Shown piece after piece: positions 1 to 64,000 of a stretch of 64,000 bases of DNA; the first letter of the stretch is position 1, and the number at the start of each line of letters is the position of its first letter. Location of the stretch: the NCBI RefSeq assembly GCF_054482525.1, contig NZ_CM137006.1. One strand, given 5' to 3'. The notes beneath the pieces were generated by a model, which saw only the letters and a program-made list of their open reading frames with translations, did no database searches and had not been told where the DNA came from. A program made the translations under genes and the position numbers.

Positions 1-751
1 CCAGCGCCACTAGTATCAACAGCATTTACTTTGAATGCAGGAACATGGACTTCCTGATCGCGGGTCATCCATAATGCGCCTTTTTCGCTCATGGTAACAA
101 TAATATTGTTCAGCCCTTTATCAACTAACGAACGTGCGGCCAAACGAATATGATCATAAGTATCAACCGACATACCGGTTAATATTTCCAGTTCTGTTTC
201 ATTCGGGATAAAGAAATCACATTTGCAGGCATAAGACATATCTAACTCACGCAATGCCGGAGCCGGATTTAATAACACTTCAATACCATTTTTCTTACCA
301 AACTCAATCGCGTGGTAAACTGTTTCCAGTTGAACTTCCAGTTGTAAAACGATCAATTTGCATTTTTTCAGATCTTCTGCAGCTCGATCGATATCTTCCG
401 GGGAAAGAAATTTATTCGCTCCCTTAATTATTAATATACTATTGCTCGAGTTGGCATTAACAAAGATCGGTGCAACACCACTGCTGGTACAGGGGACCTT
501 CTCAACATAAGTGATATTAATTCCCCATGATTCGAGATTACGAATAGTATTATCCGCAAAAATATCATCACCTACTTTAGTCAGCATCAGGACTTTTGAA
601 TTCAATTTAGCCGCCGCCACCGCTTGATTAGCACCTTTCCCACCACATCCGATTTTGAAGGCAGGTGCTTCCAGAGTTTCTCCTTCTTTAGGCATCTGAT
701 TAGTGTAAGTAATGAGATCCACCATATTGGAACCAATAACTGCAATGTCCA
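1..751 (-). CDS. PfkB-family carbohydrate kinase (ribokinase-like); C-terminal end lies beyond window start
   Basis: Minus-strand frame is open from the ATG at 751-749 to the window edge; my translation begins MDIAVIGSNMVDL... and has a PfkB/ribokinase-like sugar-kinase character. Not in the ORF track because it lacks a stop inside the window. Confidence 0.55.
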
Positions 752-1057
752 TTTCACTACCTCTTATAAACTTTCGCATAACAATGGTATTTAAATAACA
801 TTAGCATGTTACTTTTGCATCATTTGTGACTGAGATCGCGATTAGCACATCAACCCGATGTTTATTTAATAGACTTCCAGTCTCATCACTCAGGCCAACA
901 CGATCTAATCATAAGCAACCTAACAGGATTAATACCGAAAACTCAGCAGCCTATACCCTTTTCATTTCAAAGGGGCGGTCGTATAGTATGGTAATGAAAA
1001 CAATGTTTACTAACGCCAAAATGTTATTTTTATAACATTCTTACGGAGAGAGAGTTG

Positions 1058-1840
1058 ATGGAAACGAAGCAAAAAGAGCGTATCCGACGTTTGATGGAAC
1101 TGCTTAAGAAAACCGACAGAATCCATTTGAAAGACGCAGCGCGAATGCTGGAAGTTTCTGTAATGACTATTCGTCGCGATCTCCATCAGGAAGATGAACC
1201 TCTGCCACTGACCCTACTGGGTGGCTATATTGTAATGGTGAATAAACCCGCGCCATCCATGCCAGTAATCCATGACGTTCCAAAAAATCATCGTGATGAC
1301 TTACCTATTGCAATTCTGGCTGCCGGAATGGTTAATGAAAATGATCTGATCTTCTTTGATAATGGTCAGGAGATACCACTCGTTATAAGCATGATCCCGG
1401 ATGCAATCACCTTCACCGGTATCTGTTACTCACATCGCGTCTTTGTTGCGTTGAATGAAAAGCCTAATGTAACAGCAATACTTTGTGGTGGTACGTATCG
1501 TGCCAGAAGTGATGCTTTTTACGATGCCAGTAACTCTTCGCCATTAGACTCTCTCAATCCGCGAAAAATATTTATTTCCGCCAGCGGTGTGCATAATCAC
1601 TTTGGCGTCAGCTGGTTTAACCCTGAAGATCTTGCCACTAAGCGTAAAGCGATGAACCGTGGACTACGGAAAATTTTGCTCGCCCGCCACGCGTTGTTCG
1701 ATGAAGTGGCCTCTGCCAGCCTCGCACCGATCTCTGCATTTGACGTTCTGATTAGCGATCGTCCGTTACCGGCAGATTATGTTACGCACTGCCAGAATGG
1801 TTCTGTAAAGATCATTACACCTGATTCAGAAGACGAATGA
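1058..1840 (+). CDS. DeoR-family transcriptional regulator
   Basis: ORF 1055..1840; ATG at 1058 follows a GGAGAGAGAG Shine-Dalgarno-like stretch; N-terminal HTH typical of DeoR/GlpR regulators (LKDAARMLEVSVMTIRRDL) and a sugar-phosphate-binding-like C-terminal domain. Confidence 0.7.
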   Translation: METKQKERIRRLMELLKKTDRIHLKDAARMLEVSVMTIRRDLHQEDEPLPLTLLGGYIVMVNKPAPSMPVIHDVPKNHRDDLPIAILAAGMVNENDLIFFDNGQEIPLVISMIPDAITFTGICYSHRVFVALNEKPNVTAILCGGTYRARSDAFYDASNSSPLDSLNPRKIFISASGVHNHFGVSWFNPEDLATKRKAMNRGLRKILLARHALFDEVASASLAPISAFDVLISDRPLPADYVTHCQNGSVKIITPDSEDE

Positions 1841-2951
1841 CTTACTGAAAAAACACCACAATCTTGTTAAACATCGTCGGATTGGACTGATTACGTTGCA
1901 CTTTCACCACATATTCCAGCTTATCTATTTGGCTTATCACCTACTCCAGACGCTGGTCATCCTTGACCAGTAGCCAGATATGGCTTTTGTCGCAGTCCTG
2001 AATCGGCAGGCAGAGAATGTCTTCAACGTTAAGAGCGCGACGGGCAAAAGCCCACAAAGGTGAGTCATTACACCCGGATGGTAAACAGGCACTTCCTTGT
2101 TGTAGAAGCCGTTATATTGTCCATAATGTCTGGGTTTTTAATGCATACTGGGTAACAACCGGACGAATCTTCGAATATCACTGGCGCTGCCAGCCGGTTT
2201 GAATTCATCTCACAACCCTGCATAGAGCGAATCTCCTGCCTGCACGTCACTCCACTCCATGGTATCAACTTCACACTCTTTATCTGCGGCTAGTTTCAGC
2301 CACCAGATAAGCATCGACTATGAAAGATGAGCCATGACAACATAACGTTGGTAACGCTCTGACGCCTTAATGGAAGATGCCTGCCACCATAGGGAATGTA
2401 AACGACTGAAGTGTGGCCTTTAATGCCGTGAACGGCTCATGGTCTCCTGGCACGGTTGCCGCCCCAACCTGTAACAACATTCCACAGTACAATGTCTGTC
2501 AGAGTCAGAGCCTCCCATGCTTGTTGTAGTAACTCTACCAGTTACGAACATCCTTCCTCAAAATTGTTGTCATATCTCGCATGGAAGAAAAGATCCTGGC
2601 TAAGGAGCAACACACAACGTATTGCGGAACTTGCATATTTTTCCTGTAACTAGTGTATTACCACATATGGTAATAGCTACCTGTGTGGTTTCGCTGGATA
2701 GCAAGGGGATTTATTCGCAAGTAAAATGCCTGATAAAATACACGAATCTAGTAATCATCAATATTTACTCTGGTCGAATGACGCGTGAAGTGGACTGCCA
2801 GCAGACGCGGCCAGTGGTCCACCGCCTGCTGAACAAAACGCCAGATATCTCCCGGCTCTGAAAGTAACGCTTCGGTTATTTGCACGGAATACTACTCCTT
2901 CAGACTCTGTTAAGTTTTGTTTGTTAAACCGGTGCAGACCTGCAGGAAAGC

Positions 2952-4204
2952 ATGCCAGCACCGGCACTGTACGATATAAACATCCGGTACCGGGGATACG
3001 AATGGAATGACGAATACGCCAGAAAAGGGATAACAACCTTCCTCATAATGGTGAAATCATTCGCTATCGGTTACACGGTACGCGATGTCGCCAAAGGCAG
3101 CTGGATCGACGAATCCACGGTCACGCTACCGAAAGCGCCGCCGCTTAACACCCTGCCTCGGGCGACCAAAGTGCCGGAGCCGCAGCCGCCGCAGGAAGAT
3201 TACACCTTTGAAGGTTACCGCAACGCCGACGGCAGCGTGGGCACCAAAAACCTGTTGGGTATTACCACCAGCGTGCACTGCATGGCAGACGTTGAGGACT
3301 ACGTGGTTAAAATTATCGAACGCGACCTGCTGCCGAAATACCTGAGCATCGACGGCGTGGTCGACTTGAACCACCTCTACGGCTGTGGCGTAGCGATTAA
3401 TGTACCGGCCGCCGTGGTGCCAATTCGCACCATCCATAATATTGCGCTGAACCCAAACTTCGGTGGCGAAGTGATGGTGGTGGGCATGCAGTGCGGTGGC
3501 AGCGACGCGTTCTCCGGCGTTACCACTAACCCCGCGCTGTCGGCTACGACTCTGACCTGCTGGTGCGCTGCGGCGCAACGGTGATGTTCTCCGAAGTCAC
3601 TGAAGTACGCGACGCCATTCATCTGTTAACGCCACGCGCCATCAATGAAGAAGTGGGCAGGCGTCTGCTCGAAGAGATGGCCTGATACGATAACTATCCC
3701 GATATGGGCAAAACCGACCGCAGCGCCAACCCTTCGCCGGGCAACAAAAAGGGCGGCCTCGCCAACGTGGTAAAGAAAGCACTCGGCTCCATTGCTAAAT
3801 CGGGTAAAACCGCAATTGTTGAAGTGCTGTCGCCCGGTCAACACCCGACTAAACGCGGATTAATTTACGCCGCGACGCCAGCCAGCGATTTTGTCTGTGG
3901 CACGCAACAGGTGGCTTCGGGTATCACCGTGCAAGTGTTTACGACCGGCCGTGGTACGCCGTACGGCCTGATGGAGGTACCCGTCATTAAAATGGCGACC
4001 CGCACCGGGCTGGCGAACCACTGGTTTGATTTAATGGATATTAACGCAGGCACTATCGCTACCGGCGAAGAAACCATTGAAGAGGTGGGCTGGAAGTTGT
4101 TCCACTTTATTCTCGACGTCGCCAGCGGGAAGAAGAAAACCCTCTCGGATCAATGGGGATTGCATAACCAACTGGCAGTGTTTAACCCGGCACCGGTGGC
4201 CTGA
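2952..4204 (+). pseudogene. UxaA/GarD-family sugar-acid dehydratase (altronate/galactarate dehydratase-like), frameshifted and 5'-truncated
   Basis: Two ORF-track pieces (2952..3584, 3704..4204) and an intervening segment in a third frame together read as one dehydratase homolog; the second piece ends ...[25 protein letters not shown], typical of this family; N-terminal about 50 aa absent. Confidence 0.6.
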
Positions 4205-4231
4205 TATTCTCTTCATACATTAAGTTGTATT

Positions 4232-4259
4232 ATGCCCGATAACGCTTGTTTATCGGGCA
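4232..4259. terminator. hairpin between convergent genes (putative bidirectional terminator)
   Basis: Inverted repeat gcccgataa...ttatcgggc located between the 3' ends of the dehydratase pseudogene and the minus-strand DeoR regulator. Confidence 0.35.
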
Positions 4260-4266
4260 TAGTGAA

Positions 4267-5091
4267 TCACAGCGAAGACGCGAGCTCCCCGACCAGAATC
4301 ACTTCAACCCCAGCCTTTCGCAAGCCTTCCAGACTATCCGCAGGAATGCCTTCATCAACAATGATCATGTCGATACGTTGAGTATCAATGATCTTATGTA
4401 AACTGGAACGATTGAACTTACTGGAATCGGTGACCACGATGATCCGTTCCGCAACTTCGCACATCCGGCGGTTTAAACGGGCTTCATCTTCATTATGCGT
4501 GCTGACGCCGCGCTCCAGATCGATCGCATCTACACCAAGAAACAGCATATCGAAGTGGTAATTTTGCAGCGATTGCTCAGCCTGATCGCCGTAAAAAGAT
4601 TGCGACTGACGGCGCAAATGCCCGCCGGTCATCAGCAGCTCAACGCCTTCCGCTTCCAGCAACGCATTAGCCACGTTCATACCGTTGGTCATCGCAATTA
4701 CGTCAGTGTGCTTGCGCATCAGACGAGCAATCTCAAAAGTGGTGGTCCCGGAATCGAGGAGCACCCGATGACCTGGCTGAATCAACTCAACGGCAGCTTT
4801 CGCAACGCTGCGTTTCATCGCGGTGTTCAGTGCGCTTTTGTCTTCCACTGATGGCTCGACTGACGGCGTCGTGCTATCGCAGATCAACGCGCCACCATAG
4901 GCACGCACAGCGATCCCCTGCTTTTCCAGAAACGCCAGATCGTTGCGGATCGTCACAGTAGATACGCCATACAATGCCGACAGATCGTTAACCTGCACAC
5001 TCCCTTGCTGTCGCAGACGCTGAATGATCTGTTCTCGTCGCTCGCTGGTGCCTGTCACTCGCTTCTCACCTGAAGCGTCGGTATTACTCAT
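4267..5091 (-). CDS. DeoR-family transcriptional regulator
   Basis: 274-aa ORF; N-terminal HTH ([26 protein letters not shown]) and DeoR C-terminal effector domain; divergent from the downstream PTS operon. Confidence 0.7.
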
Positions 5092-5409
5092 AGTAAGTCC
5101 TTTCGTAAAACTTTCGTTTCATTTCGTTTTGCCTATTAACGCCTTTCTATTAAGCAAATGCAAGCCCACCTTGCCCATTGGCGCAAGCTACTCTCGTTTC
5201 ACTGACTTTCATTATGTTTCTTTTGTGAATCAGATCAGAAAACTATTATCTTTCGTTTTATTTTTATCTCACCATGACGCAGTATCAACTGAAACAAAAC
5301 GAAAGATTAATATCGCAGCAATCTGAACTGGAGAGGAAAGTGAAACATCTGACAGAAATGGTGAGGCAGCACAAAGCGGGCAAAACAAATGGAATTTATG
5401 CCGTTTGTT

Positions 5410-5678
5410 TTGCCCGCTTTGTGCTGCATGGGGCGAGCGATGTGCCGGATGAGTATGTTCGTCGCACCATTGGGCCAGGCGTCTGCAAAGTCAACGTTGC
5501 AACCGAGTTGAAGATCGCCTTCTCTGACGCTATCAAAGCTTGGTTTGCTGAAAATCAGCAGAGCAACGATCCGCGCTTTTACATGCGGGTTGGCATGGAC
5601 GCCATGAAAGAGGTGGTCAGAAGCAAAATCGCCGTCTGCGGCTCGGCAAATCGATTACGGCTACCGGCGGAGGCCTGA
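5410..5678 (+). pseudogene. class II tagatose/fructose-bisphosphate aldolase 3' remnant (GatY/KbaY-like)
   Basis: Only the C-terminal about 85 aa of ORF 5274..5678 ([16 protein letters not shown]...[12 protein letters not shown]...[17 protein letters not shown]...CGSANR) match class II aldolases; the N-terminal barrel is absent. Confidence 0.6.
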
Positions 5679-5791
5679 TCCAACAGCGTATTACCTCAAT
5701 ATTTCAAAATAATTATAAGTCCCACAAATATGAAGGCGCGTCCTTAAACCGGGTAGTGCCTTCCATTATCCTAAAATTCGAGGAGCCCTAT

Positions 5792-7363
5792 ATGACACAA
5801 AAAAAATCTTTTAAATCAAAATTATGGGAATTTTTACAAAGTCTGGGGAAAACCTTTATGTTCCCGGTTTCGCTTCTTGCCTTTATGGGATTGCTGCTGG
5901 GTATCGGTAGTTCAGTCACCAGCCCTTCCACCATTACTAGTTTTCCCTTTCTGGGCGGCGAATTTACCCAGTTGACCTTTGGCTTTATCGCTATGGTCGG
6001 TGGCTTTGCTTTTACCTATCTGCCGCTGATGTTTGCCATGGCGATCCCCATGGGGCTTGCCAAGCGCAACAAAGCGGTCGCTGCCTTTGCCGGGTTCGTT
6101 GGCTACATGCTGATGAACATGAGCATTAATTATTACCTGACGGCTACCCACCAGCTTGCCGACCCCGCCACCATGAAACAGGTAGGACAATCGATCGTGC
6201 TGGGCATTCAAACCCTGGAGATGGGGGTATTAGGTGGCATTGTGGTTGGGGTTATCACCTATTTTCTGCATGACCGTTTTCAGGACACGGTTCTGCATGA
6301 CGCCTTCGCCTTCTTTAGCGGCATTCGTTTCGTGCCGATTATTACCGCGCTCACCCTGTCGCTGGTGGGTCTGTTCATTCCCATGCTGTGGGAATACGTC
6401 GCGCTGGGCATCGCGGGCATTGGGCATATCATCCAGAGCACCAGCGTTTTCGGCCCCTTCCTCTACGGCGTAGGCGTGCTGCTGCTTAAACCTTTTGGTC
6501 TGCACCACATCCTGCTGGCGATGGTGCGTTTTACCCCAGCAGGCGGCATTGAAATGGTAAATGGCCATGAGGTCGCCGGGGCGCTGAATATCTTCTACGC
6601 CGAGCTCAAAGCCGGCCTGCCGTTTAGCCCGCACGTTACCGCGTTTCTGTCACAAGGGTTTATGCCGACCTTTATCTTCGGTTTACCCGCCGTGGCTTAC
6701 GCCATCTACCGCACCGCGCGTCCGGAAAATCGGCCGGTCATTAAGGGGTTGCTGCTTTCCGGCGTGCTGGTTTCCGTCGTCACCGGTATTTCAGAGCCGA
6801 TTGAGTTCCTGTTCCTGTTTATCGCCCCCGCGCTTTACGCCTTCCATATCGTCATGTCTGGCCTGGCGCTGATGGTAATGGCCCTGCTGGGAGTGACCAT
6901 CGGCAATACCGACGGCGGCATTCTGGATCTGCTGATTTTCGGCGTGATGCAGGGAATGTCGACCAAATGGTATCTGCTGTTCCCGGTTGGTATTGCCTGG
7001 TTTGCCATCTACTTCTTTGTCTTCCGCTGGTACATCCTCAAACACAACATCAAAACGCCGGGCCGCGAGGTGGATGTTCAGGGGGCACAGCAAGCCGTCG
7101 AGGCGAACACCCGCGCGCGCGGAAAATCAAAATACGATCACGAGCTTATCCTACGTGCGCTCGGAGGTAAAGAGAACATTGAGTCGCTTGATAACTGTAT
7201 TACCCGCTTGCGTCTGGTGGTGAAAGATATGGGCCTTATCGATCAGCAGGCGCTGAAAGCGGCAGGCGCGTTGTCAGTGGTGATGCTTGATGCGCATAGC
7301 GTGCAGGTGATCATCGGACCGCAGGTACAGAGCGTCAAAACCGGCATTGAAGCCTTAATTTAA
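5792..7363 (+). CDS. PTS EIICB component, glucose/maltose family (MalX-like paralog)
   Basis: ATG at 5792 preceded by GAGGAG; long membrane EIIC domain and C-terminal EIIB with the phosphorylatable Cys motif NCITRLR; colinear similarity to E. coli MalX as I recall it. Confidence 0.85.
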   Translation: MTQKKSFKSKLWEFLQSLGKTFMFPVSLLAFMGLLLGIGSSVTSPSTITSFPFLGGEFTQLTFGFIAMVGGFAFTYLPLMFAMAIPMGLAKRNKAVAAFAGFVGYMLMNMSINYYLTATHQLADPATMKQVGQSIVLGIQTLEMGVLGGIVVGVITYFLHDRFQDTVLHDAFAFFSGIRFVPIITALTLSLVGLFIPMLWEYVALGIAGIGHIIQSTSVFGPFLYGVGVLLLKPFGLHHILLAMVRFTPAGGIEMVNGHEVAGALNIFYAELKAGLPFSPHVTAFLSQGFMPTFIFGLPAVAYAIYRTARPENRPVIKGLLLSGVLVSVVTGISEPIEFLFLFIAPALYAFHIVMSGLALMVMALLGVTIGNTDGGILDLLIFGVMQGMSTKWYLLFPVGIAWFAIYFFVFRWYILKHNIKTPGREVDVQGAQQAVEANTRARGKSKYDHELILRALGGKENIESLDNCITRLRLVVKDMGLIDQQALKAAGALSVVMLDAHSVQVIIGPQVQSVKTGIEALI

Positions 7364-7374
7364 CAGGAGGAGTG

Positions 7375-8550
7375 ATGTTTGATTTCGACAAAATCATTGA
7401 GCGTCAAAGTGATAAGTGCCGTAAATGGGACCATACCTTTGTTTGCTCGCGTTTCGGTGACGTCCCGGAGTCCTTTATCCCCCTATGGATAGCCGATATG
7501 GATTTCACCTCACCACCTGCGGTGATTGACGGTTTCCGGCGCATCGTGGAGCACGGCACCTTTGGTTATACCTGGTGCTTTGACGAATTCTACGACGCGG
7601 TCATTGCCTTCCAGCGCAAACGTCATCAGGTTGAGGTGGAAAAGTCGTGGATCACGTTGACCTACGGCACCGTATCCACGCTGCACTACACGGTTCAGGC
7701 ATTCTGCAAACCGGGTGACAGCGTGATGATGAACACGCCGGTCTACGATCCTTTTGCGATGGCGGCACAGCGCCAGGGCGTGCAGGTACTGGCTAACCCG
7801 CTGCGCGTGGAGGAAAACCGCTATCAGCTTGATTTTAATCTGATAGAAGAACAGCTCAAAACCCACCGTCCAACGCTGTGGTTCTTCTGCTCGCCACATA
7901 ACCCGTCCGGCAGGATCTGGCGCGAGGAAGAAATACGCCAGGTGTCCGATCTCTGTCAACGCTACGGCACGATTCTGGTGGTCGATGAGGTTCACGCTGA
8001 ACACATTCTGGATGGCAAATTCGCCAGTTGTCTCACCTCTGGCTGTGCCGCCCAGGACAACCTGATCGTGCTCACATCGCCCAACAAAGCGTTCAATTTG
8101 GGCGGGCTGAAAACCTCCTACTCCATGATTCCAGACGACTCGCTGCGCCAGCGCTTCCGCCAGCAGCTCGAGAAGAACTCCATTACCTCGCCCAATTTGT
8201 TCGGGGTATGGGGAATCATTCTGGCCTATCAACACGGTCTGCCCTGGCTCGACGCGCTGAACGGTTATCTGCAAGGCAACGCCCGGTATCTGGCGGATGC
8301 CCTCCAGACCCACTTCCCGGCGTGGAAGATGATGAACCCGGAATCGTCGTATCTGGCGTGGATAGACGTAAGCGCGGATGAGCGTAGCGCAACGCAGCTA
8401 ACCCAACATTTCGCACGGCAGGCAGGCGTGGTCATAGAAGACGGCAGCCACTATGTACAAAACGGCGAAAACTACCTGCGGATTAATTTTGGCACCCAGC
8501 GCTACTGGCTGGAGCAGTCCATTAACCGAATGCTGAAAAATGACAAATAA
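7375..8550 (+). CDS. PLP-dependent C-S lyase / aminotransferase class I-II (MalY/PatB-like)
   Basis: MFDFDKIIERQ... N-terminus and overall similarity to MalY; immediately downstream of the PTS gene as in the malX-malY arrangement. Confidence 0.8.
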   Translation: MFDFDKIIERQSDKCRKWDHTFVCSRFGDVPESFIPLWIADMDFTSPPAVIDGFRRIVEHGTFGYTWCFDEFYDAVIAFQRKRHQVEVEKSWITLTYGTVSTLHYTVQAFCKPGDSVMMNTPVYDPFAMAAQRQGVQVLANPLRVEENRYQLDFNLIEEQLKTHRPTLWFFCSPHNPSGRIWREEEIRQVSDLCQRYGTILVVDEVHAEHILDGKFASCLTSGCAAQDNLIVLTSPNKAFNLGGLKTSYSMIPDDSLRQRFRQQLEKNSITSPNLFGVWGIILAYQHGLPWLDALNGYLQGNARYLADALQTHFPAWKMMNPESSYLAWIDVSADERSATQLTQHFARQAGVVIEDGSHYVQNGENYLRINFGTQRYWLEQSINRMLKNDK

Positions 8551-8563
8551 GGATCTTACCCCG

Positions 8564-10453
8564 ATGAAGAAAGTGCTCACTCTCTCACTGCTGGCTCTCT
8601 GCGTTTCTCATGGTGCAGCGGCAGCAAACTACGCGCTCAATAACGACAATATTGCCCTCTTGTTTGATGATACAAACTCAACGGTCGTGGTGAAGGACAA
8701 CAAGGCTAACCATCCGCTCACGCCGCAGGAGTTGTTCTTTCTGACGCTGCCGGATGAGAGTAAAATCCACACCGCGGATTTCAAAATCAAGCACGTCGAA
8801 AAGCAGGATAACGCGATTGTCATCGACTTTACGCACCCGGATTTTAACGTCACGGTGAAGCTGAACCTGGTGAAGGGAAAATACGCCAACATCGGCTACA
8901 CCATTGCCGCCGTGGGGCAGCCGCGCGACGTCGCTAAAATCACCTTCTTCCCGACCCAAAAACAGTCTCAGGCCCCTTACGTAGACGGCGCAATCAATAG
9001 CTCTCCGATCGTTGCGGACTCGTTCTTTATCCTGCCGGATAAACCGATCGTGAATACCTACGCCTATGAAGCCACCACCAATCTCAACGTAGAGCTGAAA
9101 ACGCCGATTCAGCCAGAGGCGCCGGTCAGCTTTACTACCTGGTTCGGCACTTTCCCGGAAACCAGCCAGCTGCGCCGCAGCGTGAACCAGTTTATTAATG
9201 ACGTACGTCCACGCCCATACAAGCCTTATCTGCACTACAACAGCTGGATGGATATCGGCTTTTTCACTCCCTACACTGAACAGGATGTGCTGGGGCGTAT
9301 GGACGAGTGGAACAAGGAGTTCATTACGGGCCGCGGCGTGGCGCTGGACGCCTTCCTGCTGGATGATGGCTGGGACGATCTGACCGGACGCTGGCTATTT
9401 GGCACGGCATTCAGAAACGGTTTTAGCAAAGTACGGGAGAAAGCCGACAGCCTGCACAGCTCCGTTGGGCTATGGCTTTCACCGTGGGGTGGCTACAACA
9501 AACCGCGCGACGTTCGCGTTTCGCATGCAAAAGAGTATGGGTTCGAAACCGTGGACGGCAAACTGGCGCTGTCGGGAGCGAACTACTTTAAAAACTTCAA
9601 TGAGCGGATCATCAAGCTTATCAAAAACGAGCACATCACCTCATTTAAACTCGACGGGATGGGTAACGCCAGTTCGCATATCAAAGGCAGCTCGTTCGCC
9701 TCAGATTTCGATGCATCAATCGCCCTGCTGCACAATATGCGCAGCGCAACCCCGAATCTGTTTATCAACCTGACCACCGGCACCGACGCCAGCCCGTCCT
9801 GGCTGTTCTACGCTGATTCTATCTGGCGTCAGGGAGATGACATTAACCTGTATGGTTCCGGTACGCCGGTGCAGCAGTGGATGACCTACCGCGATGCCGA
9901 GACGTACCGCTCCATTGTCCGTAAAGGCCCTCTGTTCCCGCTGAACTCGCTGATGTACCACGGGATAGTCAGCGCCGAGAATGCCTATTACGGGTTAGAG
10001 AAGGTGCAAACGGACAGCGACTTTGCCGATCAGGTCTGGAGCTACTTCGCGACCGGCACCCAGCTGCAGGAGCTGTATATTACCCCGTCCATGCTGAACA
10101 AGGTGAAGTGGGATACGCTGGCGAAGGCTGCAAAATGGTCGAAGGAAAATGCCAGCGTGCTGGTTGATACCCACTGGATTGGCGGCGACCCAACGGCGCT
10201 TGCCGTGTACGGCTGGGCATCCTGGAGCAAAGACAAAGCCATTCTCGGTTTGCGCAACCCATCGGATAAGCCACAGGCCTACTATCTGGATTTGGCTAAG
10301 GATTTCGAAATACCGACAGGAGACGTGGCGCAGTTTAGTCTGAAAGCGGTATACGGCAGCAATAAAACCGTGCCCGTTGAGTATAAAAACGCGACGGTGA
10401 TTACGTTGCAGCCGCTGGAAACGCTGGTGTTTGAGGCGGTGCCCGTTAACTAA
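8564..10453 (+). CDS. secreted glycoside hydrolase-like protein (alpha-galactosidase-like DDGW motif)
   Basis: Signal peptide MKKVLTLSLLALCVSHGAAAA; LLDDGWDD motif reminiscent of GH27/36-type hydrolases; start alternatively at 8540. Confidence 0.5.
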   Translation: MKKVLTLSLLALCVSHGAAAANYALNNDNIALLFDDTNSTVVVKDNKANHPLTPQELFFLTLPDESKIHTADFKIKHVEKQDNAIVIDFTHPDFNVTVKLNLVKGKYANIGYTIAAVGQPRDVAKITFFPTQKQSQAPYVDGAINSSPIVADSFFILPDKPIVNTYAYEATTNLNVELKTPIQPEAPVSFTTWFGTFPETSQLRRSVNQFINDVRPRPYKPYLHYNSWMDIGFFTPYTEQDVLGRMDEWNKEFITGRGVALDAFLLDDGWDDLTGRWLFGTAFRNGFSKVREKADSLHSSVGLWLSPWGGYNKPRDVRVSHAKEYGFETVDGKLALSGANYFKNFNERIIKLIKNEHITSFKLDGMGNASSHIKGSSFASDFDASIALLHNMRSATPNLFINLTTGTDASPSWLFYADSIWRQGDDINLYGSGTPVQQWMTYRDAETYRSIVRKGPLFPLNSLMYHGIVSAENAYYGLEKVQTDSDFADQVWSYFATGTQLQELYITPSMLNKVKWDTLAKAAKWSKENASVLVDTHWIGGDPTALAVYGWASWSKDKAILGLRNPSDKPQAYYLDLAKDFEIPTGDVAQFSLKAVYGSNKTVPVEYKNATVITLQPLETLVFEAVPVN

Positions 10454-10520
10454 ACGCTTGTCCCAATGAGCAGACCGGGTAAGGCGCAAGCGCCACCCGG
10501 CAAAACCGGCAGCAGGGGCT

Positions 10521-10830
10521 TATTCCCCCTGCTGTTCCAGCGCATACTTATACAACGCATTCTTCTTCACTCCGTGGATTTCTGCCGCCAACGCCGCCGC
10601 TTGCTTCAACGGCAGCTCAGCCTACAACAGCGCCAGCGTACGCAGCGCATCGGCGGGCAGTTCGTCATCCTGGGCTTTATGGCCTTCAATAATCAGCACC
10701 ATCTCGCCTTTGCGAGGGTTTTCATCTTCTTTGATCCACGCCAGCAGTTCGCCGACCGACGTGCCGTGGATGGTTCCCAGGCGGGTGTTCATCACATAAC
10801 GGTATAGGGCATCATTCAGCGGAGCCATTA
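10521..10830 (-). pseudogene. rsmI (yraL)-like 16S rRNA methyltransferase 3' remnant with in-frame amber codon
   Basis: Minus-strand translation gives ...[86 protein letters not shown]; matches the RsmI C-terminus with CAG to TAG at 10622-10624; the 5' two-thirds is missing. Confidence 0.6.
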
Positions 10831-10932
10831 ACAGGCAGCACGCGTCAACCCAGTTGGAGAGTAACGCCGTCATTGGGTTATTTCTTTCCATAAAAATACG
10901 CAAACATGCCCCATACCTCCTGTTCCAACAGC

Positions 10933-12369
10933 TCAACCTTTCTTAATCATTGCCGAAATTGCGCCACAGTCATGAAACTTATCAAAACCAGTGGTGCCTT
11001 TGATATATTCAGTAACCAGAGTACCAATAATCTTAACCGTTTCTTTGTTCGTTGTGATAAAGCCCAGTGGCATCGTTACAGGCAATATTTCGGGTTGAGA
11101 AATATGATAGATAACGGCAGATAACTCATCCTCAAGATGAAGGATCTCAACATTACCATCTAACAGCCCCTCAACTAGTCCTTTAGCGTACTCATGGAAT
11201 TGCCCAAGTTCATACTTCCACTGTCTGGCAACCCGAGCATCAGCTGCATCCCGGACAGGTACGTACAGCACCGGTTTATACAGCTGCTTATCCTTCGTAG
11301 CCGACTTGCTAAGAAAATTGCTCAGGCTTGAGATAAATCGAATGCTTTTTGACCAGTAGGGATCTGATGGTGCCACCCAGATGAACGGGCTACCTCCATA
11401 ATCAGTTTTATCTCTGATACGCTGATTGAGCGCTGGTGCCAGAGCTTTCTGCAGCTTTTCCCAGTTGTTTTTAGAATAAACCGGACCTAAAAAAGTCGTT
11501 CTGCCTGAGGACGAGTATTCTTCCAGTGCTTGCATATCTTTGATAAACAACGGATTAAGTCGATTCGTTTTAGAGTCAAACAGCTTAAGCGTAAGGTCAT
11601 CGTTAATGGATTGCATGGCCTTAAAAATACTCATGGTATTGTTATGCCGTGATAACCTGGCTATCTCAACAGCCATTAACTCATGAACACATTCCGAACT
11701 ATTTAACTGTTCATAGTCTTCACGCTCGACAGCCTTACCATCGCTATCCATTTTAAATTCCGTTGTTAAACGGAGTGGTATTTGCCGCAGCTTATTAACA
11801 GAATTAACGGTATAGATAGAAGGTTGTTCTTTTCCGACCTGAACCTGCAGGTGAGACAGGTAACCTTTATCCAGGATTTGATTAAACTGGTATTGAAAGT
11901 GCTTCTCAACCAGTTTCTCACTTTGAGAAATGTTGTTGTCATCAACCTTTAATGTTACCCCTCCCCTCCAGTGGTCCTGAAAAGCCTGGTTGCTGAAGCA
12001 ACTAAATGTGGCTAAATCAAAGGATAAGGTACAGCCACTGTCCTGAATAGTTGAAAGATGCGGTATCTCGCCAACCTCTGAAAAATAGCCATTTGATTTG
12101 TCTGTTAAGGCCAGTCTGCCGTCTGAGGAGAGCGTCAATTCGCCACGCTGCACAAGATCGGAAATCGCCTCCTCTGTCTCACGGTGGGTCAGGCCGAAAT
12201 AGGTTGCTATTTGTGCTTTGCTCATCGAAGCTACATGAACAAGTCTCAGCACAAACTCCCGGATAAATGGCAGCCCCTTCTGGGAAACATAGGAAAACTG
12301 AATGTTAAACCTCTGTGCTGGCAGCAGGAAGTCAACCTCATGATAGGTAACTTTGTTATCAGATATCAT
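10933..12369 (-). CDS. hypothetical protein (478 aa), translationally coupled to the upstream helicase-domain gene
   Basis: ATG at 12369-12367 overlaps the TGA (12368-12366) of the upstream gene (ATGA overlap); no domain recognised by me. Confidence 0.7.
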
Positions 12370-15300
12370 TTCTTTTTGCCTCCCTGCTGAGCAGAGAGGA
12401 ACCTGTATCCAGCTTCCTGACCTCGCTCAGCCATATAACTTACAACGTAGCCTAATGGCAATTCTTTATTGTTTCCCTTCCAGATATCGGCATTACCCAC
12501 AATCAACAGTCGATCCATTGCGCGTGACATCGCGACATTTATACGGTTTGGAACGCGTAAGAAACCTGGGCTATGCTGCTTATCCGAACGCGTCAGTGAC
12601 AGGATAATGATCCGATTTTCCTTTCCCTGATAACTGTCAACAGTGTCAATTTTAACAATGTCCTTAAATCCCTCGCTCCAGATTTCCTGATTGAATTTCT
12701 GACGGAGTAACCGCTTTTGTTCGGCATACATACATATCACGCCGATAGCGGCTTCATCTTTGCTAACAAGTTTTGAAAGCTTAGCGACAAATTCTTCATT
12801 CTCTGACACCTGTTTAAGAACAGAAATAATCTCGTCAGCTTCACATCGGTTGTAAATGCTTGTTCCGCGATCTTCAAGATGATGTGCTCGGTGGCCCTGA
12901 TTAGCAGTATCAAGCCAGGTTACAACGCTACGTAACGCTTCCGGAGCTTGCTGATAGACATCCGGAATTGCCCGTACTCCATTCAGAAGCTTCCCGTCAT
13001 AAAACGTCTTCGATACGAGATTACCAATCGGTGGAGCCATACGATACTGGGTCATCAAAGCTGCACTCGTCTGCGCACCATAAGCAGAGTTGAAGGCTCG
13101 GGCAAAGTCACTTCGTAATACCTCGTCAATTTCAGTGCGGGAGTTATTGATACCCAGCTTCCTCGCTAATGCCGCCTTGTGGGCATCTGAGTACAATGGA
13201 GGAAGCTGCATGTGGTCACCCACCAACAGGACACGCCGGGCTGACTGCATTGCAATGGCCAGCTCACTTGAAATCGAGCGCGCCGCCTCATCAATAATCA
13301 CCCAGTCATAGATATTCTCCTGAATGCCAATGTGCCCTTGTCCAATACCAACGCATGTGCCAGCCACTAACTGCCTGGAGCGCGAATAAAACTCGTCCAG
13401 GTTCACTCGCTCTCCCGACATAGCATCCTGCATATCACGGGATATTTTAGCTAATGCTTTTACTCGTCTTGCCTCATCAGGTCTGACACCATACTCTGTA
13501 CATAGCTTGGAAATCAGAATGTCTTTTGCTGCTGAGACCTTCACGCCATTGTCCAAGTTAATCCCATACTCCTGACTCAGCTTAGAGCGGATGGAAAAAT
13601 CGAGTTCGACTGCAATATCTTTCAGTTCATTGCTCTCATTTGAATCCGTTAAATTGTTAACCTGATAGAGCAATTTCTCAAGGTGATCGATTTGTCTGAA
13701 CAAATTGAGCTCTGCAAGAACAACACCCGAAATAAATCCCGGCTCAAGACCAATAGCTTCACTCAATGCTTCAACACGGTACTTAATTTCAGCATTGAAG
13801 AGTTCGCGCTTCTCTGTTGTGATTGCGTGTGAGTACACATCTTTTAAGCCAGGGGAAACGGCTCCCTCTCGGTTGCTGAACCTGACAACGTCCAACTCTG
13901 TACCAAGCCGGGAACAATGCTTTCTGATACGCTCGGCCGCTGTATTCACAGCCTCGTGTGACTGGCTGACCAGTAAAATGCGTTTGGTATTCTGTTTCTC
14001 GATCAGGTAGTGAACAAAGGCCGCGATGAACTCGGTTTTACCGGTCCCCGGTGGCCCCTGAAGCAGGGAGAGAGGGCCATTATTGACCAGTTTGTTAAAC
14101 GCCTTTCTTTGCTGTTCATTCAGACTGATCTTGTTTCCGTGCTGATCTTCACGGTCGTATCTGGCAAAATCGGTATCGCTGAGAGTGATACCATAATTTT
14201 GAGCCGCCTGTTTGCAGGATGGATCGAACAAGTCAATTAAGTCAGGCAGCACACTTTCTCGATCTAGGAGACGTTCCAGTGCGCGTTTACGTTTCTGATA
14301 AGATGCACGAGTCGGCCTTGTACGGAAGAAGACAATATCAGAATCCTTCAGCTTGAAGGCTGCTGAACTAACTTTGACAAGACGAATCTCTTTGAGCTCT
14401 GACTTCTTAAGTGACACTTCACCAATAAATCGCTCAACACCTTCCTGATCGACCTGTAAGGCTTCGACTTCATCACTACTTCTGAAAGCACCGAGTGGAT
14501 CAACATCAGCAGAGTAAGGGAGAAGAAGCTCTCCATGAGCATCTGCAACCGGGACCACTTCACCGCTGATTTCAATGTTTGGATAAGATTCTGTTTCAGT
14601 ATCCAGAATGGCGCGCCACAGTTTCACTGTTGGGATTTCCAGCACTTCTCTTAAAGAAGGTTCAAGCGTCTGCTTATCAAGCCTTGCAAAGGTATCTTTT
14701 AGCTGAAGCGTAAGTGGCTCTTGTACCTGAACATCTTCAGTTGCGGCAATCAACTCGATTGCCCGCGCAAAAGATTCTTCTTCATTAAGCAATACTGTCA
14801 ACGCCGACAGATCCTGCGGACTGCCGGGAATAATCTTGATGCCAGTATCAATTTCGAACTGGCTTTCATCAATATCTTGCTTACGAATTGTGACGCGAGC
14901 CCGTGGCCTGAAGCCATGAACCAGCGTCTTCTGATCTTTGTTGAACACCGCAGTAAAACTGCCACCAATCCCAGAGAAAGTCACATTTACTTCAGCTGGC
15001 GCTTTAGGATTTGACTTAACTTTGACATACAGATGCCCGTTATCAGGCAGAATAGAGATTATTTCATCGGCATTTCCTGCAGTAATCTCTATCAGGTCTT
15101 GTTCTGGCACCAGGTCATTACTATCTATCGCTTTTTTAAAGCGGCCTAAATCCTTAAACCCAAAAACCGGATCTTCCAGCTCTGCTCGGATAGCATTCGC
15201 GATTGTCGGATAAATGTCTGATTCCAGCCCCCATGACATGCCTAGCAACTCGCAGGACATCTTCATCACTGCATAGTTGTCACGTTCAAAAGAAGTACAA

Positions 15301-15682
15301 TTATCAATGTATTCAGGGCTGTAACTGTGATTTTTAGGTTCGTCACCGGACGGTGAAAAATCGGGGATATCGATGAGAAAAAGCAAACGGCTCTGTGTCT
15401 CAAATATCACATTGCCAGGGTGGATGTCCCCGTGAGAAACACCCAGACCATGTAAGTGCTCAACGGCGGCGACAAACTTACCAATGAGGTCGATTTTTTC
15501 ATCATCGGGGACCGCTATTTTATCCCAGGTTTCTCCCTGTACCTGATCCGTGACCATATATAGGCTTGATGATTTTGATGCGATACCGAATTCACGAATT
15601 TGAGGTAGATACGTTGTTTTAACTGAAGAAAGCCGCTCAACCTGCTTTAAAAACTTCAGAACCTGGAAATTAATTGACGGAT
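12366..15682 (-). CDS. 3' portion of IS629-split gene: protein-kinase-like C-lobe plus SF1 Upf1-like helicase
   Basis: ORF track 12366..15557 (1063 aa); the frame stays open upstream to the IS629 boundary at 15682 (my manual translation). Motifs HGDIHPGNVIF and IDIPDF (kinase-like), GPPGTGKT (Walker A), VIIDEAA (Walker B), DTVDSYQGKE and VAMSRAMDRLLIVG (SF1 helicase). Confidence 0.75.
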
Positions 15683-15736
15683 TGAACCGCCCCGGGAATC
15701 CTGGAGACTAAACTCCCTGAGAAAGAGGTAAACAGG

Positions 15737-16063
15737 ATGACTAAAAATACTCGTTTTTCCCCCGAAGTCCGTCAGAGGGCGATTCGTATGGTTCTGGAAA
15801 GTCAGGGCGAATATGACTCACAGTGGGCGGCAATTTGTTCCATTGCCCCAAAGATTGGCTGTACACCGGAGACTCTGCGTGTCTGGGTACGCCAGCATGA
15901 GCGGGATACCGGAGGCGGTGATGGCGGGCTCACCACCGCTGAACGTCAGCGTCTGAAAGAGCTGGAACGTGAAAATCGTGAACTGCGCCGCAGTAACGAT
16001 ATCCTTCGCCAGGCTTCCGCTTATTTTGCGAAGGCGGAGTTCGACCGCCTCTGGAAAAAATGA
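15737..16063 (+). CDS. IS629 transposase OrfA
   Basis: 108-aa [25 protein letters not shown]... with HTH and leucine-zipper-like C-terminus; IS3-family OrfA. Confidence 0.85.
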
Positions 16064-16950
16064 TGCCACTGCTGGATAAGCTGCGTGAGCAGTACGGGGT
16101 CGGACCGCTATGCAGCGAACTGCATATTGCCCCGTCAACGTATTACCACTGTCAGCAACAGCGACATCATCCGGATAAACGCAGTGCCCGTGCGCAGCGC
16201 GATGACTGGCTGAAGAAAGAGATACAGCGCGTATACGATGAAAATCATCAGGTGTACGGTGTGCGTAAAGTCTGGCGTCAGTTGTTACGGGAAGGTATCA
16301 GAGTGGCCAGATGCACTGTGGCACGTCTCATGGCGGTTATGGGACTTGCCGGTGTTCTCCGGGGTAAAAAGGTCCGTACGACCATCAGCCGGAAAGCCGT
16401 TGCCGCAGGCGACCGCGTAAACCGTCAGTTCGTGGCAGAACGACCTGACCAGCTGTGGGTGGCTGATTTTACTTACGTCAGCACATGGCGGGGCTTCGTC
16501 TATGTGGCGTTCATCATTGATGTGTTTGCCGGATACATCGTGGGGTGGCGGGTCTCATCGTCTATGGAAACGACATTCGTGCTGGATGCTCTGGAGCAGG
16601 CGTTATGGGCCCGTCAACCGTCCGGCACAGTCCATCACAGTGATAAAGGTTCTCAGTATGTATCGCTGGCCTACACACAGCGGCTTAAGGAAGCCGGATT
16701 ACTGGCATCAACAGGAAGTACTGGTGACTCGTATGACAACGCGATGGCGGAGAGCATCAATGGCCTTTACAAAGCGGAGGTAATACACCGTAAGAGCTGG
16801 AAAAACCGGACAGAAGTGGAGCTGGCCACACTCACGTGGGTGGACTGGTATAACAATCGACGATTGCTGGAAAGGCTGGGCCATATCCCACCGGCAGAAG
16901 CAGAAAAAGCTTATTATGCTTCCATCGGAAACGATGATCTGGCAGCCTGA
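16060..16950 (+). CDS. IS629 transposase OrfB (DDE integrase domain)
   Basis: 296-aa ORF overlapping orfA; DDE transposase core; normally expressed as an OrfAB fusion by frameshifting. Confidence 0.85.
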
Positions 16951-16992
16951 GTTCACAGATAAAACACTCTCCAGGAAACCCGGGGCGGTTCA

Positions 16993-18649
16993 GATCGTAT
17001 CCCTGTCCCCCAACATTCAGCCAAGCCTTCACGAGCCTTCCTTTCGAGATATAGACTTCTTTGTCGACTGTTTCGACCTGAAACTGAAAGCCATCGTCTT
17101 CCGGGTATTGACGAGCGTGATTGATAGCATGTCGGTAAGGGTCAAGCTCAGTATCATCAAATGTTGGAATATCCTTGCCAGCAGGTTCGGCTTGTTTCAG
17201 GGCATCAAAGAATTCTGTTGCAGAAGTGAATTTTGCGGCAACGGCATCCCGTAATACAGATGAATACCAGTGCTGGCTGTTTAGCATGTTGTCCTGTACT
17301 TTCTCCAGACTCTTTGGCGACATGCGCATACCGCTAAATAAGTGCCAGGCGACAAGGCCCAGAGTATGAACATCTTGCTGAAAAGGCGTAAGCTCGCCCT
17401 TATCAAGCATGTCTTTTACGTGGACTGCACCTACGGATAAAAGCTTACGGTAATCGCCAACCGTTCCGGCTGGCTGGTGGTAAGCCGAAATAAAGTTCGA
17501 AAGAGCAACTTCTTTTGAAGGTGAAATCCACAGACTGTGATCGGCGACATCCCTGTGCGCAATTTTCATCTCATGGAGATCACTAAACTTTGCAATGAGC
17601 AGTTTCACCACATTCAAGCGGTCCATATCAGAAAAGTTCTTACCATATTTTCCGATAAACTCATTAAACCGGACATGACCCGGCGGAACTTCGTAGACTT
17701 CGCTATACTCGGCCGTCACCTCGTCTTTCTGAAAACTCGTCAAAGACCTGAGACAGTGGTTATACAGGTCACGATTCTGGTGATTGATGTGCTGTAACAC
17801 TTCGCGCTCACGTGAAACAATCTGAGCTCGTCCTTCCGGGGTATTCGCTTTCGTTCCCGTTATATTTCTAAAATTCCATACTCTGAGTAGCGCTTCGCTG
17901 TTCGTTGATATCTCAGATTTTGCCAGATATTCTCGATACACCTTTTTAGGATGTTCGAAAATCATATCATTAGCTTCATAGCCATTAACTCTCAAGGCTT
18001 TTGGTGCCGTCTGAGGCCCTAGGAACAAATCATCGAAAAGATGGAAATCCTTGTTAAGAACCTTGGTAGCTGGGTGCGGTTTGAAATAGTTATTGAAGCT
18101 CCCGCGATCGGCAAACTTCAGGAAATCTTTTAACGAGATCGTATGGCGCCGTTGTTCCTCCGGCAGCGCGCTGAAATCTGCATTGCCGGTCATCACAACA
18201 AAAAAATGAACAATCGGGATATAGCCTTTGTTCGTAAAACGGTCTACCAGACGCTTGAGTTTTTTGTCCAGCATGAATTTTTTGCTACGAGTCACGCTTA
18301 CTGGCGAGCGCCCCATGTTCTTATCACCTTTAAACCAAGTATCTCCGCGTGCGGTTACAGGCTGATGGTTCCAGTCTTTCAGTTCAACAATGATCACGTT
18401 GCAGTGTGTTACAATAACTAAATCGAATTCCCCCTCTTTTTTTGCCTCAACAAATCGAAAACCTGCATAACCTTTCCAAGGGAACATTTCATTGCCGATA
18501 AAACCATAGCTTTTTAGCTGCTCACTAATTGAACCGCTACGGAAAGGCTTGTCAGGCTTAGATACGTTGACTGAAAAAGCAGCTTTTATTTTCTCGATAG
18601 CCAATACTTCCTGTTCTTGTAAGCCACCATCCCACATTTCTACTTCCAA
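16993..18649 (-). CDS. 5' portion of IS629-split gene: NERD nuclease-related domain plus protein-kinase-like domain
   Basis: TTG start at 18649 preceded by AAGGAG; NERD-like signature EFDLVIVTHCNVIIVELKDW; kinase-like HRD at KIAHRDVADHSLWI and DVHTLGLVAWHLFSG. The annotated ORF runs on into IS629 (to 16832), so its last about 50 codons are IS-derived. Confidence 0.75.
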
Positions 18650-19311
18650 CGGTGTTCTCCTTAAATTTCAGTAAAAATAAGGTCATTTATTCTGGTCAAT
18701 ATGGCAGGTTTCGATGTTTATAGTTCTGAATACTATGGTGTTTTACACGTTCATTCTGGTTATTATACGTAGAAAAGAATTTATCGGGCAACGCCGAGAT
18801 GACGCGGCCCCGTTAAACCGTGTAGTGGTAGATGATGAGATCAGATACAGGGATCAACTGACGGTGAGCGCAGTCCCCACATTTTATCCGGAGTTTACCG
18901 CTATTCCCGGCTGCCATTCGTTAGCACAGGCCCGCAAGTACCCTGATTTGCCGCTGGTTTTGCTTTCCCATCGAAGGGCCCATACATCATCACGCCCGCG
19001 AAACAGTCGACAAAATAACGCAACTTTCTCATCCGTGGATAATACGGAAACGCACTGCACAGGACTCTGCGGTTTACGTCACCATTCAATCCCATAAGCT
19101 TCAAGTTATGTTTGCCCTCAGTGCAGCTAATTCATCACTGTCAGATTTATGAACCATATTCGTTACCTGTATCCGATCCACTGAGGCACCACGGCAGAAA
19201 TTCGGGTCCCCTACACTGATGACAAAGCGCCCCGCCCTCTTCTGCCTATTAACTCAAGCACCTCCCAACAACTTACAGAAACTTAATTCTAATACCTAAT
19301 ACAACTGTAAT

Positions 19312-19875
19312 TCAGTTATGTCGTGGTCGGCCCCGGTTGCTTTTTTCGGGAAGCCTGCTACGGCCCAGAATAATACCGTGTTCTTTCTGATCCTGTTTAG
19401 CCAGGTAGCTAAGGGCGTAACGTAAACCGTCTACCGCAGACTTATCACTATAGTGAATCACGTGATCGATACGCACCGGGTATTTGTCTTTAGTACTGCA
19501 CAGGTGAAAATAACCCTCCCCTTCCGTGATCCGACTCCAGATATCTCCCAGTTGCCTGGATATCCGATAAAATTTCTTGTGACGTTGCCCATCCAAGTAG
19601 CCGATAAAATGAATATGAAGTCCCTTGTTTGACGTATATTCCATTACCCAGTAATATCCCGCCAGCATCGTTTGGGTTTCACTAAGTAAGCGGTGCATTT
19701 CAATACACATACTGTGCCTACAGGAATGACCAAAACTGGGCGTGTCTTTCCTGTAGGCAAAATCAATTCTGAAAGGTAACAGTTTAGAAAAACGTTGAAA
19801 CAGACCTTCCATGTGTTCATTCACGTCTTTCAGAATCATGAAGTCCATTTCGTAATTGGGATTAGCATTATACAT
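19312..19875 (-). CDS. island-associated protein (YfjJ-like / inovirus Gp2-type family, by recollection)
   Basis: 187-aa ORF; character of CP4-57-type island backbone proteins; family assignment from memory only. Confidence 0.45.
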   Translation of the reverse strand: MYNANPNYEMDFMILKDVNEHMEGLFQRFSKLLPFRIDFAYRKDTPSFGHSCRHSMCIEMHRLLSETQTMLAGYYWVMEYTSNKGLHIHFIGYLDGQRHKKFYRISRQLGDIWSRITEGEGYFHLCSTKDKYPVRIDHVIHYSDKSAVDGLRYALSYLAKQDQKEHGIILGRSRLPEKSNRGRPRHN

Positions 19876-20695
19876 TTTATAGTCCTTACTTTATAAAAGT
19901 TACAGGAAGGTGGAATTACATAAATACTGAGAGTACAGAAACGCCGTACCGCGGCATTAATAAACGAGGTAACCAGCAGCACAGACAACCTGATAAAACT
20001 GTTTCGTATTACCTCATTACTCCAAAGAGGTAATATTTCAGAGTACAGTAAGACTCACTTAAACTGAGGACCAGTACGAATTACAATGGTAAAAACACAC
20101 CTCATAGAATTGAGTTTAAGGAAGTACCATTCAATCACTTACAGGAAGTAATCTGACATTCACAAAAGCCAGTATCGGGTAGCCACAGGCAACACCGCTA
20201 TTAATACTTCTGTACCATTAAGTAAAAACAGCGACCCAGCTTAAGGCCTCTACAGATATTTAACTTCACCATAAAAATGATGGTATACAGACCATACCCC
20301 ACACACCATAAGAATATTATTTCATACAGGAAAGATTATATTTTTTCATACCTATAAACTGTAACAGAGCCATAACATACTCTAATAGTGTTCCGGTACG
20401 TAACCAGTGTTAAGTGCGTACAAGACAACATAACAGATCACATAACTTCCACTAATAATACTAATTAACCTAAATTATTTATTGAACACGAAAACAATGA
20501 AGGCCCCACCTCACCTCAGACTAAAGCCGACAATATCCTGAGCAACACTCTATCCAATAGTAAATAGTGGTTACACCAGTTATATTTACTGACTGACCTG
20601 TACCAGAGTTTTCTAATACAACGCTGACATGGTAAAGACATTAGTCTCCTCCGCAAGTAGCAGAGGAGACTATATGTACTCAACGATTAAGTCGT

Positions 20696-22147
20696 TCAGA
20701 GGTCAAAGTTAGGTGCGACACACAACGTTTTTCCCTCAATAACCGGTACAACTCTGTTTTGTTCATACAGTAAATCCAGTAACCAGTTGATTTTATCCTT
20801 TTTCCGGAAACGGTTCGGACCACGCTGTAAAATGTCATTTTTTTTCATACAGAGGATCCCCTTCTCAATACAATAGCTTTTTATCCAGTTGAAAAGTTCA
20901 AGCTCCTCTGGAATGAGTCGCACAGGTACGGTCAGGGCAGAGTTGTCAAAAGTTAACGGATTAGACAACCGCACATACTCATTACCGTACCATATTGCTA
21001 ATTCTCTCGCCATTTCTGCAGTGTAAGGGGAAATCTCCCCCTCTTCACCGCTCGAATGGTAAATAAGTCCTGCCAATCTTGCCATATACTCTGCATTTTT
21101 AGCAGCATATTCCCGGCAATGTCTTAAAGGCCCCAATCCCCCCAGCTTCGATTCCACATCATTGTAATAATCCGTCCAGATTCTGGCAGCCTGAGGAGAA
21201 AAGTGAAGGCAACGTCGTTCACCACTCATCGCCAGACTTTCATCAATAAGCTCATTGATCCTCTCTTCAAACAAATCCTGATACTGTGATGAATAATTAT
21301 CTCCGGTTATTATCCTTGTCCCCTGCGTTGATGTTGGTTGACACATCAAAAACCTTGCATGATGTCCTGACGTTTTCACAATTTCTTTTTTTCGCGTACA
21401 AAAACCTTTGTGGTAAACATCAGGCTGAATCATCACCGATATCGTCAGTCTTGGCTCCTTCAAATTAATTCCGGGAGATGATTTCCTGTCGATGAAAAGA
21501 GAACCTCCATCCCACAAAGTGTTAATAATTCCCAGTTTACTCATGGCCCGGCTGTCAAAAATTACCCCCCCTTCACTGGATACAAGAGCAAAAGAGCGAT
21601 TGCTATCGGAGTAATATTTTAACATTCCCTCTATCGTTGTCTCATTAAAAATTGTTCGACGTATCTGCGGCGGAACAGGAGGTTTATTCAGATGCGTTTC
21701 AAGCTCTGATTCTGTTGCCTTGTAATCTTTACCGGCACGAATCTCTTTATGAAATTTTGATTCCAGCGCTTTTTGTTTTTGCTCCCATATTTCCTTTTCT
21801 GTACTGTAATTCTCAACCAGTTTCGCGTATTCTTCCGCCAGGGCTTCATCCCTGAGATAAAATGCTTTCATAAACACTTTATCCACGGTCGTTTTCCTTT
21901 CACCGGAATCAGCCAGAATCAGAGAGTAAAGATTAACAGGCCCATGTAAATTTCCAGGTCTGCATACGTCAATCTGATTCTGACAGGCAATTGAGATCGC
22001 TGTTAATGCGGATGTTGCCACCATAGCCAAAGGTGCCTGTGTATTTTTTTGAGTTTCAATTATTGCATTTCTCACCAGCGGTGGTAGTGCATATATCGGA
22101 TAAGGATTTTCTGGTGCAAGTAAGCACATAAAAGCCTCTCTTTTCAT
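20696..22147 (-). CDS. DUF3987-type (YfjI-like) island protein
   Basis: 483-aa ORF; resembles the large P-loop-less YfjI/DUF3987 proteins found beside AlpA in P4/CP4-57-like islands. Confidence 0.55.
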   Translation of the reverse strand: MKREAFMCLLAPENPYPIYALPPLVRNAIIETQKNTQAPLAMVATSALTAISIACQNQIDVCRPGNLHGPVNLYSLILADSGERKTTVDKVFMKAFYLRDEALAEEYAKLVENYSTEKEIWEQKQKALESKFHKEIRAGKDYKATESELETHLNKPPVPPQIRRTIFNETTIEGMLKYYSDSNRSFALVSSEGGVIFDSRAMSKLGIINTLWDGGSLFIDRKSSPGINLKEPRLTISVMIQPDVYHKGFCTRKKEIVKTSGHHARFLMCQPTSTQGTRIITGDNYSSQYQDLFEERINELIDESLAMSGERRCLHFSPQAARIWTDYYNDVESKLGGLGPLRHCREYAAKNAEYMARLAGLIYHSSGEEGEISPYTAEMARELAIWYGNEYVRLSNPLTFDNSALTVPVRLIPEELELFNWIKSYCIEKGILCMKKNDILQRGPNRFRKKDKINWLLDLLYEQNRVVPVIEGKTLCVAPNFDL

Positions 22148-22347
22148 TAATGGGTTAGTAAAATAGCAGCAAATCCCGCTACAATAGCGAAAATAGCTGC
22201 TATTCAGACCTGATGCTCTGAGAAATACAGAGCATTTGTAGATCTGATGTTTAATAAACCGATAAGGTTAATTCAGTGAAGACTGTATTATTCACCACGA
22301 AATATCATTCATATTTCTCATTCTTAATACCTCCAGAAATTATTTCA

Positions 22348-22680
22348 CTAATACCTTTCCCCCGGTCTTTTCCCTTTCTCCAGAACCATAGTGTAAATAT
22401 TAACGGCCCCACGTAAATTTCCGGGACTGCATACGTCAACCTGATTCTGACAGGCAATTGACATCGCTGTTAATACTGACATTGCAACCAGAGTCAGAGG
22501 TACTTGTTTATTGTATTGAACTTTAATTATTGCATTCCCTATCATTGATGGTCATGCATATACTGAATACGGCATATCCGGTTTGATGTAAGGCATAAAT
22601 GCTTCCTTTTTCGTAATACGTTTCGGTTATAGCAGCAATTACCGCTACAATAGCGACAATAGCTGCTCTTTCAACAATGA
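22348..22680 (-). pseudogene. diverged tandem duplicate of the 5' end and promoter of the DUF3987 gene
   Basis: 22380-22670 aligns at roughly 80 percent identity with 21900-22200; the 65-aa ORF 22348..22545 repeats the N-terminus of the 483-aa protein (VPLTLVAMSVLTAMSIACQNQVDVCSPGNL versus APLAMVATSALTAISIACQNQIDVCRPGNL). Confidence 0.5.
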
Positions 22681-22771
22681 ATGCTGGAAATTCTGTTTAT
22701 CAATTAAACTTCTGGCTAAATTGTTCTTATGCTTCTTTTTCCTCCTGAGGTGATCACGTGATGACAAAAAC

Positions 22772-23080
22772 TTATCTGCTCATGGTCATATCTGAAGAAA
22801 GCGTATGTCTCACTTCGTCATTAACACCTTTGACTGCTGATCTGGCAGGTACAGTATGTAAAGTAAGCCATTCGTCAATAGCTGATGAACGCCAGCCCAC
22901 AGAACCACTACCAAGACGTACCGGCCTGGGGAAGGTTGCATCGTAGTATTTCGATAACGGATTCATTTTTTCGTAAATTGTCGAACGAGATATACCTAAC
23001 AATTGGCTCAGTTCAGGCATCCGTAAGATGCGTGAAGGAGTCCTGCAGTGTCCGGATTGATCTGGCATTTTATCCCCCAT
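22772..23080 (-). CDS. alpA: AlpA-family transcriptional regulator / excisionase-like
   Basis: ORF 22772..23152; the region RILRMPELSQLLGISRSTIYEKMNPLSKYYDATFPRPVRLGSGSVGWRSSAIDEWL matches the AlpA HTH family; start codon uncertain. Confidence 0.6.
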   Translation of the reverse strand: MGDKMPDQSGHCRTPSRILRMPELSQLLGISRSTIYEKMNPLSKYYDATFPRPVRLGSGSVGWRSSAIDEWLTLHTVPARSAVKGVNDEVRHTLSSDMTMSR

Positions 23081-23229
23081 AGTGTGGTGAACTGTCGTTA
23101 CAGTTTGTATTCCCCGGGTAAATTTGTCTGCGTAAAAAAATGGGTTGAGCAAAAAGACAATAAATAATTAAAAATCAATATGATAGAAAACGACAGCATT
23201 AGTGTTATTTTACTTTTCCCTTATCGCTG

Positions 23230-23990
23230 TCGATTCTCATTATCATTCATGGCAAAAAAACAGCAAAAGAGGCCCTGGTAATGACTCCTGTCAGTAGTAC
23301 ATGTGTTTTCGATAAATGAACCAATGGCTTTTCGTGAATTTCCAGGGAGCGTAAAAAGTAAATCGTTTTCCGGGCAGGTCGTTTGATGTGAGTACGAAGT
23401 GTCAGATTGTTGCGCTCAATGCGCCGGGTAAATATCTTGCCGACAAGATGCTTATCCTGTGGCATTTCTCTGGTATAACTGCTCCGGTTGTCTCTGGTTA
23501 TCATGCCTGCGGAGAATGGCTTCAGGAATTCCGGCAACTCACGGCATGTTTCATCAGTGCGAGGACCAAAAGTGTAAGCCAGCACACCGTCAGCTTTGGT
23601 CTTATACGCGTACCAGTGCCACTGCTGACGAGCTTTGTTTTCGACAAAACTCCATTGTTCATCAAGTTCACAGATAAGTGCCACATCGACACTGGCGGCT
23701 GGAGATATGGTTACTTTACGTGGTGAGCGTTTTTTAAAGTGAGAATGACGGTGTTGATATCCACCTTCAGCGTTCTGGAGCTATCGCGAACCCCGGCTCC
23801 GTTATGAACCATTTCAACAATTTGCTCTTTAATGCCTGGTTTTCGGGTTTCGTAGATGTAATTCAGTTGAAATACACGTTTGCAGGATTAGCACTGGAAA
23901 CGCTCATGATCTGAGGTGCTGTGATCATAACGGTACACTTTATAGGAATTACAGCGGGGAGAATATACTGTAACTGTTGCCATATGGTCT
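23230..23990 (-). mobile_element. IS1-family element remnant (InsB-like ORF and InsA-like frame with premature stop)
   Basis: ORF 23247..23684 resembles IS1 InsB (ELDEQWSFV..., FTRRIERNNLTLRTHIKR); an upstream minus-strand frame starting MATVTVYSPRCNSYKVYRYDH is InsA-like but stops early; boundaries approximate. Confidence 0.45.
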
Positions 23991-24179
23991 CCAGATACCA
24001 ATAGAATACAACATTAATCTATCGTCAGAAGGCATCACCGGGGCCTTCTGACATAATCTGTTAATACGTGTACTATTACCCTGTTCAGAAAACATTGATT
24101 CAAAAATGAAAACCAGTTAACAGAAAAGCAAAATGATATAATGTTAAAATTTTATATAGTGCAATAAAAGGAGAATGTT

Positions 24180-25997
24180 ATGTATAATTTTATCACTATA
24201 ATGTATGATGTCTTTTCATGTTTTGGTGTTCTGGCTAAAAACCAGAATAGCCGTGACATCCGAAATATTAAAAATTTTTCCTCACATCAACATTCACTGG
24301 GCGACATGTTTGATGAATTAATAAACATTATTGATAAAGAACAAGTATTGAGTAAAGAACAACGAAAAGTTATATTTAGGAGATATGAAGATCTCTATGT
24401 TAAGCTAATGCACTATTCTGTTTTTACAGACAAAACACATCAAATAATAAAACAAAAATATTTTAATGACATTGTACCAATGATTCTCGCACTCGACATC
24501 AGGAACACATATCGCCCGGATAATGAGATGGCATTTTACTATCATATTCATTCTTTTCTCACTCAGATACCGGATAATGAGGATGATATATATCATGCTG
24601 CAAGGACATATCTGCGAAATTACGTTAAGTTATGTTTATCCGGATACACGCCAGCGAATGCGCATTTCAAAGATATCTTTGATGGCGTATATGAATTCAT
24701 TCGTAATATTCGCAAAAACAGTACACCAGGAAAAACAAAACTTATCGCAACTATCAACACATGCAAAGAAACCTGTAAACATCTGCTTTATTTAAGTAAT
24801 GAAGACAAGGAAAAAATAATTTCTGACTTAGATAAAGTTCAGGTTGCATGTTATTATCTCACTATATTACTGGCTTTCGAAAGACGAACTTCATTAACAA
24901 GCACCCTGGCAACTTTATATAAAATGCTGATAAGCGAAAGAGAAGTTTCAGAATATGAATGCCAGTTATTATATTTAACCAACCCAATAGATGTAATGAA
25001 TATACTGAACAAATACATATATTACTTTCCTAATGAGAACTCACCATTTTATACACTGAAAATTGACAGTGCATTATCGTGGGATGCCATTGACGCAATA
25101 CGAGACTATAGTATTTCTGATATTTATCTTTATCCTGAACAAAAAACAATAAATTGTGTCGTTGAGATTGAAAACATTGTCTTTGGCGGTTACATTTATA
25201 CATTGAACAACGGCGTCACATTACAAAACATAGAAAACTCTTTAAAAGATTCTTCATGCCATTATGTCTTAAATGGCTATACAGAATTTGTTAACTGTTT
25301 GAGACAACTTACTTCAGGAAAGACTGAAAGTGTTCATCGCACCATCAATAAACTGAACTATGAGAAATTACCTTTTGGATTTATCATTGCCGCGTTTGCT
25401 ATACTAAAGATAGCATTTAAAATAAAATTCAGTAAAAATCATGTAAATATCCGAGCATTATTAAATGACATCAATTATTTTATGACTTATCAGGGCGAGT
25501 CCATTAACCTTATTTCACTGGATCACGAATACCCAGAGTCCTGTCTTCAAAATGACACAAACACATATTTATTAGGAAGAGTAATATTTCTGTATAACTC
25601 AATGATTTATAAGTTCATAAACTGTCAGGAACATGAAACCAATAACATTCACTCAGCTATGATAAATAACCTATTACAGGAAGTTGATATAGCCCTTGGT
25701 AAAATAAATGACATTATAGACAGCAGAAACATATCAACCCCCCATGAACTGGCAAATATTCTTACCCGCGAAAAAATACTTACAACACGGGAAAAAAAAG
25801 GAAACCTGATAAGCCTGTTTGATGGATTCACTTTATTCCATTGTGTTGGAATGATAACCTTTCTTATCCATTATCTCAGAACACCTGAAGAAAAAGTTGA
25901 AAATATATTTATGTTATATGGTGCAGATAAAAACAATAAACTACGCAGAAGACTGATTTATGACGCACTAGGAATAATTCAGTCTCAGCAGGAGTGA
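24180..25997 (+). CDS. hypothetical protein (605 aa), strongly AT-rich orphan gene
   Basis: ATG at 24180 preceded by AAAGGAG (24167-24173); no motif recognised; composition far more AT-rich than the backbone. Confidence 0.6.
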   Translation: MYNFITIMYDVFSCFGVLAKNQNSRDIRNIKNFSSHQHSLGDMFDELINIIDKEQVLSKEQRKVIFRRYEDLYVKLMHYSVFTDKTHQIIKQKYFNDIVPMILALDIRNTYRPDNEMAFYYHIHSFLTQIPDNEDDIYHAARTYLRNYVKLCLSGYTPANAHFKDIFDGVYEFIRNIRKNSTPGKTKLIATINTCKETCKHLLYLSNEDKEKIISDLDKVQVACYYLTILLAFERRTSLTSTLATLYKMLISEREVSEYECQLLYLTNPIDVMNILNKYIYYFPNENSPFYTLKIDSALSWDAIDAIRDYSISDIYLYPEQKTINCVVEIENIVFGGYIYTLNNGVTLQNIENSLKDSSCHYVLNGYTEFVNCLRQLTSGKTESVHRTINKLNYEKLPFGFIIAAFAILKIAFKIKFSKNHVNIRALLNDINYFMTYQGESINLISLDHEYPESCLQNDTNTYLLGRVIFLYNSMIYKFINCQEHETNNIHSAMINNLLQEVDIALGKINDIIDSRNISTPHELANILTREKILTTREKKGNLISLFDGFTLFHCVGMITFLIHYLRTPEEKVENIFMLYGADKNNKLRRRLIYDALGIIQSQQE

Positions 25998-26183
25998 AGA
26001 GTTAAACAGGCAAATTATTTTTTATAAAAAGGGGATTGTTAAGTAATCCCCTGTTAATCAAAATACGCTTTCCTGACGATCTGATAATTATCAGCTCAAT
26101 ACATTTGACATAAAAGCGGTTTCTTAATTACTACTGCTACGATCACATATCAAATCATGATCGTACAATATACATTTTCACTA

Positions 26184-27386
26184 TTATTTATTCACAATTT
26201 GAGACATCACATAATCCGCCCATGCCTGCATCATCGGTACACGCTGCTCCAGTAGATCAGTACGATGATATGCCGCCTCAACCTTATTTTTCAGCGTATG
26301 AGCGAGCGCCCTTTCCGCCAGATCCCGCGAATACCCCTGTTCGCTACACCAGTCCCTGAATGTTGAGCGAAAACCATGTGCCGTGGCAACTCGCCCCGGA
26401 ATGTCACTGACGGCTTTCTTTTTACGCAGAAAACTTGTCAACACCATATCGGAAAGGATCTGCTGCTTTCTGGGTGAAGGGAACACCAGTTCATCATGCA
26501 GGCCACGTATATTTTCCAGAATGTAAATAGCCTGCCGGGATAAAGGAACACGATGCTGTAGCCTAGCTTTCATTCTTTCTGCAGGTATAGTCCATACCCG
26601 CTTATGAAAATCAATTTCAGCCCAGCGCATTCCCCTGGCTTCGCCCGAGCGAGTTGCTGTAAGTATCACCATTAATAACAGTGCGCGGGTAACATTATAA
26701 GGTTCATCGGTATACACACTGGTCGCCACAAAAAGCGGTAACTGCCTCCAGGGCATTGCGGGTTGGTGTTCATCACGTCCTCTTGTCTGCTGAGGAAGCA
26801 AATGGTCAACCACATCAACAGGATTTGCTACACAAAAACCGTGCGCCCATCCCCACTGCATAACAACATGAATGCGCTGTTTAACCCGGCTTGCCGTTTC
26901 TGACAAGGTTAACCAGACTGGACGCAGTGTTTCTGCCACGTCCGCAGCCGTAATCGAATCCAGCGTTTTTGCTCCCAGTTGAGGAAACGCGTAATTCTCA
27001 AGCGTCGATAACCACTGCCTTACATGCTTTGGATTTTCCCATCCAGGAGACAGTTCTGCATGTACACGCCTGGCTGCATCGGCAAATGTTGGGATAGCGA
27101 CTTTCTCAGATTCAGCCTTTTTAATCTCCAGAGGATCATCACCTGCAGCAAGTTGCTCTCGCATTATCCGGGCAGTACGTGCAGCTTCAGCAATACTGAC
27201 CTCTGGGTAAGTTCCCAATCCAGCATTACGTCTTTTTTGTGTCACCGGACTTACATAACGAAAAACCCATTTCCCCCGCCCCTTTACTGAAGAAGGATGA
27301 AGGGTCAGTCCGGTAATTCCCCCATGGGGCAATGGTTTGTCATCAGGTTTGATATGTCTTGCTTTCGTATCCGTCAATACTGCCAT
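26184..27386 (-). CDS. int: tyrosine site-specific integrase (P4/CP4-57 IntA-like)
   Basis: 400-aa ORF with phage-integrase C-terminal catalytic region (...HGFRSTFRDW...LAHTL...AYHRTDL); N-terminus lies about 160 bp from the island-end direct repeats. Confidence 0.85.
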   Translation of the reverse strand: MAVLTDTKARHIKPDDKPLPHGGITGLTLHPSSVKGRGKWVFRYVSPVTQKRRNAGLGTYPEVSIAEAARTARIMREQLAAGDDPLEIKKAESEKVAIPTFADAARRVHAELSPGWENPKHVRQWLSTLENYAFPQLGAKTLDSITAADVAETLRPVWLTLSETASRVKQRIHVVMQWGWAHGFCVANPVDVVDHLLPQQTRGRDEHQPAMPWRQLPLFVATSVYTDEPYNVTRALLLMVILTATRSGEARGMRWAEIDFHKRVWTIPAERMKARLQHRVPLSRQAIYILENIRGLHDELVFPSPRKQQILSDMVLTSFLRKKKAVSDIPGRVATAHGFRSTFRDWCSEQGYSRDLAERALAHTLKNKVEAAYHRTDLLEQRVPMMQAWADYVMSQIVNK

Positions 27387-27546
27387 ACGCTAATTCCCGT
27401 CACTCTGGTATGCCATCCAGTATGCCATTAGTCTCTCGCTTCACTAAGAATACATTAGATAATATCGGACAACAAAAAGTGTAATACATTGTTTATAATG
27501 AAATTATATAACACCCCTGGATTAAGTCAGATTTATTTCAGGCGGT

Positions 27547-27606
27547 CCCCCTCACCGCCATATTCAAAGAAGAGCTCGTACGAAAGTGCGAGCTTTTTTT
27601 TCGCAT
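27547..27606 (+). repeat. direct repeat copy 1 containing a tRNA 3'-end-like motif (TCCCCCTCACCGCCA) and a terminator-like hairpin plus T-run
   Basis: Near-identical to 27724-27785 (one substitution and one indel); the ...CTCACCGCCA end resembles the acceptor/CCA end of tRNA-Ser. Confidence 0.5.
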
Positions 27607-27723
27607 ATTGCACTCCAGGGGGGATGAGAAGCCCCGACCGGGGTTCGACAACTGGCGCAGCCAGTTGGACAGACCACGAACGCAGTGAGTGGGCTGCCCG
27701 CAGGGCGAGCGAAGCGAGTCAAT

Positions 27724-27785
27724 CCCCCCCCTCACCGCCATATTCAAAGAAGAGCTCGTACGAAAGTACGAGTTTTTTTTCGCAT
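27724..27785 (+). repeat. direct repeat copy 2 containing a tRNA 3'-end-like motif (AATCCCCCCCCTCACCGCCA) and a terminator-like hairpin plus T-run
   Basis: See copy 1; this copy has a longer match to a tRNA-Ser T-arm/acceptor 3' strand, but no complementary 5' acceptor strand (GGTGAGG) exists upstream, so it is not an intact tRNA. Confidence 0.5.
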
Positions 27786-28083
27786 TTTATCTGCCTGTAC
27801 GGCAGTGAACGGTATAAAAATCGAGTTTTTCTTTCGGTTGGCTTTCTAAGCTGCCTGTACGGCAGTGAACTCAAATACTACACGTCTAGCCCGTTGTTAA
27901 TAAAGCAAAACCATCTCATTTTCCTGCTACCACCCTTTTTTATCCTTACCTTCCCGCAGCACTAATTATCAACAACTTACAATCATCATCAAAAAAAGGG
28001 TCTGAACCTCCTCCACCCCATAAATAAAAAGTCCGTAACCTCTTTCGAGATTACGGACTTCACCAACCTACCTAACAATTAGA

Positions 28084-30360
28084 TTAATGCGTTGCTTCCG
28101 CCTTGTGCTTTTGTGCACTCTGGAATCCGTAAGTCAGCTCATTTTTCTCTTTATCCAGCGCGACGGTGACCTGACCGCCGTCCACCAGCGAACCAAACAG
28201 CAGTTCGTTGGCGAGCGGTTTTTTCAGGTTGTCCTGGATGACACGCGCCATCGGACGTGCGCCCATTGCCCGGTCGTAACCTTTCTCGGCCAGCCAGTTA
28301 CGCGCTTCCTGGCTCACTTCCAGAGAAACACCTTTCTGATCCAACTGAACCTGCAACTCGACGATGAATTTATCCACTACCTGATGGATCACGTCGGTGG
28401 AGAGATGATCGAACCAGATAATGTTGTCGAGACGGTTACGAAACTCCGGCGTAAAGATCTTCTTGATCTCTTCCATCGCATCGGTGCTGTTGTCCTGGTG
28501 GATAAGACCAATCGATTTACGCTCAGTTTCTCGTACCCCAGCGTTGGTGGTCATCACCAATACCACGTTACGGAAGTCCGCTTTGCGTCCGTTGTTATCG
28601 GTCAGCGTACCGTTGTCCATCACCTGCAACAGAATATTGAACACGTCCGGGTGCGCTTTCTCGATTTCGTCCAGCAGCAGCACCGCATGTGGATGCTTGA
28701 TGACCGCATCAGTCAGCAAACCGCCCTGATCAAAACCAACGTATCCCGGAGGCGCACCAATCAGACGGCTGACGGTATGGCGTTCCATATACTCGGACAT
28801 ATCAAAGCGCAGAAGCTCAATGCCCAAAGCTTTCGAAAGCTGTACCGTCACCTCTGTTTTCCCGACCCCGGTAGGGCCTGCAAACAGGAACGAACCGACC
28901 GGTTTATGTTCGTGACCTAAACCTGCACGCGCCATCTTAATGGCTTCAGTCAGCGCCTCAATGGCTTTATCCTGACCGAAGACCAGCATTTTCAGGCGAT
29001 CGCCGAGGTTTTTCAGGGTATCGCGGTCACTCTGAGAAACACTCTTCTCTGGAATGCGTGCAATACGGGCCACCACGGACTCAATATCCGCCACATTAAC
29101 GGTTTTCTTGCGTTTGCTTACCGGCATCAGGCGTGCGCGAGCGCCCGCTTCGTCGATAACGTCAATGGCTTTATCCGGCAGATGACGATCGTTAATGTAT
29201 TTCACCGCCAGCTCTACCGCTGCACGCACCGCTTTTGCGGTATAACGCACGTCGTGGTGCGCTTCATACTTCGGTTTCAGGCCATTGATGATTTGAACAG
29301 TTTCTTCGATCGACGGTTCAGTAATATCAATTTTCTGGAAGCGACGCGCCAGAGCACGGTCTTTCTCGAAAATGTTGCTGAACTCCTGATAGGTTGTCGA
29401 ACCAATTACGCGAATTTTACCGCTGGAGAGCAGCGGTTTGATCAGGTTAGCCGCATCGACCTGGCCACCAGAGGCTGCACCCGCACCGATAATGGTGTGG
29501 ATCTCATCAATAAACAGGATGCTGTTAGTATCCTGCTCCAGCTGCTTGAGCAACGCTTTAAAACGTTTTTCAAAGTCGCCGCGATATTTAGTGCCCGCTA
29601 ACAGAGAACCGATATCGAGAGAGTAAATCGTACAGTCAGCCATCACTTCCGGCACATCGCCCTGAACAATTCGCCAGGCAAGACCTTCCGCAATCGCGGT
29701 TTTACCGACACCAGATTCCCCCACCAGCAGCGGGTTGTTTTTACGGCGACGGCAGAGAACCTGAATAGCACGCTCCAGCTCCTTCTCACGACCAATCAGT
29801 GGGTCGATTCCGCCCACACGCGCAAGCTGATTCAGGTTCGTCGTGAAATTCTCCATACGTTCCTCCCCACCAGCTTGTTCTTCGCTGTTTGGCTGGCTGC
29901 CAGGATCAGAAGACTGTGTCGGCTCGTCTTTACGCGTGCCATGAGAGATAAAGTTCACCACATCGAGACGGCTGACTTCATGTTTACGCAACAGATATGC
30001 CGCCTGCGACTCCTGTTCGCTAAAGATAGCGACCAGAACGTTTGCACCGGTAACCTCATTGCGACCGGAGGACTGGACATGGAAGACCGCACGTTGCAGT
30101 ACACGCTGAAAACTCAGCGTCGGCTGTGTGTCGCGCTCCTCTTCACTGGCAGGCAGAACGGGTGTGGTTTGTTCAATAAAGGCTTCCAGTTCCTGACGGA
30201 GCGCAACCAAATCCACAGAACACGCTTCCAGCGCCTCCCGGGCAGATGGGTTACTGAGCAGCGCCAGTAACAAGTGCTCGACGGTCATAAACTCATGACG
30301 GTGCTCGCGCGCTCTGGCGAAAGCCATATTTAAACTGAGTTCCAGTTCTTGATTGAGCAT
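28084..30360 (-). CDS. clpA: ATP-dependent Clp protease ATP-binding subunit ClpA
   Basis: ORF 28084..30375; protein begins [35 protein letters not shown]...; two AAA+ modules ([16 protein letters not shown]). Confidence 0.95.
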
Positions 30361-30390
30361 AGGCACCTCCCCCAATTTTTATGCCTGCAT

Positions 30391-30711
30391 TCAGGCTTTT
30401 TCTAGCGTACACAGCAATGGATGCTCATTCTCCCTCGCGTACTTGTTCACCATCGCCACTTTGGTTTCTGCAACCTCGGCGGTAAAGACTCCGCAAATGG
30501 CCTTCCCCTGGTAGTGAACAGCGAGCATCAATTGCGTTGCACGTTCTACATCATAAGAAAAGAATTTTTGTAACACGTCAATAACAAACTCCATCGGAGT
30601 GTAATCATCATTGACTAATATCACTTTATACATAGATGGCGGTTTTAGCGCGTCGCGAACTTTTTCTTCCGCCAGTTGATCAAAGTCCAGCCAGTCGTTC
30701 GTTTTACCCAT
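30391..30711 (-). CDS. clpS: ClpA adaptor protein ClpS
   Basis: 106-aa [50 protein letters not shown]...; immediately upstream of clpA. Confidence 0.95.
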
Positions 30712-30795
30712 TGTCAGTTATCATCTTCGGTTACGGTTATCGGCAGAACGCCCTGCCGCTGACAAGAGCTTATTTGCCTGACCAATCTACTCCAC

Positions 30796-30813
30796 ATGAT
30801 AGATAACTATCAT
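30796..30813 (+). repeat. putative attL core (ATGATAGATAACTATCAT), imperfect 18-bp direct repeat of 41786-41803
   Basis: 17/18 identity with the copy next to cspD; itself palindromic (ATGATAG/CTATCAT arms); lies at the left junction of the satellite-like element. Confidence 0.55.
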
Positions 30814-31497
30814 TTATATCATTTAGTTAATTAGTCTTTATTTTTCATTATGTTGCAAATAACAAGCCCGTCAAAAACAGTGATATTAACTACACCATTA
30901 ACTACACCGCTTCACGAACAATATCGAACAACCGCGAACAAAGATCAACACGCTTTAATCATTATCATTTTCCGGCTATCCGTCATGAAGCTGGTGGATG
31001 ATCTGCGTGGTGATTTCCACCATTCAGAGCAGGGGCGGTCATCATGACCATGCCATAACAAAAACCCCATATTCGTGGTTTTTCTGTGTCGGGGCTATTC
31101 TGCTGTTGCCGTGCTGGTGGATATTCTCCGGTATGCGGCTCCCCATATCGGCATCAGGCCCACCAGCGTGAAGCGTTTTTCATTTTTCGCGGGTATAAAA
31201 AATCGATGGGGCTGGCAGTCCTGAAGACGTCAGGGTACGGAGATTTGACCCGCCCCTCCCTGTGCATGAGCACAATAAGTAACCGAAGGCGGAATTCCGC
31301 CCTCGGTACTTACATATGAGAAACGATATTTCTTCCACCGATACCCTTTATTTGGGTATTGCGAGTAAGCCCCAAAATCTGGGTGTTACTCTTACTACCC
31401 AAACTACGGGTAGTTTCCGTAGTTTCATGGTCGAGTTGCAAATCTGCAACTCACCCACCAGCCAACGCAATTTTGCGTTATCGGGAATATCAGCAAG

Positions 31498-31785
31498 TTA
31501 CCGCCGCAGTCGTTCCGGCTTCTTCCACTGGTAAGTATTTTTCGCGCTCTCCCTCCGTTGTTGAGAACGGCGACGGTATGCCAGCAACTCAAGGACTCTG
31601 GTTCGTATGTTGCGCATATCCACGCCGTTAAGCTCAATACCATCACGGCGCATCACCTCAGCAACAACACGCGCGTAATTTTCAGCGGTGACTGTATCCG
31701 GCTGCGCGGCCTGTTCGTCAGCCAACTGGCTGATTCCACCAGCACAGCGGATTAATCGCAGTATTTCAGATTCGGTCATTATCAT
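31498..31785 (-). CDS. hypothetical protein (95 aa), packaging-module associated
   Basis: ORF whose start overlaps the small-terminase gene stop (4-bp overlap); function unknown. Confidence 0.45.
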   Translation of the reverse strand: MIMTESEILRLIRCAGGISQLADEQAAQPDTVTAENYARVVAEVMRRDGIELNGVDMRNIRTRVLELLAYRRRSQQRRESAKNTYQWKKPERLRR

Positions 31786-32270
31786 GCCTGTTTTGCGACC
31801 TCATTCACTACGTCATTTTTTACCATCCGGCTGATAATCTGATTACACAAATCGTCAATAATTGACTGCACTCTGTTTACTGCCATCGGTTTAAGCCCGG
31901 CATCACGTGCCAGAATATTGGGGAGTTTTGCCAGTTCCTCGCTTACGATTTCCCCCCATATAGCCATCTCTTTTCGCACATCATCGGCGGGTATGAGTTG
32001 CGCCGTTTCCTGTTCGAACTTGAGGCGTTCACGTTCGGACTGATACCAGGCCTTACGGTCATGTGGCTCCATTTCTTCCAGTGATGCCGGAACGGGAAGA
32101 TCAAGAAAACAGGTCAGAATGTCAGTCACCCGATAGAGTTTCAGCTTGTCATGCCCTCCGGCTGGCTGGATGTTTTTCAGCCTTGCCGCCGCAGTCTGAC
32201 GACATATTCCCGCTATCGCCGCCAGTTGATTAATGTTCAGCATCAGATTTTTCAGTTCTCGATCCATACC
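31782..32270 (-). CDS. phage terminase small subunit-like protein
   Basis: ORF 31782..32354; likely start at MDRELKNLMLNINQLAAIAGICRQTAAARLKN (HTH typical of TerS/Nu1-like proteins). Confidence 0.55.
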   Translation of the reverse strand, partial: GMDRELKNLMLNINQLAAIAGICRQTAAARLKNIQPAGGHDKLKLYRVTDILTCFLDLPVPASLEEMEPHDRKAWYQSERERLKFEQETAQLIPADDVRKEMAIWGEIVSEELAKLPNILARDAGLKPMAVNRVQSIIDDLCNQIISRMVKNDVVNEVAKQA

Positions 32271-32523
32271 CGCTCCAGAATGTTTTAAACATGCATCTTG
32301 CGAACAACTTTCAGAAGAGGTCAAAAAATGCGCTATATGTTGAGCATAAAACAAGCAAAATTAACATGCCAAAAATAAAAATACTTAAAATTCAATACAA
32401 TATGAAGATGATGATGACGAATGAAAATGCAAAAACTAGCCTTTTTCCGCGCCGCTCCCGCCCCGTGGCAGACCACTCCACCGGGAGGACCCGTAAAAAA
32501 GGCGGCTGTCGCCGCCCTTGTTG

Positions 32524-34437
32524 TCATGCTCCACTCGATTTCAGTAATCCGCGATAATCGAGGGCCGCGACACCTGCATCTATGCGCACTTTCCAGGCGA
32601 CACCATCAACAGTAAAGCCCACCTGCTCCTCAAGATATGGCGTATCCATACCATCAAGATAAGCGACTTCTATTGTGTCCATCCCCTTAGCTGCGGCTAC
32701 ATACCATTCCTTGCTATTGGCCTTATCAAGACGTGGCTCAACAATTACTTCTGCCATATCTTTCACCACGTTAATGATGCCGGGGTTCTGATTGATAGTG
32801 CTCTCATCACCAACCGGAAAGACTGATGACGATGACAGAATGGCGCGACGCGCGGCAGATTCCAGCGCGGCAGGGACCAGAACAAAAGCAGGGGTAATAT
32901 TCAGTGAGTCGCCGTTAGCATCCTCCTGGAGGCGCATCAGCTTACGGGCTTCATCAAGCCCCACCATGTCCATATCCTTCGCAATAAGATTTTTATGATC
33001 GGCATGGAATAACGCTTTACCATCCGTAAATTTGCCGTTGCTGGTTAACAGAAGATAAACCAGATTACCTACTGTTCTGGCGGCCGCACGCCCCATCGCC
33101 ATGGGGATTGTAGTTAACTGGGTCAGGTCATCGTTGATAATGGCCTGACGGGTAACAGAAAAAATATTACCGTATGTGGCCAGCGCAATAGGTACACCTT
33201 TATCGCTGGTGGTGATGTATTTATATTCCGCACCTTCCGGTACTTTATCCAGCTTTGAAAAACCATTCAGACCAACGCGCTTTGCTTCATGAAAGTTTGA
33301 AAGCGATCCGGTACGCGTCCATTTCTGGAACGTTTCGCCGCTGTCCTGCCAGCCTTTCAGCACTGATTTTTCAGCACCACCAGCCAGAATATGAGAAAAA
33401 TCGCTGCTGCTGTGTGTGAAAGCTGCATTAACGACCTGCGAGCGATTTAAAAAACTGCCAACACTGATACCACGATCAGTTAGTGATGCCTGGGCCATTT
33501 CAAAAAGGCTCATCATCGCGTAAGGATTTCCCCGCTCTGGGCGTTCATACCCAAGACGAGAATAAAGCCCCTGACGAATTGCATCGCCTGTTATGTTCCC
33601 GTTACCGGCATAAATATGAGTCGGGATATTTTTATTGGATGGCGTGGACTCGCGCCCCAGCTCGTTCAACAACTTTTCACGGGCCATCTCCGGTGTACAT
33701 GATGCATCCTCCAGGCACGCCATTTTGATCCCGTCGTAACGACTGCCGAACAGGCTAAACACTTCACTTATTCCGTTGATGCGCTTCTGTTCATTACCAG
33801 CAATATTGGCTGCTCCCTGTGGCGGGGTAATCATTCCTTTAATGGTTTCAGGCATGTGTGAAAAATCTCCTGTGCGTTTCGATTCAATTCGCGCCATTGC
33901 TGTGACAGATGGCAACAATTCATCAGCAAAACCGTGCTTAAGGCATTCTTTCCCGTCCATCCAGGTTTCATCTTCCAGCATGGCGGTAATTTCCTGTGCT
34001 GATTTGCCCGTTTTTCTGGCATAAGCAGGGACTAACACGGTTTCCACCTTATCCAGCAAATCAGCATAATCACGCATATCACCAGCATTTCCGCCAGAGA
34101 TACCCCACGGCTTATGTATCATCATCATGGCGTTTTCCGGCATCACAACACGATCGCCAGCCATTGCGACAACCGAAGCCATTGAAGCCGCAACACCATC
34201 GATATAAACCGTAATTTCTGCCGGATGATTCCGTAACAGGTTATAGATGGCGATGCCTTCAAACACGTCACCACCTGGCGAATGGATCCGCAGGTCGATA
34301 TGTGAGACATCGCCCAGGGCTTTCAGGTCTTCCGCAAACTGCTTCGCGGTAATACCGAAGCCGCCAATTTCTTCATAGATGGATATTTCTGCCGCTCCGC
34401 GAACACCCAGCGCCTTAATGGTGTACCAGTGATTCAT
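32524..34437 (-). CDS. fusion of ClpP-like prohead protease and HK97-type major capsid protein
   Basis: 637-aa ORF; N-terminal about 190 aa resemble ClpP/S14-type serine protease (HSPGGDVFEGIAIYN...MASVVAMAGDRVVMPENAMMMIHKPW); the remainder resembles HK97-fold major capsid proteins. Confidence 0.65.
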   Translation of the reverse strand: MNHWYTIKALGVRGAAEISIYEEIGGFGITAKQFAEDLKALGDVSHIDLRIHSPGGDVFEGIAIYNLLRNHPAEITVYIDGVAASMASVVAMAGDRVVMPENAMMMIHKPWGISGGNAGDMRDYADLLDKVETVLVPAYARKTGKSAQEITAMLEDETWMDGKECLKHGFADELLPSVTAMARIESKRTGDFSHMPETIKGMITPPQGAANIAGNEQKRINGISEVFSLFGSRYDGIKMACLEDASCTPEMAREKLLNELGRESTPSNKNIPTHIYAGNGNITGDAIRQGLYSRLGYERPERGNPYAMMSLFEMAQASLTDRGISVGSFLNRSQVVNAAFTHSSSDFSHILAGGAEKSVLKGWQDSGETFQKWTRTGSLSNFHEAKRVGLNGFSKLDKVPEGAEYKYITTSDKGVPIALATYGNIFSVTRQAIINDDLTQLTTIPMAMGRAAARTVGNLVYLLLTSNGKFTDGKALFHADHKNLIAKDMDMVGLDEARKLMRLQEDANGDSLNITPAFVLVPAALESAARRAILSSSSVFPVGDESTINQNPGIINVVKDMAEVIVEPRLDKANSKEWYVAAAKGMDTIEVAYLDGMDTPYLEEQVGFTVDGVAWKVRIDAGVAALDYRGLLKSSGA

Positions 34438-34643
34438 TGCTCCCCCCCAGATGCAAAACCATTCTTATCAAGCCACGCGTTAACCGCGTGTCTGACAATC
34501 TGCGCCGCACCTGGTAATGGTTGGTCAGGATGATGATTTATGTGGTCGATCCTGTACTGCTTAAGGCGCATAACGGTCTGCGCATCCAGATGAACGGAAC
34601 CACCTTTTACCTCGCCTGTGTTCAGGTCGTTAATACAATTCAC
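34434..34643 (-). CDS. hypothetical small protein (69 aa)
   Basis: Stop overlaps the capsid-fusion start by 4 bp (translational coupling). Confidence 0.4.
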   Translation of the reverse strand: MNCINDLNTGEVKGGSVHLDAQTVMRLKQYRIDHINHHPDQPLPGAAQIVRHAVNAWLDKNGFASGGEQ

Positions 34644-35066
34644 AGTAACTTCCTCTTACTGACTAAACTGCGCGCATTATTGATCGATAAAAGTGGTAGA
34701 TAAACATATTTCTATCATAAAAATAGATTAATCAGATTCAGACACAAAAAAGCCGGAGAGAATCCGGCATAAATATCCCGCCATCTGAACACGTTTTGCA
34801 CAGGCAACTCCATCTGGCAGGTGAAAAACAAATTTATTTATATATTTCAATTAATTGCAAACTGGTCTAATGACAGGGAGAAAAAAATATTGTACAGGTG
34901 AAAACAGAAATAACTTTTAATTATCAATAAATTACTACACATGCTGCCGCCGCCATGAAAATGCAAAAACCAGCCTTTTTCCGCGACGCTCCCGCCCCGT
35001 GGCAGGTCACTACACCGGGAGGACCCATAAAAAAGCCGGATTGCTCCGGCTTCTGTTACTCGTTGC

Positions 35067-35489
35067 TTAAAACGGTATGTTATCCCCGTACGGATCATCA
35101 TTTCCCGCCTGTTGTTTTGCTCTGCTCAGTGCATCAGTAGCCTGCCCCTGTTGGCCTTTTTTGCCGCCCGGTCGCGCCGTTCTCGCACTGATTACGCTGT
35201 CTGCGATAACCTGCCAGCCCTGCCGCGTCTCCCCGTTCTGTCCGGTCCACTGGCTCACCTGCATGTTACCCGCCACGCTCAGGAGTTCACCCTTGCGGTG
35301 CTTTGCCAGTGCTTCGGCCTGTCTGCCAAACGCCAGGACGGATAACCACATCGTCGCCGTTCCGTCATCTGCCTGGCTGCACGGAAGTGGGACCGCCATA
35401 CTCGCCATCGTCATTTGTGTACCCTTGCTGGTGGTCTTTAACTGCGGGTCAGCCACCAGCCGCCCGTAAGCCGCTATCTGTGCTGTCAT
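35067..35489 (-). CDS. ssb: single-stranded DNA-binding protein (SSB-like)
   Basis: 140-aa ORF with OB-fold-like N-terminus, Gly/Gln-rich linker and acidic tail ending DDPYGDNIPF (SSB C-terminal DDDIPF-type motif). Confidence 0.65.
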   Translation of the reverse strand: MTAQIAAYGRLVADPQLKTTSKGTQMTMASMAVPLPCSQADDGTATMWLSVLAFGRQAEALAKHRKGELLSVAGNMQVSQWTGQNGETRQGWQVIADSVISARTARPGGKKGQQGQATDALSRAKQQAGNDDPYGDNIPF

Positions 35490-35731
35490 GCTGTCTGCTC
35501 TCCGGTTTTAACGTTGATGGTTGTCACCTGTTCCGCTTCGGCAATCTCCCGTTCTGTCAGCGTGGCAAAGTTTGCAGCTGCCGTTGTCATGAATGAGCTA
35601 ATCAGTTCGGGATGTGCTTTCGCATATCCTTCCCCGGCGTTGCGGTCGATGATTTTTATCGACACCCTTAACCAGTGTTCCGTCAAATCAAGGGCGTGCG
35701 ATTGTGATTTTTTTGTGTGCTTCGCTGTCAT
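35486..35731 (-). CDS. hypothetical small protein (81 aa)
   Basis: ORF with a 4-bp overlap to ssb; sits between the iteron origin and ssb. Confidence 0.4.
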   Translation of the reverse strand: MTAKHTKKSQSHALDLTEHWLRVSIKIIDRNAGEGYAKAHPELISSFMTTAAANFATLTEREIAEAEQVTTINVKTGEQTA

Positions 35732-35782
35732 AGGCTTTATCTCACAGCAGTAAATTAAAATTTTTGCGTTTTAACCCTTCAC

Positions 35783-36005
35783 CTGTTCACCTTTTGATAT
35801 TTTATCTTTTAATTCATAATGTTAAGGGGTGAACAGTTTCACAAAAACTATTCACCAACTGTTCACCACTGTTCACCCTTGAAGCTCAATAAACAATCAA
35901 AAAGGTGAACAGTGAATAGTTTGGTGAACAGTTCATAAATAACTGTTCACCCTATAACATACTGATACAAAAGATATTTATGACAGGGTGAACAGTGGTG
36001 AACAG
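35783..36005. repeat. iteron cluster, putative replication origin (9 copies of GTGAACAG/CTGTTCAC)
   Basis: 8-mer copies at 35783, 35829, 35859, 35869, 35905, 35924, 35943, 35988, 35998 in both orientations within an AT-rich tract immediately downstream of the primase gene. Confidence 0.6.
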
Positions 36006-36018
36006 TTATTCCATAAGT

Positions 36019-37851
36019 TTAATTTTTGCTATCGTCATTAGTGACCGATACACATGATGGCATCCAGTCTTCTGATTCCTCCGTCAGTGTCACGTTTGAA
36101 CGCAAACCGTGCTTCGTTTTCCGTTTCATATACTCCCTGCCATATTCCGCCATTGCCCCCGGCATATCTTTACCGAAGCGCGTCAGTGTTACAGGTTTAC
36201 CAAACCCATGTGCCCTCATATAAGCCAGATAGGCATGATAGAGATACCTGCGTGGGCTGAATGGCACAATTTCAGCATTACCCACTAACAGGCCATCACA
36301 CATTACCGACGCCATGAGATAGCCGCAGAAGTCCACCAGCGAATCACCTTCACGCTTTATCGCGAGTGCTTCTTCTGATTTCTGCTGCTCATATAAAAGG
36401 CGTCTGGCTTCGTCCTGGTCAGCAAACCGTGTAAGCAGATGGCGAATCACTACCGCCAGCTCACCTTCTATTTTTTCCGCCAGCATTGGATCACGTTCGT
36501 TCTCCGGTACAACTTCCGAAAAATTGAATATCACCCGACGACGTGAGATCCCCCCGCTGCGGTCACTGAATGACATGGCGTTATTGTTAACCGCCAGCAC
36601 TACTGCCGGAATACGCGTTGAGTAGGGGGCTTTGTGTTTCGGGTCAATTGCCACCTTGTCACCGCCTGTAATAGCCTTAATCCCTGCCCCATCACCAGCG
36701 TAGCGGGTCATATCCGGCATGATAATCAGCGAAAAGCCAACCACTAACGCGCGTTCCCTTGCATCTTCCAGCGCCTTCATGCTTGCCGATACTGTGTTGG
36801 CCTTACCCGCCAGCATGGTGCAAATCTCCGCCATCACGCTTTTACCACTTCCCCCTGGACCTGTTACCTCAATGAATAACTGCCAGTCGTACCGGTTCGC
36901 CAGCACCATGAATAATGCAGCCAGTACGCGATCCGCCTTGCGGTCATTCTCAGCCACCGAACGGCGTAACCACTTCCAGAAATTCGGCGCATGTGTTGCC
37001 AGCGTTTCCCCCTCTGCTGGTGGGCTGAAAGGTAATTCACTGGCAATTAACAACCAGTCGTTTTTGTTATGCTCCCGAAAATTACCTGTTCTGGTATCAA
37101 ATACCCCGTTACTGAATCCAATCAGGTTACGGGCTGTATTCCCCATTACAGGCAAACTTAACTTCATGGTATCGACCGCCGATTTAATGGCGTTCTGCGA
37201 ATAGCTGATCTCCGCATCAATGAAAATCTGTGCCATAGCTCGCTGTAATTCTTTATCCTGTACTGGCTCCCATACAACGCCGTTGTAATGGTGAACAGTG
37301 TCAGAGTCAGCATGAATCGCCAGTTCACCGCCATAATGTGCCAGGAGAACTTCGCCGCGTTGACTTGCTCCCATCTGGTTAAGCGCCAGTGATGAAGCGT
37401 TATCGTCTTTTACCCGCTCTTTTTTCTTTACAGGCAGTTCAACTACCTTTTTCTTTTCCGCCAGCTCTGCCCGTTCACGTTCCAGATATTCGCGCCAGTT
37501 CTCCCGTTTCTGGCTGTGCATTCCTTCAGGGTAATAATCAGCATCCCTGACACCTGCCGCTGCCAGTTTCTGCCCGATGGTATTAACAAGCCCCGGACGC
37601 AATAACCCCGCCTGATAGAGACGCACGCGATAGCGTCCGTCCGGTACGATTTGCAGGTTGTCCAGTTCGGCAAGTTGTTGCTCTCCAAGCCAGACAGGTG
37701 GCACGTTATCGCCAGCCAGTCGCCCGTCCTGTTCCTGCCACTGATTCGCATGTGCCCACGCATCACTACCCGCAAAAATGATGACTTCCGTCATTTTGTC
37801 ACGCGGCTGGTGTTTTAAATTTGGCGCTTTTTTCATTTCTGCTCTCTCCAC
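36019..37851 (-). CDS. primase / replication initiator (Pri-Rep-like, P-loop NTPase)
   Basis: 610-aa ORF; P-loop GPGGSGKS; overall resemblance to P4 alpha / PICI Pri-Rep proteins (primase C-terminal plus D5-like NTPase). Confidence 0.7.
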   Translation of the reverse strand: MERAEMKKAPNLKHQPRDKMTEVIIFAGSDAWAHANQWQEQDGRLAGDNVPPVWLGEQQLAELDNLQIVPDGRYRVRLYQAGLLRPGLVNTIGQKLAAAGVRDADYYPEGMHSQKRENWREYLERERAELAEKKKVVELPVKKKERVKDDNASSLALNQMGASQRGEVLLAHYGGELAIHADSDTVHHYNGVVWEPVQDKELQRAMAQIFIDAEISYSQNAIKSAVDTMKLSLPVMGNTARNLIGFSNGVFDTRTGNFREHNKNDWLLIASELPFSPPAEGETLATHAPNFWKWLRRSVAENDRKADRVLAALFMVLANRYDWQLFIEVTGPGGSGKSVMAEICTMLAGKANTVSASMKALEDARERALVVGFSLIIMPDMTRYAGDGAGIKAITGGDKVAIDPKHKAPYSTRIPAVVLAVNNNAMSFSDRSGGISRRRVIFNFSEVVPENERDPMLAEKIEGELAVVIRHLLTRFADQDEARRLLYEQQKSEEALAIKREGDSLVDFCGYLMASVMCDGLLVGNAEIVPFSPRRYLYHAYLAYMRAHGFGKPVTLTRFGKDMPGAMAEYGREYMKRKTKHGLRSNVTLTEESEDWMPSCVSVTNDDSKN

Positions 37852-38132
37852 GCGGCAATCATGTTTTTCAGTTCCTGTAGTTTTTTATCAACATCCATAC
37901 ATGACACATGGTTATTTCTGGAAAGCGGGATTTCCCGCCTGAATCTGCTAATAAAGATCTCCACGTTCAGCGAACTATGAAATGAATAGCCATCACGAAT
38001 AAAATACACACGGTCAAACATCAGTTCTTTTACCGTTACTCTGTTACCGTTCTTATCCAGATAAATAGCGCCGGGGATAATTTTGGGGTGTGCATAACCG
38101 CTGGCAGTCAAGCCAGATAAATATGTTCTCAT
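37833..38132 (-). CDS. hypothetical protein (99 aa)
   Basis: ORF overlapping the primase start; unknown function. Confidence 0.4.
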   Translation of the reverse strand: MRTYLSGLTASGYAHPKIIPGAIYLDKNGNRVTVKELMFDRVYFIRDGYSFHSSLNVEIFISRFRREIPLSRNNHVSCMDVDKKLQELKNMIAAWREQK

Positions 38133-38138
38133 GATTAT

Positions 38139-38459
38139 TTATCCCCGATTTGAATCAGTATTCGCTTTCTTTATGGCATTTAATGCATCTGTGGCATTTT
38201 CAATGGTGCACCGTAACGAAATATCAAACTGCCCAAGCATTGCCAGTAACAAACCGATATTACCCATATCAATGCGCATAGCCTTTTCGTCATAGTCCTC
38301 ATTTTCTGACGCATGCCACATCAGGCTACCAATTGACGCAATACCCATTGATATATTGTCAGTAGCCCCATCCGCAGCGGAATAAACCTTTTTAGCAATA
38401 TCATGCTCACAGTTAAAATGCGGATTAATCAGGTACTGGTAATTTGACATATCAGGCAT
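38139..38459 (-). CDS. hypothetical protein (about 106 aa, [10 protein letters not shown]...)
   Basis: C-terminal part of ORF 38139..38894 from an internal ATG; the upstream part of that ORF is Pro/Arg-rich and looks like an off-frame artefact. Confidence 0.4.
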
Positions 38460-38991
38460 GGCACACCCCCTGGCGAATACGGGCGGCGAATACAGCAACA
38501 CAACCGGACGGGCAGCGGTTACGCGCTTCACGTTCCGTCCAGGCGGTGACGTGGATGATTTGATGGTCTGACGCGCCAAAGATGATAAAGCGCCAGAGAA
38601 AGGCGGTTTGAGAATGTACAAGGGTAGGGATAGTAGCCATGTTGGCAGCCTCCTTTGACAGTGAAGAATTTCCACCGCAGGAAACGCCAATTTCGCTGGC
38701 GGTGGACTGAACGGGGTTGGCGTAACCGGCGTCAAAGGGAACCGGCGCTTCCGAAGAAGCCCCCGCCCAGCCCACCATAACTTTGATGTGAGCGAATGCG
38801 GACGATAAAAAAGACGCTGGCGCGTCATATATCGCCTTTGACATTTCCAGGACGCCAATCCCGGCACCAGATTTTGCTGGTGCGGATAAATCATAGCCCT
38901 GGCTTGCAGTGGCGATCAACTGGTTTTTTACACCCGCTTTATTCAGGTTGTGCGAGTCCCGCCCTTGCGGGTGTGTGGTATGATTTCTCAT
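38452..38991 (-). CDS. hypothetical protein(s); contains an internal SD-preceded start (MATIPTLV... at 38640) that may define a separate 62-aa gene
   Basis: 3' part of ORF 38452..39741; AAGGAGG precedes the ATG at 38640; the N-terminal 250 codons of the 429-aa ORF overlap the operator region and plus-strand genes and are treated as spurious. Confidence 0.3.
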
Positions 38992-39088
38992 AGCGACCTC
39001 GATACTATCGTTATCGTTGGTGGTTAGAAGCCCCGTTACTGCTCCAACAGTGCGGGGTTTCGTCGTTTCTGCACCTTGCATCAACAAG

Positions 39089-39140
39089 GTGTTGAACACC
39101 AATGTAAACTCAGGTGTTGAACACGTCAAGTGTTGAACAC
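39089..39140. promoter_or_regulatory. three perfect 11-bp palindromic repeats GTGTTGAACAC (putative operator sites) in a divergent promoter region
   Basis: Copies at 39089-39099, 39114-39124, 39130-39140, between the minus-strand gene block and the plus-strand small gene at 39191. Confidence 0.55.
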
Positions 39141-39190
39141 TTGTTTTTTTTCCTGCATACTGCATTTGTTTTTTGTGAGGGGTACACAAC

Positions 39191-39370
39191 ATGGCGACAA
39201 AAGCAGTAAACGCAAAATCACAAACAGTTGCGGCAAGGGTTCCGCATGAAGTTATGAACAATGTTGAGGCGGTAAAAATGCCTGGTGAAAGTACAGGGCA
39301 ATTTGTAACAGCAGCATTAAAGCGAGAAGTTGAATACCGCCAGCGACGCAAGGCTAAAGAGCAAGAATAA
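39191..39370 (+). CDS. small basic protein (59 aa), putative DNA-binding regulator
   Basis: My translation [59 protein letters not shown]; GAGGGG before the ATG; below the ORF-track size cutoff. Confidence 0.45.
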
Positions 39371-39427
39371 TCACTATCAGCGCTGTGGTGTGAGGTACTC
39401 CGGCGCATTGCTTTACAGGTCGGCACT

Positions 39428-39637
39428 ATGAGCAAAAAATACCTATCCACTGAAGAGATTTTCGCAGAACAACGAAGATTGCTTTTACAGAGCATTGTTG
39501 CACGCCAGAAAGAAAAGGCACACGCTAAACAAATGCCACCAAATACAGAACCAGCGCCTACAAAATTTGCGCTTGATGAGTTTCTCAATAAACAGCCCCG
39601 GGTAATGAAAGCTAACAGGAACCGCCCACCAGGCTGA
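39428..39637 (+). CDS. hypothetical small protein (69 aa)
   Basis: ORF-track entry; weak ribosome-binding site; uncertain. Confidence 0.3.
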
Positions 39638-39751
39638 TCACATTGCCCACCAGCCAGCAAATCGCTATGATGGCTGGGCTTATGTTTAGTGTATTCCCAC
39701 TGGCGACCTCTGATCCGGGTCGCCTTTGTTTTATGTGTCATATGCCCCCCT

Positions 39752-39961
39752 TTACGCTGCCTTGCCTGAATTAATGCGATCCCGGCTTTTAACCCATTCC
39801 ATAACCTCGGACAGCAGCCAACCTACAGAACGACCGCCCAGATTACGGCGTGACGGGAAATTCCCTTTTTTCTCCAGTTCATAGCGTGTAGTGCGACACA
39901 CTCCAGTTAACTTACGACATTCATCCTCACGGATTACGCGATCTTCATTTATTTCACGCAT
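39752..39961 (-). CDS. alpA: AlpA-family transcriptional regulator / excisionase-like
   Basis: 69-aa [60 protein letters not shown]; AlpA-type HTH. Confidence 0.65.
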
Positions 39962-40380
39962 ACAAAAACCTACATAAAAAATTACGTATATAAACTTTTC
40001 TCTTAGCTGTAGATATATGAGATCGGATATTACTTAGATTCTTTTTTCACCTCTTAAATTAAAAACACAACCTTGCTAAAGGCTTTGTTCGCTAAGGTTC
40101 GTAGAAGCTCGTTAGTGTTTAAAATCGTGTCACGAGTTTTTAAGCGATGCAACAAAAAATGTCGTTATTTGGCATTACGCTTGAATTATCTCATTAAAAA
40201 CAAATAGATAAACCATCAAGTGTTGGAACAATCAAGAAACAGAGAATAAAAGTTCAGAAGAAGACATTCCAATTTTTTGATGGTTGACATATATAAAGCG
40301 AAGATATTTGCAGATATTTTCCGATATTCTACGATTTATTCACGGCTGTAATCTCTTAAAGAAAAAACAGCCGTAATTTG

Positions 40381-41619
40381 TCAAGAATTTTGGGTGTAAA
40401 TTCGCGGGGTCATAACAACGATTTTTTTATCATTGTTCTGGAGAAGCTCGAGACGGTCTACCCATAGATTAAGAGCATCACGTTTTGCATCAAGATAACG
40501 GGAGTGGTTATAGACTCGTTGCATCCCCGGCATCTGGTGGGCGGTAAGCTGCTCGACAATATGCGGATCCACGCCTAAATCGTTCAGCATGGTTGTAAAT
40601 GTGTGCCGGATATCGTGTAACGTCCAGGGGGCTTGATTAATTCGTCTGTGCGCTGTTCTTCCGTACTCTGCTACCGAAGATTGTCCTTTCAGTTCACCAA
40701 GCAATAAGCCTGTGTGTCTGTTCTGCTCCACCAGTTGCGTGACGAACGGCAAAATGCTTTCCGGTATTGGCCTGAATATGGCGACCTTCGTTTTGCTGTG
40801 CTCCTTCGGTACTGTCCAGAGCATTTCTTTAAAATCCCACTCCTGCACCTCAGAGCGCCTTAGCTCAGTGGTACGGCATCCAAAAACAATCAGGAGGCGA
40901 ATTAGGGCGCTGTAGTATGGCGGGAATATTTTGTCATCCAGGGCGCGGAGTAATTCCCCAAGCTCCTTATTTGTTAGTACGCGCTCGCTCACTTCTGCTT
41001 TTTTTCCCACATCACCGACAACCATATCATCAAGAACGTTGCTGATTGCGTATCGTCGTTTTCGGCAGTACTTAAGCGCCTGTTTGCATACCTGTAGCAA
41101 AAATCCGGCAGATACTGGGCTTCGCTTTGCCATCTGGTCAAAACATGCCAACCAGTGCCGTAGCTCGCATTTTTCCAACGGCAAAGCGCCAATCTGGCTG
41201 ATTATGTGTTTATTGATCCGGCTTTTCAGTGATTCGTAGTCAGTGCGCTTTTCCTTTGCATACGATTCAAGCCAGTAAGTGAGCGCTTCCTTAACTGTCA
41301 CGGGGGCTAACGCATCCTGTACAGCACGATTAAGCTCATAGCGCGGATTTTTCCCCTCAGCCAGCCAGGCGCGACACTGTGCTGCTTTTTCCCTGGCTGC
41401 TTTCAGGCTCAGATCGGGATAATTGCCCAGTCTCAGACGTTCCGGTGATACCTGCCTACCAGTTCCGGCCCTGTAAGTGAAATACCAGGTTAACAGGCCG
41501 CTGGTGGAATGTCTTACGCTAAGATTGCCACCGTCATTAAAAAAGGCGTTTTTTGTGGTTGGTGATCCGCTTAATTTTCGTAAAAGAGTGTCGCTAAGTC
41601 TATGAATTGCGCTGCTCAT
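40381..41619 (-). CDS. int: tyrosine site-specific integrase
   Basis: 412-aa ORF with phage-integrase catalytic region (...LHDIRHTFTTMLNDLGVDPHIVEQLTAHQMPGMQRVYNHSRYL); adjacent to the right att repeat. Confidence 0.85.
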   Translation of the reverse strand: MSSAIHRLSDTLLRKLSGSPTTKNAFFNDGGNLSVRHSTSGLLTWYFTYRAGTGRQVSPERLRLGNYPDLSLKAAREKAAQCRAWLAEGKNPRYELNRAVQDALAPVTVKEALTYWLESYAKEKRTDYESLKSRINKHIISQIGALPLEKCELRHWLACFDQMAKRSPVSAGFLLQVCKQALKYCRKRRYAISNVLDDMVVGDVGKKAEVSERVLTNKELGELLRALDDKIFPPYYSALIRLLIVFGCRTTELRRSEVQEWDFKEMLWTVPKEHSKTKVAIFRPIPESILPFVTQLVEQNRHTGLLLGELKGQSSVAEYGRTAHRRINQAPWTLHDIRHTFTTMLNDLGVDPHIVEQLTAHQMPGMQRVYNHSRYLDAKRDALNLWVDRLELLQNNDKKIVVMTPRIYTQNS

Positions 41620-41785
41620 GTTTCGCGTTTCCGGTCATCAAAATTAACTACACCATTGACTACACCGTGCATCGTACAAGGGCAAACCGTGACGAACAAG
41701 AGCGAACAAGGAAAACAAAATTTTCCTTTATAATCATAGCGATGAATGCACACAAAACACTACCACGAACACCCGCGAACACTAG

Positions 41786-41803
41786 ATGATAAATAACTAT
41801 CAT
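41786..41803 (+). repeat. putative attR core (ATGATAAATAACTATCAT)
   Basis: 17/18 identical to 30796-30813; lies between the integrase and cspD. Confidence 0.55.
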
Positions 41804-42023
41804 CTATCGTTGGCATCAGCGACATCTGTCACATTCCTGTCAATAGCGTTAACTGCTTCAAATTTTTGATTCATACCTGCCCCCTGGCCCCTGTCAAATG
41901 CTTGACGGCTCGCCCTAATTCTCTAAATTGTATTTCTAGAGTTGGCGAGGTTTTGAACAGCCCCCTCTCTGACCCCGGTTTATTCCATCTTACTTGTATA
42001 AGATTTGCGAAGGATGTCGAAGC

Positions 42024-42248
42024 ATGGAAAAGGGTACTGTTAAGTGGTTCAACAATGCCAAAGGGTTTGGTTTCATCTGCCCTGAAGGCGGCGGCGAAGA
42101 TATTTTCGCTCATTATTCCACCATTCAGATGGATGGTTACAGAACGCTAAAAGCTGGACAATCCGTTCAGTTTGATGTCCACCAGGGGCCAAAAGGCAAT
42201 CACGCCAGTGTTATTGTGCCCGTCGAAGTAGAAGCGGCAGTCGCATAG
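42024..42248 (+). CDS. cspD: stationary-phase cold-shock-family protein CspD
   Basis: MEKGTVKWFNNAKGFGFICPEGGGEDIFAHYSTIQMDGYRTLKAGQSVQFDV...; ORF 41994..42248 with an internal ATG at 42024. Confidence 0.9.
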   Translation: MEKGTVKWFNNAKGFGFICPEGGGEDIFAHYSTIQMDGYRTLKAGQSVQFDVHQGPKGNHASVIVPVEVEAAVA

Positions 42249-42280
42249 CTCTTCTGTCTCATTGTGTACATCCTAAAGGC

Positions 42281-42311
42281 AAAATGCCAGCCCGATCGGC
42301 TGGCATTTTTA
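42281..42311. terminator. bidirectional rho-independent terminator between convergent cspD and macB
   Basis: Stem gccagcc / ggctggc with loop cgatc, flanked by A-run and T-run. Confidence 0.6.
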
Positions 42312-42320
42312 TCTCAAAAA

Positions 42321-44267
42321 TTACTCTCGTGCCAGAGCATCTACTGGATCCAGTCGTGCCGCATTTCGTGCGGGTAACCAGCCAAATAAAATCCCGGTGA
42401 CCGTCGAGCAGAGAAACGCCAGCAGCAGCGCCAACGGTGAAAAACCAATCTCCCAGCCGGGTAAGAAAAGCTGCAAGGTGAAAGCAATTAACAGTGACAG
42501 TGTTATTCCCAACGCGCCACCGACCAGGCAAACCAGTACGGCTTCGATCAGAAACTGTTGCAAAACATCGCTTGCTCGCGCACCTACAGCCATGCGAATG
42601 CCAATTTCCCGCGTCCGCTCGGTCACTGACACCAGCATAATATTCATTACACCAATACCGCCCACCACCAGTGAAATCACCGCCACCAGCGTCAGAAACA
42701 GTTGTAAAGTACGTGTGGTCTTTTCAACGGTTTTCAAGACGCCGTCCATGTTCCAGGTAAAGAAATCCTTCTTACCGTGGCGCAGTAAAAGTAAACGCGT
42801 GAGTTGCTGTTCCGCCTCAGCGCTGTCAAATCCTTCTTTCACCCTGACAGTAATGGAGTTCAGCCACGACTGGCCCATAACTCGCCCGGACATCGTGCTG
42901 TAAGGTAGCCAGACACGCAGCACTTTACTGCTACCAAACATCGACTGTTTTTCTTCCGCCACACCAATGACTCTGGCGGGCATATTGCCGACCAGAATCA
43001 CCTCGCCAACCACATCTGCTTTATGGGGGAAAAGCTGGCGGCGAGTATTACTGTCGAGAACCACGACCTGCGCACGACCGTTCAGCTGCTCCTGATTAAA
43101 GGTGTTCCCTTCACTGAAGGTCATGCCATAGACATTAAAATAATCGCCGCTCACGCCATTGGCACTGGCAGCCACATCAACATTGTTATAACGCAGGCGC
43201 AGGTTTTGCGAGACGGCAGGTGTGGCTGAGGCGACCCACGGTTGTTTTTGGATGGCGATTAAGTCGTCGTACTTCAGCGCCTGCTGATATTGCGGATCGT
43301 CATCGCCAAAATCTTTCCCGGGATAGACATCAATAGTATTCGTACCAATAGAACGAATATCCGCCAGCACCATTTGTTTGGCGGCGTCGCCCACCACGAC
43401 AATGGAAACCACCGACGCAATACCGATAATAATCCCCAGCATGGTCAGTAAAGTACGCATTTTATTCGCTGCCAGCGCCCGCCATGCCATCGTCAGCGCC
43501 TCGTTAAAACCGCTGACAAACTGCCGCCAGCCAGAGGCCGTGTTGACAACAGGTTCCGTCCCGCCAGTAGCATTCACTTTTTCAACGGCGGGAGGATTGC
43601 GCACAATTTCGCCGTCGCGAATTTCGATCACCCGCTCGGCCTGAGCAGCGACCTGCGGATCGTGGGTAACGATAATCACCGTATGCCCGCGATCGCGCAG
43701 CTGATGCAGGATCGCCATCACCTCTTCGCCAGAATGGCTGTCCAGTGCGCCGGTCGGTTCATCGGCAAGAATTACCTGACCGCCGTTCATCAATGCCCGC
43801 GCGATGCTGACGCGCTGTTGCTGACCACCCGAAAGCTGTGCCGGATAATACTCTGTACGGTCTTCCAGCCCCAGTCGTTGCAGCAACTCCTGGGCGCGAA
43901 GCAGCCGCTGTTTCCGCTCAAGACCAGCATAGACGGCGGGTACTTCAACGTTCTGCTCGGCGGTTAAATGCGAAAGCAAATGGTAACGCTGGAAAATAAA
44001 GCCGAAATGCTCGCGGCGTAGTTGCGCCAGCGCATCGGCGTCCAGCGTGGCAACATCCTGACCGGCGACGCGATAGGTGCCGCTGGTGGCCTTATCCAGG
44101 CAGCCGAGAATATTCATCAGGGTCGATTTACCGGAACCCGAAGCGCCGACAATCGCCACCATCTCACCAGCATAAATATCGAGGGTGATGCCCTTCAGCA
44201 CCTCAACCTGCTCATCACCGGCAGGATAGCTGCGACGAATATCCTTTAATTCGAGCAAGGGCGTCAT
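42321..44267 (-). CDS. macB: macrolide export ABC transporter ATP-binding/permease MacB
   Basis: 648-aa ORF; N-terminal ABC ATPase ([29 protein letters not shown]) plus C-terminal FtsX-like permease. Confidence 0.9.
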
Positions 44268-45379
44268 TGTGCAGCTCCTGGTTTGGCCTCACCAATCACC
44301 ACTTCATCGCCCGCTTCCAGCCCTTTGACAATCTCAACATCGGTATCGTTACGTGCGCCAATCGTCACTTCACGCTCGCGTGTTTCACCATTACGCAACA
44401 ATTTGACTTTATAACGATTATCGCCAACCGGATCGCCTAACGCCGACAGAGGGATCGTCAGCACATTTTTCACATCGGTGAGCTGAATATGCACTTGCGC
44501 GGTCATATCCAGCCGCAGCAAACCATTGGGGTTGGGTACTTCAAAACGGGCGTAATAGAAAATAGCGTCGTTAACCTTTTCCGGCGTCGGTAGCACATCC
44601 TTGATTTGCCCCTCATAGCGCGTCAGTGGATCGCCAAGCACCGTAAACCAGGCTTTTTGCCCCGGCTTCAGGTGGATTACATCCGCTTCAGAAACCTGCG
44701 CTTTTACCAGCATGGTGCTCATATCTGCCAGCGTCAGAATGTTCGGTGCTTGTTGTGCGGCAATCACCGTCTGGCCTTGCAGAGTGGTTATTTGCGTGAC
44801 TTCCCCGGCCATCGGGGCAACGATGCGGGTGTAATCGAGATTGGTTTTAGCCGTATCGAGAGAGGCCTGATTGCGCTTGATTTGCGCGTCAATGGTGCCA
44901 ATTTGCGCCTGTTTCACAGCCATCTCCGTCGCGGCGGTATCGAGATCCTGCTGTGAAACCGCCTGCGTTTGTGCAAGACGTTGCTGACGGGAATACGTCA
45001 CCCGCGCCAGTTTCAGCTCCGCTTCCGCCTGCTGCCGCTGCGCGCGTAGCTCCATCAGAGTTGCTTCCACCTCCTTGATCTGGTTTTCAGCCTGTTCAGG
45101 ATCAATAACCCCTAAAAGCTGGTCTTTTTTTACTTTATCGCCAATCGCCACCGACAGCGTTTTCAACTGACCGCTGACCTGCGCGCCCACATCAACCTTA
45201 CGCAGCGCGTCCAGCTTTCCGGTCGCCAGCACGCTTTGCTGTAAATCACCGGGGCGCACAATCAGCGTCTGATAAGTCGGCACGGGTGCGTTAAGAATTC
45301 TCCATAACGTAATCAGCCCGGCGATGACTATCACCAGCGCAATAACGTAACGCTTCTTCACGGTTTTCCGCTTTTTCAT
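44264..45379 (-). CDS. macA: macrolide export membrane fusion protein MacA
   Basis: ORF 44264..45406; likely start [15 protein letters not shown]...; HlyD-family periplasmic adaptor; 4-bp overlap with macB. Confidence 0.9.
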
Positions 45380-45493
45380 AAATATTCTGAATACTCCATA
45401 TGCCAATCCGGGTCATTAACTTCAACGAAATATCAACAAAACCCTAAAATTTACGTTAGTAATCACACTATTGATGTTTGGTTAAGATACGCA

Positions 45494-46486
45494 ATGGTGA
45501 AATCGACGTCATGTATAACCATTGATTTCATGAATATGTCGCAGCTAACTGAACGGACCTTTACGCCATCTGAATCTCTCAGCAGCCTGTCACTTTTTCT
45601 TAGTCTGGCACGTGGACAGTGTCGGCCGGGTAAATTCTGGCATCGCCGTAGTTTTCGCCAGAAATTTTTGCTGCGCTCGTTGATTATGCCGCGTTTAAGC
45701 GTTGAGTGGATGAACGAACTTTCCCACTGGCCTAATCTCAATGTGTTGTTAACGCGCCAGCCGCGACTGCCTGTGCGTCTGCATCGCCCTTACCTTGCGG
45801 CGAATCTTAGCCGTAAGCAATTGCTGGAGGCGTTACGTTACCATTATGCGTTACTCCGCGGGTGTATGTCGGCGGAAGAATTCAGCTTATATTTGAATAC
45901 CCCCGGGCTGCAACTCGCGAAGCTGGAAGGCAAAAACGGCGAGCAGTTCACACTTGAGCTGACCATGATGATCTCAATGGATAAAGAAGGTGACAGCACA
46001 ATCCTGTTCCGCAACAGCGAAGGTATTCCTCTGGCAGAGATCACGTTTACCCTGTGTGAATATCAGGGGAAAAGAACAATGTTTATTGGCGGACTGCAAG
46101 GCGCAAAATGGGAAATTCCACATCAGGAAATCCAGAATGCGACGAAAGCCTGCCACGGGCTATTTCCCAAACGCCTTGTGATGGAAGCGGCCTGTCTGTT
46201 TGCCCAACGTTTGCAGGTAGAGCAGATTATTGCCGTCAGCAATGAAACGCATATTTACCGCAGCCTGCGTTATCGTGATAAAGAAGGCAAGATCCATGCC
46301 GATTACAACGCGTTCTGGGAGTCGGTTGGCGGCGTATGTGATGCTGAACGCCATTACCGCCTTCCGGCACAGATAGCACGAAAAGAGATTGCCGAAATCG
46401 CCAGTAAAAAACGGGCTGAATACCGTCGGCGCTATGAGATGCTCGACGCTATTCAGCCACAAATGGCCACGATGTTTCGCGGTTAA
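45494..46486 (+). CDS. ybjX: VirK/YbjX-family protein (DUF535)
   Basis: 330-aa ORF; recognised as YbjX by sequence recollection; start may be the downstream MNMSQL... ATG. Confidence 0.8.
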   Translation: MVKSTSCITIDFMNMSQLTERTFTPSESLSSLSLFLSLARGQCRPGKFWHRRSFRQKFLLRSLIMPRLSVEWMNELSHWPNLNVLLTRQPRLPVRLHRPYLAANLSRKQLLEALRYHYALLRGCMSAEEFSLYLNTPGLQLAKLEGKNGEQFTLELTMMISMDKEGDSTILFRNSEGIPLAEITFTLCEYQGKRTMFIGGLQGAKWEIPHQEIQNATKACHGLFPKRLVMEAACLFAQRLQVEQIIAVSNETHIYRSLRYRDKEGKIHADYNAFWESVGGVCDAERHYRLPAQIARKEIAEIASKKRAEYRRRYEMLDAIQPQMATMFRG

Positions 46487-48141
46487 TCCGCGCGACCGCG
46501 CGCCAGCCACAGCACGCGTGAGAACATTTTTTTCAGCAGCGTCGGTACGGAGTCCACACCACGACGTCCGGCCTCCATTGCCACTTCAATGGCAAGATCG
46601 GGTTTGGAAGAGCGATGGATCGCTTTCGAGATAATTTTGCGCAGATTCATCGGTACATTTTCCGGGATTTGCGCCACGCGGTGGAACACATCGGAAAATC
46701 CCTGGCGATACATAAAATGTTCCATATCCAGCGCCGGTAACGCCGTTAAATGTTCTCGTTCGGCTTCCCGATCATTATTCAACAGGCTGCGTACCGTAGC
46801 GGCATATTTCTTCCCTGCTTCATCGCCATCGACCAGTACATGCCATTCAATCCCCATTCGCCGGGCAAATTTAACCAGTGGCTTTAGCCCGGACTGGGCA
46901 AACTCAATGACCTTGATCCCTTCGGCATCAAAATGATGTCCGCACTGACGCGCCAGTTCATTGATAACCCAGGTTTCCGTTTCCCCTTCCACCAGCAGCC
47001 AACAACGGGCAAACAGCGATGACGGACGGTTAAAACGAATGTGAAAGGATATGCGTCGGCTATCTTCGGTACTCAAGCCACTCGGTCCCAGACGCCAGGC
47101 GGCAACGCGAGAGGACTCACGTACCAGTCGGCAAACATGCTCTACCGGCGTTAACGAAAGCAACTCTCCCGAGTTGGTAGTAGCGATGCGCTGCAATGGC
47201 AGAAGGTTCAACAGATGCCAGGCAACTGAAAGCATAATGGGGTGTAAACGGGTTTCTGGATCTTCAATCAGCAATAATGGACGGGCGTCTTTATCCAGTC
47301 GCAATGTGCCTTTTGCCTGCAACAAAGTAGCAAACAGGCCGAGCAAAATAACCCGATACGAGCGCCCACCAGGTCGGTCAATCATCCGGTTGATGATATC
47401 CAGATAGCGCCAGCTTCGTTGCTCATTGCTGGCTCGCCGCCGCATTAAACGATATCGCGCCTGTCCGGCCCCCTGCTCAGAGAAATAATGCTCAAGCAGC
47501 TGTACCATTGCGGAAAGTCCCTGACGAATCTGTCCATCAGAGAGATTTTGCGGATGTGAGGACAACTCACGGGCGAGGAAATCGAGCTGGCGCGCGGTGA
47601 CTTCCACATTAGGGACATTTGGCACCGTGCCGTTACGAATACGGCGCATAAAACGGGCATCACGCAAGCGCAGCACCGGCATTAAACGCACCAGATGGCG
47701 TGCCTGATCGTTAATATCCTCGACATCAATCGGATGTCCGTCTTTATCGAGAAAACTGCGCAGTGTCATCACGCTGCCGTCTTCCGCACTCTCCCCTTCC
47801 AGACGATAAAAAATACGGTGATAGCCATCGGTGCATGGCGTCCAGCACGCTTCCAGCGGCCGATAGCGGCGTACCCGATGTCGGCCTGGCAGCGATTCGC
47901 GGAAGGTCAAAATAATATGCAGATGATGTTCTCGCCCGTTGATATCTCCCGGCGGGAACCAGAAATCGTCGCGCTCAAAATGGTAGAGATCTGATTCTGG
48001 CGATAGCAGCAGGGTTAAGGCGTCCAGCAAGCTGGATTTACCCCACGCGTTCTCCCCAATCAGGACGTTGTTTTGTTCCAGCATCAACGACAAACGGTTG
48101 ATACCGCGAAAACCCACAATTTCAACGCGCTCAAGAATCAT
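46483..48141 (-). CDS. ybjD: OLD-family AAA ATPase / TOPRIM nuclease-like protein YbjD
   Basis: 552-aa ORF MILERVEIVGFRGINRLSLMLEQNNVLIGENAWGKSSLLDAL... (N-terminal ATPase, C-terminal TOPRIM-like). Confidence 0.85.
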   Translation of the reverse strand: MILERVEIVGFRGINRLSLMLEQNNVLIGENAWGKSSLLDALTLLLSPESDLYHFERDDFWFPPGDINGREHHLHIILTFRESLPGRHRVRRYRPLEACWTPCTDGYHRIFYRLEGESAEDGSVMTLRSFLDKDGHPIDVEDINDQARHLVRLMPVLRLRDARFMRRIRNGTVPNVPNVEVTARQLDFLARELSSHPQNLSDGQIRQGLSAMVQLLEHYFSEQGAGQARYRLMRRRASNEQRSWRYLDIINRMIDRPGGRSYRVILLGLFATLLQAKGTLRLDKDARPLLLIEDPETRLHPIMLSVAWHLLNLLPLQRIATTNSGELLSLTPVEHVCRLVRESSRVAAWRLGPSGLSTEDSRRISFHIRFNRPSSLFARCWLLVEGETETWVINELARQCGHHFDAEGIKVIEFAQSGLKPLVKFARRMGIEWHVLVDGDEAGKKYAATVRSLLNNDREAEREHLTALPALDMEHFMYRQGFSDVFHRVAQIPENVPMNLRKIISKAIHRSSKPDLAIEVAMEAGRRGVDSVPTLLKKMFSRVLWLARGRAD

Positions 48142-48566
48142 ATCCCCTCCAGAAATATGTGACTTATCCTTTACGCTGGCAGTATAACGGGAAAGGCCAT
48201 GCTAATACGTGATGACATCACATTTAAGCATGGCAAATGTCTGAAAAATGAGCGAATAATCGCGTTATACTCCCTCTTGCTGATAAGCCTGCAAAAACAA
48301 CAAAATCAAATAATTAGCATGATAAATTATTTTTTATTACGCCTAAAGGATTAAATCTTTTGCTTGCACTACACTGTCAATCAGACAAATGACTATATGG
48401 GGCAACCCGCTGTTGCCCTAAATCAAATTTACTGGATTTATTTATCTGGTGAATGACTCGCCTTCGTTTTTAAAATAGCCGCGCATTATTTCCGTCGTCA
48501 CTTTTTTACGACGACCCTATAAAACGACCATATTTTTCACAGGGTCAATTTTTAATTGAGGTGGAT

Positions 48567-49262
48567 ATGTTCAGAAAATTAGCAGCTGAATGTTTTGGTA
48601 CTTTCTGGCTTGTTTTTGGTGGCTGTGGTAGTGCCGTACTGGCCGCAGGCTTCCCGGAATTAGGCATTGGTTTTGCCGGCGTGGCGTTGGCGTTCGGTCT
48701 GACCGTTCTGACGATGGCCTTTGCTGTTGGTCACATTTCTGGTGGTCATTTTAACCCGGCGGTCACTATTGGTTTATGGGCTGGCGGACGTTTCCCGGCA
48801 AAAGAAGTCGTTGGCTACGTAATTGCCCAGGTTGTCGGCGGTATTGTTGCGGCGGCGCTGCTGTATTTAATTGCCAGTGGTAAAACGGGTTTTGACGCGG
48901 CAGCCAGCGGTTTTGCTTCTAACGGTTATGGCGAGCATTCGCCAGGCGGTTATTCCATGCTTTCCGCGCTGGTAGTTGAACTGGTATTGAGTGCAGGTTT
49001 CCTGCTGGTGATCCACGGCGCAACCGACAAATTCGCTCCTGCTGGTTTTGCGCCGATCGCTATTGGTCTGGCCTTAACCCTGATTCACTTAATCAGTATT
49101 CCGGTGACTAACACTTCTGTTAACCCGGCGCGCAGCACCGCGGTTGCTATCTTCCAGGGCGGCTGGGCATTAGAACAACTATGGTTCTTCTGGGTGGTGC
49201 CAATTGTCGGCGGCATTATCGGTGGTCTGATTTACCGGACTCTACTGGAAAAACGTAATTAA
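48567..49262 (+). CDS. aqpZ: aquaporin Z
   Basis: [27 protein letters not shown]...; two NPA motifs (HFNPAV, VNPARS). Confidence 0.95.
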
Positions 49263-49271
49263 TTAACGCAG

Positions 49272-49300
49272 AAGGCCTGGCGCAATGTCAGGCCTTTTTT
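49272..49300 (+). terminator. rho-independent terminator of aqpZ
   Basis: Stem ggcctg / caggcc with loop gcgcaatgt followed by TTTTTT. Confidence 0.65.
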
Positions 49301-49329
49301 AAATATATTGATTCATCTTCCTGTTGCGC

Positions 49330-49600
49330 TCCTTGATGTGTTAAGCCACATATAGTCACTGGCGCAGGGAGCGCGCAGGGGGCGGCCAATCGCCGCCGCC
49401 CCCTGCACCCCCGGGCTCTGGCGAACAAAATCGCCGCTGCGCGGTGCCCTCGACTTATCCCTTGCGGCTACCGGGTCGGGCGCGAGGTAACATCCCTGTA
49501 AAACGCGCCCTCAGCCCACATCCATGTGGGCTGCCCCGGCCTTCAGGGAACGCCTCGGCGATTTTGACGCCACCAACACCGGTGCGGTTTGTAATTAAAG
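49330..49600. repeat. GC-rich palindromic repeat cluster (REP/BIME-like) in the aqpZ-lysO intergenic region
   Basis: Imperfect palindromes such as gcccacatccatgtgggc and repeated gcgcaggg / ccctgcgc units; no coding potential. Confidence 0.45.
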
Positions 49601-49745
49601 CGCAAGAATATCTTTAAATGAAAATGAATACCCTACCGATCCTTATGCATAACATTTCCTTTTAATTGCAACTTTACTCGTCCTTCCGCTTTCAGTAGTG
49701 TGTCATCGCGCATTTCGACTTCATCTTTGCAAGGACTGGGTTTTC

Positions 49746-50645
49746 ATGTTTTCTGGGCTGTTAATCATTCTGGTTCCCCTGATTGTGGGTTACCTCATTC
49801 CGCTTCGCCAAAAAGCTGCATTAAAAGTTATTAATCAGCTCTTAAGCTGGATGGTTTACCTTATTCTCTTTTTTATGGGTATCAGTCTGGCGTTTCTCGA
49901 TAACCTCGCCAGTAACCTGTTGGCAATTCTGCATTATTCCGCCGTCAGCATTACCATTATTTTACTCTGCAATATTATTGCGTTGTTGTGGCTGGAGCGC
50001 GGTCTGCCGTGGCGCAACCACTACCAGCAAGAAAAACTCCCGTCGCGTATTGCGATGGCGCTGGAGTCGCTAAAACTGTGCGGCGTAGTAGTGATTGGTT
50101 TTGCCATTGGCCTGAGTGGACTGGCTTTCTTACAACATGCGACCGAAGCCAGTGAATACACCTTAATTCTGCTACTTTTCCTCGTCGGTATTCAGTTGCG
50201 CAATAATGGCATGACCTTAAAGCAGATTGTCCTTAATCGCCGGGGAATGATTGTCGCCGTGGTGGTGGTTGCCAGTTCATTAATTGGTGGTTTAATTAAC
50301 GCCTTTATTCTTGATCTTCCCATCAATACCGCGCTGGCAATGGCCTCTGGTTTCGGCTGGTATTCTCTTTCCGGTATTTTATTGACCGAATCTTTTGGTC
50401 CGGTAATCGGGAGCGCGGCATTTTTTAATGATCTGGCCCGTGAGCTGATTGCAATTATGTTGATCCCTGGGCTGATTCGCCGCAGCCGCTCTACCGCACT
50501 GGGCTTATGCGGTGCGACGTCGATGGATTTCACCCTGCCCGTTCTTCAACGTACTGGCGGGCTGGATATGGTCCCGGCGGCAATTGTTCACGGTTTTATT
50601 CTTAGCCTGTTAGTGCCGATCCTCATCGCCTTTTTCTCTGCGTAA
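49746..50645 (+). CDS. lysO: lysine exporter LysO (YbjE)
   Basis: ORF 49698..50645; start MFSGLLIILVPLIVGYLIPL...; polytopic membrane protein. Confidence 0.85.
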   Translation: MFSGLLIILVPLIVGYLIPLRQKAALKVINQLLSWMVYLILFFMGISLAFLDNLASNLLAILHYSAVSITIILLCNIIALLWLERGLPWRNHYQQEKLPSRIAMALESLKLCGVVVIGFAIGLSGLAFLQHATEASEYTLILLLFLVGIQLRNNGMTLKQIVLNRRGMIVAVVVVASSLIGGLINAFILDLPINTALAMASGFGWYSLSGILLTESFGPVIGSAAFFNDLARELIAIMLIPGLIRRSRSTALGLCGATSMDFTLPVLQRTGGLDMVPAAIVHGFILSLLVPILIAFFSA

Positions 50646-50788
50646 TACCTCTCTGGCGGTAGATCCCTGCCGCCAAAATTGCGCTAAATCAATCTCCCTT
50701 AAAGTTGCATGAAAAATCCCTTTTATCCCTGCGTTAAGCGTCTTAACCTTAAACATGTATATTAAATATAACTTTAAAAGGTGTGATC

Positions 50789-52441
50789 ATGTTTTGTGTG
50801 CAATGTGAACAAACTATCCGTACTCCGGCAGGAAACGGCTGCTCATACGCGCAGGGGATGTGTGGTAAAACGGCGGAAACCTCTGACCTTCAGGATTTAC
50901 TCATCGCGGCGCTGCAAGGGCTTTCGGCCTGGGCGGTAAAAGCGCGTGAATACGGCATCATCAACCACGATGTAGACAGCTTTGCGCCACGCGCATTTTT
51001 CTCAACCCTGACCAACGTTAACTTCGATTCTCCGCGTATTGTCGGCTACGCTCGTGAAGCAATTGCCCTGCGCGAGGCGCTGAAAGCACAATGCCTGGCT
51101 GTAGATGCCAACGCCCGCGTCGATAACCCGATGGCTGACCTGCAACTGGTGAGCGATGATCTCGGCGAGCTGCAACGTCAGGCAGCAGAATTTACCCCTA
51201 ACAAAGATAAAGCGGCGATTGGCGAAAACATTCTCGGCCTGCGTCTGCTGTGCCTGTATGGCCTGAAAGGTGCGGCGGCCTATATGGAACACGCACACGT
51301 TCTCGGTCAATACGACAACGATATTTACGCCCAGTACCATAAAATCATGGCGTGGCTGGGGACCTGGCCTGCCGATATGAACGCGCTTCTTGAGTGTTCA
51401 ATGGAAATCGGCCAGATGAACTTCAAAGTGATGAGCATTCTGGACGCAGGCGAAACCGGTAAATACGGTCACCCGACCCCAACCCAGGTCAACGTCAAAG
51501 CGACGGCAGGTAAATGCATTCTGATTTCCGGTCACGATCTCAAAGATCTCTACAACCTGCTGGAACAGACCGAAGGCACGGGCGTTAATGTCTACACCCA
51601 CGGTGAAATGCTGCCTGCGCATGGCTACCCGGAGCTGCGTAAATTCAAGCATCTGGTCGGTAACTACGGCAGCGGCTGGCAGAATCAGCAAGTGGAGTTC
51701 GCTCGTTTCCCTGGCCCCATCGTGATGACCTCGAACTGCATCATCGACCCAACCGTAGGCGCTTATGACGATCGTATCTGGACCCGCAGCATCGTTGGCT
51801 GGCCGGGTGTGCGTCATCTGGATGGCGAAGATTTCTCTGCGGTCATCGCCCAGGCGCAACAAATGGCGGGCTTCCCGTACAGCGAAATTCCGCACCTGAT
51901 CACCGTGGGCTTTGGTCGTCAAACGCTGCTTGGCGCAGCGGATACGCTGATTGATCTGGTAAGCCGTGAAAAACTGCGTCATATCTTCCTGCTTGGCGGC
52001 TGTGACGGCGCACGCGGCGAGCGTCACTACTTCACCGATTTCGCCACCAGCGTGCCGGATGACTGTCTGATCCTGACTCTCGCCTGTGGTAAATATCGCT
52101 TTAACAAACTCGAGTTTGGCGATATCGAAGGTCTGCCGCGTCTGGTAGATGCTGGTCAGTGTAACGATGCTTACTCAGCGATTATTCTGGCGGTAACGCT
52201 GGCAGAAAAACTGGGCTGCGGTGTCAACGATCTGCCGCTGTCGCTGGTGCTCTCGTGGTTTGAACAGAAAGCGATTGTCATTCTGCTGACACTGCTTTCT
52301 CTGGGTGTGAAAAATATCGTAACCGGCCCGACTGCACCTGGTTTCCTGACACCAGACCTGCTGGCGGTGCTGAACGAGAAATTCGGCCTGCGTTCTATCA
52401 CCACTGTTGAAGAAGACATGAAGCAACTGTTGAGCGCGTAA
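50789..52441 (+). CDS. hcp: hybrid-cluster protein (hydroxylamine reductase) Hcp
   Basis: [27 protein letters not shown]... N-terminal Cys cluster; 550 aa. Confidence 0.95.
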
Positions 52442-52452
52442 GGAGTTTGTCG

Positions 52453-53421
52453 ATGACGATGCCAACGAATCAATGCCCGTGGCGGATGCAGGTTCATCAC
52501 ATTACGCAAGAAACGCCGGATGTGTGGACGATTTCCCTGATTTGCCACGATTACTACCCATATCGCGCCGGGCAATATGCACTGGTCAGCGTGCGTAACT
52601 CAGCGGAAACGCTGCGTGCTTACACCATTTCCTCCACGCCAGGCGTGAGTGAATACATCACCCTGACTGTGCGGCGGATTGATGACGGTGTCGGCTCCCA
52701 GTGGCTGACGCGCGATGTAAAACGCGGTGATTATCTCTGGCTTTCGGACGCGATGGGGGAATTTACCTGCGACGATAAAGCAGAAGATAAATTCCTGTTG
52801 CTGGCGGCAGGCAGCGGCGTCACGCCGATTATGTCGATGCGTCGCTGGCTGGCGAAGAACCGTCCGCAGGCCGATGTGCAGGTGATCTACAACGTGCGTT
52901 CGCCGCAGGATGTTATTTTCGCCGATGAGTGGCGCAACTATCCGGTGACGCTGGTGGCAGAAAATAACGTTACCGAAGGCTTTATCGCTGGTCGTCTCAC
53001 TCGCGAACTGCTGGCAGGTGTCCCTGACTTAGCTTCACGTACCGTGATGACCTGCGGCCCGGCTCCGTATATGGATTGGGTAGAGCAGGAAGTGAAAACG
53101 CTCGGCGTGACGCGTTTCTTTAAAGAGAAATTCTTCACTCCAGTAGCGGAAGCGGCGACCAGCGGTCTGAAATTCACCAAACTGCAACCGGCACGAGAAT
53201 TTTACGCCCCGGTTGGCACCACGCTACTGGAGGCGCTGGAAAGCAATAACGTTCCGGTTGTCGCCGCCTGCCGTGCGGGTGTTTGCGGCTGCTGCAAGAC
53301 GAAAGTGATTTCCGGTGAATATACGGTGAGCAGCACAATGACGCTGACCGACGCCGAAATCGCTGAAGGTTACGTACTGGCCTGCTCCTGCCATCCACAG
53401 GGGGATTTGGTTCTCGCATAA
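52453..53421 (+). CDS. hcr: NADH oxidoreductase Hcr (FAD/NAD-binding plus 2Fe-2S ferredoxin domain)
   Basis: MTMPTNQCPWRMQVHH...; C-terminal CRAGVCGCCKTK 2Fe-2S motif; immediately downstream of hcp. Confidence 0.9.
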   Translation: MTMPTNQCPWRMQVHHITQETPDVWTISLICHDYYPYRAGQYALVSVRNSAETLRAYTISSTPGVSEYITLTVRRIDDGVGSQWLTRDVKRGDYLWLSDAMGEFTCDDKAEDKFLLLAAGSGVTPIMSMRRWLAKNRPQADVQVIYNVRSPQDVIFADEWRNYPVTLVAENNVTEGFIAGRLTRELLAGVPDLASRTVMTCGPAPYMDWVEQEVKTLGVTRFFKEKFFTPVAEAATSGLKFTKLQPAREFYAPVGTTLLEALESNNVPVVAACRAGVCGCCKTKVISGEYTVSSTMTLTDAEIAEGYVLACSCHPQGDLVLA

Positions 53422-53430
53422 TCGCCTTAT

Positions 53431-53461
53431 GCCCGATGATATTCCTTTCATCGGGCTATTT
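53431..53461 (+). terminator. putative terminator of the hcp-hcr operon
   Basis: Hairpin gcccgatga...tcatcgggc followed by a short T-rich tract. Confidence 0.45.
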
Positions 53462-53553
53462 AACCGTTAGTGCCTCCTTTTTCCCCCATCCCTTCCCCCT
53501 CCGTCAGATGAACTAAACTTGTTACCGTTATCACATTCAGGAGATGGAGAACC

Positions 53554-64000: not shown

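Follow-up and report, generated by a model that had tools for sequence, protein, structure and literature searches.

The right end of a deoK operon and the decayed remnant of a probably borrowed aga locus on a genomic island of Escherichia coli

The first 10.8 kb of the analyzed DNA, a stretch of 64,000 nucleotides here called the window, contain two unrelated modules, the end of a deoK operon and a captured garD-agaR-aga-malX'-patB'-ast'-rsmI block. The whole is best read, with a probability of about 0.72, as part of an island in which the deoK end stands beside an aga block that is of foreign origin, was patched with core sequence and decayed by deletions. This would be ordinary decay on an E. 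coli genomic island and no new system, and the survivors of the borrowed N-acetylgalactosamine (aga) locus would be its regulator and three end genes, which code for a sugar transporter, a PLP-dependent lyase and, mislabelled "enterotoxin", an exported protein that is probably a glycosidase. A sequence-only reading had taken positions 1-10453 for a single sugar-utilisation locus, a view that has to be given up, as there are two modules and the captured block runs beyond 10453 to an rsmI fragment. The features are:

1..752, minus strand: deoK-type ribokinase/deoxyribokinase gene, 5' three quarters, cut by the window start, belonging to the operon deoK-deoP-deoX (PfkB and TIGR02152 matches)
1058..1840, plus strand: intact DeoR-family regulator of 260 amino acids, divergent from deoK (HTH_DeoR and DeoRC domains)
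1842..2068, minus strand: fragment of a pseudogene resembling ilvN (acetolactate synthase small subunit), which fills the space between the modules (RefSeq, identical genomes)
3035..4204, plus strand: garD (galactarate dehydratase) pseudogene, left end of the captured block (tblastn with E. coli and Enterobacter GarD, blastn, Pfam GD_AH_second and GD_AH_C)
3780..5409, no strand: core-like tract, a recombination or gene-conversion patch (sliding-window and blastn identity)
4267..5091, minus strand: agaR, open reading frame of 274 amino acids for an intact AgaR repressor (NF007316 and NF040755 above cut-off)
5092..5339, no strand: divergent agaR-kbaZ control region (putative Pr/Pz) with predicted AgaR operator repeats of the CTTTCGTTT type (alignment with core and Enterobacter)
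5340..5678, plus strand: deletion scar, an in-frame chimeric open reading frame in which KbaZ codons 1-23 are linked by four junction codons to the last ~85 KbaY codons (translation, junction alignments, Pfam)
5792..7363, plus strand: malX', intact, 523 amino acids, glucose/maltose-family PTS EIICB without EIIA domain (PTS_EIIC, PTS_EIIB, TIGR02004)
7375..8550, plus strand: patB', intact PLP-dependent C-S lyase of the PatB/MalY family, 391 amino acids (Aminotran_1_2, TIGR04350)
8564..10453, plus strand: ast', intact, 629 amino acids, exported member of the Ast/YacT "enterotoxin" family, predicted GH36-like (clan GH-D) glycosidase
10520..10781 (end also given as 10774), minus strand: 3' fragment of rsmI (16S rRNA methyltransferase), a pseudogene with which the captured block ends on the right (blastn against rsmI of Enterobacter ludwigii and of E. 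coli, RefSeq)
10782-10867: short IS66-family remnant after the rsmI fragment
26184..27386, minus strand: tyrosine integrase at the island end adjoining clpA-clpS, the serW-side site (open reading frame list and annotation of matching genomes)

Islands are known to carry the deoK operon as a module (PMC7545054, PMC6455142). Domain matches and the neighboring annotation, which has rbsK-fucP-aldose epimerase upstream of the kinase (RefSeq), indicate a ribokinase-type kinase, a permease, a mutarotase and a divergent DeoR-type regulator. Within the window lie the 5' part of the kinase gene and the regulator, the other parts being taken from the neighboring annotated genes, and 1-1840 would on this basis represent the right-hand end of the deoxyribose operon, which is known and intact. 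The two DeoR-family regulators noted earlier are indeed both intact, but the first of them, whose top NCBIfam match is DeoR (230 bits, slightly below the cut-off of 244 bits), is the regulator of this separate operon and stands outside the aga remnant.

Where do these modules reside? In the window, as in strain 266917_2, the module adjoins clpA (serW side), and E-ge-1 and KC-Dl-1 have it beside ycdU/dgcT (serX side); the UTI89 copy falls within the published coordinates of PAI-UTI89-serX (PMC7545054). The first 10.8 kb of the window thus appear to belong to an island with a P4-type integrase that would use serW and serX, two paralogous tRNA sites of E. coli. A tRNA gene search of the window found none, and infA, aat and serW are missing from the stretch, as had been observed before, because the island extends past the window start and its other end adjoins clpA-clpS at the serW site. 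That the DNA was acquired and is accessory, as the sequence-only reading held, agrees with its position inside an integrase-bearing island found in ~6% of complete E. coli genomes.

Intact counterparts of the captured block are found in Enterobacter (loci L007 and L008), where garD on the plus strand and agaR on the minus strand are followed by kbaZ agaVWEF agaA agaS kbaY malX' patB' ast'; the loci of E. ludwigii and Yokenella continue past ast' into rsmI-lpoA. The alignment with such Enterobacteriaceae loci, proposed earlier as a check, reveals that the window is colinear with them as far as rsmI (10781) except for two gaps, one from kbaZ nucleotide ~70 to kbaY nucleotide ~616 and one inside garD. 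The best nucleotide match to the captured block reaches ~84%, and with nucleotide identities of 78-84% Enterobacter and Yokenella are therefore not the direct donors. Most likely the block was taken up as one chromosomal piece of a non-Escherichia enterobacterium, which began at garD nucleotide ~186, ended with the 3' end of rsmI and had the order garD / agaR / kbaZ-agaVWEF-agaA-agaS-kbaY-malX'-patB'-ast' / rsmI.

The identity of the block to E. coli is not uniform. Between ~3780 and 5409 it is 96-100% to the core garD-3'/agaR/kbaZ-5' region, though without prlF-yhaV, whereas elsewhere its identity to both E. coli and Enterobacter is 75-85%, and the block is therefore a true mosaic. The sliding profile switches at ~3750-3800 and again where the deletion is joined, and blastn against the E. 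coli core gives 98.7% for 4285-5409, 77% for the kbaY tail, 78% for garD 5' and 85% for rsmI. AgaR, a DeoR-family protein (NF007316, 575 bits versus a cut-off of 351; NF040755, 463 versus 260), is 97.8% identical to core AgaR at the amino acid level with a dN/dS of 0.04. Presumably homologous recombination after capture put E. coli core sequence in place of the garD-3'/agaR/kbaZ-5' part, and decay by deletions, with garD wrecked in this allele, would have been the next step.

The lesions are more extensive than previously thought. In garD the reported frameshift is present (~3536-3572), but tblastn also finds a nonsense codon at ~codon 350, the loss of ~72 N-terminal codons and an internal deletion of ~70 codons with its join at ~3475-3488. 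The class II aldolase remnant does consist of the last 85 codons alone (5421-5678; positions 205-277 of 277 in F_bP_aldolase, Pfam), but a kbaZ head of 23 codons (5340-5409) is fused ahead of it in frame. As defined by comparison with the intact loci L008 and L003, this tail is a deletion scar and not a separately decayed gene, at which ~7 kb are missing, namely the remainder of kbaZ, agaVWEF, agaA, agaS and the 5' part of kbaY. Since the GalNAc PTS (agaVWEF), the deacetylase agaA, the deaminase agaS and the kbaY/kbaZ aldolase are thus deleted save for 23 kbaZ and 85 kbaY codons, the locus is a remnant and not a functional aga operon. A single in-frame deletion joins kbaZ codon 23 to kbaY codon ~206, and with it went the entire GalNAc PTS, the catabolic pathway and the internal promoter Ps.

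Among the promoters to which AgaR binds are Pr, Pz and Ps, and GalNAc induces the latter two (PMC3668189). The agaR-kbaZ control region of the window differs from the E. coli core by 2-3 mismatches over 248 nt, and in the alignment the predicted AgaR operator repeats are also conserved in Enterobacter. Judging solely from this near-identity to the characterized core region, Pz would be present at 5092-5339; a simple sigma-70 scan of 5092-5339 flagged no plus-strand promoter, and no terminator-like site was found on the plus strand between 5340 and 5792. The deletion would therefore have placed malX'-patB'-ast' ~450 nt downstream of an AgaR-repressed, GalNAc-inducible Pz.

The permease, the lyase and the signal-peptide protein are, as the sequence-only reading had it, all full length. 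They have the same lengths as their Enterobacter and Yokenella orthologues and no internal stops, and with intergenic gaps of 11 and 13 nt they look like the single transcription unit that had been supposed. MalX' has both PTS domains (PF02378 and PF00367; TIGR02004, 722.8 bits versus a cut-off of 632.2) and is 95% identical in amino acids to the Enterobacter orthologue with a dN/dS of 0.03, and PatB' matches TIGR04350 with 363.7 bits (cut-off 340). For the three genes dN/dS is 0.03-0.09 against other genera (patB' 0.06-0.09) and 0.10-0.26 between the two alleles of the island. The aga loci of Aeromonas, Yersinia and K. aerogenes lack malX' and patB', and ast stands alone in Dickeya and Vibrio; the trio is therefore no obligate unit.

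What kind of protein is Ast'? It begins with a predicted signal peptide (N-terminus MKKVLTLSLLALCVSHGAAAA), and its homologues carry names as different as enterotoxin, YacT, alpha-galactosidase and, in Dickeya, "Predicted exported alpha-N-acetylgalactosaminidase". The AF2 model (pLDDT 93.6, pTM 0.91) has a beta-sandwich/(beta/alpha)8/beta-sandwich architecture, for which Foldseek returns GH36 structures as best matches (E 1e-25 to 1e-19, TM 0.45-0.63, identity 10-14%), the GalN-specific FpGalNase (GH36) first and alpha-galactosidases among the top (E 1e-25). The sequence contains DDGW (267-270), KLD (362-364) and WRQGDD (421-426); across 48 homologues, the most distant of them 28% identical, W270 and D271 are invariant and K362, D364, W421, R422 and D426 nearly so. 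From what is known of GH27/GH36 enzymes we take KxD to hold the nucleophile Asp, RxxxD the acid/base Asp and DDxW to be the sugar-binding motif. Searches of the sequence against Pfam, NCBIfam and PDB gave no match, and Ast' is therefore filed as having a GH36-like fold and not as a GH36 member. In Aeromonas, Yersinia and K. aerogenes the aga operon ends with an ast/yacT homologue placed directly after kbaY, which, together with the model, suggests an exported glycosidase of the alpha-GalNAc/GalN type. What had earlier been called a hydrolase is thus a member of the Ast/YacT "enterotoxin" family. The alpha-glycosides that the same reading proposed for growth tests, maltose-type sugars, would be less likely substrates than GalNAc/GalN-type glycoconjugates because of the aga-operon context in other genera.

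Alternatively, the 629-residue protein could be a secreted cytotonic enterotoxin of the Ast/YacT type and the locus virulence cargo of the island instead of a sugar-utilisation remnant. Ast' is 77% identical to YacT-named proteins of Yersinia over 100% coverage and 53% identical to a protein of Aeromonas bestiarum named enterotoxin over 93%, toxin-like phenotypes have been published for Ast and YacT, a Y. frederiksenii yacT mutant being attenuated in Galleria and Ast being linked to fluid secretion (PMC6246891), and the gene resides on a pathogenicity-type island (PMC7545054). We nevertheless regard this as very unlikely: the confident model predicts a three-domain GH36-like glycosidase fold with conserved catalytic-type motifs, the family comprises >1600 representative clusters, many of them multi-domain and up to ~3,000 residues long as is typical of secreted carbohydrate-active enzymes, identical copies are named "alpha-galactosidase" by RefSeq in some genomes, and the Aeromonas and Yersinia gene itself ends a GalNAc catabolic operon. 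Moreover, the published phenotypes could also come from a glycosidase acting on host glycans. The view that the pseudogenes arose from errors in sequencing or assembly, or that the locus is ancestral core DNA of the lineage, can practically be dismissed. The 10.45-kb sequence recurs at 99.9-100% identity and with identical lesions in hundreds of complete genomes that were sequenced independently and come from varied hosts and countries, which already refutes the artefact; this allele, called type A, is found in 275-312 complete genomes, ~312 of the 5426 complete E. coli (~6%). A second allele, type B (~190 genomes, for example KC-Dl-1, UTI89, Nissle and ATCC 25922), has the same outer ends but a frameshifted agaR and other deletions, kbaZ291::agaS800 and kbaY311::malX1493, so that malX' is lost. 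Lesions shared by ~312 genomes and a differently deleted sister allele therefore exclude sequencing error and core ancestry, and they bear out the reductive decay proposed earlier; against core ancestry speaks also that any malX'-patB'-ast' homologue is found at megablast level in just 555 of the 5426 genomes, that the module sits at different chromosomal sites in different strains, and that every strain keeps the true core garD-prlF-yhaV-agaR-kbaZ locus elsewhere.

More weight is due to the possibility that malX', patB' and ast' are neutral hitch-hikers of a dying block that have not yet been hit, are not usefully expressed and confer no benefit. All their surroundings are pseudogenised, a third island type holds just a 3' fragment of the ast homologue, and the module occurs in <10% of genomes; the loss of malX' in type B and an IS66 insertion that splits the locus in one strain are compatible with a dispensable module. 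We still consider it improbable, as patB' and ast' are intact in both independently decaying alleles with inter-allele dN/dS values (0.26 and 0.10, respectively) below neutrality, the big deletion is in frame, the Pz/operator region is almost unchanged, and type A persists in ~312 genomes at at least 99% identity without added lesions. On the preferred reading malX'-patB'-ast' would be expressed as an AgaR-controlled accessory operon that depends on the host's own core aga pathway, with a possible role in fitness. Ast' would act in the periplasm as a retaining alpha-glycosidase from the GH36-like clan and free GalNAc, GalN or a similar alpha-linked sugar that is bound in glycoconjugates, MalX' might take up and phosphorylate a product with Crr as EIIA, and PatB' could catalyze a PLP-dependent beta-elimination on the MalX' product or a linked amino-acid moiety.

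How does this arrangement compare with known systems? As probably here, the deoK operon of E. coli PAI II AL862 and the LAC PAI lies on an island associated with a tRNA gene; it too has a ribokinase-like gene, a permease, a mutarotase and, in divergent orientation, a DeoR-type regulator, and no difference was found in the part inside the window. With the E. coli aga/gam regulon at 70 min (agaR / kbaZ agaVWEF agaA / agaS kbaY agaBCD agaI) the captured block shares the repressor, the Pr/Pz region (2-3 nt apart) and the flanking genes garD and rsmI; in contrast to it, the copy on the island, a second one on mobile DNA, is devoid of any transport or catabolic aga genes, lacks prlF-yhaV between garD and agaR, and has malX'-patB'-ast' as distal genes where the core has agaBCD-agaI-yra fimbrial genes. 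The chromosomal aga loci of Enterobacter and Yokenella are identical in gene order and gene lengths (MalX' 91-95%, PatB' 85-86% and Ast' 84-91% amino acid identity), but they are intact and in their native position whereas the island copy is decayed.

In malI-malX-malY of E. coli K-12 an EIICB permease of the glucose family without EIIA is, like here, directly followed by a PatB/MalY-type PLP C-S lyase. The proteins are merely paralogues (53% identity for MalX and 30% for MalY, the lysine of SPNKAFN in PatB' aligning with that of SGSKSFN in MalY, which we take to be the PLP-binding lysine), control would be by AgaR instead of MalI, and an exported predicted glycosidase follows. The Ast' model has the three-domain architecture with (beta/alpha)8 core, and putatively the DDGW, KxD and RxxxD-type motifs, in common with GH36 alpha-galactosidases and the GalN-specific alpha-galactosaminidase of Flavonifractor plautii (PDB 9awt, 9ayu, 8x1b), but at 10-14% identity and without a sequence match it would at best be a distinct family within the clan. 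Ast, the heat-stable cytotonic enterotoxin of Aeromonas hydrophila, and YacT of Yersinia frederiksenii are full-length homologues of the same size with a signal peptide (PMC6246891), whereas the predicted fold, the motifs and the operon context of the E. coli protein point to a GH36-like glycosidase of a GalNAc regulon.

The anatomy of the first 10.8 kb of the window was compiled from the ORF listing, from profile searches and from what RefSeq annotates in identical genomes. The host is E. coli: 1-10453 matches many complete E. coli chromosomes over its full length at 99.9-100% identity. The following features were found.

1-752, minus strand, 5' part of a ribokinase-type gene
1058-1840, plus strand, intact gene of a DeoR-family regulator, divergent from the kinase gene
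1842-2068, minus strand, ilvN-like pseudogene fragment
3035-4204, plus strand, UxaA/garD pseudogene
4267-5091, minus strand, intact agaR
5340-5414 and 5421-5678, plus strand, two short aldolase fragments
5792-7363, intact malX-type EIICB gene (malX')
7375-8550, intact PatB/MalY-type lyase gene (patB')
8564-10453, intact gene of a 629-aa signal-peptide protein annotated 'enterotoxin' or 'alpha-galactosidase' (ast')

The gene content described in the sequence-only reading is thus borne out, with the EIICB, lyase and signal-peptide protein genes and two regulator genes intact and the dehydratase and aldolase genes wrecked. That all of this forms a single sugar-utilisation locus does not hold, as the kinase and the first regulator (1-1840) belong to a separate module, the deoK deoxyribose operon, which is intact and unrelated to the rest. 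Upstream, the operon runs kinase, fucP-like permease and aldose epimerase according to the RefSeq neighbours, and as cargo of E. coli pathogenicity islands it is already known (PMC7545054, PMC6455142).

Where does the remainder come from? Intact reference loci were traced from genes encoding close homologues of the 629-aa protein, and such loci were found in the chromosomes of Enterobacter ludwigii, another Enterobacter and Yokenella regensburgei. Their gene order is garK-garR-garL, garD, agaR, kbaZ-agaVWEF-agaA-agaS-kbaY-malX'-patB'-ast', rsmI-lpoA, and the window aligns with them colinearly.

3065-3478 and 3475-4204, garD
4292-5409, agaR, the start of kbaZ (~70 nt) and the intergenic region between them
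5421-10781, kbaY from nt ~616, malX', patB', ast' and the 3' end of rsmI

By this colinearity the three intact genes form a single captured block with the dehydratase, AgaR and the aldolase stubs, and the block reaches ~330 nt past 10453, where the sequence-only reading had let the locus end. The alignment with intact homologous enterobacterial loci, which that reading had proposed as a check, therefore shows one captured block with deletions; acquisition and decay stand, while the one locus becomes two modules. We know of no description of the origin of this piece of island cargo, the gene-by-gene annotation being already in RefSeq.

The garD remnant lacks its first ~72 codons and a further ~70 inside the gene, where two similar VMV(I/V)G..C motifs flank the loss; its frame shifts near codon 302 and a stop stands at ~codon 350. 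One ~7-kb deletion accounts for the aldolase tail, which is its right edge. Lost with it are agaVWEF, agaA, agaS and its promoter Ps, most of kbaY and all of kbaZ beyond its start; the scar is an in-frame ORF (5340-5678) of KbaZ codons 1-23, four junction codons and the last ~85 KbaY codons. Compared with the E. coli core aga locus (L010; garD-prlF-yhaV-agaR-kbaZ...rsmI), 4285-5409 is 98.7% identical, whereas the outer parts are lower (5' part of garD 78%, kbaY tail 77%, rsmI fragment 85%). In a 100-nt sliding profile the left switch in identity falls at ~3750-3800 and the right one at the deletion junction, and the outer parts are about equally far from E. coli and Enterobacter (75-88%). The simplest reading of these identities is a foreign block whose garD-3'/agaR/kbaZ-5' segment would have been replaced after capture by E. 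coli sequence via homologous recombination. Unlike the E. coli core, the E. coli-like patch is without prlF-yhaV. Between the garD remnant and agaR lies a spacer of ~70 nt (4205-4284) with E. coli-like sequence on both sides. It resembles neither Enterobacter nor the E. coli core, where prlF-yhaV occupies this place; either the source of the patch was therefore without prlF-yhaV or two separate conversion tracts were involved.

The full 10.45 kb is found at a coverage of at least 80% in 275 of 5426 genomes, and the aga-remnant part in 311-312 of the 5426, always at an identity of at least 99%. Strains with the remnant also keep the true core aga locus, giving two places per record. That the frameshifts are sequencing errors or the locus ancestral core DNA, the two alternatives for which the sequence-only reading had left room, disagrees with hundreds of genomes carrying the same sequence and with the core aga locus being kept besides. 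A sister allele (type B, that of the window being type A) occurs at ~94% identity in ~190 further genomes including UTI89, Nissle 1917, ATCC 25922 and KC-Dl-1. Both types have the same outer ends, garD nt ~186 on one side and rsmI followed by an IS66 remnant on the other. Internally, type B has a frameshifted agaR, a junction of kbaZ nt ~291 to agaS nt ~800 and a second one of kbaY nt ~311 to the last ~80 nt of malX', with patB' and ast' intact. One capture followed by independent decay explains both types, and this two-allele decay series is one of the most useful by-products of the analysis. In a third island type the ast homologue is reduced to a 3' fragment, and in one strain of type A an IS66 element has inserted into the locus. 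That malX' is the ExPEC 'PAI marker malX' of CFT073 was considered and not established, with only 555 genomes at megablast level and core malX ~65% identical over a fragment.

Related cargo was also observed elsewhere. A different island, in strain MEI005 (L011, 13998-28541), holds a 3' fragment of an ast-family pseudogene (88% nucleotide identity), a second malX-like EIIC with nanE, a vpe PTS operon and a deoK operon, i.e., the same cargo modules shuffled between islands, and this cargo adjoins a Dpd (7-deazaguanine DNA modification) system.

Next after the island integrase (26184-27386) the window has clpA-clpS, an arrangement shared with strain 266917_2; from the K-12 map we take clpA-clpS to be the serW side of the chromosome. 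The same island end adjoins ycdU/dgcT/pga in E-ge-1 and KC-Dl-1. Moreover, the UTI89 copy lies inside the published coordinates of PAI-UTI89-serX (PMC7545054), and islands of this kind can use either serW or serX (PMC7545054, SRL PAI). ARAGORN found no tRNA in the window. The absence of infA, aat and serW had been noticed correctly, yet these genes are missing only because the island continues beyond the window start. Upstream of that start (L001 1-3274 and L018 6143-9515, from matching genomes) lie a DcuA-type C4-dicarboxylate transporter, an aspartate/glutamate racemase and a LysR regulator annotated 'HypT', transporter and racemase being the AspR-DcuA pair known from the serX/serW SRL PAI; the AH65 island also has DarTG and a type I restriction system upstream.

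Directly after the block follows a Mokosh-type defence pair (10933-18649, minus strand) with MkoB at 10933-12369 (E 2e-151) and MkoA split (12366-15557 and 16832-18649) by a 1310-bp IS3-family element (15683-16992), which contains an ALIL frameshift pseudoknot (16018-16134) and a transposase ORF (16060-16950). MkoA is whole (4959 nt) in E-ge-1, AH65 and 266917_2. With this insertion, and with divergence from both after 27782, where its junction to the core is another one, the window is not colinear throughout with E-ge-1 and AH65. At the island/core junction (27540-27790) there are two ~50-nt direct repeats (CCCCTCACCGCCATATTCAAAGAAGAGCTCGTACGAAAGTGCGAGC and then a T-run), whose counterparts are annotated 'RtT sRNA' in matching genomes and which Rfam does not report at gathering threshold. 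Between integrase and clpA, a 28-nt CRISPR repeat (CTGCCTGTACGGCAGTGAAC core; Rfam CRISPR-DR4, 50 bits) occurs twice at 27788-27870 on either side of one spacer, which has the look of a residual array, no cas genes being nearby in the window. A second small integrase element lies between clpS and cspD in 266917_2 (L019, 30658-40538; window ~30400-40000). It has the appearance of a phage satellite or P4-like element and encodes a ClpP-like prohead protease/capsid fusion, a primase, an SSB, an Icd-like protein and an integrase, with window ORFs of matching size (e.g., 32524-34437, 36019-37851, 38452-39741).

The agaR-kbaZ control region (5092-5339) differs from that of the E. coli core at only 2-3 positions and keeps all repeats of the CTTTCGTTT type, which are conserved in Enterobacter too. 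No terminator-like site was found on the plus strand between the scar and malX', and a simple promoter scan did not flag the aga promoter Pz on this strand. As Ps is deleted and no terminator separates the scar from malX', we infer from the sequence that malX'-patB'-ast' may now be transcribed from Pz under control of the repressor AgaR. Each of the three genes has the same length as its orthologues and a dN/dS of 0.03-0.09 against other genera; between island alleles dN/dS is 0.26 for patB' and 0.10 for ast'. Orthologue-like lengths and low dN/dS count against free decay, and the surviving unit could offer some E. coli lineages AgaR-controlled access to host glycan-derived sugars.

What is the 629-aa protein, Ast'? 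By sequence it has no Pfam, NCBIfam or PDB match, and only structure prediction followed by Foldseek was informative. The family is large (4034 matches in one search, 1673 representative clusters in another) and goes by the names enterotoxin, YacT, alpha-galactosidase, alpha-amylase family and 'Predicted exported alpha-N-acetylgalactosaminidase'; the identity of Ast' is 77% with Yersinia YacT and 53% with a homologue from Aeromonas bestiarum that bears the name enterotoxin. From 48 diverse homologues AlphaFold gave a confident model (pLDDT 93.6, pTM 0.91), in which a (beta/alpha)8 barrel lies between two beta-sandwiches. Against the PDB, Foldseek ranks GH36 first, led by the GalN-specific alpha-galactosaminidase of Flavonifractor plautii (9ayu, 8x1b, 9awt; E ~1e-25), followed by GH36 alpha-galactosidases and then GH97 and GH31. 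The sequence has the motifs DDGW (267-270), KLD (362-364) and WRQGDD (421-426); among the 48 homologues W270 and D271 are invariant and K362, D364, W421, R422 and D426 near-invariant. By analogy with GH27 and GH36, these are presumably the sugar-binding, nucleophile and acid/base motifs. In addition, an ast-family gene stands directly 3' of kbaY, at the end of the complete aga operon, in Yersinia (yacT locus), Aeromonas (ast locus) and Klebsiella aerogenes, and alone in Dickeya and Vibrio. We conclude that Ast' most likely acts as an exported alpha-glycosidase within the GalNAc/GalN regulon and that the toxin label is doubtful. The glycosidase reading is partly anticipated by existing source names. 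The 2012 JBC work of Leyn and colleagues on the GalNAc regulon in proteobacteria probably treats the predicted exported alpha-N-acetylgalactosaminidase. The 'enterotoxin' naming of the Ast/YacT family is probably a mis-annotation spreading through thousands of genomes. Given the glycosidase fold and the position at the end of a GalNAc operon, virulence-gene screens that count these proteins as toxins may mislead, and the evidence against this annotation is another of the most useful by-products.

MalX' is a paralogue of K-12 MalX (53% identity) and PatB' of K-12 MalY (30% identity, PLP lysine aligned), and their genes intervene between kbaY and ast only in some Enterobacteriaceae. A glyco-amino-acid route through this pair is speculation and improbable. 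The joint reading, to which we assign a probability of about 0.1, would make Ast/YacT proteins non-toxins and distinct, uncatalogued exported GH36-like alpha-GalNAc/GalN-ases of the AgaR regulon, would let MalX'/PatB' import and degrade a glyco-amino acid, and would turn the allele on the E. coli island into a streamlined accessory to the aga pathway of the host, wired to Pz and scavenging mucin. The substrate could be, e.g., GalNAc-alpha-O-Ser/Thr (Tn antigen) freed from mucin and taken up via MalX'/PatB', whereupon PatB' would remove the serine by PLP-dependent beta-elimination, yielding GalNAc-6-P, pyruvate and ammonia. If true, it would give a clue to the physiological role, long unknown, of MalX and MalY in K-12.

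The locus is a clean worked example of the birth of island cargo, with cross-genus capture, a recombination patch from a resident paralogue and independent deletions in two alleles. It is no new kind of system; it is ordinary, well-populated E. coli island cargo, in which a known deoK module stands beside a foreign copy of the aga locus that is mosaic and has decayed.

Follow-up and report, generated by a model that had tools for sequence, protein, structure and literature searches.

RsmI (YraL) is the 16S rRNA C1402 2'-O-methyltransferase of the Enterobacteriaceae. The locus described here holds a remnant of an rsmI gene whose translation is 88% identical to RsmI over residues 204-287. It differs from a functional rsmI in that the N-terminal methyltransferase domain (residues 1-203), the start codon and the promoter are absent, an amber codon interrupts the frame, and the sequence does not lie beside lpoA. 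Like the rsmI genes of Enterobacter and Yokenella, the remnant has kept its convergence with a hydrolase gene across a spacer of ~66-80 nt. In the carriers inspected among RefSeq E. coli, PGAP calls the same feature as a pseudogene at the same position. That annotation gives the remnant no origin; its membership in a garD-rsmI block of Enterobacter-type gene order was worked out in the present analysis.

The remnant lies within a genomic island. A serX/serW island of the SRL type has been described as a pathogenicity island, and the left part of the present cargo resembles such an island in content (PMC7545054). The P4-type integrase, tRNA-Ser 3'-end repeats, fec genes and aspartate racemase/dcuA genes of the serX/serW islands (SRL PAI, PAI-CFT073-serX; PMC7545054) are found here as well. 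As in mosaic E. coli islands, many IS scraps part the cargo modules, and the remnant stands between two of these modules next to an IS66 scrap. Unlike the usual island remnants, its source is a housekeeping gene of a foreign core chromosome instead of a mobile-element gene, and the donor locus can be recognised by synteny. In the literature on malX, serX, serW and yraL islands, no paper describing the remnant was found.

The window, meaning the whole stretch of 64,000 nucleotides (contig NZ_CM137006.1) that was analysed, comes from an E. coli chromosome; many complete genomes matched a 601-nt query centred on the remnant at 100% identity. The best explanation of the feature, to which we give a probability of roughly 85%, is that it is the dead remnant of another enterobacterium's rsmI, reduced to the last 84 codons, imported as cargo and cut at an IS66-linked scar.

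Results

Extent of the remnant and the amber codon

When E. coli RsmI was compared with the 64-kb window by tblastn, one significant match was obtained, residues 204-287 at 10774-10523 on the minus strand (88% identity, E = 2e-32). A repeat with the K-12-type RsmI from locus L004 again returned residues 204-287 only, and residues 1-203 had no match anywhere in the 64 kb (tblastn). The matching residues align to the remnant gap-free, and nucleotide homology reaches 10782, with a 1-nt deletion near the break (blastn, alignments).

10520-10782, minus strand: 3' remnant of a foreign rsmI, codons 204-287 in frame at 10523-10774, stop codon TAA at 10520-10522
10622-10624, minus strand: amber codon TAG at the Gln253 position, CAG in orthologs (alignment, translations)

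The alignment of three nucleotide sequences (from K-12-type E. coli, E. quasihormaechei and E. hormaechei) has CAG at codon 253, and residue 253 was Q in 12 of 12 orthologs translated. The amber codon is no sequencing error, as all six independent copies inspected, from two island lineages, have it. In the carrier genomes inspected, NCBI PGAP describes the remnant as '16S rRNA methyltransferase; internal stop; incomplete; missing N-terminus'; it is an ordinary pseudogene remnant, already annotated by NCBI.

The sequence-only reading had recognised an rsmI-like 3' fragment with a CAG to TAG change, and this was borne out by tblastn, the alignments and the orthologs. It had drawn the fragment from 10521 to 10830; rsmI extends to 10782, but 10783-10830 belongs to an IS66-family transposase fragment. 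Only the 3' part of the gene is present, as it had said, although the retained part is the last 29% of rsmI (84 codons), less than the full third that it had named.

Native rsmI and distribution of the remnant in E. coli

A 252-nt query taken from the remnant matched 5424 of 5426 complete E. coli genomes, and the matches fell into three identity classes: 298 records at 99% or above, 217 at 95-99%, and 4912 at only 80-90%. The last class is the annotated native rsmI, which is 84.5-86.5% identical to the remnant. Carriers of the remnant number ~515 of the 5426 complete genomes (~9.5%). The carriers listed have two matching places each, and essentially all carriers also have a full-length native rsmI. 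With thresholds of at least 90% identity and at least 80% coverage against the K-12-type gene, full-length rsmI was counted in 5423 of the 5426 genomes. The 5' 596 nt of rsmI, searched in the same sensitive mode that picks up the 85% identical remnant, proved essentially single-copy per genome (5426 places in 5424 genomes), and a second copy of the 5' part was found in none of the complete E. coli genomes searched. Because the full-length native gene is near-universal and its 5' part is single, these bacteria have kept their own rsmI, and the remnant is a second, diverged orphan copy.

These counts bear on the idea that the region is the degraded native rsmI locus of this genome, with no other rsmI present, which the sequence-only reading had itself named as the outcome that would overturn it. 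The sole support for this idea is the presence of rsmI-like sequence. Against it stand the near-universal native gene, the two places in each carrier, the identity of only ~85% between the remnant and E. coli rsmI, and the location in an island at clpA/serW, not next to lpoA; it is already refuted, and its probability is practically nil. The same reading had proposed that an intact rsmI be looked for elsewhere in the genome, which the count of full-length genes provides, and it had correctly stated that this is not the position where rsmI is expected.

A captured chromosomal block with the remnant at its right end

The remnant forms the right end, and a garD pseudogene the left end, of a block that runs colinear with the K-12-type garD..rsmI region in the same orientation. 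The K-12-type order in E. coli is garD-prlF-yhaV-agaR-kbaZ-aga genes-kbaY-agaBCDI-yraHIJK, followed by convergent rsmI and then lpoA.

3066-10782, 7.7 kb: captured chromosomal block garD'-agaR-kbaZ'/'kbaY-malX-malY-'enterotoxin'-'rsmI, truncated at both ends (blastn, tblastn, colinearity)
3066-4204, plus strand: garD pseudogene, starting from residue 73, without residues 216-281, frameshifted, 80-90% nucleotide identity to the K-12-type gene
4267-5091, minus strand: intact agaR, 99.6% amino acid and 98.7% nucleotide identity to E. coli K-12-type
5338-5676, plus strand: kbaZ'/'kbaY fusion, a kbaZ 5' stub of 33 codons followed by the 3' end of kbaY (residues 205-284)
5421-5654: kbaY 3' end, 77% nucleotide identity to K-12-type
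5756-7363, plus strand: intact malX (ORF, PGAP name)
7372-8550, plus strand: intact malY/patB (ORF, PGAP name)
8540-10453, plus strand: intact 'enterotoxin' gene, 637 aa, putative exported alpha-N-acetylgalactosaminidase
10454-10519: intergenic spacer between the convergent 'enterotoxin' and rsmI stops, inside the single colinear match to Enterobacter loci
10523-10781: rsmI', 85% nucleotide identity to K-12-type

The garD pseudogene covers residues 73-215 and ~282-522 and is given by PGAP as 'UxaA family hydrolase; frameshifted; internal stop; missing N-terminus'. Between kbaZ' and 'kbaY the interior of the aga operon has been deleted, and PGAP annotates the fusion as two partial class II aldolase pseudogenes. 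Nucleotide identity to K-12-type is 98.7% across 4285-5409, which holds agaR and the kbaZ promoter and start, versus 77-90% in the rest of the block, and the switch from E. coli-like to Enterobacter-like DNA at 5409/5421 falls exactly at the kbaZ'/'kbaY fusion. The block is a mosaic. With agaR 98.7% like E. coli's own, part of it may have come from E. coli or been gene-converted, and the similarity of the agaR segment suggests the aga locus of the host as its source or as its partner in conversion. The fusion also sets malX-malY-'enterotoxin' directly downstream of the AgaR-controlled kbaZ promoter region.

The 637-aa product, in which no Pfam domain was found, is named predicted exported alpha-N-acetylgalactosaminidase or YacT in some sources. 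The spacer that follows it holds a palindrome, ccgggtaaggcgcaagcgccacccgg (10470-10500), which we read as REP-like. The classical ExPEC 'malX PAI marker' primers, in the form that we presume for their sequences, gave no match within 3 mismatches in the window, and the malX found here is not claimed as that marker.

Donor-type loci

A scan with the 637-aa protein of GTDB r220, one genome per bacterial species, returned 62 loci. The native loci of E. hormaechei, E. quasihormaechei, E. cloacae M-7 and Yokenella run kbaZ...kbaY-malX-malY-'enterotoxin', followed by a convergent full-length rsmI (286 aa) and lpoA. Other Enterobacter, Lelliottia, Kosakonia, Raoultella and Klebsiella have garD-agaR-kbaZ...kbaY-'enterotoxin'-rsmI-lpoA without malXY. 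The stretch 5421-10781 matched the three E. hormaechei-group loci (E. hormaechei, E. quasihormaechei and E. cloacae M-7) as one uninterrupted colinear alignment at ~86% nucleotide identity. All three alignments end at 10778-10781, and rsmI runs on in those genomes. Amino acid identity of the malX, malY and 'enterotoxin' products to their E. hormaechei-group orthologs was 92-95%, and the remnant was 82-85% identical to Enterobacter rsmI. Because the colinear alignment ends at the break, the remnant is the right end of a copied enterobacterial aga-rsmI locus.

The best named sources of the 637-aa protein were Enterobacter (91-92%), Scandinavium (86%) and Yokenella (84%). Neither the GTDB r220 scan nor a search of 5.8 billion proteins yielded a donor closer than ~86% at the nucleotide level (92% amino acid identity for the neighbouring hydrolase). 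When the closest full-length RsmI was sought with the 84-aa translation, short fragments only were obtained, at most 93% identical in partial alignments and at most 90% identical along the whole query, and no donor; the short related proteins from the database search carry PF23016.

PLSDB gave no evidence that a plasmid carries the block: its matches were chromosomes under a wrong label, the IS66 scrap alone, or an E. coli record of 37.9 kb that breaks off within the block. Two records binned as 'Collinsella sp.' and 'Lachnospiraceae bacterium' MAGs (JAIJJM010000184.1 and SFGN01000089.1) were 99.9-100% identical to the island segment and are almost certainly mis-binned E. coli DNA.

The break and the IS66 scar

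Base-by-base comparison placed the end of rsmI' between 10782 and 10783, with one nucleotide of possible overlap. The sequences to the right are:

10783-10868, minus strand: internal fragment of an IS66-family transposase gene (tnpC), ~88 nt, ISEc23/ISEc43-like, 92-94% identity
10933-12369, minus strand: mkoB of the Mokosh type I defence system (PADLOC MkoB, E = 1.9e-151), right neighbour of the IS66 scar

The 82-86 nt to the right of the junction (to 10864-10868) match IS66-family tnpC interiors at thousands of chromosomal and plasmid places. In JJ1886 the fragment corresponds to ~codons 234-263 of a tnpC gene of 537 codons, in the same orientation. A complete IS66 element (tnpA-tnpB-tnpC with terminal inverted repeats) was not found at the scar, where the tnpC interior alone remains, and GTAAGCG, which we take to be the terminal inverted repeat motif of IS66, was absent at both ends of the 7.7-kb block. 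Because the scrap is internal to tnpC, both of its ends are deletion junctions, and the structure is the scar of a rearrangement and not the product of a clean IS insertion.

The same rsmI'/IS66' junction was found in a second island lineage (B2-type; strain MS15046, with an aryl-polyene gene cluster to the left). There the IS66 scrap is longer, is named as an IS66 fragment by PGAP, and leads straight into a Gp2/YfjJ-type backbone gene. In the lineage of the window, the Mokosh type I operon sits between the IS66 scrap and the Gp2/YfjJ-type gene; mkoB is not in the B2-type variant. The 'plasmid' copy CP061233.1 (92.6% identical), which has the B2-type context with few genes annotated, was not treated as a distinct lineage; the sparse annotation could reflect an error-rich assembly or an incomplete gene table in PLSDB.

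The Mokosh type I anti-phage system spans 10933-18649 on the minus strand. An IS3-family insertion, recognised by an ALIL frameshift pseudoknot (16018-16134) and a transposase ORF (16060-16950), divides its mkoA gene into two parts, 12366-15557 (profile positions 568-1603) and 16832-18649 (profile positions 1-527). Other carriers, e.g. strain UK_Dog_Liverpool, have an intact mkoA of 1652 aa. A frameshifted fragment that PGAP names 'TOTE conflict system archaeo-eukaryotic primase domain' (~18830-19170; 27110-27445 in locus L001) lies between mkoA and the Gp2-type gene and is another decayed defence-related remnant.

Coding capacity and function

The C-terminal homology described above is the part of RsmI that the remnant retains. 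It holds no SAM-dependent catalytic domain of the tetrapyrrole-methylase fold (residues ~1-220 of RsmI) and no uninterrupted frame with a start codon, as the TAG codon breaks the frame, which is also lost at the IS66 junction, upstream of codon 204. It is truncated and has an intact copy elsewhere in the genome, as is proper to a pseudogene. No promoter-like site was found in 10300-11100. A chimeric ORF of 104 codons (10622-10936) runs through the junction; its apparent start is no more than the first TTG in frame behind the mkoB stop codon, and it has no Pfam match. As the remnant lacks a catalytic domain, a start codon and a promoter-like site, and has an amber codon in frame, we conclude that it is without a function of its own.

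Its position directly behind mkoB, in the same orientation, together with the REP-like palindrome at 10470-10500, would fit a co-option, in which the remnant serves as a 3' untranslated tail of mkoA-mkoB ending at the REP-like hairpin, or in which the chimeric ORF supplies a small protein. We regard this as very improbable, given that the B2-type variant retains the remnant without Mokosh, that the differences between the two variants are mostly non-synonymous, and that the chimeric ORF lacks both a Pfam match and a promoter-like site and starts merely where the first TTG past the mkoB stop happens to be. At most, the dead remnant is passively transcribed as the tail of the mkoAB message.

Age and selection

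Comparisons of the remnant with functional orthologs gave dS of ~0.7-0.8 and dN/dS of 0.06-0.09 (36-43 substitutions), versus dS of 0.4-0.75 and dN/dS of 0.03-0.044 among the functional orthologs themselves; the ratio is thus about double for the remnant, on small counts. Most of the divergence is synonymous and therefore arose in a functional gene, in a lineage about equidistant from Escherichia and Enterobacter. At positions that are invariant in the orthologs, the remnant alone has AP to TS, V to I, R to P, V to I and K to Q, a pattern of substitutions that suggests some later decay. The two island variants (98% identical) differ in this region by 1 synonymous and 4 non-synonymous changes, a dN/dS of ~1.2 from 5 differences only, which would fit the pattern expected of neutral decay. 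Both lineages share the junction and the amber codon, and since both carry the amber codon, inactivation is older than their split.

Island context

The integrase side of the island is marked by the following features:

26184-27386, minus strand: P4-type tyrosine integrase of the island (PGAP, ORF)
27547-27560 and 27727-27740, plus strand: two copies of the tRNA-Ser 3' end, CCCCCTCACCGCCA, each then followed by the same terminator-like hairpin, att-type repeats

The integrase-side end of the island is just right of the integrase, and the remnant is ~16.6 kb from the integrase end. To the right of the repeats come an orphan type I-F CRISPR repeat (27843-27870) and then clpA, the marker of the serW attachment region. 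The search pattern CCCCCTCACCGCCA, which we assume to be the tRNA-Ser 3'-end sequence, was not found near the remnant (10.5-10.9 kb); elsewhere in the window it had one chance-level site with 2 mismatches, at 56988. ARAGORN found no tRNA in the window, and an intact serW must lie beyond its left end. In matching genomes, PGAP labels the tandem tRNA-Ser 3'-end/terminator units 'RtT sRNA'. The CRISPR repeat is a match to Rfam CRISPR-DR4 and belongs to type I-F array remnants, with a second repeat-like copy near 27790-27810. A 605-aa ORF (24180-25997, plus strand) with no Pfam or PADLOC match adjoins the island integrase and is kept in all island variants inspected.

Between clpS and cspD, at ~31780-41620 on the minus strand, there is a further integrative element, separate from the island. 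It holds an integrase (40381-41619), a DNA primase (36019-37851), a fusion of ClpP-like prohead protease and major capsid protein (32524-34437), Icd-like and AlpA-type genes, a C4 antisense RNA (38695-38782) and isrK (38807-38883), and looks like a P4-like or capsid-forming phage satellite.

Leftward, the genome NZ_CP026723.1, which matches the window, shows island cargo extending for at least 48 kb, with sugar-utilisation genes, IS100/IS200/IS600/IS1/IS3, aspartate racemase-dcuA, an amino-acid decarboxylase/antiporter, shf-capU-virK-lpxM and fecABCDE. The 1 kb left of garD' is of island backbone type and recurs in other E. coli islands, close to genes of the YagK/YfjJ and UCP030791 types. The suggestion that the fragment could mark the left boundary of the island fails on these grounds, together with the lack of an att-type repeat nearby; what the remnant marks is a seam inside the island, where two cargo modules meet.

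The fragment had also been ascribed to the island's previous host or insertion site. The foreign origin stands, as the block is foreign and of an Enterobacter/Yokenella-type locus, but an insertion-site end is unlikely. A carry-over of the insertion site, by imprecise excision beside rsmI in a former host, would make the remnant an ancient end of the element, and it would agree with the block being foreign chromosomal DNA and with the B2-type variant, in which only ~150 nt part the block from the Gp2/YfjJ-type backbone gene of the integrase module. This history is nevertheless unlikely. Island-type sequence lies on both sides of the block, the att-type repeats are only at 27547 and 27727, and the rsmI break adjoins an internal IS66 fragment and no element terminus. 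Moreover, rsmI is no integration site of the tRNA type, and in the donor-type loci rsmI has the hydrolase gene and lpoA as its direct neighbours, and no integrase lies between or immediately beside these genes.

Discussion

We favour the import of the remnant as cargo, in which a piece of foreign chromosome now sits in an E. coli tRNA-Ser island (serW/serX-type, SRL-PAI-like). The donor locus would have had the order garD, agaR, aga operon, malX, malY, the exported glycosidase 'enterotoxin', convergent rsmI and lpoA. An IS66-family element probably sat in or beside the imported rsmI, and later deletions would have taken most of the IS along with the 5' two-thirds of rsmI. The amber codon is an additional inactivating mutation, older than the split of the two lineages. 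A history that involves an IS66 element is the most likely one because the end of rsmI abuts an internal tnpC scrap; the order of events and the part played by the IS in the truncation are inferred, the latter from adjacency only. The analysis shows directly what the remnant is, its truncation and amber codon, the foreign-type synteny, the IS66 junction and the native rsmI elsewhere in the genome.

The remnant is of little importance in itself, being non-functional and flagged as a pseudogene by NCBI in hundreds of genomes. Its value is that of a landmark: the fixed neighbourhood of rsmI identifies the malX-malY-glycosidase cargo as a captured Enterobacter-type aga-rsmI locus, and the remnant pins one end of the capture to an IS66-associated scar. 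What it adds is limited to this point, that the adjacent cargo is such a captured locus and ends at such a scar. The junction and the amber codon are together a shared derived character of the two island lineages, which ~9.5% of the complete E. coli genomes carry.

Tentatively, and with somewhat better odds against it than for it, the remnant may be a fossil of an aga/rsmI locus from an unsampled lineage with the E. hormaechei gene order, moved into the tRNA-Ser island, where the kbaZ'/'kbaY fusion put malX-malY-glycosidase behind an E. coli-type agaR/kbaZ promoter region. If this is true, a foreign module for GalNAc-related uptake and hydrolysis would have been rewired under the AgaR regulon of the host.

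Follow-up and report, generated by a model that had tools for sequence, protein, structure and literature searches.

The window, i.e., the whole stretch of 64,000 nucleotides of DNA that was analyzed, harbors two neighboring minus-strand genes, here named mkoA and mkoB after the genes of the Mokosh type I system to which they are assigned below (Table 1). The gene mkoB overlaps the stop codon of mkoA by 4 nt, and mkoA is present as a 5′ and a 3′ fragment on either side of an insertion sequence (IS). The genes reside in an island with a tyrosine integrase at its far end, and this island is collinear with that of Escherichia (E.) coli ATCC 43896.

Table 1. Features of the mkoA−mkoB locus (positions in the window)
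Feature	Position	Strand	Remarks
mkoB	10933..12369	-	478 aa; N-terminal winged HTH and C-terminal PLD-superfamily fold
mkoA 3′ fragment	12366..15682	-	bases 2 and 3 of codon 548, then codons 549-1652 and the stop
Upf1-like SF1 helicase	about 12489-14123	-	Pfam AAA_11, E 8.8e-38; AAA_12, E 5.8e-42
β-barrel/helical linker	about 14124-15254	-	on 3′ fragment
Remainder of kinase-like domain 2	about 15255-15680	-	on 3′ fragment
GAT target-site duplication, copy 1	15680..15682
IS3-family insertion sequence, IS629-like	15683..16992	+	1310 bp; inverted repeats, IS3 transposase model match
Left inverted repeat	15683-15707		25 nt
IS orfA	15737-16063
IS orfB	16060-16950
Right inverted repeat	16968-16992		25 nt
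GAT target-site duplication, copy 2	16993..16995
mkoA 5′ fragment	16996..18637	-	codons 1-547 and base 1 of codon 548
Pseudokinase-like domain 1	about 17228-17965	-	Pfam Pkinase, residues 270-446, E 0.03
NERD nuclease domain	about 18233-18481	-	Pfam NERD, E 1e-6
Tyrosine integrase, far end of island	26184..27386	-	NCBIfam integrase domain, E 3.5e-55

Insertion sequence and repair of mkoA

The element between the two fragments is a member of the IS3 family, as defined by its length of ~1.3 kb, inverted repeats that start with TG, the 3-bp target duplication and the orfA/orfB frameshift, while “IS629-like” is used as a name only. The inverted repeats begin with TGAACCG and are 92% complementary. 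The reading frames orfA and orfB overlap, and the NCBIfam IS3 transposase model matches both (orfB, E 7.5e-94). Copies that are 100% identical are present in other E. coli, where RefSeq annotates them as “IS3 family transposase” and “AL1L pseudoknot”.

The original prediction held that the two flanking minus-strand ORFs are one gene, split by the IS, and that this gene can be repaired in frame. Both statements are borne out by deletion of positions 15683−16995 followed by translation, which yields a single minus-strand ORF of 4971 nt, starting from TTG 18649, without any internal stop and with a repaired junction (...GGQGYD-PSINFQ...) identical to that given originally. The likely start of mkoA is ATG 18637 rather than TTG 18649; RefSeq places the start of the intact gene at the same ATG. 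The protein, MkoA, is then composed of 1652 aa, and the insertion point is found within the codon of Asp548. When the repaired DNA is aligned to the uninterrupted mkoA of E. coli ATCC 43896, a single synonymous base differs among 4959, and the encoded protein is 100% identical to MkoA of that strain (WP_001333439.1). Therefore, the reconstruction is real rather than a chance open frame. Uninterrupted homologs, which the original prediction proposed to seek, are found in E. coli: the uninterrupted mkoA site is present in 331 of 5426 complete genomes, and uninterrupted MkoA homologs always adjoin a 478-aa neighbor.

Domain architecture of MkoA and MkoB

In MkoA, a NERD domain is followed by a first kinase-like domain (with an HRD motif), a second kinase-like domain (HGD..N, D), which is the one interrupted by the IS, a linker of ~370 aa and a Upf1-like SF1 helicase. 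This order had been predicted from the ORFs, and Pfam, matches to PDB sequences and residue conservation agree with it. Conservation of the catalytic residues was scored over 88 full-length MkoA homologs (89 sequences). The PD-(D/E)xK residues of the NERD domain, D72, E85 and K87, are essentially invariant among the 88 homologs. Kinase-like domain 1 no longer has the Asn and Asp that bind metal and therefore reads as a pseudokinase. Kinase-like domain 2 (Pfam Pkinase, residues 577−657, E 1e-5) retains K537, D633 (of HGD), N638 and D652, each of which is kept in 82−87 of the 89 sequences; the first part of its N-lobe, including Lys537, is encoded on the 5′ fragment. The PADLOC profiles for the PD-T4-6 kinase also match MkoA (E 8e-12).

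The linker holds two β-barrel modules in front of the helicase, which has all SF1 motifs, the Walker A sequence GPPGTGKT, the DE motif and the later motifs being conserved in at least 85% of the 89 sequences. Its closest matches among PDB sequences are Nam7/Upf1 (E 7e-30 to 1.3e-27). When compared to the eukaryotic SF1B enzymes Upf1/Nam7, Sen1/SETX, DNA2 and IGHMBP2, MkoA differs in being bacterial and fused to nuclease and kinase modules, and neither a CH domain nor any other accessory domain of the eukaryotic enzymes was detected in it.

MkoB was described as a PLD nuclease by Millman et al. (2022, bioRxiv 10.1101/2022.05.11.491447). The window MkoB is devoid of the canonical HxK(x4)D motif, i.e., the Lys and Asp of HKD are lost and an invariant His422 is retained. 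Searches of MkoB against NCBIfam and Pfam gave zero matches, and a profile search of its homologs against PDB sequences gave matches at chance level only, so the proposed relationship between MkoB and PLD is one of fold alone. The supplement of the above preprint holds no table of point mutants and does not show which Mokosh system carried the PLD active-site mutation.

Probable consequences of the insertion

The disrupted Mokosh copy is most likely non-functional. The insertion would part the NERD and pseudokinase domains from the kinase core plus helicase, and the downstream part of mkoA would lack its promoter as well as a ribosome-binding site. The 5′ fragment, as present in the window, reads into the IS until a stop at 16832, which adds 54 foreign residues to give a 601-aa product, and this truncated NERD−pseudokinase protein could still be made.

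Alternatively, the split might be tolerated, such that the 601-aa NERD−pseudokinase with its IS-encoded tail and a 1063-aa kinase-core−helicase protein, translated from ATG 15557, work together with MkoB. The two ORFs are long and show no other damage, and mkoB is intact with a product that is 100% identical to that of the allele beside the intact gene (WP_000622487.1), an identity from which the insertion also looks recent. However, the cut is located ten residues past the conserved β3 Lys537, within the N-lobe of a kinase domain that retains its catalytic residues, and ATG 15557 is the codon of an internal Met588 of MkoA, found behind a 1.3-kb IS and without a Shine-Dalgarno-like sequence in front. 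In addition, the architecture is fused in every full-length MkoA homolog. None of the 5426 complete E. coli genomes contains the exact IS/mkoA junction, and a search of public assemblies for a sequence identical to the 601-aa product returned no record; because the arrangement is found in no other genome, there is no sign that it has been retained by selection. A functional split is consequently considered improbable. That the insertion is an assembly artifact, the gene being intact in the organism, is scarcely credible, because even if E. coli genomes carry many copies of this IS family (median 4 places per genome) and repeats are able to mislead assemblers, the inverted repeats are complete, the 3-bp target duplication is clean, as IS3-family transposition yields, and the flanks join perfectly once one GAT copy is removed. 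The preferred reading is that of an inactivated copy: a complete type I Mokosh system has both genes intact, and here mkoA is split at codon 548.

Relation to Mokosh and other defense systems

E. coli is protected against phages by Mokosh type I (Millman et al. 2022, bioRxiv 10.1101/2022.05.11.491447). A search of the repaired protein with PADLOC profiles, as suggested in the original prediction, gave a full-length match to the MkoA profile PDLC03921 (E=0, 2206 bits, residues 1−1648 aligned to positions 5−1603 of 1607), and the 478-aa neighbor matches the MkoB profile PDLC03923 (E 1.9e-151). In the supplement of Millman et al. (2022), entry SG199 (“Mokosh type I”, “v”, E. coli SEC470) describes a clone with a “Kinase-Helicase” MkoA of 1652 aa, starting MWDGG..., and an “HTH” MkoB, and this system is marked “Verified” in Table S8. 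The SEC470 clone sequence was compared over its first 399 nt and aa only, where E. coli TUM1886 is identical to the published start (399/399 nt and 399/399 aa), and TUM1886 served as a stand-in for the rest; the window MkoA and MkoB are 97.5% and 98.5% identical, respectively, to the TUM1886 proteins. Gene order and sizes (1652 and 478 aa) are common to the window and SEC470, and the upstream regions are alike, including a TOTE-primase remnant. The two loci differ in that only the window mkoA has the 1310-bp IS3-family element at codon 548; otherwise, the window allele is the ATCC 43896 variant, with the greatest divergence from SEC470 at residues 100−200 of MkoA. MkoA also has the Upf1-like (COG1112) SF1 RNA-helicase domain and the Ser/Thr-kinase domain of Mokosh type I. 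We assign a probability of about 0.93 to the reading of the locus as a type I Mokosh operon, mkoA−mkoB, of the SEC470 subtype, with an IS3-family (IS629-like) insertion that breaks mkoA within codon 548.

The gene is, in other words, already known, an ordinary inactivated copy of a system described in 2022. The original prediction of an undescribed defense gene of novel NERD / kinase / kinase / helicase architecture finds some resonance in the database, because MkoB is without a match in Pfam or NCBIfam and NCBI names the intact proteins only “AAA domain-containing protein” (MkoA) and “hypothetical protein” (MkoB); these RefSeq names are uninformative, and the locus is therefore easily mistaken for a new one by a sequence-only reader. 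The proposal is nevertheless refuted, and its probability is negligible, given the full-length matches to both curated profiles and the near-identity (97.5% for MkoA) to a Mokosh type I allele listed as experimentally verified in 2022; furthermore, the literature already includes a NERD domain in Mokosh type I. The accompanying proposal of an anti-phage role in an integrase island is supported, now with Mokosh type I as the identity of the system and with the integrase found in the island.

A second type I system, that of E. coli ETEC H10407 (SG202, bioRxiv 10.1101/2022.05.11.491447), is also composed of a kinase−helicase MkoA and an HTH-containing MkoB. The helicase and preceding region of the window MkoA are homologous to it (PDLC03920, E 2e-130, residues 878−1635), as is the N-terminal half of the window MkoB (PDLC03922, E 1.2e-13, residues 12−248). 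In contrast, the H10407 MkoA consists of 1215 aa, begins with kinase-like sequence and has no NERD module, and its 602-aa MkoB harbors a canonical HKD motif (..GSHAKIIVCD..GSCN..), which the window MkoB lacks; the family profile of the latter displayed no significant similarity to the HKD-bearing part of the H10407 protein (probability 0.5%).

The original prediction could not match the double-kinase architecture to any named system, but a triad of NERD, inactive and active S/T/Y kinase has been published for PglW (type 2 BREX/Pgl) and DndF variants (NAR 2026 gkag035; NAR 2024 gkad1213). Residues 53−442 of MkoA match positions 33−433 of the PADLOC PglW profile PDLC02512 (E 4e-27), and the order is the same, i.e., NERD, a kinase-like domain without the catalytic metal ligands and a kinase with them. 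The C-terminal half of MkoA is a Upf1-like SF1 helicase, whereas in PglW and DndF this part holds wHTH repeats and an inactive STAND, or a P-loop kinase. Membership in the PglW/type 2 BREX group was rejected, as the N-terminal module alone matches, the C-terminus is a helicase and no BREX or Dnd genes were found adjacent to mkoAB in the island. In ten further large ORFs in and around the island, PADLOC identified no second defense system, the sole matches being AAA+ matches to ClpA. The suggested resemblance to Nhi lies in the combination of a NERD-type nuclease with an SF1 helicase in one anti-phage polypeptide, for Nhi as well as Nhi-like proteins. Nhi has neither kinase modules nor an MkoB partner, both of which are present at the window locus (two kinase-like domains plus a conserved MkoB), and no Nhi profile is found among the best 25 of the 48 PADLOC families matched, the full-length match being to MkoA; Nhi membership was rejected on these grounds.

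The ATP site of the helicase is required for Mokosh defense (bioRxiv 10.1101/2022.05.11.491447). In an intact system, the helicase would travel along phage nucleic acid, RNA or a replication intermediate, and this movement would turn on a nuclease activity. In the SEC470 subtype, the nuclease would most plausibly be the NERD domain, because the HKD motif of MkoB is degenerate, and the active kinase would serve as a regulator or co-effector. For T4-like phages, evasion of an E. coli Mokosh type I, which may not be of the SEC470 subtype, needs DNA glucosylation and the Alt ADP-ribosyltransferase (HIDEN-SEQ preprint). Purification of type I Mokosh was unsuccessful in a 2025 preprint.

The main significance of the finding is one of annotation, i.e., the locus is a decayed copy of a known defense system. 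A separate knock-out of the same mkoA, by ISEc52, is found in E. coli strain 504838, and the repeated IS knock-out of mkoA in E. coli (by the IS629-like element and by ISEc52) fits the known rapid turnover of defense islands. For work with intact alleles, the residue-level map offers mutational targets, namely the active NERD, the pseudokinase, the active kinase and the degenerate PLD of MkoB. It is possible, although we lean somewhat against it, that in the SEC470 subtype the effector role has moved from MkoB to a NERD domain gained by MkoA, where D72, E85 and K87 are essentially invariant across diverse homologs. If so, MkoB would be a DNA-binding or regulatory partner, TrmB-like, and the published label “helicase + PLD nuclease” would misfit the widespread SEC470 subtype.

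Identity of the locus

MkoA and MkoB make up type I Mokosh, an anti-phage system that owes its name to Millman et al. 2022. After in silico repair of the interrupted gene, the encoded protein matches the PADLOC MkoA profile (PDLC03921; E=0, 2206 bits) over residues 1-1648 and profile positions 5-1603 of 1607, while its 478-aa downstream neighbor matches the MkoB profile (PDLC03923) at E 1.9e-151. In Millman et al. 2022, MkoA of the E. coli SEC470 system is a "Kinase-Helicase" of 1652 aa that starts MWDGGLQEQEV..., MkoB is listed as "HTH", and the system is marked "Verified" in their Table S8. The SEC470 clone was compared directly over its first 399 nt and 399 aa, where E. coli TUM1886 is identical (399/399 nt, 399/399 aa); the full TUM1886 genes stand in for the remainder. 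MkoA and MkoB of the window are 97.5% and 98.5% identical, respectively, to the TUM1886 alleles, and the locus is therefore a near-identical allele of a system that has already been cloned and demonstrated to protect E. coli.

The locus is thus Mokosh type I of the SEC470 subtype, an ordinary copy of a known system, probably inactivated by the IS, with no undescribed element in its architecture, and the original prediction of an undescribed defense gene does not hold. It belongs neither to PglW/BREX nor to Nhi, the group that the original prediction had mentioned for comparison; none of the 25 best PADLOC matches (of 48 families matched) is an Nhi family.

Features of the interrupted operon and of the repaired MkoA protein
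Feature	Position	Strand	Size	Basis
mkoA 3' ORF	12366-15557	-	1063 aa	ORF list
mkoA 5' ORF	16832-18649	-	605 aa	ORF list
two ORFs between the mkoA fragments		+	108 and 296 aa	ORF list
inverted repeats of the IS	15683-15707 and 16968-16992		25 nt each	
tyrosine integrase (island end)	26184-27386			
NERD	MkoA residues 53-135			Pfam, E 1e-6
Pkinase, weak	MkoA residues 270-446			Pfam, E 0.03
Pkinase, clearer	MkoA residues 577-657			Pfam, E 1e-5
AAA_11	MkoA residues 1068-1377			Pfam
AAA_12	MkoA residues 1404-1612			Pfam

The insertion, intact alleles and the island

The proposal that one gene had been split by an IS and could be repaired in frame was borne out: removal of 15683-16995 fuses the flanks into a 4971-nt ORF without internal stops, and the junction peptide is exactly as originally given. 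The insertion point is codon Asp548 (numbered from the ATG at 18637), a GAT trinucleotide is found on either side of the element, and the 108-aa and 296-aa ORFs match an NCBIfam IS3-family transposase model (E 2.7e-11 and 7.5e-94). Other E. coli genomes carry the 1310-bp element at 100% identity, with the RefSeq labels "IS3 family transposase" and "AL1L pseudoknot"; the assignment is at the IS3-family level, with IS629 as a plausible name. Copies at least 99% identical were found in only 135 E. coli records and copies at 95-99% in more than 5000, so that the element is a minority variant within the IS629/IS1203 group and might be of use in tracing the lineage of origin.

Intact copies of mkoA are common. 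Among 5426 complete E. coli genomes, the N-terminal half of the gene is present in 352, and a 400-nt probe over the repaired insertion site is uninterrupted in 331. E. coli ATCC 43896 has a single 1652-aa CDS, WP_001333439.1, annotated "AAA domain-containing protein"; the next gene encodes a "hypothetical protein" of 478 aa. Repaired MkoA is 100% identical to WP_001333439.1 (the underlying 4959 nt differ at one synonymous position), and MkoB is 100% identical to its counterpart; the islands are collinear at 99.4-99.9% identity, with the IS as the sole large difference. The insertion looks recent, and apart from it both parts of mkoA and all of mkoB are identical to the uninterrupted allele. 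The IS/mkoA junction of the window is absent from the other complete E. coli genomes of the 5426 searched, and an exact-sequence look-up of the truncated upstream product in public assemblies gave no record.

In E. coli 504838 (locus L003, NZ_CP025856.1, 7285-9445) the same gene is cut by a different element, the IS3-like ISEc52, which indicates that IS-mediated loss of the system is recurrent; in that strain only a "nuclease-related domain-containing protein" pseudogene remains, with mkoB and the remainder of mkoA missing. Strains H72 and H73 have annotation of the same kind.

Directly upstream of mkoA (window ~18820-19160, from 10823-11158 of locus L001) lies a frameshifted remnant named [quoted passage not shown] in RefSeq. 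It also precedes mkoA in ATCC 43896, TUM1886 and 504838 and hence travels with the Mokosh operon. A 605-aa ORF within the island (24180-25997, + strand; "hypothetical protein" WP_000282209.1 in ATCC 43896) has no PADLOC or NCBIfam matches and is conserved beside the integrase in several strains. ARAGORN identified no tRNA or tmRNA genes in window 1-64000, although the island ends in a tyrosine integrase. Synteny with ATCC 43896 stops near 27657. In that strain the integrase of the island lies directly against RtT/tyrT; in the window, segment 28000-52000 is instead 97.7-99% identical to the clpA-macB-ybjD region, and a satellite or prophage-like element (a ClpP-like prohead protease/major capsid fusion and a DNA primase family protein) falls within it. 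These flanks, with malX/malY on the other side of the island, suggest that the chromosome has been rearranged or that the island occupies a different location.

Catalytic positions in MkoA and MkoB

The predicted order NERD, kinase-like, kinase-like and SF1 helicase agrees with the Pfam matches; among solved structures, Nam7/Upf1 are closest to the helicase, with DNA2, IGHMBP2 and Sen1 next. When residues 1-1065 were searched against 1.84 billion cluster representatives, 197 proteins scored E<1e-30; because most are 1570-1730 aa long, the fused architecture is that of a large family. The double-kinase arrangement, which the original prediction matched to no named system, is also on record: NERD is already among the Mokosh type I domains in a 2023 review table, and residues 53-442 match the PglW profile (E 4e-27), in agreement with the published module of NERD, inactive kinase and active kinase in PglW and DndF.

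Catalytic positions were scored on an alignment of 88 full-length members (counts out of 89 sequences). The NERD domain has D72 and E/D85 in 89/89 and K87 in 88/89, an intact PD-(D/E)xK site. In the first kinase-like domain, an invariant Arg252 occupies the beta3 Lys position, E277 and H361-R-D363 are retained, the catalytic loop lacks Asn and Ser380 replaces the DFG Asp; we read this domain, conserved yet devoid of metal ligands, as a pseudokinase. The second retains K537, H631-G-D633, N638 and D652 and looks active.

Conservation is high in the SEC470-type MkoB family, with 55-90% identity across Gamma- and Betaproteobacteria. Its members carry no Pfam domain, and MkoB of the window has no NCBIfam or Pfam matches and no HxK motif. 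Residues 416-441, where a PLD HxK(x4)D...GSxN signature would sit, form a strand-loop-strand starting VIYH422 and ending 436F. His and Gly are spaced as expected and His422 is invariant in 34 homologs, but Ser424 stands in for the Lys and there is no Asp. MkoB of the H10407 system, another cloned E. coli type I Mokosh, has the HTH and PLD fold in common with this protein, whereas the catalytic signature is degenerate in the latter; a profile comparison of the MkoB family with the HKD-bearing H10407 fragment revealed no similarity. MkoB therefore resembles a PLD nuclease at the fold level only, and we infer that NERD is the better nuclease-effector candidate in the SEC470 subtype.

Proposed mechanism and effect of the insertion

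Mokosh protects E. coli from phages, and mutations in the helicase ATP site or in a PLD active site abolish defense (Millman et al. preprint; the text does not name the system in which the PLD site was mutated). Type I Mokosh could not be purified (2025 preprint). According to the HIDEN-SEQ preprint (2025), escape of T4 from an E. coli type I Mokosh system depends on Alt and DNA glucosylation, which points to a DNA-level step and an ADP-ribosylatable host or defense protein. The Upf1-like motor may sense phage nucleic acid and thereby license nuclease action of NERD and/or MkoB, with the active kinase as a possible regulator or co-effector, as proposed for PglW and DndF.

The cut made by the IS lies ten residues past Lys537 and leaves a predicted upstream product of NERD, pseudokinase and a kinase 2 stub followed by 54 IS-encoded residues. 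The downstream ORF begins at internal Met588, behind 1.3 kb of foreign DNA, with no Shine-Dalgarno-like sequence before its start. We infer that this Mokosh copy is inactive. Only two points go slightly beyond the literature consulted: residue-level evidence that kinase-like domain 1 of MkoA is inactive and domain 2 active, and the finding that the HKD motif is degenerate in the PLD fold of this MkoB.

Follow-up and report, generated by a model that had tools for sequence, protein, structure and literature searches.

A type I Mokosh mkoB gene of the SEC470 subtype beside an insertion-split mkoA on an Escherichia coli genomic island

The anti-phage system Mokosh goes back to Millman et al. (2022), and its type I is composed of mkoA, which codes for a Ser/Thr kinase combined with a COG1112/Upf1-like helicase, and of mkoB. 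Two verified type I systems of Escherichia coli are of direct concern here. Construct SG199 is listed in Table S2 of the Millman et al. [quoted passage not shown] The other verified system, from ETEC H10407, has a MkoB of 602 aa labelled 'HTH-PLD', which is also the product of the second gene after a kinase-helicase MkoA. According to the literature, the H10407 system acts by abortive infection, which is set off by one phage protein, and evasion of another type I Mokosh system of E. coli requires Alt of T4 together with DNA glucosylation. Purified type I Mokosh protein was not obtained in a 2025 preprint, and a 2026 review regarded type I Mokosh as incompletely characterised.

In this article we describe a related locus within a 64-kb window, that is, the whole stretch of DNA that was analysed (64,000 nucleotides). 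The open reading frame in focus lies on a genomic island of E. coli that bears an integrase gene and is, with hardly any room for doubt, mkoB, which stands second in a type I Mokosh operon; the operon belongs to the SEC470 subtype. It should be emphasized that neither this gene nor its role as second component represents a new discovery, since the gene has been named before and belongs to a tested system, of which a copy with 98% identity carries the mark 'verified'. The explanation which we favour overall, with modest confidence, joins this identity to the state of the locus and to a mechanism in which MkoB would be the non-catalytic partner of a nuclease-bearing MkoA.

The mkoB gene and its pairing with mkoA

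The intact mkoB gene (478 aa) occupies positions 10933..12369 on the minus strand, as delimited by the ORF listing, the PADLOC MkoB model PDLC03923 and DNA identity with the E. coli elppa5 locus. Its start codon is the ATG at 12369-12367, and the TGA at 12368-12366 ends the upstream ORF of 1063 aa (12366..15557), the two codons sharing a 4-nt ATGA overlap. Across the mkoA stop and mkoB start the minus strand reads ...GGGAGGCAAAAAGAAATGATATCT, and a longer stretch over the same junction reads ...CAGCAGGGAGGCAAAAAGAAATGATATCT... A Shine-Dalgarno-like GGGAGG, read from the sequence, is found at 12379..12384 (minus strand) within the last part of mkoA, at a distance of 9 nt from the mkoB ATG, and the same GGGAGG context precedes mkoB in enterobacterial orthologues. 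The sequence-only reading of this DNA had placed a 478-aa ORF at 10933-12369 with an ATG overlapping the TGA of a helicase gene, and both the coordinates and the ATGA overlap were exact. The helicase gene itself, however, is not a whole gene: 12366..15557 is an internal-Met remnant, corresponding to the 3' part of an mkoA that has been cut by an insertion sequence.

A chance or non-coding ORF at 10933..12369 could be rejected by the dN/dS values of 0.13-0.20, obtained against three enterobacterial orthologues, together with the breadth of the family, since 372 cluster representatives matched the MkoB family profile at E<=1e-3 in a profile search of 1.84 billion representatives.

The assignment to Mokosh rests on several concordant matches. 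Residues 3-472 of the 478-aa protein aligned with positions 4-452 of the 454 in the PADLOC MkoB profile PDLC03923 (E 1.9e-151), and 392 of 399 residues (98%) were identical to the MkoB of construct SG199 from E. coli SEC470, the comparison being limited to the 399 residues printed in Table S2 of the Millman et al. (2022) preprint. Because of this identity to the MkoB of the verified SG199 construct, the ORF is the known second subunit of a named and tested defence system; other workers demonstrated phage resistance with the near-identical operon of SEC470 (Millman et al., 2022). An earlier proposal, made from the letters of the DNA, that the protein is the second component of a kinase-helicase system thus proved right, the component being MkoB. 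The SEC470 protein resembles the MkoB of the window in its length of 478 aa and in the PADLOC model that it matches, and its partner is a MkoA of 1652 aa starting with MWDGGLQEQEV...; it differs by a few substitutions, and the SG199 clone is intact, whereas the mkoA of the window is interrupted. At the DNA level mkoB is 100% identical to the elppa5 locus encoding WP_000622487.1, where the intact gene pair is annotated as 'AAA domain-containing protein' (WP_001333439.1, 1652 aa) and 'hypothetical protein' (WP_000622487.1). In a megablast search, at least 80% of an 8.5-kb query was covered in 254 of 5426 complete E. coli genomes.

The pairing of the two genes extends well beyond E. coli. One genome per species was scanned with MkoB peptide patterns, which yielded 29 loci, 28 of them with upstream DNA, and in all of these 28 related loci mkoA was found by tblastn directly upstream on the same strand. 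MkoA identity drops in parallel with MkoB identity across these related loci (tblastn). At the junction of the mkoA stop and the mkoB start, compared in 27 loci with some mkoB start codons inferred by us, a 4-nt overlap was present in 11 cases and a gap of 1-11 nt in 16. Furthermore, the homologues P0196 and P0200, only 18-20% identical to the MkoB of the window, are still preceded by a NERD/Pkinase/AAA_11/AAA_12 protein of 1625-1637 aa, the stop of which overlaps the start of the P0196 and P0200 genes. The conservation of the gene pair, which the sequence-only reading had named as the test of its proposal, was therefore found at 28 of 28 loci and down to 18-20% identity; since the homologues consistently stand next to the helicase gene, the interpretation of mkoB as the gene of a second component stands.

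The MkoB model aligns over its whole length (TM 0.66) with A0A2W5JZK8 (817 aa), a Rhodanobacter denitrificans protein of the AlphaFold database whose annotation names a DNA2/NAM7 helicase C-terminal domain. This protein represents either a natural fusion of the MkoA C-terminus with MkoB or else an artefact, due to a frameshift or to annotation, where the stop and start overlap.

The interrupted mkoA and the surrounding island

The mkoA gene of the window is present in two pieces. Its 3' fragment (12366..15682, minus strand), assigned by the PADLOC MkoA model PDLC03921 and by collinearity, runs from about codon 548 to the stop and contains the second kinase-like segment and the Upf1-like SF1 helicase; the 1063-aa ORF within it (12366..15557) covers profile positions 568-1603 of 1607, and up to 15682 the window is collinear with, and 100% identical to, the intact mkoA of the elppa5 locus (L001). 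The 5' fragment (16993..18637, minus strand), assigned by the PADLOC MkoA profile and Pfam NERD, carries the NERD nuclease domain and the first kinase-like domain, and the ORF 16832..18649 (minus strand) matches PDLC03921 profile positions 1-527. Between the two fragments lies an IS3-family insertion sequence of 1310 bp (15683..16992, plus strand), recognised by BLAST of the window against the intact elppa5 locus and by NCBIfam transpos_IS3. It contains orfA (15737-16063, plus strand, 108 aa) and orfB (16060-16950, plus strand, 296 aa), and its transposase ORFs match transpos_IS3 with an E value of 7.5e-94. From its size and ORF layout, we take the element at 15683-16992 to resemble the IS629/IS1203 type. 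It is flanked by a 3-bp target duplication (15680-15682 and 16993-16995), and both flanks are 100% identical to the intact elppa5 locus.

At about codon 548 of mkoA the element separates the NERD and first kinase-like region from the second kinase-like segment and helicase, and the adjacent, co-oriented MkoA exists as two fragments, an intact MkoA not being encoded at the locus. Among 5426 complete E. coli genomes not one has the exact junction between the insertion sequence and mkoA, thus the insertion is strain-specific. It is presumably also recent, as its flanks are identical to the intact locus, and the untouched mkoB points in the same direction. Since no full-length MkoA can be made, the Mokosh copy of the window is most likely inactive and its phage resistance is predicted to be lost. 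The reader of the bare sequence had apparently sensed that the system is not intact here, and the split mkoA bears this out. The situation has a practical side: automated defence annotation would call, or half-call, Mokosh at this locus despite its probable non-function, which bears on the prediction of phage susceptibility. Upstream of the operon a weak sigma-70-like promoter match (TTGCCC-18-TATAAT, 18762..18791, minus strand) lies about 125 nt before the mkoA ATG; it comes from a consensus scan, and the count of sigma-70-like sites in the region was not above the shuffled expectation.

The neighbourhood consists of integrative-element genes and remnants. Upstream of mkoA three features are annotated in related E. 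coli genomes (the 18822-19160 region, 19312-19875 on the minus strand and 20696-22147 on the minus strand), namely a 'TOTE conflict system archaeo-eukaryotic primase domain' pseudogene fragment, an inovirus-type Gp2 protein and a YfjI/DUF3987 protein; none of the three gave a PADLOC match, and they are typical integrative-element cargo. Farther along, an ORF of 605 aa (24180-25997, plus strand) without Pfam, PADLOC or NCBIfam match, called 'hypothetical protein' in related E. coli genomes and likewise cargo of the island, adjoins the tyrosine integrase of the island (26184-27386, minus strand). Just beyond the integrase stands clpA (28084-30375, minus strand). This ORF was considered as a further defence gene and rejected, its PADLOC matches being generic AAA+ ones and its NCBIfam assignment being ClpA (1695 bits). 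The segment 31782-37851 contains a prohead protease/major-capsid fusion gene (32524-34437, minus strand) and a P4-family primase gene (36019-37851, minus strand), which suggest a phage satellite or a cryptic prophage. On the other side, downstream of mkoB, 16S rRNA methyltransferase pseudogene remnants and an ORF of 637 aa annotated as 'enterotoxin' in related genomes are found at 8540-10453 (plus strand) and 10466-10936. No tRNA gene, as a possible attachment site of the island, is present in the 64-kb window.

The predicted fold of MkoB and its degenerate HKD motif

Sequence comparison alone says little about MkoB. Pfam gave no significant match and no PLD, the best being wHTH entries at E 0.06-0.33; NCBIfam gave no match; a 94-sequence profile found nothing significant among PDB sequences (best MarR, E 0.2); and no Pfam domain, PLD or other, is precomputed for any of the 120 listed MkoB homologues. 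The remark in the sequence-only reading that the protein has no recognisable motif was therefore a fair one. It had also advised a remote-homology search and structure prediction. A first AlphaFold2 run with 30 close homologues was poor at residues 1-34 and 106-233 (pLDDT 67) and was replaced by one with the 94-sequence alignment (A3), which reached a mean pLDDT of 94.3 and a pTM of 0.87. In the model, long beta-strands at the N-terminus and a winged helix are accompanied by more long strands that include a helical insert, by a helical linker and by an alpha/beta domain at the C-terminus. A MarR-like winged helix-turn-helix is predicted at residues ~35-93 (12091..12267, minus strand), and a PLD-like fold with a degenerate HKD motif at residues ~290-478 (10936..11502, minus strand). 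The predicted structure shows the winged helix-turn-helix fold of MarR/TrmB-type regulators as well as the alpha/beta fold of PLD proteins. As modelled, MkoB is a protein with a wHTH and a PLD-like fold, in line with the general 'HTH-PLD' idea of MkoB.

These regulator-like features raise the question whether MkoB could be a MarR/TrmB-type transcription factor of mkoAB or of other genes, its PLD-like domain serving as a ligand sensor outside the effector machinery. A match to TrmBL2/TrmB extends over the wHTH and the PLD-like domain, with at most 158 residues aligned, and one database source calls a homologue 'MarR family transcriptional regulator'. The sequence similarity to MarR is insignificant (E 0.2), however, and searches of Pfam, PDB and NCBIfam placed MkoB in no regulator family with significance. 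Moreover, mkoB is downstream of, and coupled to, the gene of a 1652-aa enzyme in every locus, which fits a stoichiometric partner better than a low-copy autoregulator, and sister families combine the same N-terminal module in one protein with an active two-HKD PLD nuclease or with dsRNA-binding domains, which speaks for substrate targeting. On balance a role as transcription factor is very improbable.

The C-terminal domain deserves closer attention because PLD nucleases need the motif HxK(x)4D(x)6G(S/T)xN (summarised in the 2025 preprint). The corresponding stretch of MkoB is H422-I-S424-QPEI-L429-PVTMPL-G436-F437-I-T439, in which the His and the Gly stand at the canonical HKD spacing and the Lys, Asp, Ser and Asn are missing; the equivalence of H422 to the catalytic His is based on motif spacing and secondary-structure position. 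Among 93 full-length representatives of the family only G295, E408 and G436 are invariant or nearly so. H422 is conserved in 85% of them and replaced in 15%, mostly by Tyr (11%); at the motif position +2, where Lys is expected, there is S, K or Q, Asp is lacking at +7, Phe occupies +15 and Thr or Ser occupies +17, and the residues at the places of Asp and Asn vary across the 93 representatives. Among relatives at least 55% identical, H422, E400, E408 and Y421 are invariant. The catalytic motif is thus degenerate in the MkoB of the window and across this family of 93 representatives, and no similarity to PLD families was found with Pfam PLDc, PDB sequences or hhalign against the PLD halves of H10407-type MkoB.

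We have weighed on this basis whether MkoB could itself be the nuclease effector, its PLD-fold domain cutting phage nucleic acid through His422 at a non-canonical site and leaving to MkoA no more than sensing and unwinding. In the literature type I Mokosh is presented as combining a helicase with a PLD nuclease, and PLD active-site mutations abolish Mokosh defence (Millman et al., 2022 preprint); as the main text and figure legends of that preprint do not name the mutated construct, the statement is not applicable to the SEC470 subtype. The H422-G436 pair at canonical HKD spacing, together with the invariance of H422, E400, E408 and Y421 at 55% identity and above, also agrees with a catalytic MkoB. 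Against it stand the canonical Lys, Asp and Asn, which are absent and variable family-wide, the His itself, which is replaced in 15% of the representatives, the lack of a Pfam PLD match for the protein of the window or the 120 homologues, and the non-significant hhalign comparison with the genuine PLD of H10407-type MkoB. In addition, the label given by the discoverers to SEC470 MkoB is 'HTH' only, and an alternative conserved nuclease, NERD, sits in the MkoA of the same subtype. We consider a nuclease role of MkoB unlikely.

Two subtypes of type I Mokosh and their relation to other systems

In the N-terminal MkoA fragment of the window Pfam NERD matches residues 57-139 (E 4e-7) and Pkinase is weak. 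The residues D72, E85 and K87, which form a PD-(D/E)xK-like pattern (NERD D..ExK), are invariant in 25 MkoA orthologues of the SEC470 subtype, while the first 620 residues of these 25 sequences contain no invariant kinase catalytic-loop residue. MkoA seems to contain two kinase-like segments, one with an HRD at residue 361 (weak Pfam Pkinase; PglW/MAD6-like), the other with 'HGDIHPGN' around residue 628 (Bud32/LanKC-like). Being poorly conserved among the 25 orthologues, the first segment may be a pseudokinase.

In another arrangement MkoB would be a regulatory substrate or inhibitor of MkoA and would restrain the NERD or the helicase; release would come from a phage trigger or from phosphorylation by the kinase domain of MkoA, following an antitoxin-like or a reversed Hachiman HamA/HamB-like logic. 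The strict co-inheritance and correlated divergence of mkoA and mkoB would suit such a relationship, and so would the switching on of abortive infection in the H10407 system by one phage protein. Nevertheless the idea is purely inferential, the first kinase-like domain is poorly conserved (none of the catalytic-loop residues within residues 1-620 being invariant among the 25 MkoA orthologues), and it overlaps with the explanation preferred here rather than excluding it. Its probability is low, if slightly higher than that of a catalytic MkoB.

The H10407 subtype is built differently. In its MkoB family (A4) Pfam PLDc_2 (PF13091) is always present, together with two invariant HKD motifs (H368/K370/N389 and H554/K556/D561/N571), whereas the MkoB of the window has neither the two motifs nor PLDc_2. 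The two kinds of MkoB are weakly homologous in their N-terminal region: the protein of the window matches positions 6-243 of the H10407-type PADLOC model PDLC03922 (E 1.2e-13), and hhalign of the two families aligns only the N-terminus, residues 9-128 (E 6e-4, probability 29%). With each of the H10407-type PLD halves, the MkoB C-terminal domain gave non-significant hhalign results (probability <=7%). We therefore call the C-terminal domain of the MkoB model PLD-like by fold similarity only, and homology with the H10407-type PLD is not claimed. As to the partner, H10407-type MkoA (1153-1215 aa) starts directly with a kinase-like domain and has only the helicase in common with SEC470-type MkoA; NERD was not matched in the MkoA proteins of five H10407-type loci. 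The result is a reciprocal pattern, in which a NERD-bearing MkoA goes with a degenerate-PLD MkoB and a MkoA without NERD goes with a catalytic-PLD MkoB, the SEC470 side being represented by at least 27 loci and the H10407 side by five.

From this pattern we tentatively propose, while giving it somewhat less than an even chance, that 'type I Mokosh' comprises two mechanistically different machines: in the SEC470 subtype a pseudo-PLD MkoB would be the adaptor or sensor and NERD the killing nuclease, and in the H10407 subtype MkoB would be a two-HKD PLD nuclease joined to a MkoA without nuclease. If true, this would mean a relocation of the effector within one defence family, and the contrast of NERD and PLD between the subtypes represents a testable hypothesis on which domain is the effector.

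Further hints come from distant relatives of MkoB. P0196 (L032 8001-10994, 997 aa) has two C-terminal dsRNA-binding (dsrm) domains, is paired with a NERD-kinase-helicase MkoA and adjoins a type I restriction-modification locus; the AlphaFold database entry A0A7C9G4N5, a 'DRBM domain-containing' match, is another MkoB relative carrying a dsRBD. The two dsRNA-binding domains of the distant homologue lend support to an RNA-related ligand, and if the proposed division of roles is true, the dsRBD-fused relatives would point to dsRNA or an RNA:DNA hybrid.

The mechanism which we favour for the SEC470 subtype, with a confidence near to even, is that MkoB would be a non-catalytic partner made together with MkoA, and NERD would be the nuclease. 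MkoB would be co-produced with MkoA through the conserved stop-start junction; its predicted N-terminal beta-platform and MarR-like winged helix might bind nucleic acid or dock onto MkoA; and its C-terminal PLD-like domain, lacking the HKD catalytic set, could work as a binding or regulatory module in analogy with the pseudo-PLD domains of TrmB or FAM83. Cutting would be performed by the conserved PD-(D/E)xK-type NERD domain of MkoA, to judge from its invariant residues, and not by MkoB, and by analogy the outcome may be abortive infection. In the H10407 subtype the roles would be arranged otherwise, with a MkoA without NERD and a MkoB with a genuine two-HKD PLD nuclease.

The archaeal regulators TrmB/TrmBL2 and the pseudo-PLD DUF1669 domains of FAM83, invoked above as analogues, have no detectable sequence relationship to MkoB, which differs from them by its defence-operon context, its long beta-platform and its helical insert. 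MkoC of type II Mokosh (e.g. E. coli YjhR) and the eukaryotic piRNA pair of MOV10L1 and Zucchini/PLD6 resemble type I Mokosh in that a Upf1-like SF1 helicase works with a PLD-fold module. These cases differ from the system of the window by having a canonical HKD nuclease as their PLD, which in MkoC forms one protein with the helicase, and by lacking wHTH, kinase and NERD.

The general composition of Mokosh, that is a large SF1/SF2 NTPase, a nuclease domain and a smaller partner, is also found in Hachiman HamAB, Gabija and Nhi (NERD-helicase). Such nuclease-NTPase defence pairs commonly form complexes (2025 preprint), and we infer that MkoA and MkoB would form a complex as well. What sets the SEC470 subtype apart from Hachiman HamAB, Gabija and Nhi is that NERD forms part of the helicase protein, accompanied by a small partner which appears to be non-catalytic.

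Follow-up and report, generated by a model that had tools for sequence, protein, structure and literature searches.

The 64-kb window analysed here (the whole stretch of DNA, 64,000 nt) contains an insertion sequence (IS) within a minus-strand gene. The question it raises is whether the element arrived by one simple transposition, which gene it entered, and what the entry did to that gene and its neighbor. We consider it very probable that a single clean insertion of an IS629-group element into mkoA inactivated a type I Mokosh system. According to this explanation, an active element of the IS3 family, moving by copy-out-paste-in, would have transposed once into mkoA at codon 548/549, duplicating GAT. 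This would have split the gene, so that its 5′ part yields a protein with an IS-encoded tail, and its kinase-helicase part would have been severed from the native promoter and start codon. The coordinates of the features are collected in Table 1.

Table 1. Features of the interrupted mkoA-mkoB locus and of the inserted element, in positions of the window.
Feature	Position	Strand	Evidence or remark
mkoB, 478 aa, intact	10933..12369	-	PADLOC MkoB, 503 bits
mkoA 3′ fragment, codons 549-1652 (Pkinase 577-657, SF1 helicase 1065-1635)	12366..15682	-	without promoter or start
Target-site duplication, left copy, GAT	15680..15682		single GAT in the empty site of other genomes
Insertion sequence, IS629 group, IS3 family, apparently intact	15683..16992	+	1,310 bp
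Left terminal inverted repeat (IRL), 5′-TG start	15683..15707	+	25 nt, 92% complementary to IRR
orfA, 108 aa, HTH_Tnp_1	15737..16063	+	Pfam, 47.7 bits
Frameshift region: A6 slippery run at the orfA/orfB overlap plus ALIL pseudoknot	16018..16134	+	Rfam RF01497
orfB, 296 aa, HTH_21 plus rve integrase core	16060..16950	+	Pfam rve, 96 bits; NCBIfam transpos_IS3, 315 bits
mkoA 5′ fragment, codons 1-548 (NERD plus first kinase-like domain) plus 53 IS codons	16832..18637	-	stop 16832-16834
Right terminal inverted repeat (IRR), CA-3′ end	16968..16992	+	pairs with IRL
Target-site duplication, right copy, GAT	16993..16995		single GAT in the empty site of other genomes
Candidate native mkoA promoter, TTGCCC-18-TATAAT, 10/12	18762..18791	-	consensus match only

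The anatomy of the element was observed directly, and its exact length of 1,310 bp was obtained by reading the sequence. At the left edge, the flanking GAT is followed from 15683 by TGAACCGCCCCGGG... (also given as TGAACCGCCCCGGGAATCC...), and the right edge reads ...CCCGGGGCGGTTCA up to 16992, followed by the second GAT. A repeat search reported one inverted pair, 15683-15707 / 16968-16992, corresponding to the two terminal repeats. Within the 64 kb, the terminal 14-mer has two exact occurrences, one per IS end, with 0.01 expected by chance. No further full or partial copies of this IS were found in the window, and a literature search with the same 14-mer returned zero papers. OrfB carries the catalytic residues D136, D195 and E231, the last two with a 35-residue spacing, and K238 seven residues past the glutamate, i.e., a DD(35)E plus K arrangement. 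The A6 run at the overlap of the two reading frames, GGAAAAAATGATG, lies inside an ALIL pseudoknot that was matched over its full length (RF01497, 120.2 bits vs. a gathering score of 50). Thus, the element shows the characters of the IS629 group of the IS3 family: a length of about 1.3 kb, imperfect TG...CA repeats, two overlapping ORFs, a -1 frameshift signal, DD(35)E with K, and a duplication within the 3-4-bp range. The exact values are likewise shared with the IS629/IS1203/IS3411 isoform group, namely 1,310 bp, 25-nt imperfect TG...CA repeats, orfA of 108 aa, orfB of 296 aa, A6 with ALIL, DD(35)E plus K and a 3-bp duplication.

By the ISfinder convention, more than 95% nucleotide identity denotes isoform-level membership. 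The window IS shows 96.2% identity (50 substitutions) to the O157:H7 copy named IS1203 in RefSeq, and it differs by 36 substitutions from the copy in mkoA of strain E597. IS1203 has been described as an isoform of IS629, for which duplications of 3-4 bp are reported (PMC3271280). The label IS629 that an earlier note had given to the element is thus correct at group level only, and we leave the named isoform unassigned. Chromosomes of other E. coli, as well as plasmids of E. coli, Proteus mirabilis and Providencia, carry full-length copies with 100% identity to the window IS, which argues that this isoform is intact, circulating and currently mobile.

A 3-bp match between two flanks has by itself a chance probability of 1/64. 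We therefore turn to the empty site, for which the IS and one GAT were removed and 600 bp of each flank were joined into a 1,200-bp query. Of the 5,426 complete E. coli genomes, 331 contained an uninterrupted match to this query; identity was ≥99% in 319 records and 100% in all 40 of the matches listed. When the flanks were aligned with the intact locus L001, the left alignment ended at 12600 and the right one began at 12598; for a further intact locus, L002, the corresponding positions were 12496 and 12494. Since the flank alignments overlap by exactly 3 bases, the empty site has GAT once. The GAT duplication is thereby confirmed as genuine. The earlier note had described intact termini, GAT on both sides (15680-15682 and 16993-16995), and a simple transposition that left no recombination scar. 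All three are borne out here: the termini by the sequence read and the 25-nt inverted repeats, the duplication by the single GAT of the empty site, and the mode of insertion by the intact ends together with the 3-bp flank overlap vs. L001 and L002. The note had also considered that relatives might carry GAT twice in the empty site, in which case the triplets would not be a duplication; the relatives carry it once.

Deletion of the IS together with one GAT restores a single ORF of 1,652 aa on the minus strand, whose product matches RefSeq WP_001333439.1 at 100% identity; against L001, the restored locus shows 4 differences in 6,988 bases. Pfam domains detected in the restored protein were NERD (residues 53-135), Pkinase (577-657; 41.1 bits vs. 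a cut-off of 31.7), and AAA_11 (130.7 bits), AAA_12 (144.1 bits) and a UvrD-type SF1 helicase (1065-1635). PADLOC indicated in addition a second kinase-like region, PglW-like, at residues 53-442, and its MkoA HMM scored 2,206 bits over residues 1-1648. The ATG of the second gene overlaps the stop codon of the first in a 4-bp ATGA and is preceded by its own Shine-Dalgarno sequence, GGGAGG; the encoded protein is 100% identical to RefSeq WP_000622487.1. Type I Mokosh was defined as consisting of a COG1112/Upf1-like helicase that includes a Ser/Thr kinase domain and of a second, separate gene (Millman et al., 10.1101/2022.05.11.491447). The locus in the window shares with that definition two adjacent, overlapping genes, a first product in which a Ser/Thr-kinase domain accompanies a COG1112/Upf1-like SF1 helicase, and full-length matches to the PADLOC MkoA and MkoB HMMs. 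On these profile matches, the target is assigned to mkoA-mkoB, a type I Mokosh anti-phage defence system. The locus differs from the definition in that its mkoA is interrupted, so that only one of the two genes is intact, and in that the 1,652-aa subtype, which is a PADLOC HMM assignment, adds the N-terminal NERD domain and the PglW-like kinase region. We found no evidence of experimental testing of this particular 1,652-aa Mokosh subtype. The target gene, unnamed in the earlier note, is now identified as belonging to mkoA-mkoB.

A further difference concerns the second protein. The Mokosh definition includes a PLD nuclease. PLD enzymes have been described with an invariant H-x-K-x4-D motif, which MkoB of the window does not contain: the H-x-K motif is absent throughout its 478-aa sequence, and Pfam gave no PLD match even at E ≤ 10. 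A structure model was obtained with AF2 from 35 homologues, with a mean pLDDT of 67 (moderate confidence). The best Foldseek matches of this model belong to the PLD superfamily (vaccinia F13, NucT, Zucchini/PLD6 and Nuc), with weak scores (E from 2e-4 to 3e-2, TMt about 0.5), and an N-terminal winged helix was seen alongside the PLD-like part. The model thus supports a predicted PLD-like fold for MkoB, but one without the canonical active site. The question of the MkoB fold has no bearing on the IS finding.

The insertion point is located directly after D548 (codon 548/549), between the two kinase-like domains of MkoA, and the IS transposase is encoded on the plus strand, antisense to mkoA. 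The truncated MkoA product counts 601 aa, of which 548 are native and 53 are encoded by the IS; the earlier estimate of about 50 IS-encoded C-terminal codons was thus correct. In the 3′ fragment, the first in-frame ATG is found at 15557 (M590), inside the Pkinase domain, and no Shine-Dalgarno sequence precedes it. A transcript from the native mkoA promoter would have to traverse the roughly 1.3 kb of untranslated sequence that follows the stop at 16832 before it reached the downstream fragment, so polarity on the helicase fragment and on mkoB is to be expected.

For the downstream half of the locus, the earlier note had left two options, silencing or expression driven from the IS. Because the IS is antisense to mkoA, it is its left end that adjoins the downstream fragment. 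Under the second option, an outward-directed IS promoter would transcribe the helicase fragment together with mkoB and give a shortened but active system. IS elements are known in general to provide outward or hybrid promoters, and the Shine-Dalgarno sequence that mkoB carries of its own would suit such a transcript. However, the left IS end facing the fragment has the element's own promoter pointing inward, and in a consensus scan no minus-strand promoter-like site was found within the IS or in 15300-15700 (i.e., in 15300-16992). Moreover, translation from M590 would start without a Shine-Dalgarno sequence and would cut into the Pkinase domain. We give this option a very slight chance, and an outward IS promoter, for which there is no consensus site on the relevant strand, was considered and dropped. 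Silencing of the downstream fragment is more likely, as far as the sequence can indicate, and of the two options it is the one that stood. Promoter-like sites were seen on the minus strand inside the 3′ fragment (14801-14774, 13681-13653, and 12369-12340), where their frequency is that of chance, and the total number of such sites in the mkoA region is also at chance level. Some MkoB synthesis could result from these internal sites together with the gene's own Shine-Dalgarno sequence. Terminator-like matches at the IS ends (16983-16971 and 15691-15676) occur at chance frequency and were given no weight. Mutations in the helicase ATP-binding site were reported to abolish Mokosh defence (Millman et al., 10.1101/2022.05.11.491447), which argues that the system is likely null here. 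We infer that this strain most likely lacks a working Mokosh system, with loss of defence and polarity on mkoB as the predicted consequences of the insertion.

The age of the insertion was approached through its distribution. Sequences of 300 bp spanning the left and the right junction were compared with the 5,426 complete E. coli genomes, and neither IS/mkoA junction was found in any of them (0/5,426) at ≥80% coverage. The left-junction 36-mer was absent from GTDB representative genomes and from JGI metagenome contigs, and an exact protein look-up returned no record of the 601-aa chimeric product. Thus, the insertion was absent everywhere else we searched. As the restored MkoA and MkoB are both 100% identical to RefSeq proteins, the locus shows no secondary decay. 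Together with the 100% identity of the IS to copies elsewhere, these data fit a young, strain-private event and lend support to the recent inactivation proposed before, where "recent" has to be read as a relative term. The reason lies in the genomic context. The mkoAB locus is carried on an E. coli genomic island integrated at the serW/clpA site. ARAGORN found no tRNA despite this position at serW, because only 3′ fragments of serW are present there (27546-27562 and 27724-27742, by sequence read). Strains SCU-102, 19KM1776 and PCN033 share 22 kb of adjacent core with the window at 100% identity, and their serW site is empty, with infA, tRNA-Ser and clpA adjacent and without any island. The three closest core relatives therefore indicate a recent, lineage-specific acquisition of the island. 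The comparison with relatives lacking the IS, which the earlier note had proposed, could not be made with these three strains; they are unsuitable as IS-free comparators since the whole island is missing. Island-matched strains (99.9% identity) were used instead, and in these mkoA is intact.

Since the island itself is newly acquired, the IS could predate the transfer and have reached mkoA while the island was still in an unsampled donor, so that the broken island was then acquired horizontally and the interrupted allele inherited. The empty serW sites of the three core relatives, which make the island lineage-specific, speak for such a history. Against it stands that neither the junction nor the chimeric product turned up in any of the further genomes, metagenome contigs and gene records searched, and that the mkoA fragments have not decayed further. 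We regard an inherited allele as unlikely. An assembly artefact, in which a repeated IS copy was misplaced, is also conceivable in view of the multi-copy nature of IS629-type elements in many E. coli (a median of 4 places per genome), as such repeats often cause misassembly. Yet the junctions are precise to the base, the 3-bp duplication is perfect and the flanks are exactly collinear, which a misassembly would not produce, and we assign this explanation a next to negligible probability. A single insertion of the element into mkoA accordingly remains the reading that we prefer.

The element is already known, and so is the phenomenon, the ordinary loss of a defence gene to an IS. What is added here is the target, assigned to type I Mokosh, and a higher probability for silencing than for expression driven by the IS. 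IS insertions in cas genes provide a documented case of IS-mediated inactivation of immune genes (PMC10359306). The present locus shares with them a natural IS insertion in a defence gene, with a probable null allele as its outcome; it differs in that the target is Mokosh and not CRISPR-Cas. It is one more case of IS elements eroding defence islands and involves no new mechanism or element type. In practice, software that searches for defence systems would either overlook Mokosh in this strain or report as present what is most likely a null allele, which is of relevance for annotation and for the prediction of phage susceptibility, e.g., in phage therapy and host-range work.

Lesions in mkoAB were also observed in other E. 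coli strains. The intact mkoAB locus, used as a query, gave a match in 352 genomes, only 311 of them at ≥80% coverage, and the genomes below that coverage carry remnants left by deletions. YJ3 is one of several strains that have lost the 3′ half of mkoA and the entire mkoB. In strains E597 and E686, mkoA has been hit independently by another IS629-type element, at about codon 958, in the same orientation and with the duplication ACC; the IS of these strains is 97.25% identical to that of the window. Thus, IS629-type elements have entered mkoA on at least two occasions and in one and the same orientation. When the 1,063-aa C-terminal ORF was looked up by exact match, it was found in 23 contigs, none of which carries this IS; they have other lesions instead, and those uncovered in this way were K584*, Q561*, S550*, a +1 frameshift and, in GCA_002227955.1, an end of ISVsa5/IS10 that adjoins about codon 561 of mkoA. 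The number of independent mkoAB lesions suggests that the system may be frequently dispensable or costly.

From here, one could go further and read the locus as an instance of recurrent, selected Mokosh loss, with the IS as a possibly reversible on/off switch of a costly defence system and with a 601-aa NERD-kinase remnant that might keep or gain activity. Precise reversal has its precedents, as IEE promotes excision of IS629 (PMC9943667) and reversion of an IS-disrupted lacZ has been reported (PMC9397093). The window shares with IEE-promoted excision an IS629-type element whose duplication is intact and which is in principle excisable with restoration of the gene; should IEE-type precise excision occur, the ORF would be restored and GGATACGATCCGTCA regained, which is conceivable. 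It differs in that no iee gene is visible within the 64-kb window, and reversibility is speculative here. We consider this extended reading highly unlikely as a whole. Codons 550-584 of mkoA were also considered as a possible hotspot of lesions. The hotspot was rejected as an ascertainment artefact, because the look-up of the 1,063-aa ORF sees only the 42 codons before M590.

Comparison of mkoAB (window 10933-18637) with loci L004-L015 of other E. coli and with the individual database matches H141, H165, H173, and H176-H182 revealed many independent lesions at the Mokosh locus across these other E. coli, and deletion remnants of mkoAB were found in about 41 of 352 genomes.

Features of the window and mkoAB lesions of other E. 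coli
Feature	Position	Strand	Detail
serW (tRNA-Ser) 3′-end, copy 1	27546-27562	+	
serW (tRNA-Ser) 3′-end, copy 2	27724-27742	+	
CRISPR full repeat, 28 nt	27843-27870	-	Rfam CRISPR-DR4, 50 bits
CRISPR partial repeat	27790-27811	-	
mkoA, second IS629-type insertion	~codon 958		duplication ACC; E597, E686
mkoA, ISVsa5/IS10 insertion	~codon 561		GCA_002227955.1
mkoA, K584*			
mkoA, Q561*			
mkoA, S550*			
mkoA, +1 frameshift			
mkoAB, 238-bp deletion			SLK172

RefSeq starts MkoA at the ATG at 18637. A Shine-Dalgarno sequence, AAGGAG, in window 18640-18662 (minus strand) precedes a TTG at 18649 by 7 nt and that ATG by 19 nt. Judging from the sequence, this TTG may be the real start, which would extend the product by 4 residues.

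The definition of Mokosh includes a PLD nuclease, whereas the MkoB subfamily of window 10933-12369 (minus strand) lacks the H-x-K(x4)D motif and gives no match to Pfam PLD. The AF2 model suggests a MarR-like winged helix at the N-terminus of MkoB, together with a PLD-like domain. Residues H229 and H422 were invariant in 35 homologues.

The other cargo of the island (window ~3100-10900 and 18700-27400) was named from annotated loci of 99.9% identity. It includes agaR, malX, a MalY-like gene, a 629-aa ‘enterotoxin’ gene, so called in these loci, a pseudogene of a 16S rRNA methyltransferase, an inovirus Gp2-like gene, YfjI, IS1 remnants, and a tyrosine integrase. A TOTE-system primase pseudogene is located immediately upstream of mkoA.

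The stretch from the island integrase (26184-27386) to clpA contains two copies of the final ~17-19 nt of tRNA-Ser (…CCCCCTCACCGCCA), each followed by an identical terminator-like sequence; RefSeq annotates ‘RtT sRNA’ at this position in related strains. A scan of the entire window with ARAGORN detected no complete tRNA. The fragments resemble remnants of att sites left by islands that integrated in tandem, and the intact serW appears to lie past the left edge of the window. Adjoining clpA is also a vestigial type I-F CRISPR array (27790-27870, minus strand), with a spacer of ~31 nt between its full and partial repeats and no cas genes nearby.

A second integrated element (~31700-41620) is flanked by clpS and yljB/cspD. 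It has genes for an integrase, a primase, an Icd-like protein, an SSB, and a ClpP-like prohead protease/major capsid fusion protein, and on this gene content it appears to be a phage satellite. PADLOC gave no matches among its tested ORFs, and the element is missing from all three closest core relatives (SCU-102, 19KM1776, and PCN033). Strain 266917_2 carries a similar element, differing over 38493-39634.

Follow-up and report, generated by a model that had tools for sequence, protein, structure and literature searches.

The intergenic region of the Ff phages is densely structured and comprises a packaging signal as well as the hairpins of the (-) and (+) origins, with the nick site located in a hairpin loop. 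Some other HUH origins such as that of phiX174 work without a hairpin, and the Rep promoters of geminiviruses and of some rolling-circle replication (RCR) plasmids overlap with the origins.

Closer to the locus described here, a preprint has proposed that tRNA-integrating defence islands are satellite-like mobile genetic elements with AlpA-like excisionases and HUH Rep-like initiators (PMC12458937). In Pseudomonas aeruginosa, AlpA is a Q-like antiterminator with a binding element between the -35 and -10 positions (PMC7969949). For E. coli K-12, a published listing gives the yagL-yagK spacer as a site of the sigma-70 holoenzyme (TTTAGA-16-TATAAT), together with H-NS (PMC3946193), and we found that this spacer contains a sequence resembling the box described below. 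The literature on yfjI, yfjJ, and yagK that we searched says nothing about the tract studied here.

This tract lies in a window of 64,000 nucleotides (the whole stretch of DNA that was analysed; contig NZ_CM137006.1 of NCBI RefSeq assembly GCF_054482525.1) between a yfjI-type gene and a small gene of the Gp2/YagK/YfjJ-like family. The surrounding island is tRNA-linked, with integrase, AlpA, helicase-like, and initiator genes beside the AT-rich, ORF-free tract, and carries IS damage. Judged from its sequence, the tract is the control region of an HUH Rep-like gene with intact catalytic motifs, and this region opens with a 22-nt box whose linkage is essentially confined to this gene family.

Extent and composition of the spacer

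The first-pass annotation had described an AT-rich spacer without any ORF of 60 aa or more between the two genes, and our analysis bears this out: its boundaries are exact (Table 1), the longest ORF measures 55 aa (20516-20683, with a TTG start), and the A+T content is 63%, corresponding to 37% G+C vs 48% for the window. The plus strand is composed of A 37.3, T 25.4, C 21.8, and G 15.5%, so that the strand of the flanking genes is rich in T and G. Across all six frames, the longest stop-free run is 59 codons, and shuffles of the spacer's composition average 74 +/- 17 codons. The spacer is non-coding and, since its run length is that of random sequence, being "ORF-free" is by itself no anomaly.

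Table 1. Features of the spacer and its flanks (positions in the window)
Feature	Position	Strand	Remarks
Remnant of AEP (TOTE-type) PrimPol-SF2 helicase gene	18822-19105	-	found by tblastn
Gp2/YagK/YfjJ-like gene, 187 aa, HUH rolling-circle-Rep-like nuclease (predicted)	19312-19875	-	C-terminal RGRPR (AT-hook-like) tail
Spacer without genes	19876-20695		820 bp, between YfjI/DUF3987 ORF and Gp2/YfjJ-like ORF
Leader, 3' half	19876-20266	-	alignable, short invariant blocks
Shine-Dalgarno AAGGA	19883-19887	-	in leader 3' half
Hairpin	20007-20035	-	in leader 3' half; 20000-20045 z -2.6
Weak hairpin + U-run (helix 1)	~20222-20256	-	in leader 3' half
Leader, 5' half	20267-20454	-	hypervariable, indel-rich among E. 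coli variants
Two tandem 12-nt direct repeats, GTTATGTGATCT / GTTATGTTGTCT	20423-20446	-	just past box; read from sequence
22-nt box AATTTAGGTTAATTAGTATTAT	20455-20476	-	hallmark cis element of Gp2/YagK/YfjJ-like gene family
Distal segment	20477-20641	-	goes with yfjI rather than Rep-like gene
13-bp hairpin	20642-20672	-	inverted repeat 24 nt past yfjI stop; flagged terminator-like
yfjI-type gene (DUF3987; phage-helicase-like)	20696-22147	-	upstream neighbour; 3' end bounds spacer

The spacer consists of two unrelated non-coding pieces joined end to end, the tail of yfjI and the control region of the Rep-like gene. Homology in the distal part is confined to loci that have yfjI as a neighbour, and box and leader persist behind other upstream genes (L007 and L063). 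Wherever yfjI adjoins, the distal segment is 90-97% identical, and it is non-homologous in EPEC E2348/69 (L007), where a different gene sits upstream. The sole recognisable element in this segment, at 20485-20476, agrees with the H-NS nucleation motif TCGATAAATT in 8/10 positions and abuts the box; a local hairpin (20480-20540) falls short of significance (z -0.8).

The yfjI-type product itself is named "YfjI family protein" in RefSeq and matches Pfam DUF3987 (E 3e-84) as well as PHROG 2373 "DNA helicase" (E 1e-62). The hairpin behind its stop codon, previously noted with an 8-bp stem, is real but larger than that, with arms of 13 nt each (20642-20654 and 20660-20672) around a loop of 5. As minus-strand RNA, 13/13 positions pair, one of them as G-U (dG -29.5 kcal/mol, z -7.0), and the plus strand reaches dG -23.7 (z -5.3). 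All three substitutions in the hairpin of UTAK-6 keep the minus-strand pairing via G-U, and a single one in clone D i14 breaks an outer pair. The hairpin thus has the stable stem-loop right after the stop codon expected of an intrinsic terminator, and its tail AUGUCUUUAC (5 U within 8, interrupted) satisfies only a lax terminator rule; with this moderately U-rich tail, it is terminator-like rather than a textbook terminator. The first ~220 nt past yfjI belong to yfjI, and the strong stem-loop in them would end or stabilise the alpA-yfjI transcript.

Occurrence in relatives

The tract is present in 1,562 of 5,426 complete E. coli genomes (~29%), where it is carried by the O157:H7 OI-43/48 (SpLE1) island, among others, and its sequence similarity is restricted to Escherichia. 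It is common, yet blank in the annotation: none of the 60 listed matches among the 1,562 genomes has an annotated gene within it (two of them name YfjI, only through a match overlapping the YfjI end). Similarly, no gene occupies the position of the spacer in 43 loci from other genera or in the metagenome loci examined. Most gp2-like genes in these 43 loci, which span many genera, are nonetheless preceded by long ORF-free gaps of commonly 300-630 bp and at most 1340 bp, and the long gap is an ancestral property of the gp2-like gene family.

No match was found in a collection of phages. Nine records of a plasmid collection match the tract, several of them chromosome-sized, and the one that we examined (H76/L065) has the same module. 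CP4-57 of K-12 was rejected as a reference for the tract, which is absent from its yfjI-yfjJ gap of 152 bp. The sRNA Esr41 of OI-43 was likewise set aside; it maps to another part of the island, between z1181 and z1182.

The Rep-like gene and its neighbourhood

All HUH catalytic motifs of the Rep-like protein are kept across the family together with an HUH-Rep fold, the initiator motif has two tyrosines (YxxxYxxK), and Pfam ties the family to G2P; on these features, the gene is assigned to the HUH type with intact catalytic motifs. A family-profile sequence search of the PDB returned nothing significant, and PADLOC matched neither the Rep-like nor the YfjI protein to a defence family.

Behind the Rep-like gene, the window retains only a piece of a PrimPol-helicase gene, corresponding to residues 24-118 of the intact 786-aa L004 protein (82% identity, E 3e-28). 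This gene is intact at the same place in L004, L001, and L065. Given this remnant and the IS damage, replication in this particular island may be defunct. In nearly all loci outside Escherichia, an AlpA-family gene directly follows the gp2-like gene; in the window, it lies upstream of it.

A 22-nt box linked to the Gp2/YagK/YfjJ-like gene family

The proximal part of the spacer opens with a box that reads AATT(A/T)AGGTTAATTAGTATTAT from 20476 to 20455 on the minus strand and is made up of a palindrome, AATTwA-GG-TTAATT, followed by the -10-like TAGTAT/TATTAT. It is found on the gene strand upstream of Gp2/YagK/YfjJ-like genes in ~30 loci of many genera and is nearly invariant ahead of such genes across many enterobacterial genera, with an information content of 1.77 bits per position vs 0.3 in the flanks. 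Among 86 exact metagenome matches, 65 are followed by a Gp2/YagK/YfjJ-like gene; apart from about two, the remaining ones have too little contig. At one locus (L050), a second paralogue has a box of its own, and a second subfamily has the variant box CATTTGGGTTTTTAGTATAAT. A scan of viral contigs yielded 17 matches: one is a true E. coli island, two near-identical jumbo-phage-like contigs carry the full 22-mer without a Rep-like gene, and the others are A+T-rich chance matches. The box is linked essentially only to the Gp2/YagK/YfjJ-like gene family.

Every subfamily retains a -10-like hexamer (TATTAT, TATAAT, TAATAT, or TAGTAT), and the window has the T-A-x-x-x-T of a sigma-70 -10 element twice, as TATTAT and as the overlapping TAGTAT. 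No conserved -35 hexamer was found 16-18 nt upstream, where the information content is 0.3 bits, nor an extended -10 TG at -15/-14, and on the gene strand the box went unflagged in a simple promoter scan.

The 16 nt upstream of the -10-like hexamer are invariant, which is unusual for a plain promoter and would be accounted for no less well by a nick or recognition site.

Two likenesses of this region were discarded. The similarity of the box to phage-type promoters of T7, SP6, and K11 is a coincidence with the register 6 nt off, and that of TATTATTAGTGG to the f1 origin core occurs only in the window's clade and hence is no family feature.

The two tandem repeats just past the box (Table 1) may be protein-binding repeats. 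In the related L053/L048 class, 6-8 strict 13-nt tandem repeats of TGTAAnTnnAnCn occupy the same place, starting ~18 nt past the box, and many short-leader relatives have no direct repeats after the box.

A promoter and long leader as the preferred reading

We lean towards the view that the spacer provides the Rep-like gene with a promoter/operator box and a long, mostly unconstrained leader, and we hold this best reading to be somewhat probable. The ~600 nt left after the yfjI tail would be the 5' control region of the small HUH Rep-like nuclease gene. Within it, the box would form the promoter core, composed of the -10-like TATTAT (or overlapping TAGTAT), a variable stretch of ~6 nt, and then a purine. 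Transcription would start at ~20448, leaving 575 nt of leader before the start codon at 19875, and the tract is probably transcribed as this 5' leader. Since no -35 is conserved, the promoter is expected to be weak or factor-dependent. The listing of the paralogous yagL-yagK spacer as a sigma-70 holoenzyme site (PMC3946193) speaks for the promoter reading, as do the long gaps shared by the gene family and the linked AlpA-family gene.

The AT-rich palindrome AATTAA-GG-TTAATT overlaps the promoter core and is a putative site for a protein with sequence specificity. The Rep-like protein itself is one candidate for binding it, via its invariant C-terminal AT-hook-like tail; others are the AlpA-family protein, which is genetically linked to the Rep-like gene everywhere, and H-NS, for which the A+T contents to compare are 63% in the spacer vs 52%. 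Promoter activity, start site, and the identity of the binding protein are what we infer here. Of the functions that the first-pass annotation had offered for the tract, a regulatory role is the one that gains support, from the family-wide box and its conserved position ahead of the Rep-like gene.

The leader evolves near-neutrally at about the synonymous rate. Its length ranges from 588 to 792 nt among E. coli variants; the 5' half has a mean pairwise identity of 77% where alignable, which is below that of 4-fold sites, and the 3' half reaches 87% vs 85% at the 4-fold sites of the adjacent gene. The indels that set spacer variants apart do not come in lengths divisible by three, and all six candidate ORFs in a test of small-ORF conservation are broken in relatives. 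With a synonymous-like rate, many indels, and no conserved ORF, the 575-nt leader is mostly unconstrained, and most of it would be filler.

Directly before the ATG, 26 of 34 distinct relatives have a hairpin that sequesters the Shine-Dalgarno sequence, with stems that differ and compensate, a sign that the region works as mRNA elsewhere; the window's clade is without it (dG -4.5, z -0.3). CCTGTA or YCCTGTA was considered as a universal leader motif and dropped: it is enriched and strand-specific overall and absent from many leaders.

A possible rolling-circle origin

A possible alternative, and the main rival, is that the box is the double-strand origin, at which the HUH Rep-like protein recognises and nicks DNA, and that the spacer serves a satellite-like integrative element as its replication origin. 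Once the element is excised, the Rep-like protein might nick the gene-sense strand at or next to TAGTATTAT. Rolling-circle replication could then, just as tentatively, be driven by YfjI and, in intact islands, by the PrimPol-helicase, with the repeats after the box binding Rep. An origin of this kind is compatible with the promoter and leader described above, given that Rep promoters and origins overlap elsewhere.

Several features are consistent with an origin. With its HUH motifs and HUH-Rep fold, the Rep-like protein needs a specific DNA target, and a cognate initiator with intact motifs lies right alongside a short, family-conserved, and linked site; the box is the only family-wide conserved non-coding sequence near the Rep-like gene, and this linkage is essentially exclusive. 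An invariant short site with variable adjacent repeats (6-8 x 13 nt in L053/L048 and 2 x 12 nt in the window) is a pattern like that of RCR origins, and the neighbourhood of helicase-like, Rep-like, and PrimPol-helicase genes is a replication module. The box core resembles the CRESS-virus nonamers (TAGTATTAC, TAATATTAC), and box alignments contain the core with G as well as with A; we treat this as a lead only. The setting also matches the islands with an AlpA-like excisionase and an HUH Rep-like initiator (PMC12458937).

Against an origin, the putative nick site has no stable hairpin: its palindrome comprises 6 bp of all A/T around a 2-nt spacer, and flanking inverted repeats are unconserved. 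The window has no iteron array and no large sso-like hairpin, the single-stranded DNA fold (z -3.1) being largely owed to the hairpin behind yfjI, and its PrimPol-helicase is only a remnant next to IS damage. Nicking by the Rep-like family has never been shown in the literature that we searched. As regards a theta-type origin, the spacer has no DnaA box (at up to one mismatch), no IHF consensus, and a single GATC.

A doubtful but far-reaching proposition is that nicking at the box serves a family of chromosomal rolling-circle replicons, widespread and so far undescribed. They would be the P4-integrase islands of Enterobacterales, present in ~29% of complete E. coli genomes. If true, these replicons carry a minimal HUH Rep of the YagK/YfjJ family, an origin directly upstream, and AlpA, joined in intact ones by the helicase and the PrimPol-helicase. 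Once excised, the islands would replicate or make single-stranded DNA as phage-satellite-like vehicles of defence islands, and the long-unexplained yagK and yfjJ of K-12 cryptic prophages would gain both a function and a DNA substrate open to testing. Should the box be nothing more than a promoter, what is left is an ordinary annotation with an unusually long, mostly unconstrained 5' leader.

The analysis offers a handle on the role of the YagK/YfjJ "y-genes". It gives another on whether the tRNA-integrating defence islands with AlpA and Rep-like genes, which have been proposed as satellites (PMC12458937), replicate autonomously and from where.

Less probable explanations

An antitermination switch of AlpA or Q type is unlikely. 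It would have an AlpA-family protein bind the palindrome between -35 and -10, load onto RNA polymerase, and carry it past terminators in the leader. The P. aeruginosa AlpA provides a precedent as a Q-like antiterminator (PMC7969949), an AlpA-family gene is tightly linked, and the conserved portion of the box sits exactly between the -35 and -10 positions relative to TATTAT; yet the box is unlike the Pseudomonas element GGGACGN5GGTA, and self-activation would be required in the majority of genera, where alpA follows the box within one operon. On the gene strand of the leader, two sites were flagged as terminator-like, and one hairpin (helix 1) has 3 covarying pairs, but it is not significant in the window (dG -9.1, z +0.5), and short-leader relatives (120-220 nt) have no hairpin followed by a U-run. 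With this hairpin as weak as it is in the window, a scheme of attenuation or antitermination is unsupported here.

A stand-alone gene for a structured or base-pairing non-coding RNA, one of the options of the first-pass annotation, is very unlikely. There would be space for a transcript of 225 nt (in the window) or longer between the box and the hairpin with U-run at ~20222-20256, and the gene-sense strand is rich in G+U. Global folding of leader and spacer, however, gave no RNA signal on the gene strand (z -0.36), and the single-stranded DNA signal comes largely from the yfjI hairpin. RNAalifold and pair counting on 13 Escherichia variants yielded a weak signal: 96.8% of cells are paired in the consensus fold, and 45 extra pair types compare with 11-26 in slid controls, many of them preserving pairing via G-U, but the covariation term is just -1.58 and double changes occur in 5/97 pairs vs 3.7 in shuffles. 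The body of such an RNA would moreover be the most variable, indel-rich stretch, evolving at about the synonymous rate, with sequence similarity only within Escherichia. A permissive scan of 18500-22500 on both strands with Rfam 15, a check that had been suggested along with the RNA option, produced chance-level matches only (best E 0.41-7, far below gathering scores), including BsrC at E 2.6 without base pairs and miRNA models, and no described family was matched.

The spacer as a decayed protein gene, for which only the gap length speaks, can be practically dismissed: the comparison with related islands revealed no intact or partial gene at its position in any relative examined (the 60 listed E. 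coli matches, the 43 loci of other genera, or the metagenome loci examined), the gap is ancestral to the gp2-like gene family, the six frames are closed as in random sequence, and neither is any small ORF conserved nor do indels come in multiples of three.

Comparison with known systems

Among rolling-circle systems, the Ff phages share with this locus an ORF-free tract of several hundred bases directly upstream of an HUH initiator gene (gene II). In both, the sense strand is rich in T, and here, too, one would expect the spacer to contain a cis site for the initiator. Unlike in these phages, the spacer lacks significant global structure, no hairpin surrounds the box, and the Rep-like protein measures 187 aa vs about 410. 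The two-tyrosine motif YxxxYxxK and a short invariant AT-rich site recall the phiX174 gene A protein with its 30-bp origin as well as the double-strand origins of pMV158-type RCR plasmids, and the latter, composed of a nick locus and tandem direct repeats, also resemble those members of the box family that have adjacent direct repeats. The sequences are unrelated, however, no more than two short repeats occur in the window, the element is an integrative, chromosomal one rather than a phage or plasmid, and nicking is only putative here.

The sites of lambda Q and P. aeruginosa AlpA are similar in where a conserved element lies with respect to a -10-like hexamer, and in that an AlpA-family gene is linked. 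They differ in that the site sequence is unrelated and that the window shows no convincing leader terminator and no identified pause element.

Like SaPI/PICI and P4-type satellites, the tRNA-linked island has integrase, AlpA, helicase-like, and initiator genes beside an AT-rich, ORF-free tract. Its initiator is an HUH nuclease, in contrast to the helicase Rep of SaPI type or the P4 alpha protein, and the window is without an iteron-flanked AT-rich core, DnaA boxes, or GATC clusters. In K-12 itself, the paralogue yfjJ of CP4-57 differs by its short yfjI-yfjJ gap without the 22-nt box or a long leader, whereas the paralogue yagK of CP4-6 resembles the locus described here, with a 271-bp spacer that carries the box-like GGATAGGTATTATATAATGG and CCTGTA repeats.

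Origin and coding content of the spacer

The 820-bp spacer separates yfjI (DUF3987), whose product matches a phage DNA-helicase family, from a downstream gene for a Gp2/YagK/YfjJ-like protein (the Rep-like gene) in an E. coli genomic island, and it is 100% identical in O157:H7 and many further strains. The first-pass annotation had described it as AT-rich and free of ORFs of at least 60 aa, and both points are correct: G+C is 37% compared to 48% for the window, with a gene-sense strand rich in T and G, and the largest ORF spans 55 aa. The longest stop-free run of 59 codons is as expected for shuffled sequence of this composition (74 ± 17 codons).

The proposal of a decayed gene is refuted. Of 5,426 complete E. 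coli genomes, 1,562 contain the tract (84–100% identity), and among the 60 listed hits no annotated gene lies within it (two name YfjI only through overlap with its end). Variants carry many indels whose lengths are not divisible by three, leaders (from the box described below to the Rep-like start) span 588–792 nt, and each of six candidate small ORFs is lost in relatives. Using the Rep-like protein as query, we gathered 43 loci from other Enterobacterales, most of which have an ORF-free upstream gap of 300–630 bp (some up to 1340 bp); additional contigs show gaps of 1,096 and 1,285 bp, and the K-12 yfjI-yfjJ pair is exceptional with only 152 bp. The Rep-like family as such is thus characterized by a long untranslated region upstream of the gene, and the gap in the window is no local accident.

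The spacer is a composite of two parts whose homology tracks the neighboring genes. The 220 nt adjoining yfjI are 90–97% identical wherever yfjI is the neighbor and without homology in EPEC E2348/69, which has another gene upstream; the 600 nt adjoining the Rep-like gene are kept in EPEC E2348/69 and strain YD786. The distal part is thus the 3' region of yfjI, and the proximal part goes with the Rep-like gene. A hairpin does follow yfjI as first noted, but it is stronger than the 8-bp stem described, with arms of 13 nt each, a dG of −29.5 kcal/mol (z −7.0) as gene-sense RNA (−23.7 on the opposite strand), and an imperfect U-tail.

A 22-nt box upstream of the Rep-like gene

A profile of Escherichia spacers recovered a single short block in distant loci, the 22-nt box AATTAAGGTTAATTAGTATTAT. 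It lies upstream of the Rep-like gene in around 30 loci, always in the gene's orientation, from genera including Escherichia, Citrobacter, Buttiauxella, Edaphovirga, Budvicia, Brenneria, Lelliottia, Serratia, Yersinia, Enterobacter, Cedecea, and Erwinia, and contains 1.77 bits of information per position versus 0.3 in each flank (23 protein-ascertained loci). A second subfamily has a related box, CATTTGGGTTTTTAGTATAAT, and looser versions occur in K-12 at yagK (TAGGTATTATATAAT) and yfjJ (TAGGTAATAT). Among 86 matches in an exact-pattern scan of metagenome contigs, 65 have a same-strand Rep-like ORF downstream; for all but about two of the others, the contig is too short for its own leader class. 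In an Enterobacter wuhouensis island (L050), 2 tandem Rep-like paralogues each have their own box variant around 150–200 nt upstream. Orientation, metagenome linkage, and these paired boxes establish the box as a cis element of the YagK/YfjJ-type Rep-like gene family, so that the "regulatory tract" of the first-pass annotation is supported in a now specific form. Distances to the gene are about 120–220 nt in most genera (to the ATG) and, to the first in-frame start codon, about 590–810 nt in the window's Escherichia clade and about 925–1,160 nt in an L053-like clade. The association of this box with the HUH-Rep-like family across Enterobacterales is apparently undescribed so far.

The full box (AATTAAGGTTAATTGG TATTAT variant) is also present in 2 related jumbo-phage-like IMG/VR contigs (L067 and L072; 241 and 237 kb), where it is intergenic, runs opposite to the genes on either side, and has no Rep-like gene nearby; this could be chance or a hint of a phage sharing the site.

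Coordinates of features in the window and in comparison loci (L-numbers)
Feature	Location	Strand	Remark
NERD/kinase ORF, 605 aa	16832-18649		first third of Mokosh MkoA (PADLOC E 5e-208)
PrimPol-SF2 helicase remnant	18822-19105	−	only residues 24-118 left, 82% identity
Rep-like gene ("inovirus-type Gp2 / YagK-YfjJ"), 187 aa	19312-19875	−
Spacer	19876-20695
Two 12-nt repeats	20423-20446
22-nt box, AATTTAGG...	20476-20455	gene strand
Hairpin arms past yfjI	20642-20654 / 20660-20672
yfjI / DUF3987	20696-22147	−
Mostly non-coding gap, ~620 bp	22148-22771		same operon, around YfjI fragment
Near-perfect hairpin, AUAGCAGCUAUUUUCGCUA...UAGCGGGAUUUGCUGCUAU	22163-22203	−	just 5' of yfjI start
YfjI N-terminal fragment, truncated	22366-22611	−	residues 2-84, 57% identity
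AlpA-family HTH gene	22772-23152	−
ORF, 605 aa	24180-25997	+	28-34% G+C stretch
13-nt tandem repeats	L053 1562-1665; L048 about 4017-4100		immediately after box
Tandem Rep-like paralogues	L050 2944-3522 and 4726-5298
Full 22-nt box	L067 10732-10753; L072 6461-6482

The Rep-like protein and its genomic context

Pfam matches of the Rep-like protein are weak (REP_ORF2-G2P, E 3e-4; YagK_YfjJ_C, E 0.01). Aligning 25 homologues, the most distant at 35% identity, revealed a conserved HxH and YxxxYxxK motif (YALSYLAK) together with an invariant R-x-D and an invariant C-terminal RGRPR, and comparison of the protein returned SIRV1 ORF119 Rep (7.9), the nuclease domains of parvovirus B19 NS1 (7.5) and MVM NS1 (7.3), AAV Rep (6.5), and Helraiser (6.3). 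These motifs and similarities mark it as a two-tyrosine, rolling-circle-Rep-like HUH nuclease with an AT-hook-like tail.

Minus-strand order in the window is integrase, AlpA-family HTH gene, YfjI fragment, yfjI, the spacer, Rep-like gene, PrimPol-helicase remnant, and Mokosh-like cargo. In intact islands (L004, L001, and L065), the Rep-like gene is followed by one for a 786-aa protein that joins an AEP (TOTE-type) PrimPol to an SF2 helicase. In the window this gene is cut off and the NERD/kinase ORF comes next, so that the cargo was apparently swapped in at this position. At the spot of the second YfjI fragment, RefSeq annotates small "DUF3987 domain-containing" ORFs or pseudogenes in other strains; the hairpin just 5' of the yfjI start gave only a chance miRNA-model match in Rfam. 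The 605-aa plus-strand ORF between an IS1 remnant and the integrase has no match in Pfam, NCBIfam, or PADLOC and is conserved at this position, as "hypothetical protein", in O157:H7 and further strains.

In nearly every non-Escherichia locus (L010–L050), the Rep-like gene has an AlpA-family gene directly 3' of it in the same orientation (+50 to +160 nt), so that the common order outside Escherichia is box, leader, Rep-like gene, and alpA, which is probably ancestral. We found no description of this conserved gene pair in the searchable literature. Upstream of the Rep-like gene, these loci usually have a divergent gene of 250–400 aa without Pfam match.

The leader downstream of the box

At its 3' end, the leader of most genera forms a hairpin that sequesters the Shine-Dalgarno sequence and is significant (z < −2) for 26 of the 34 distinct sequences. 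Its stems vary yet compensate (AUCCUUUG/CAAAGGAU, UUCCUCUG/CAGAGGAA, CCAUGAA/UUCAUGG), which is good evidence that the leader region works as mRNA in these genera; the window's clade has lost this hairpin (dG −4.5, z −0.3). The clade of L053 and L048, with leaders of around 1 kb and a Rep-like protein 63% identical to the window's, has 6–8 strict 13-nt tandem repeats (TGTAAnTnnAnCn) starting around 18 nt past the box and resembling an array of iterons or operators; in the window there are just two repeats, of 12 nt. Within Escherichia, mean identity is 87% for the 3' 400 nt of the leader versus 85% for 4-fold-degenerate positions in the neighboring gene, and 77% for the indel-rich 5' half; constraint on most of the leader is thus weak at best. 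DnaA boxes, IHF sites, and GATC clusters are absent.

Promoter, replication origin, or other possible functions of the box

The most economical reading, which we consider somewhat better than an even bet, is that of a control region whose box is a putative promoter dependent on an additional factor, with a palindrome for protein binding overlapping it; the box would drive transcription, the palindrome would bind a protein, and most of the leader would be filler. Every subfamily keeps a T-A-x-x-x-T hexamer at the box 3' end, which argues for a promoter, as does the K-12 yagL-yagK spacer, for which a sigma-70 holoenzyme site with H-NS is reported (PMC3946193), and the lack of a conserved −35 element points to factor dependence.

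As the main rival, which we rate as less likely but which could be true together with the promoter reading, the box may be the recognition and nick site of the Rep-like protein, i.e., the island's rolling-circle origin. The predicted nuclease is catalytically intact, the box is the sole family-wide conserved site near its gene, and an invariant site with variable adjacent repeats is typical of HUH origins; however, no hairpin presents the box and the window lacks an iteron array. An AlpA/Q-type antitermination scheme at box and leader (PMC7969949) would fit where the conserved element lies, and also the linkage to AlpA, but has little else in its favor, and we regard it as unlikely. Still less credible is a stand-alone form of the non-coding RNA suggested in the first-pass annotation, since the suggested Rfam search gave no match, gene-sense folding is no better than for shuffles (z −0.36), and covariation is weak (consensus-fold term −1.58; double changes limited to 5 of 97 pairs, most of these within a single hairpin, itself weak in the window).

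For the spacer itself, these results are a modest gain in annotation, and the 22-nt box is the by-product of more interest. Putative phage satellites are the subject of a 2025 preprint on tRNA-integrating defence islands that carry an integrase, an AlpA-like excisionase, and HUH Rep-like initiators; it makes no mention of an origin (PMC12458937).
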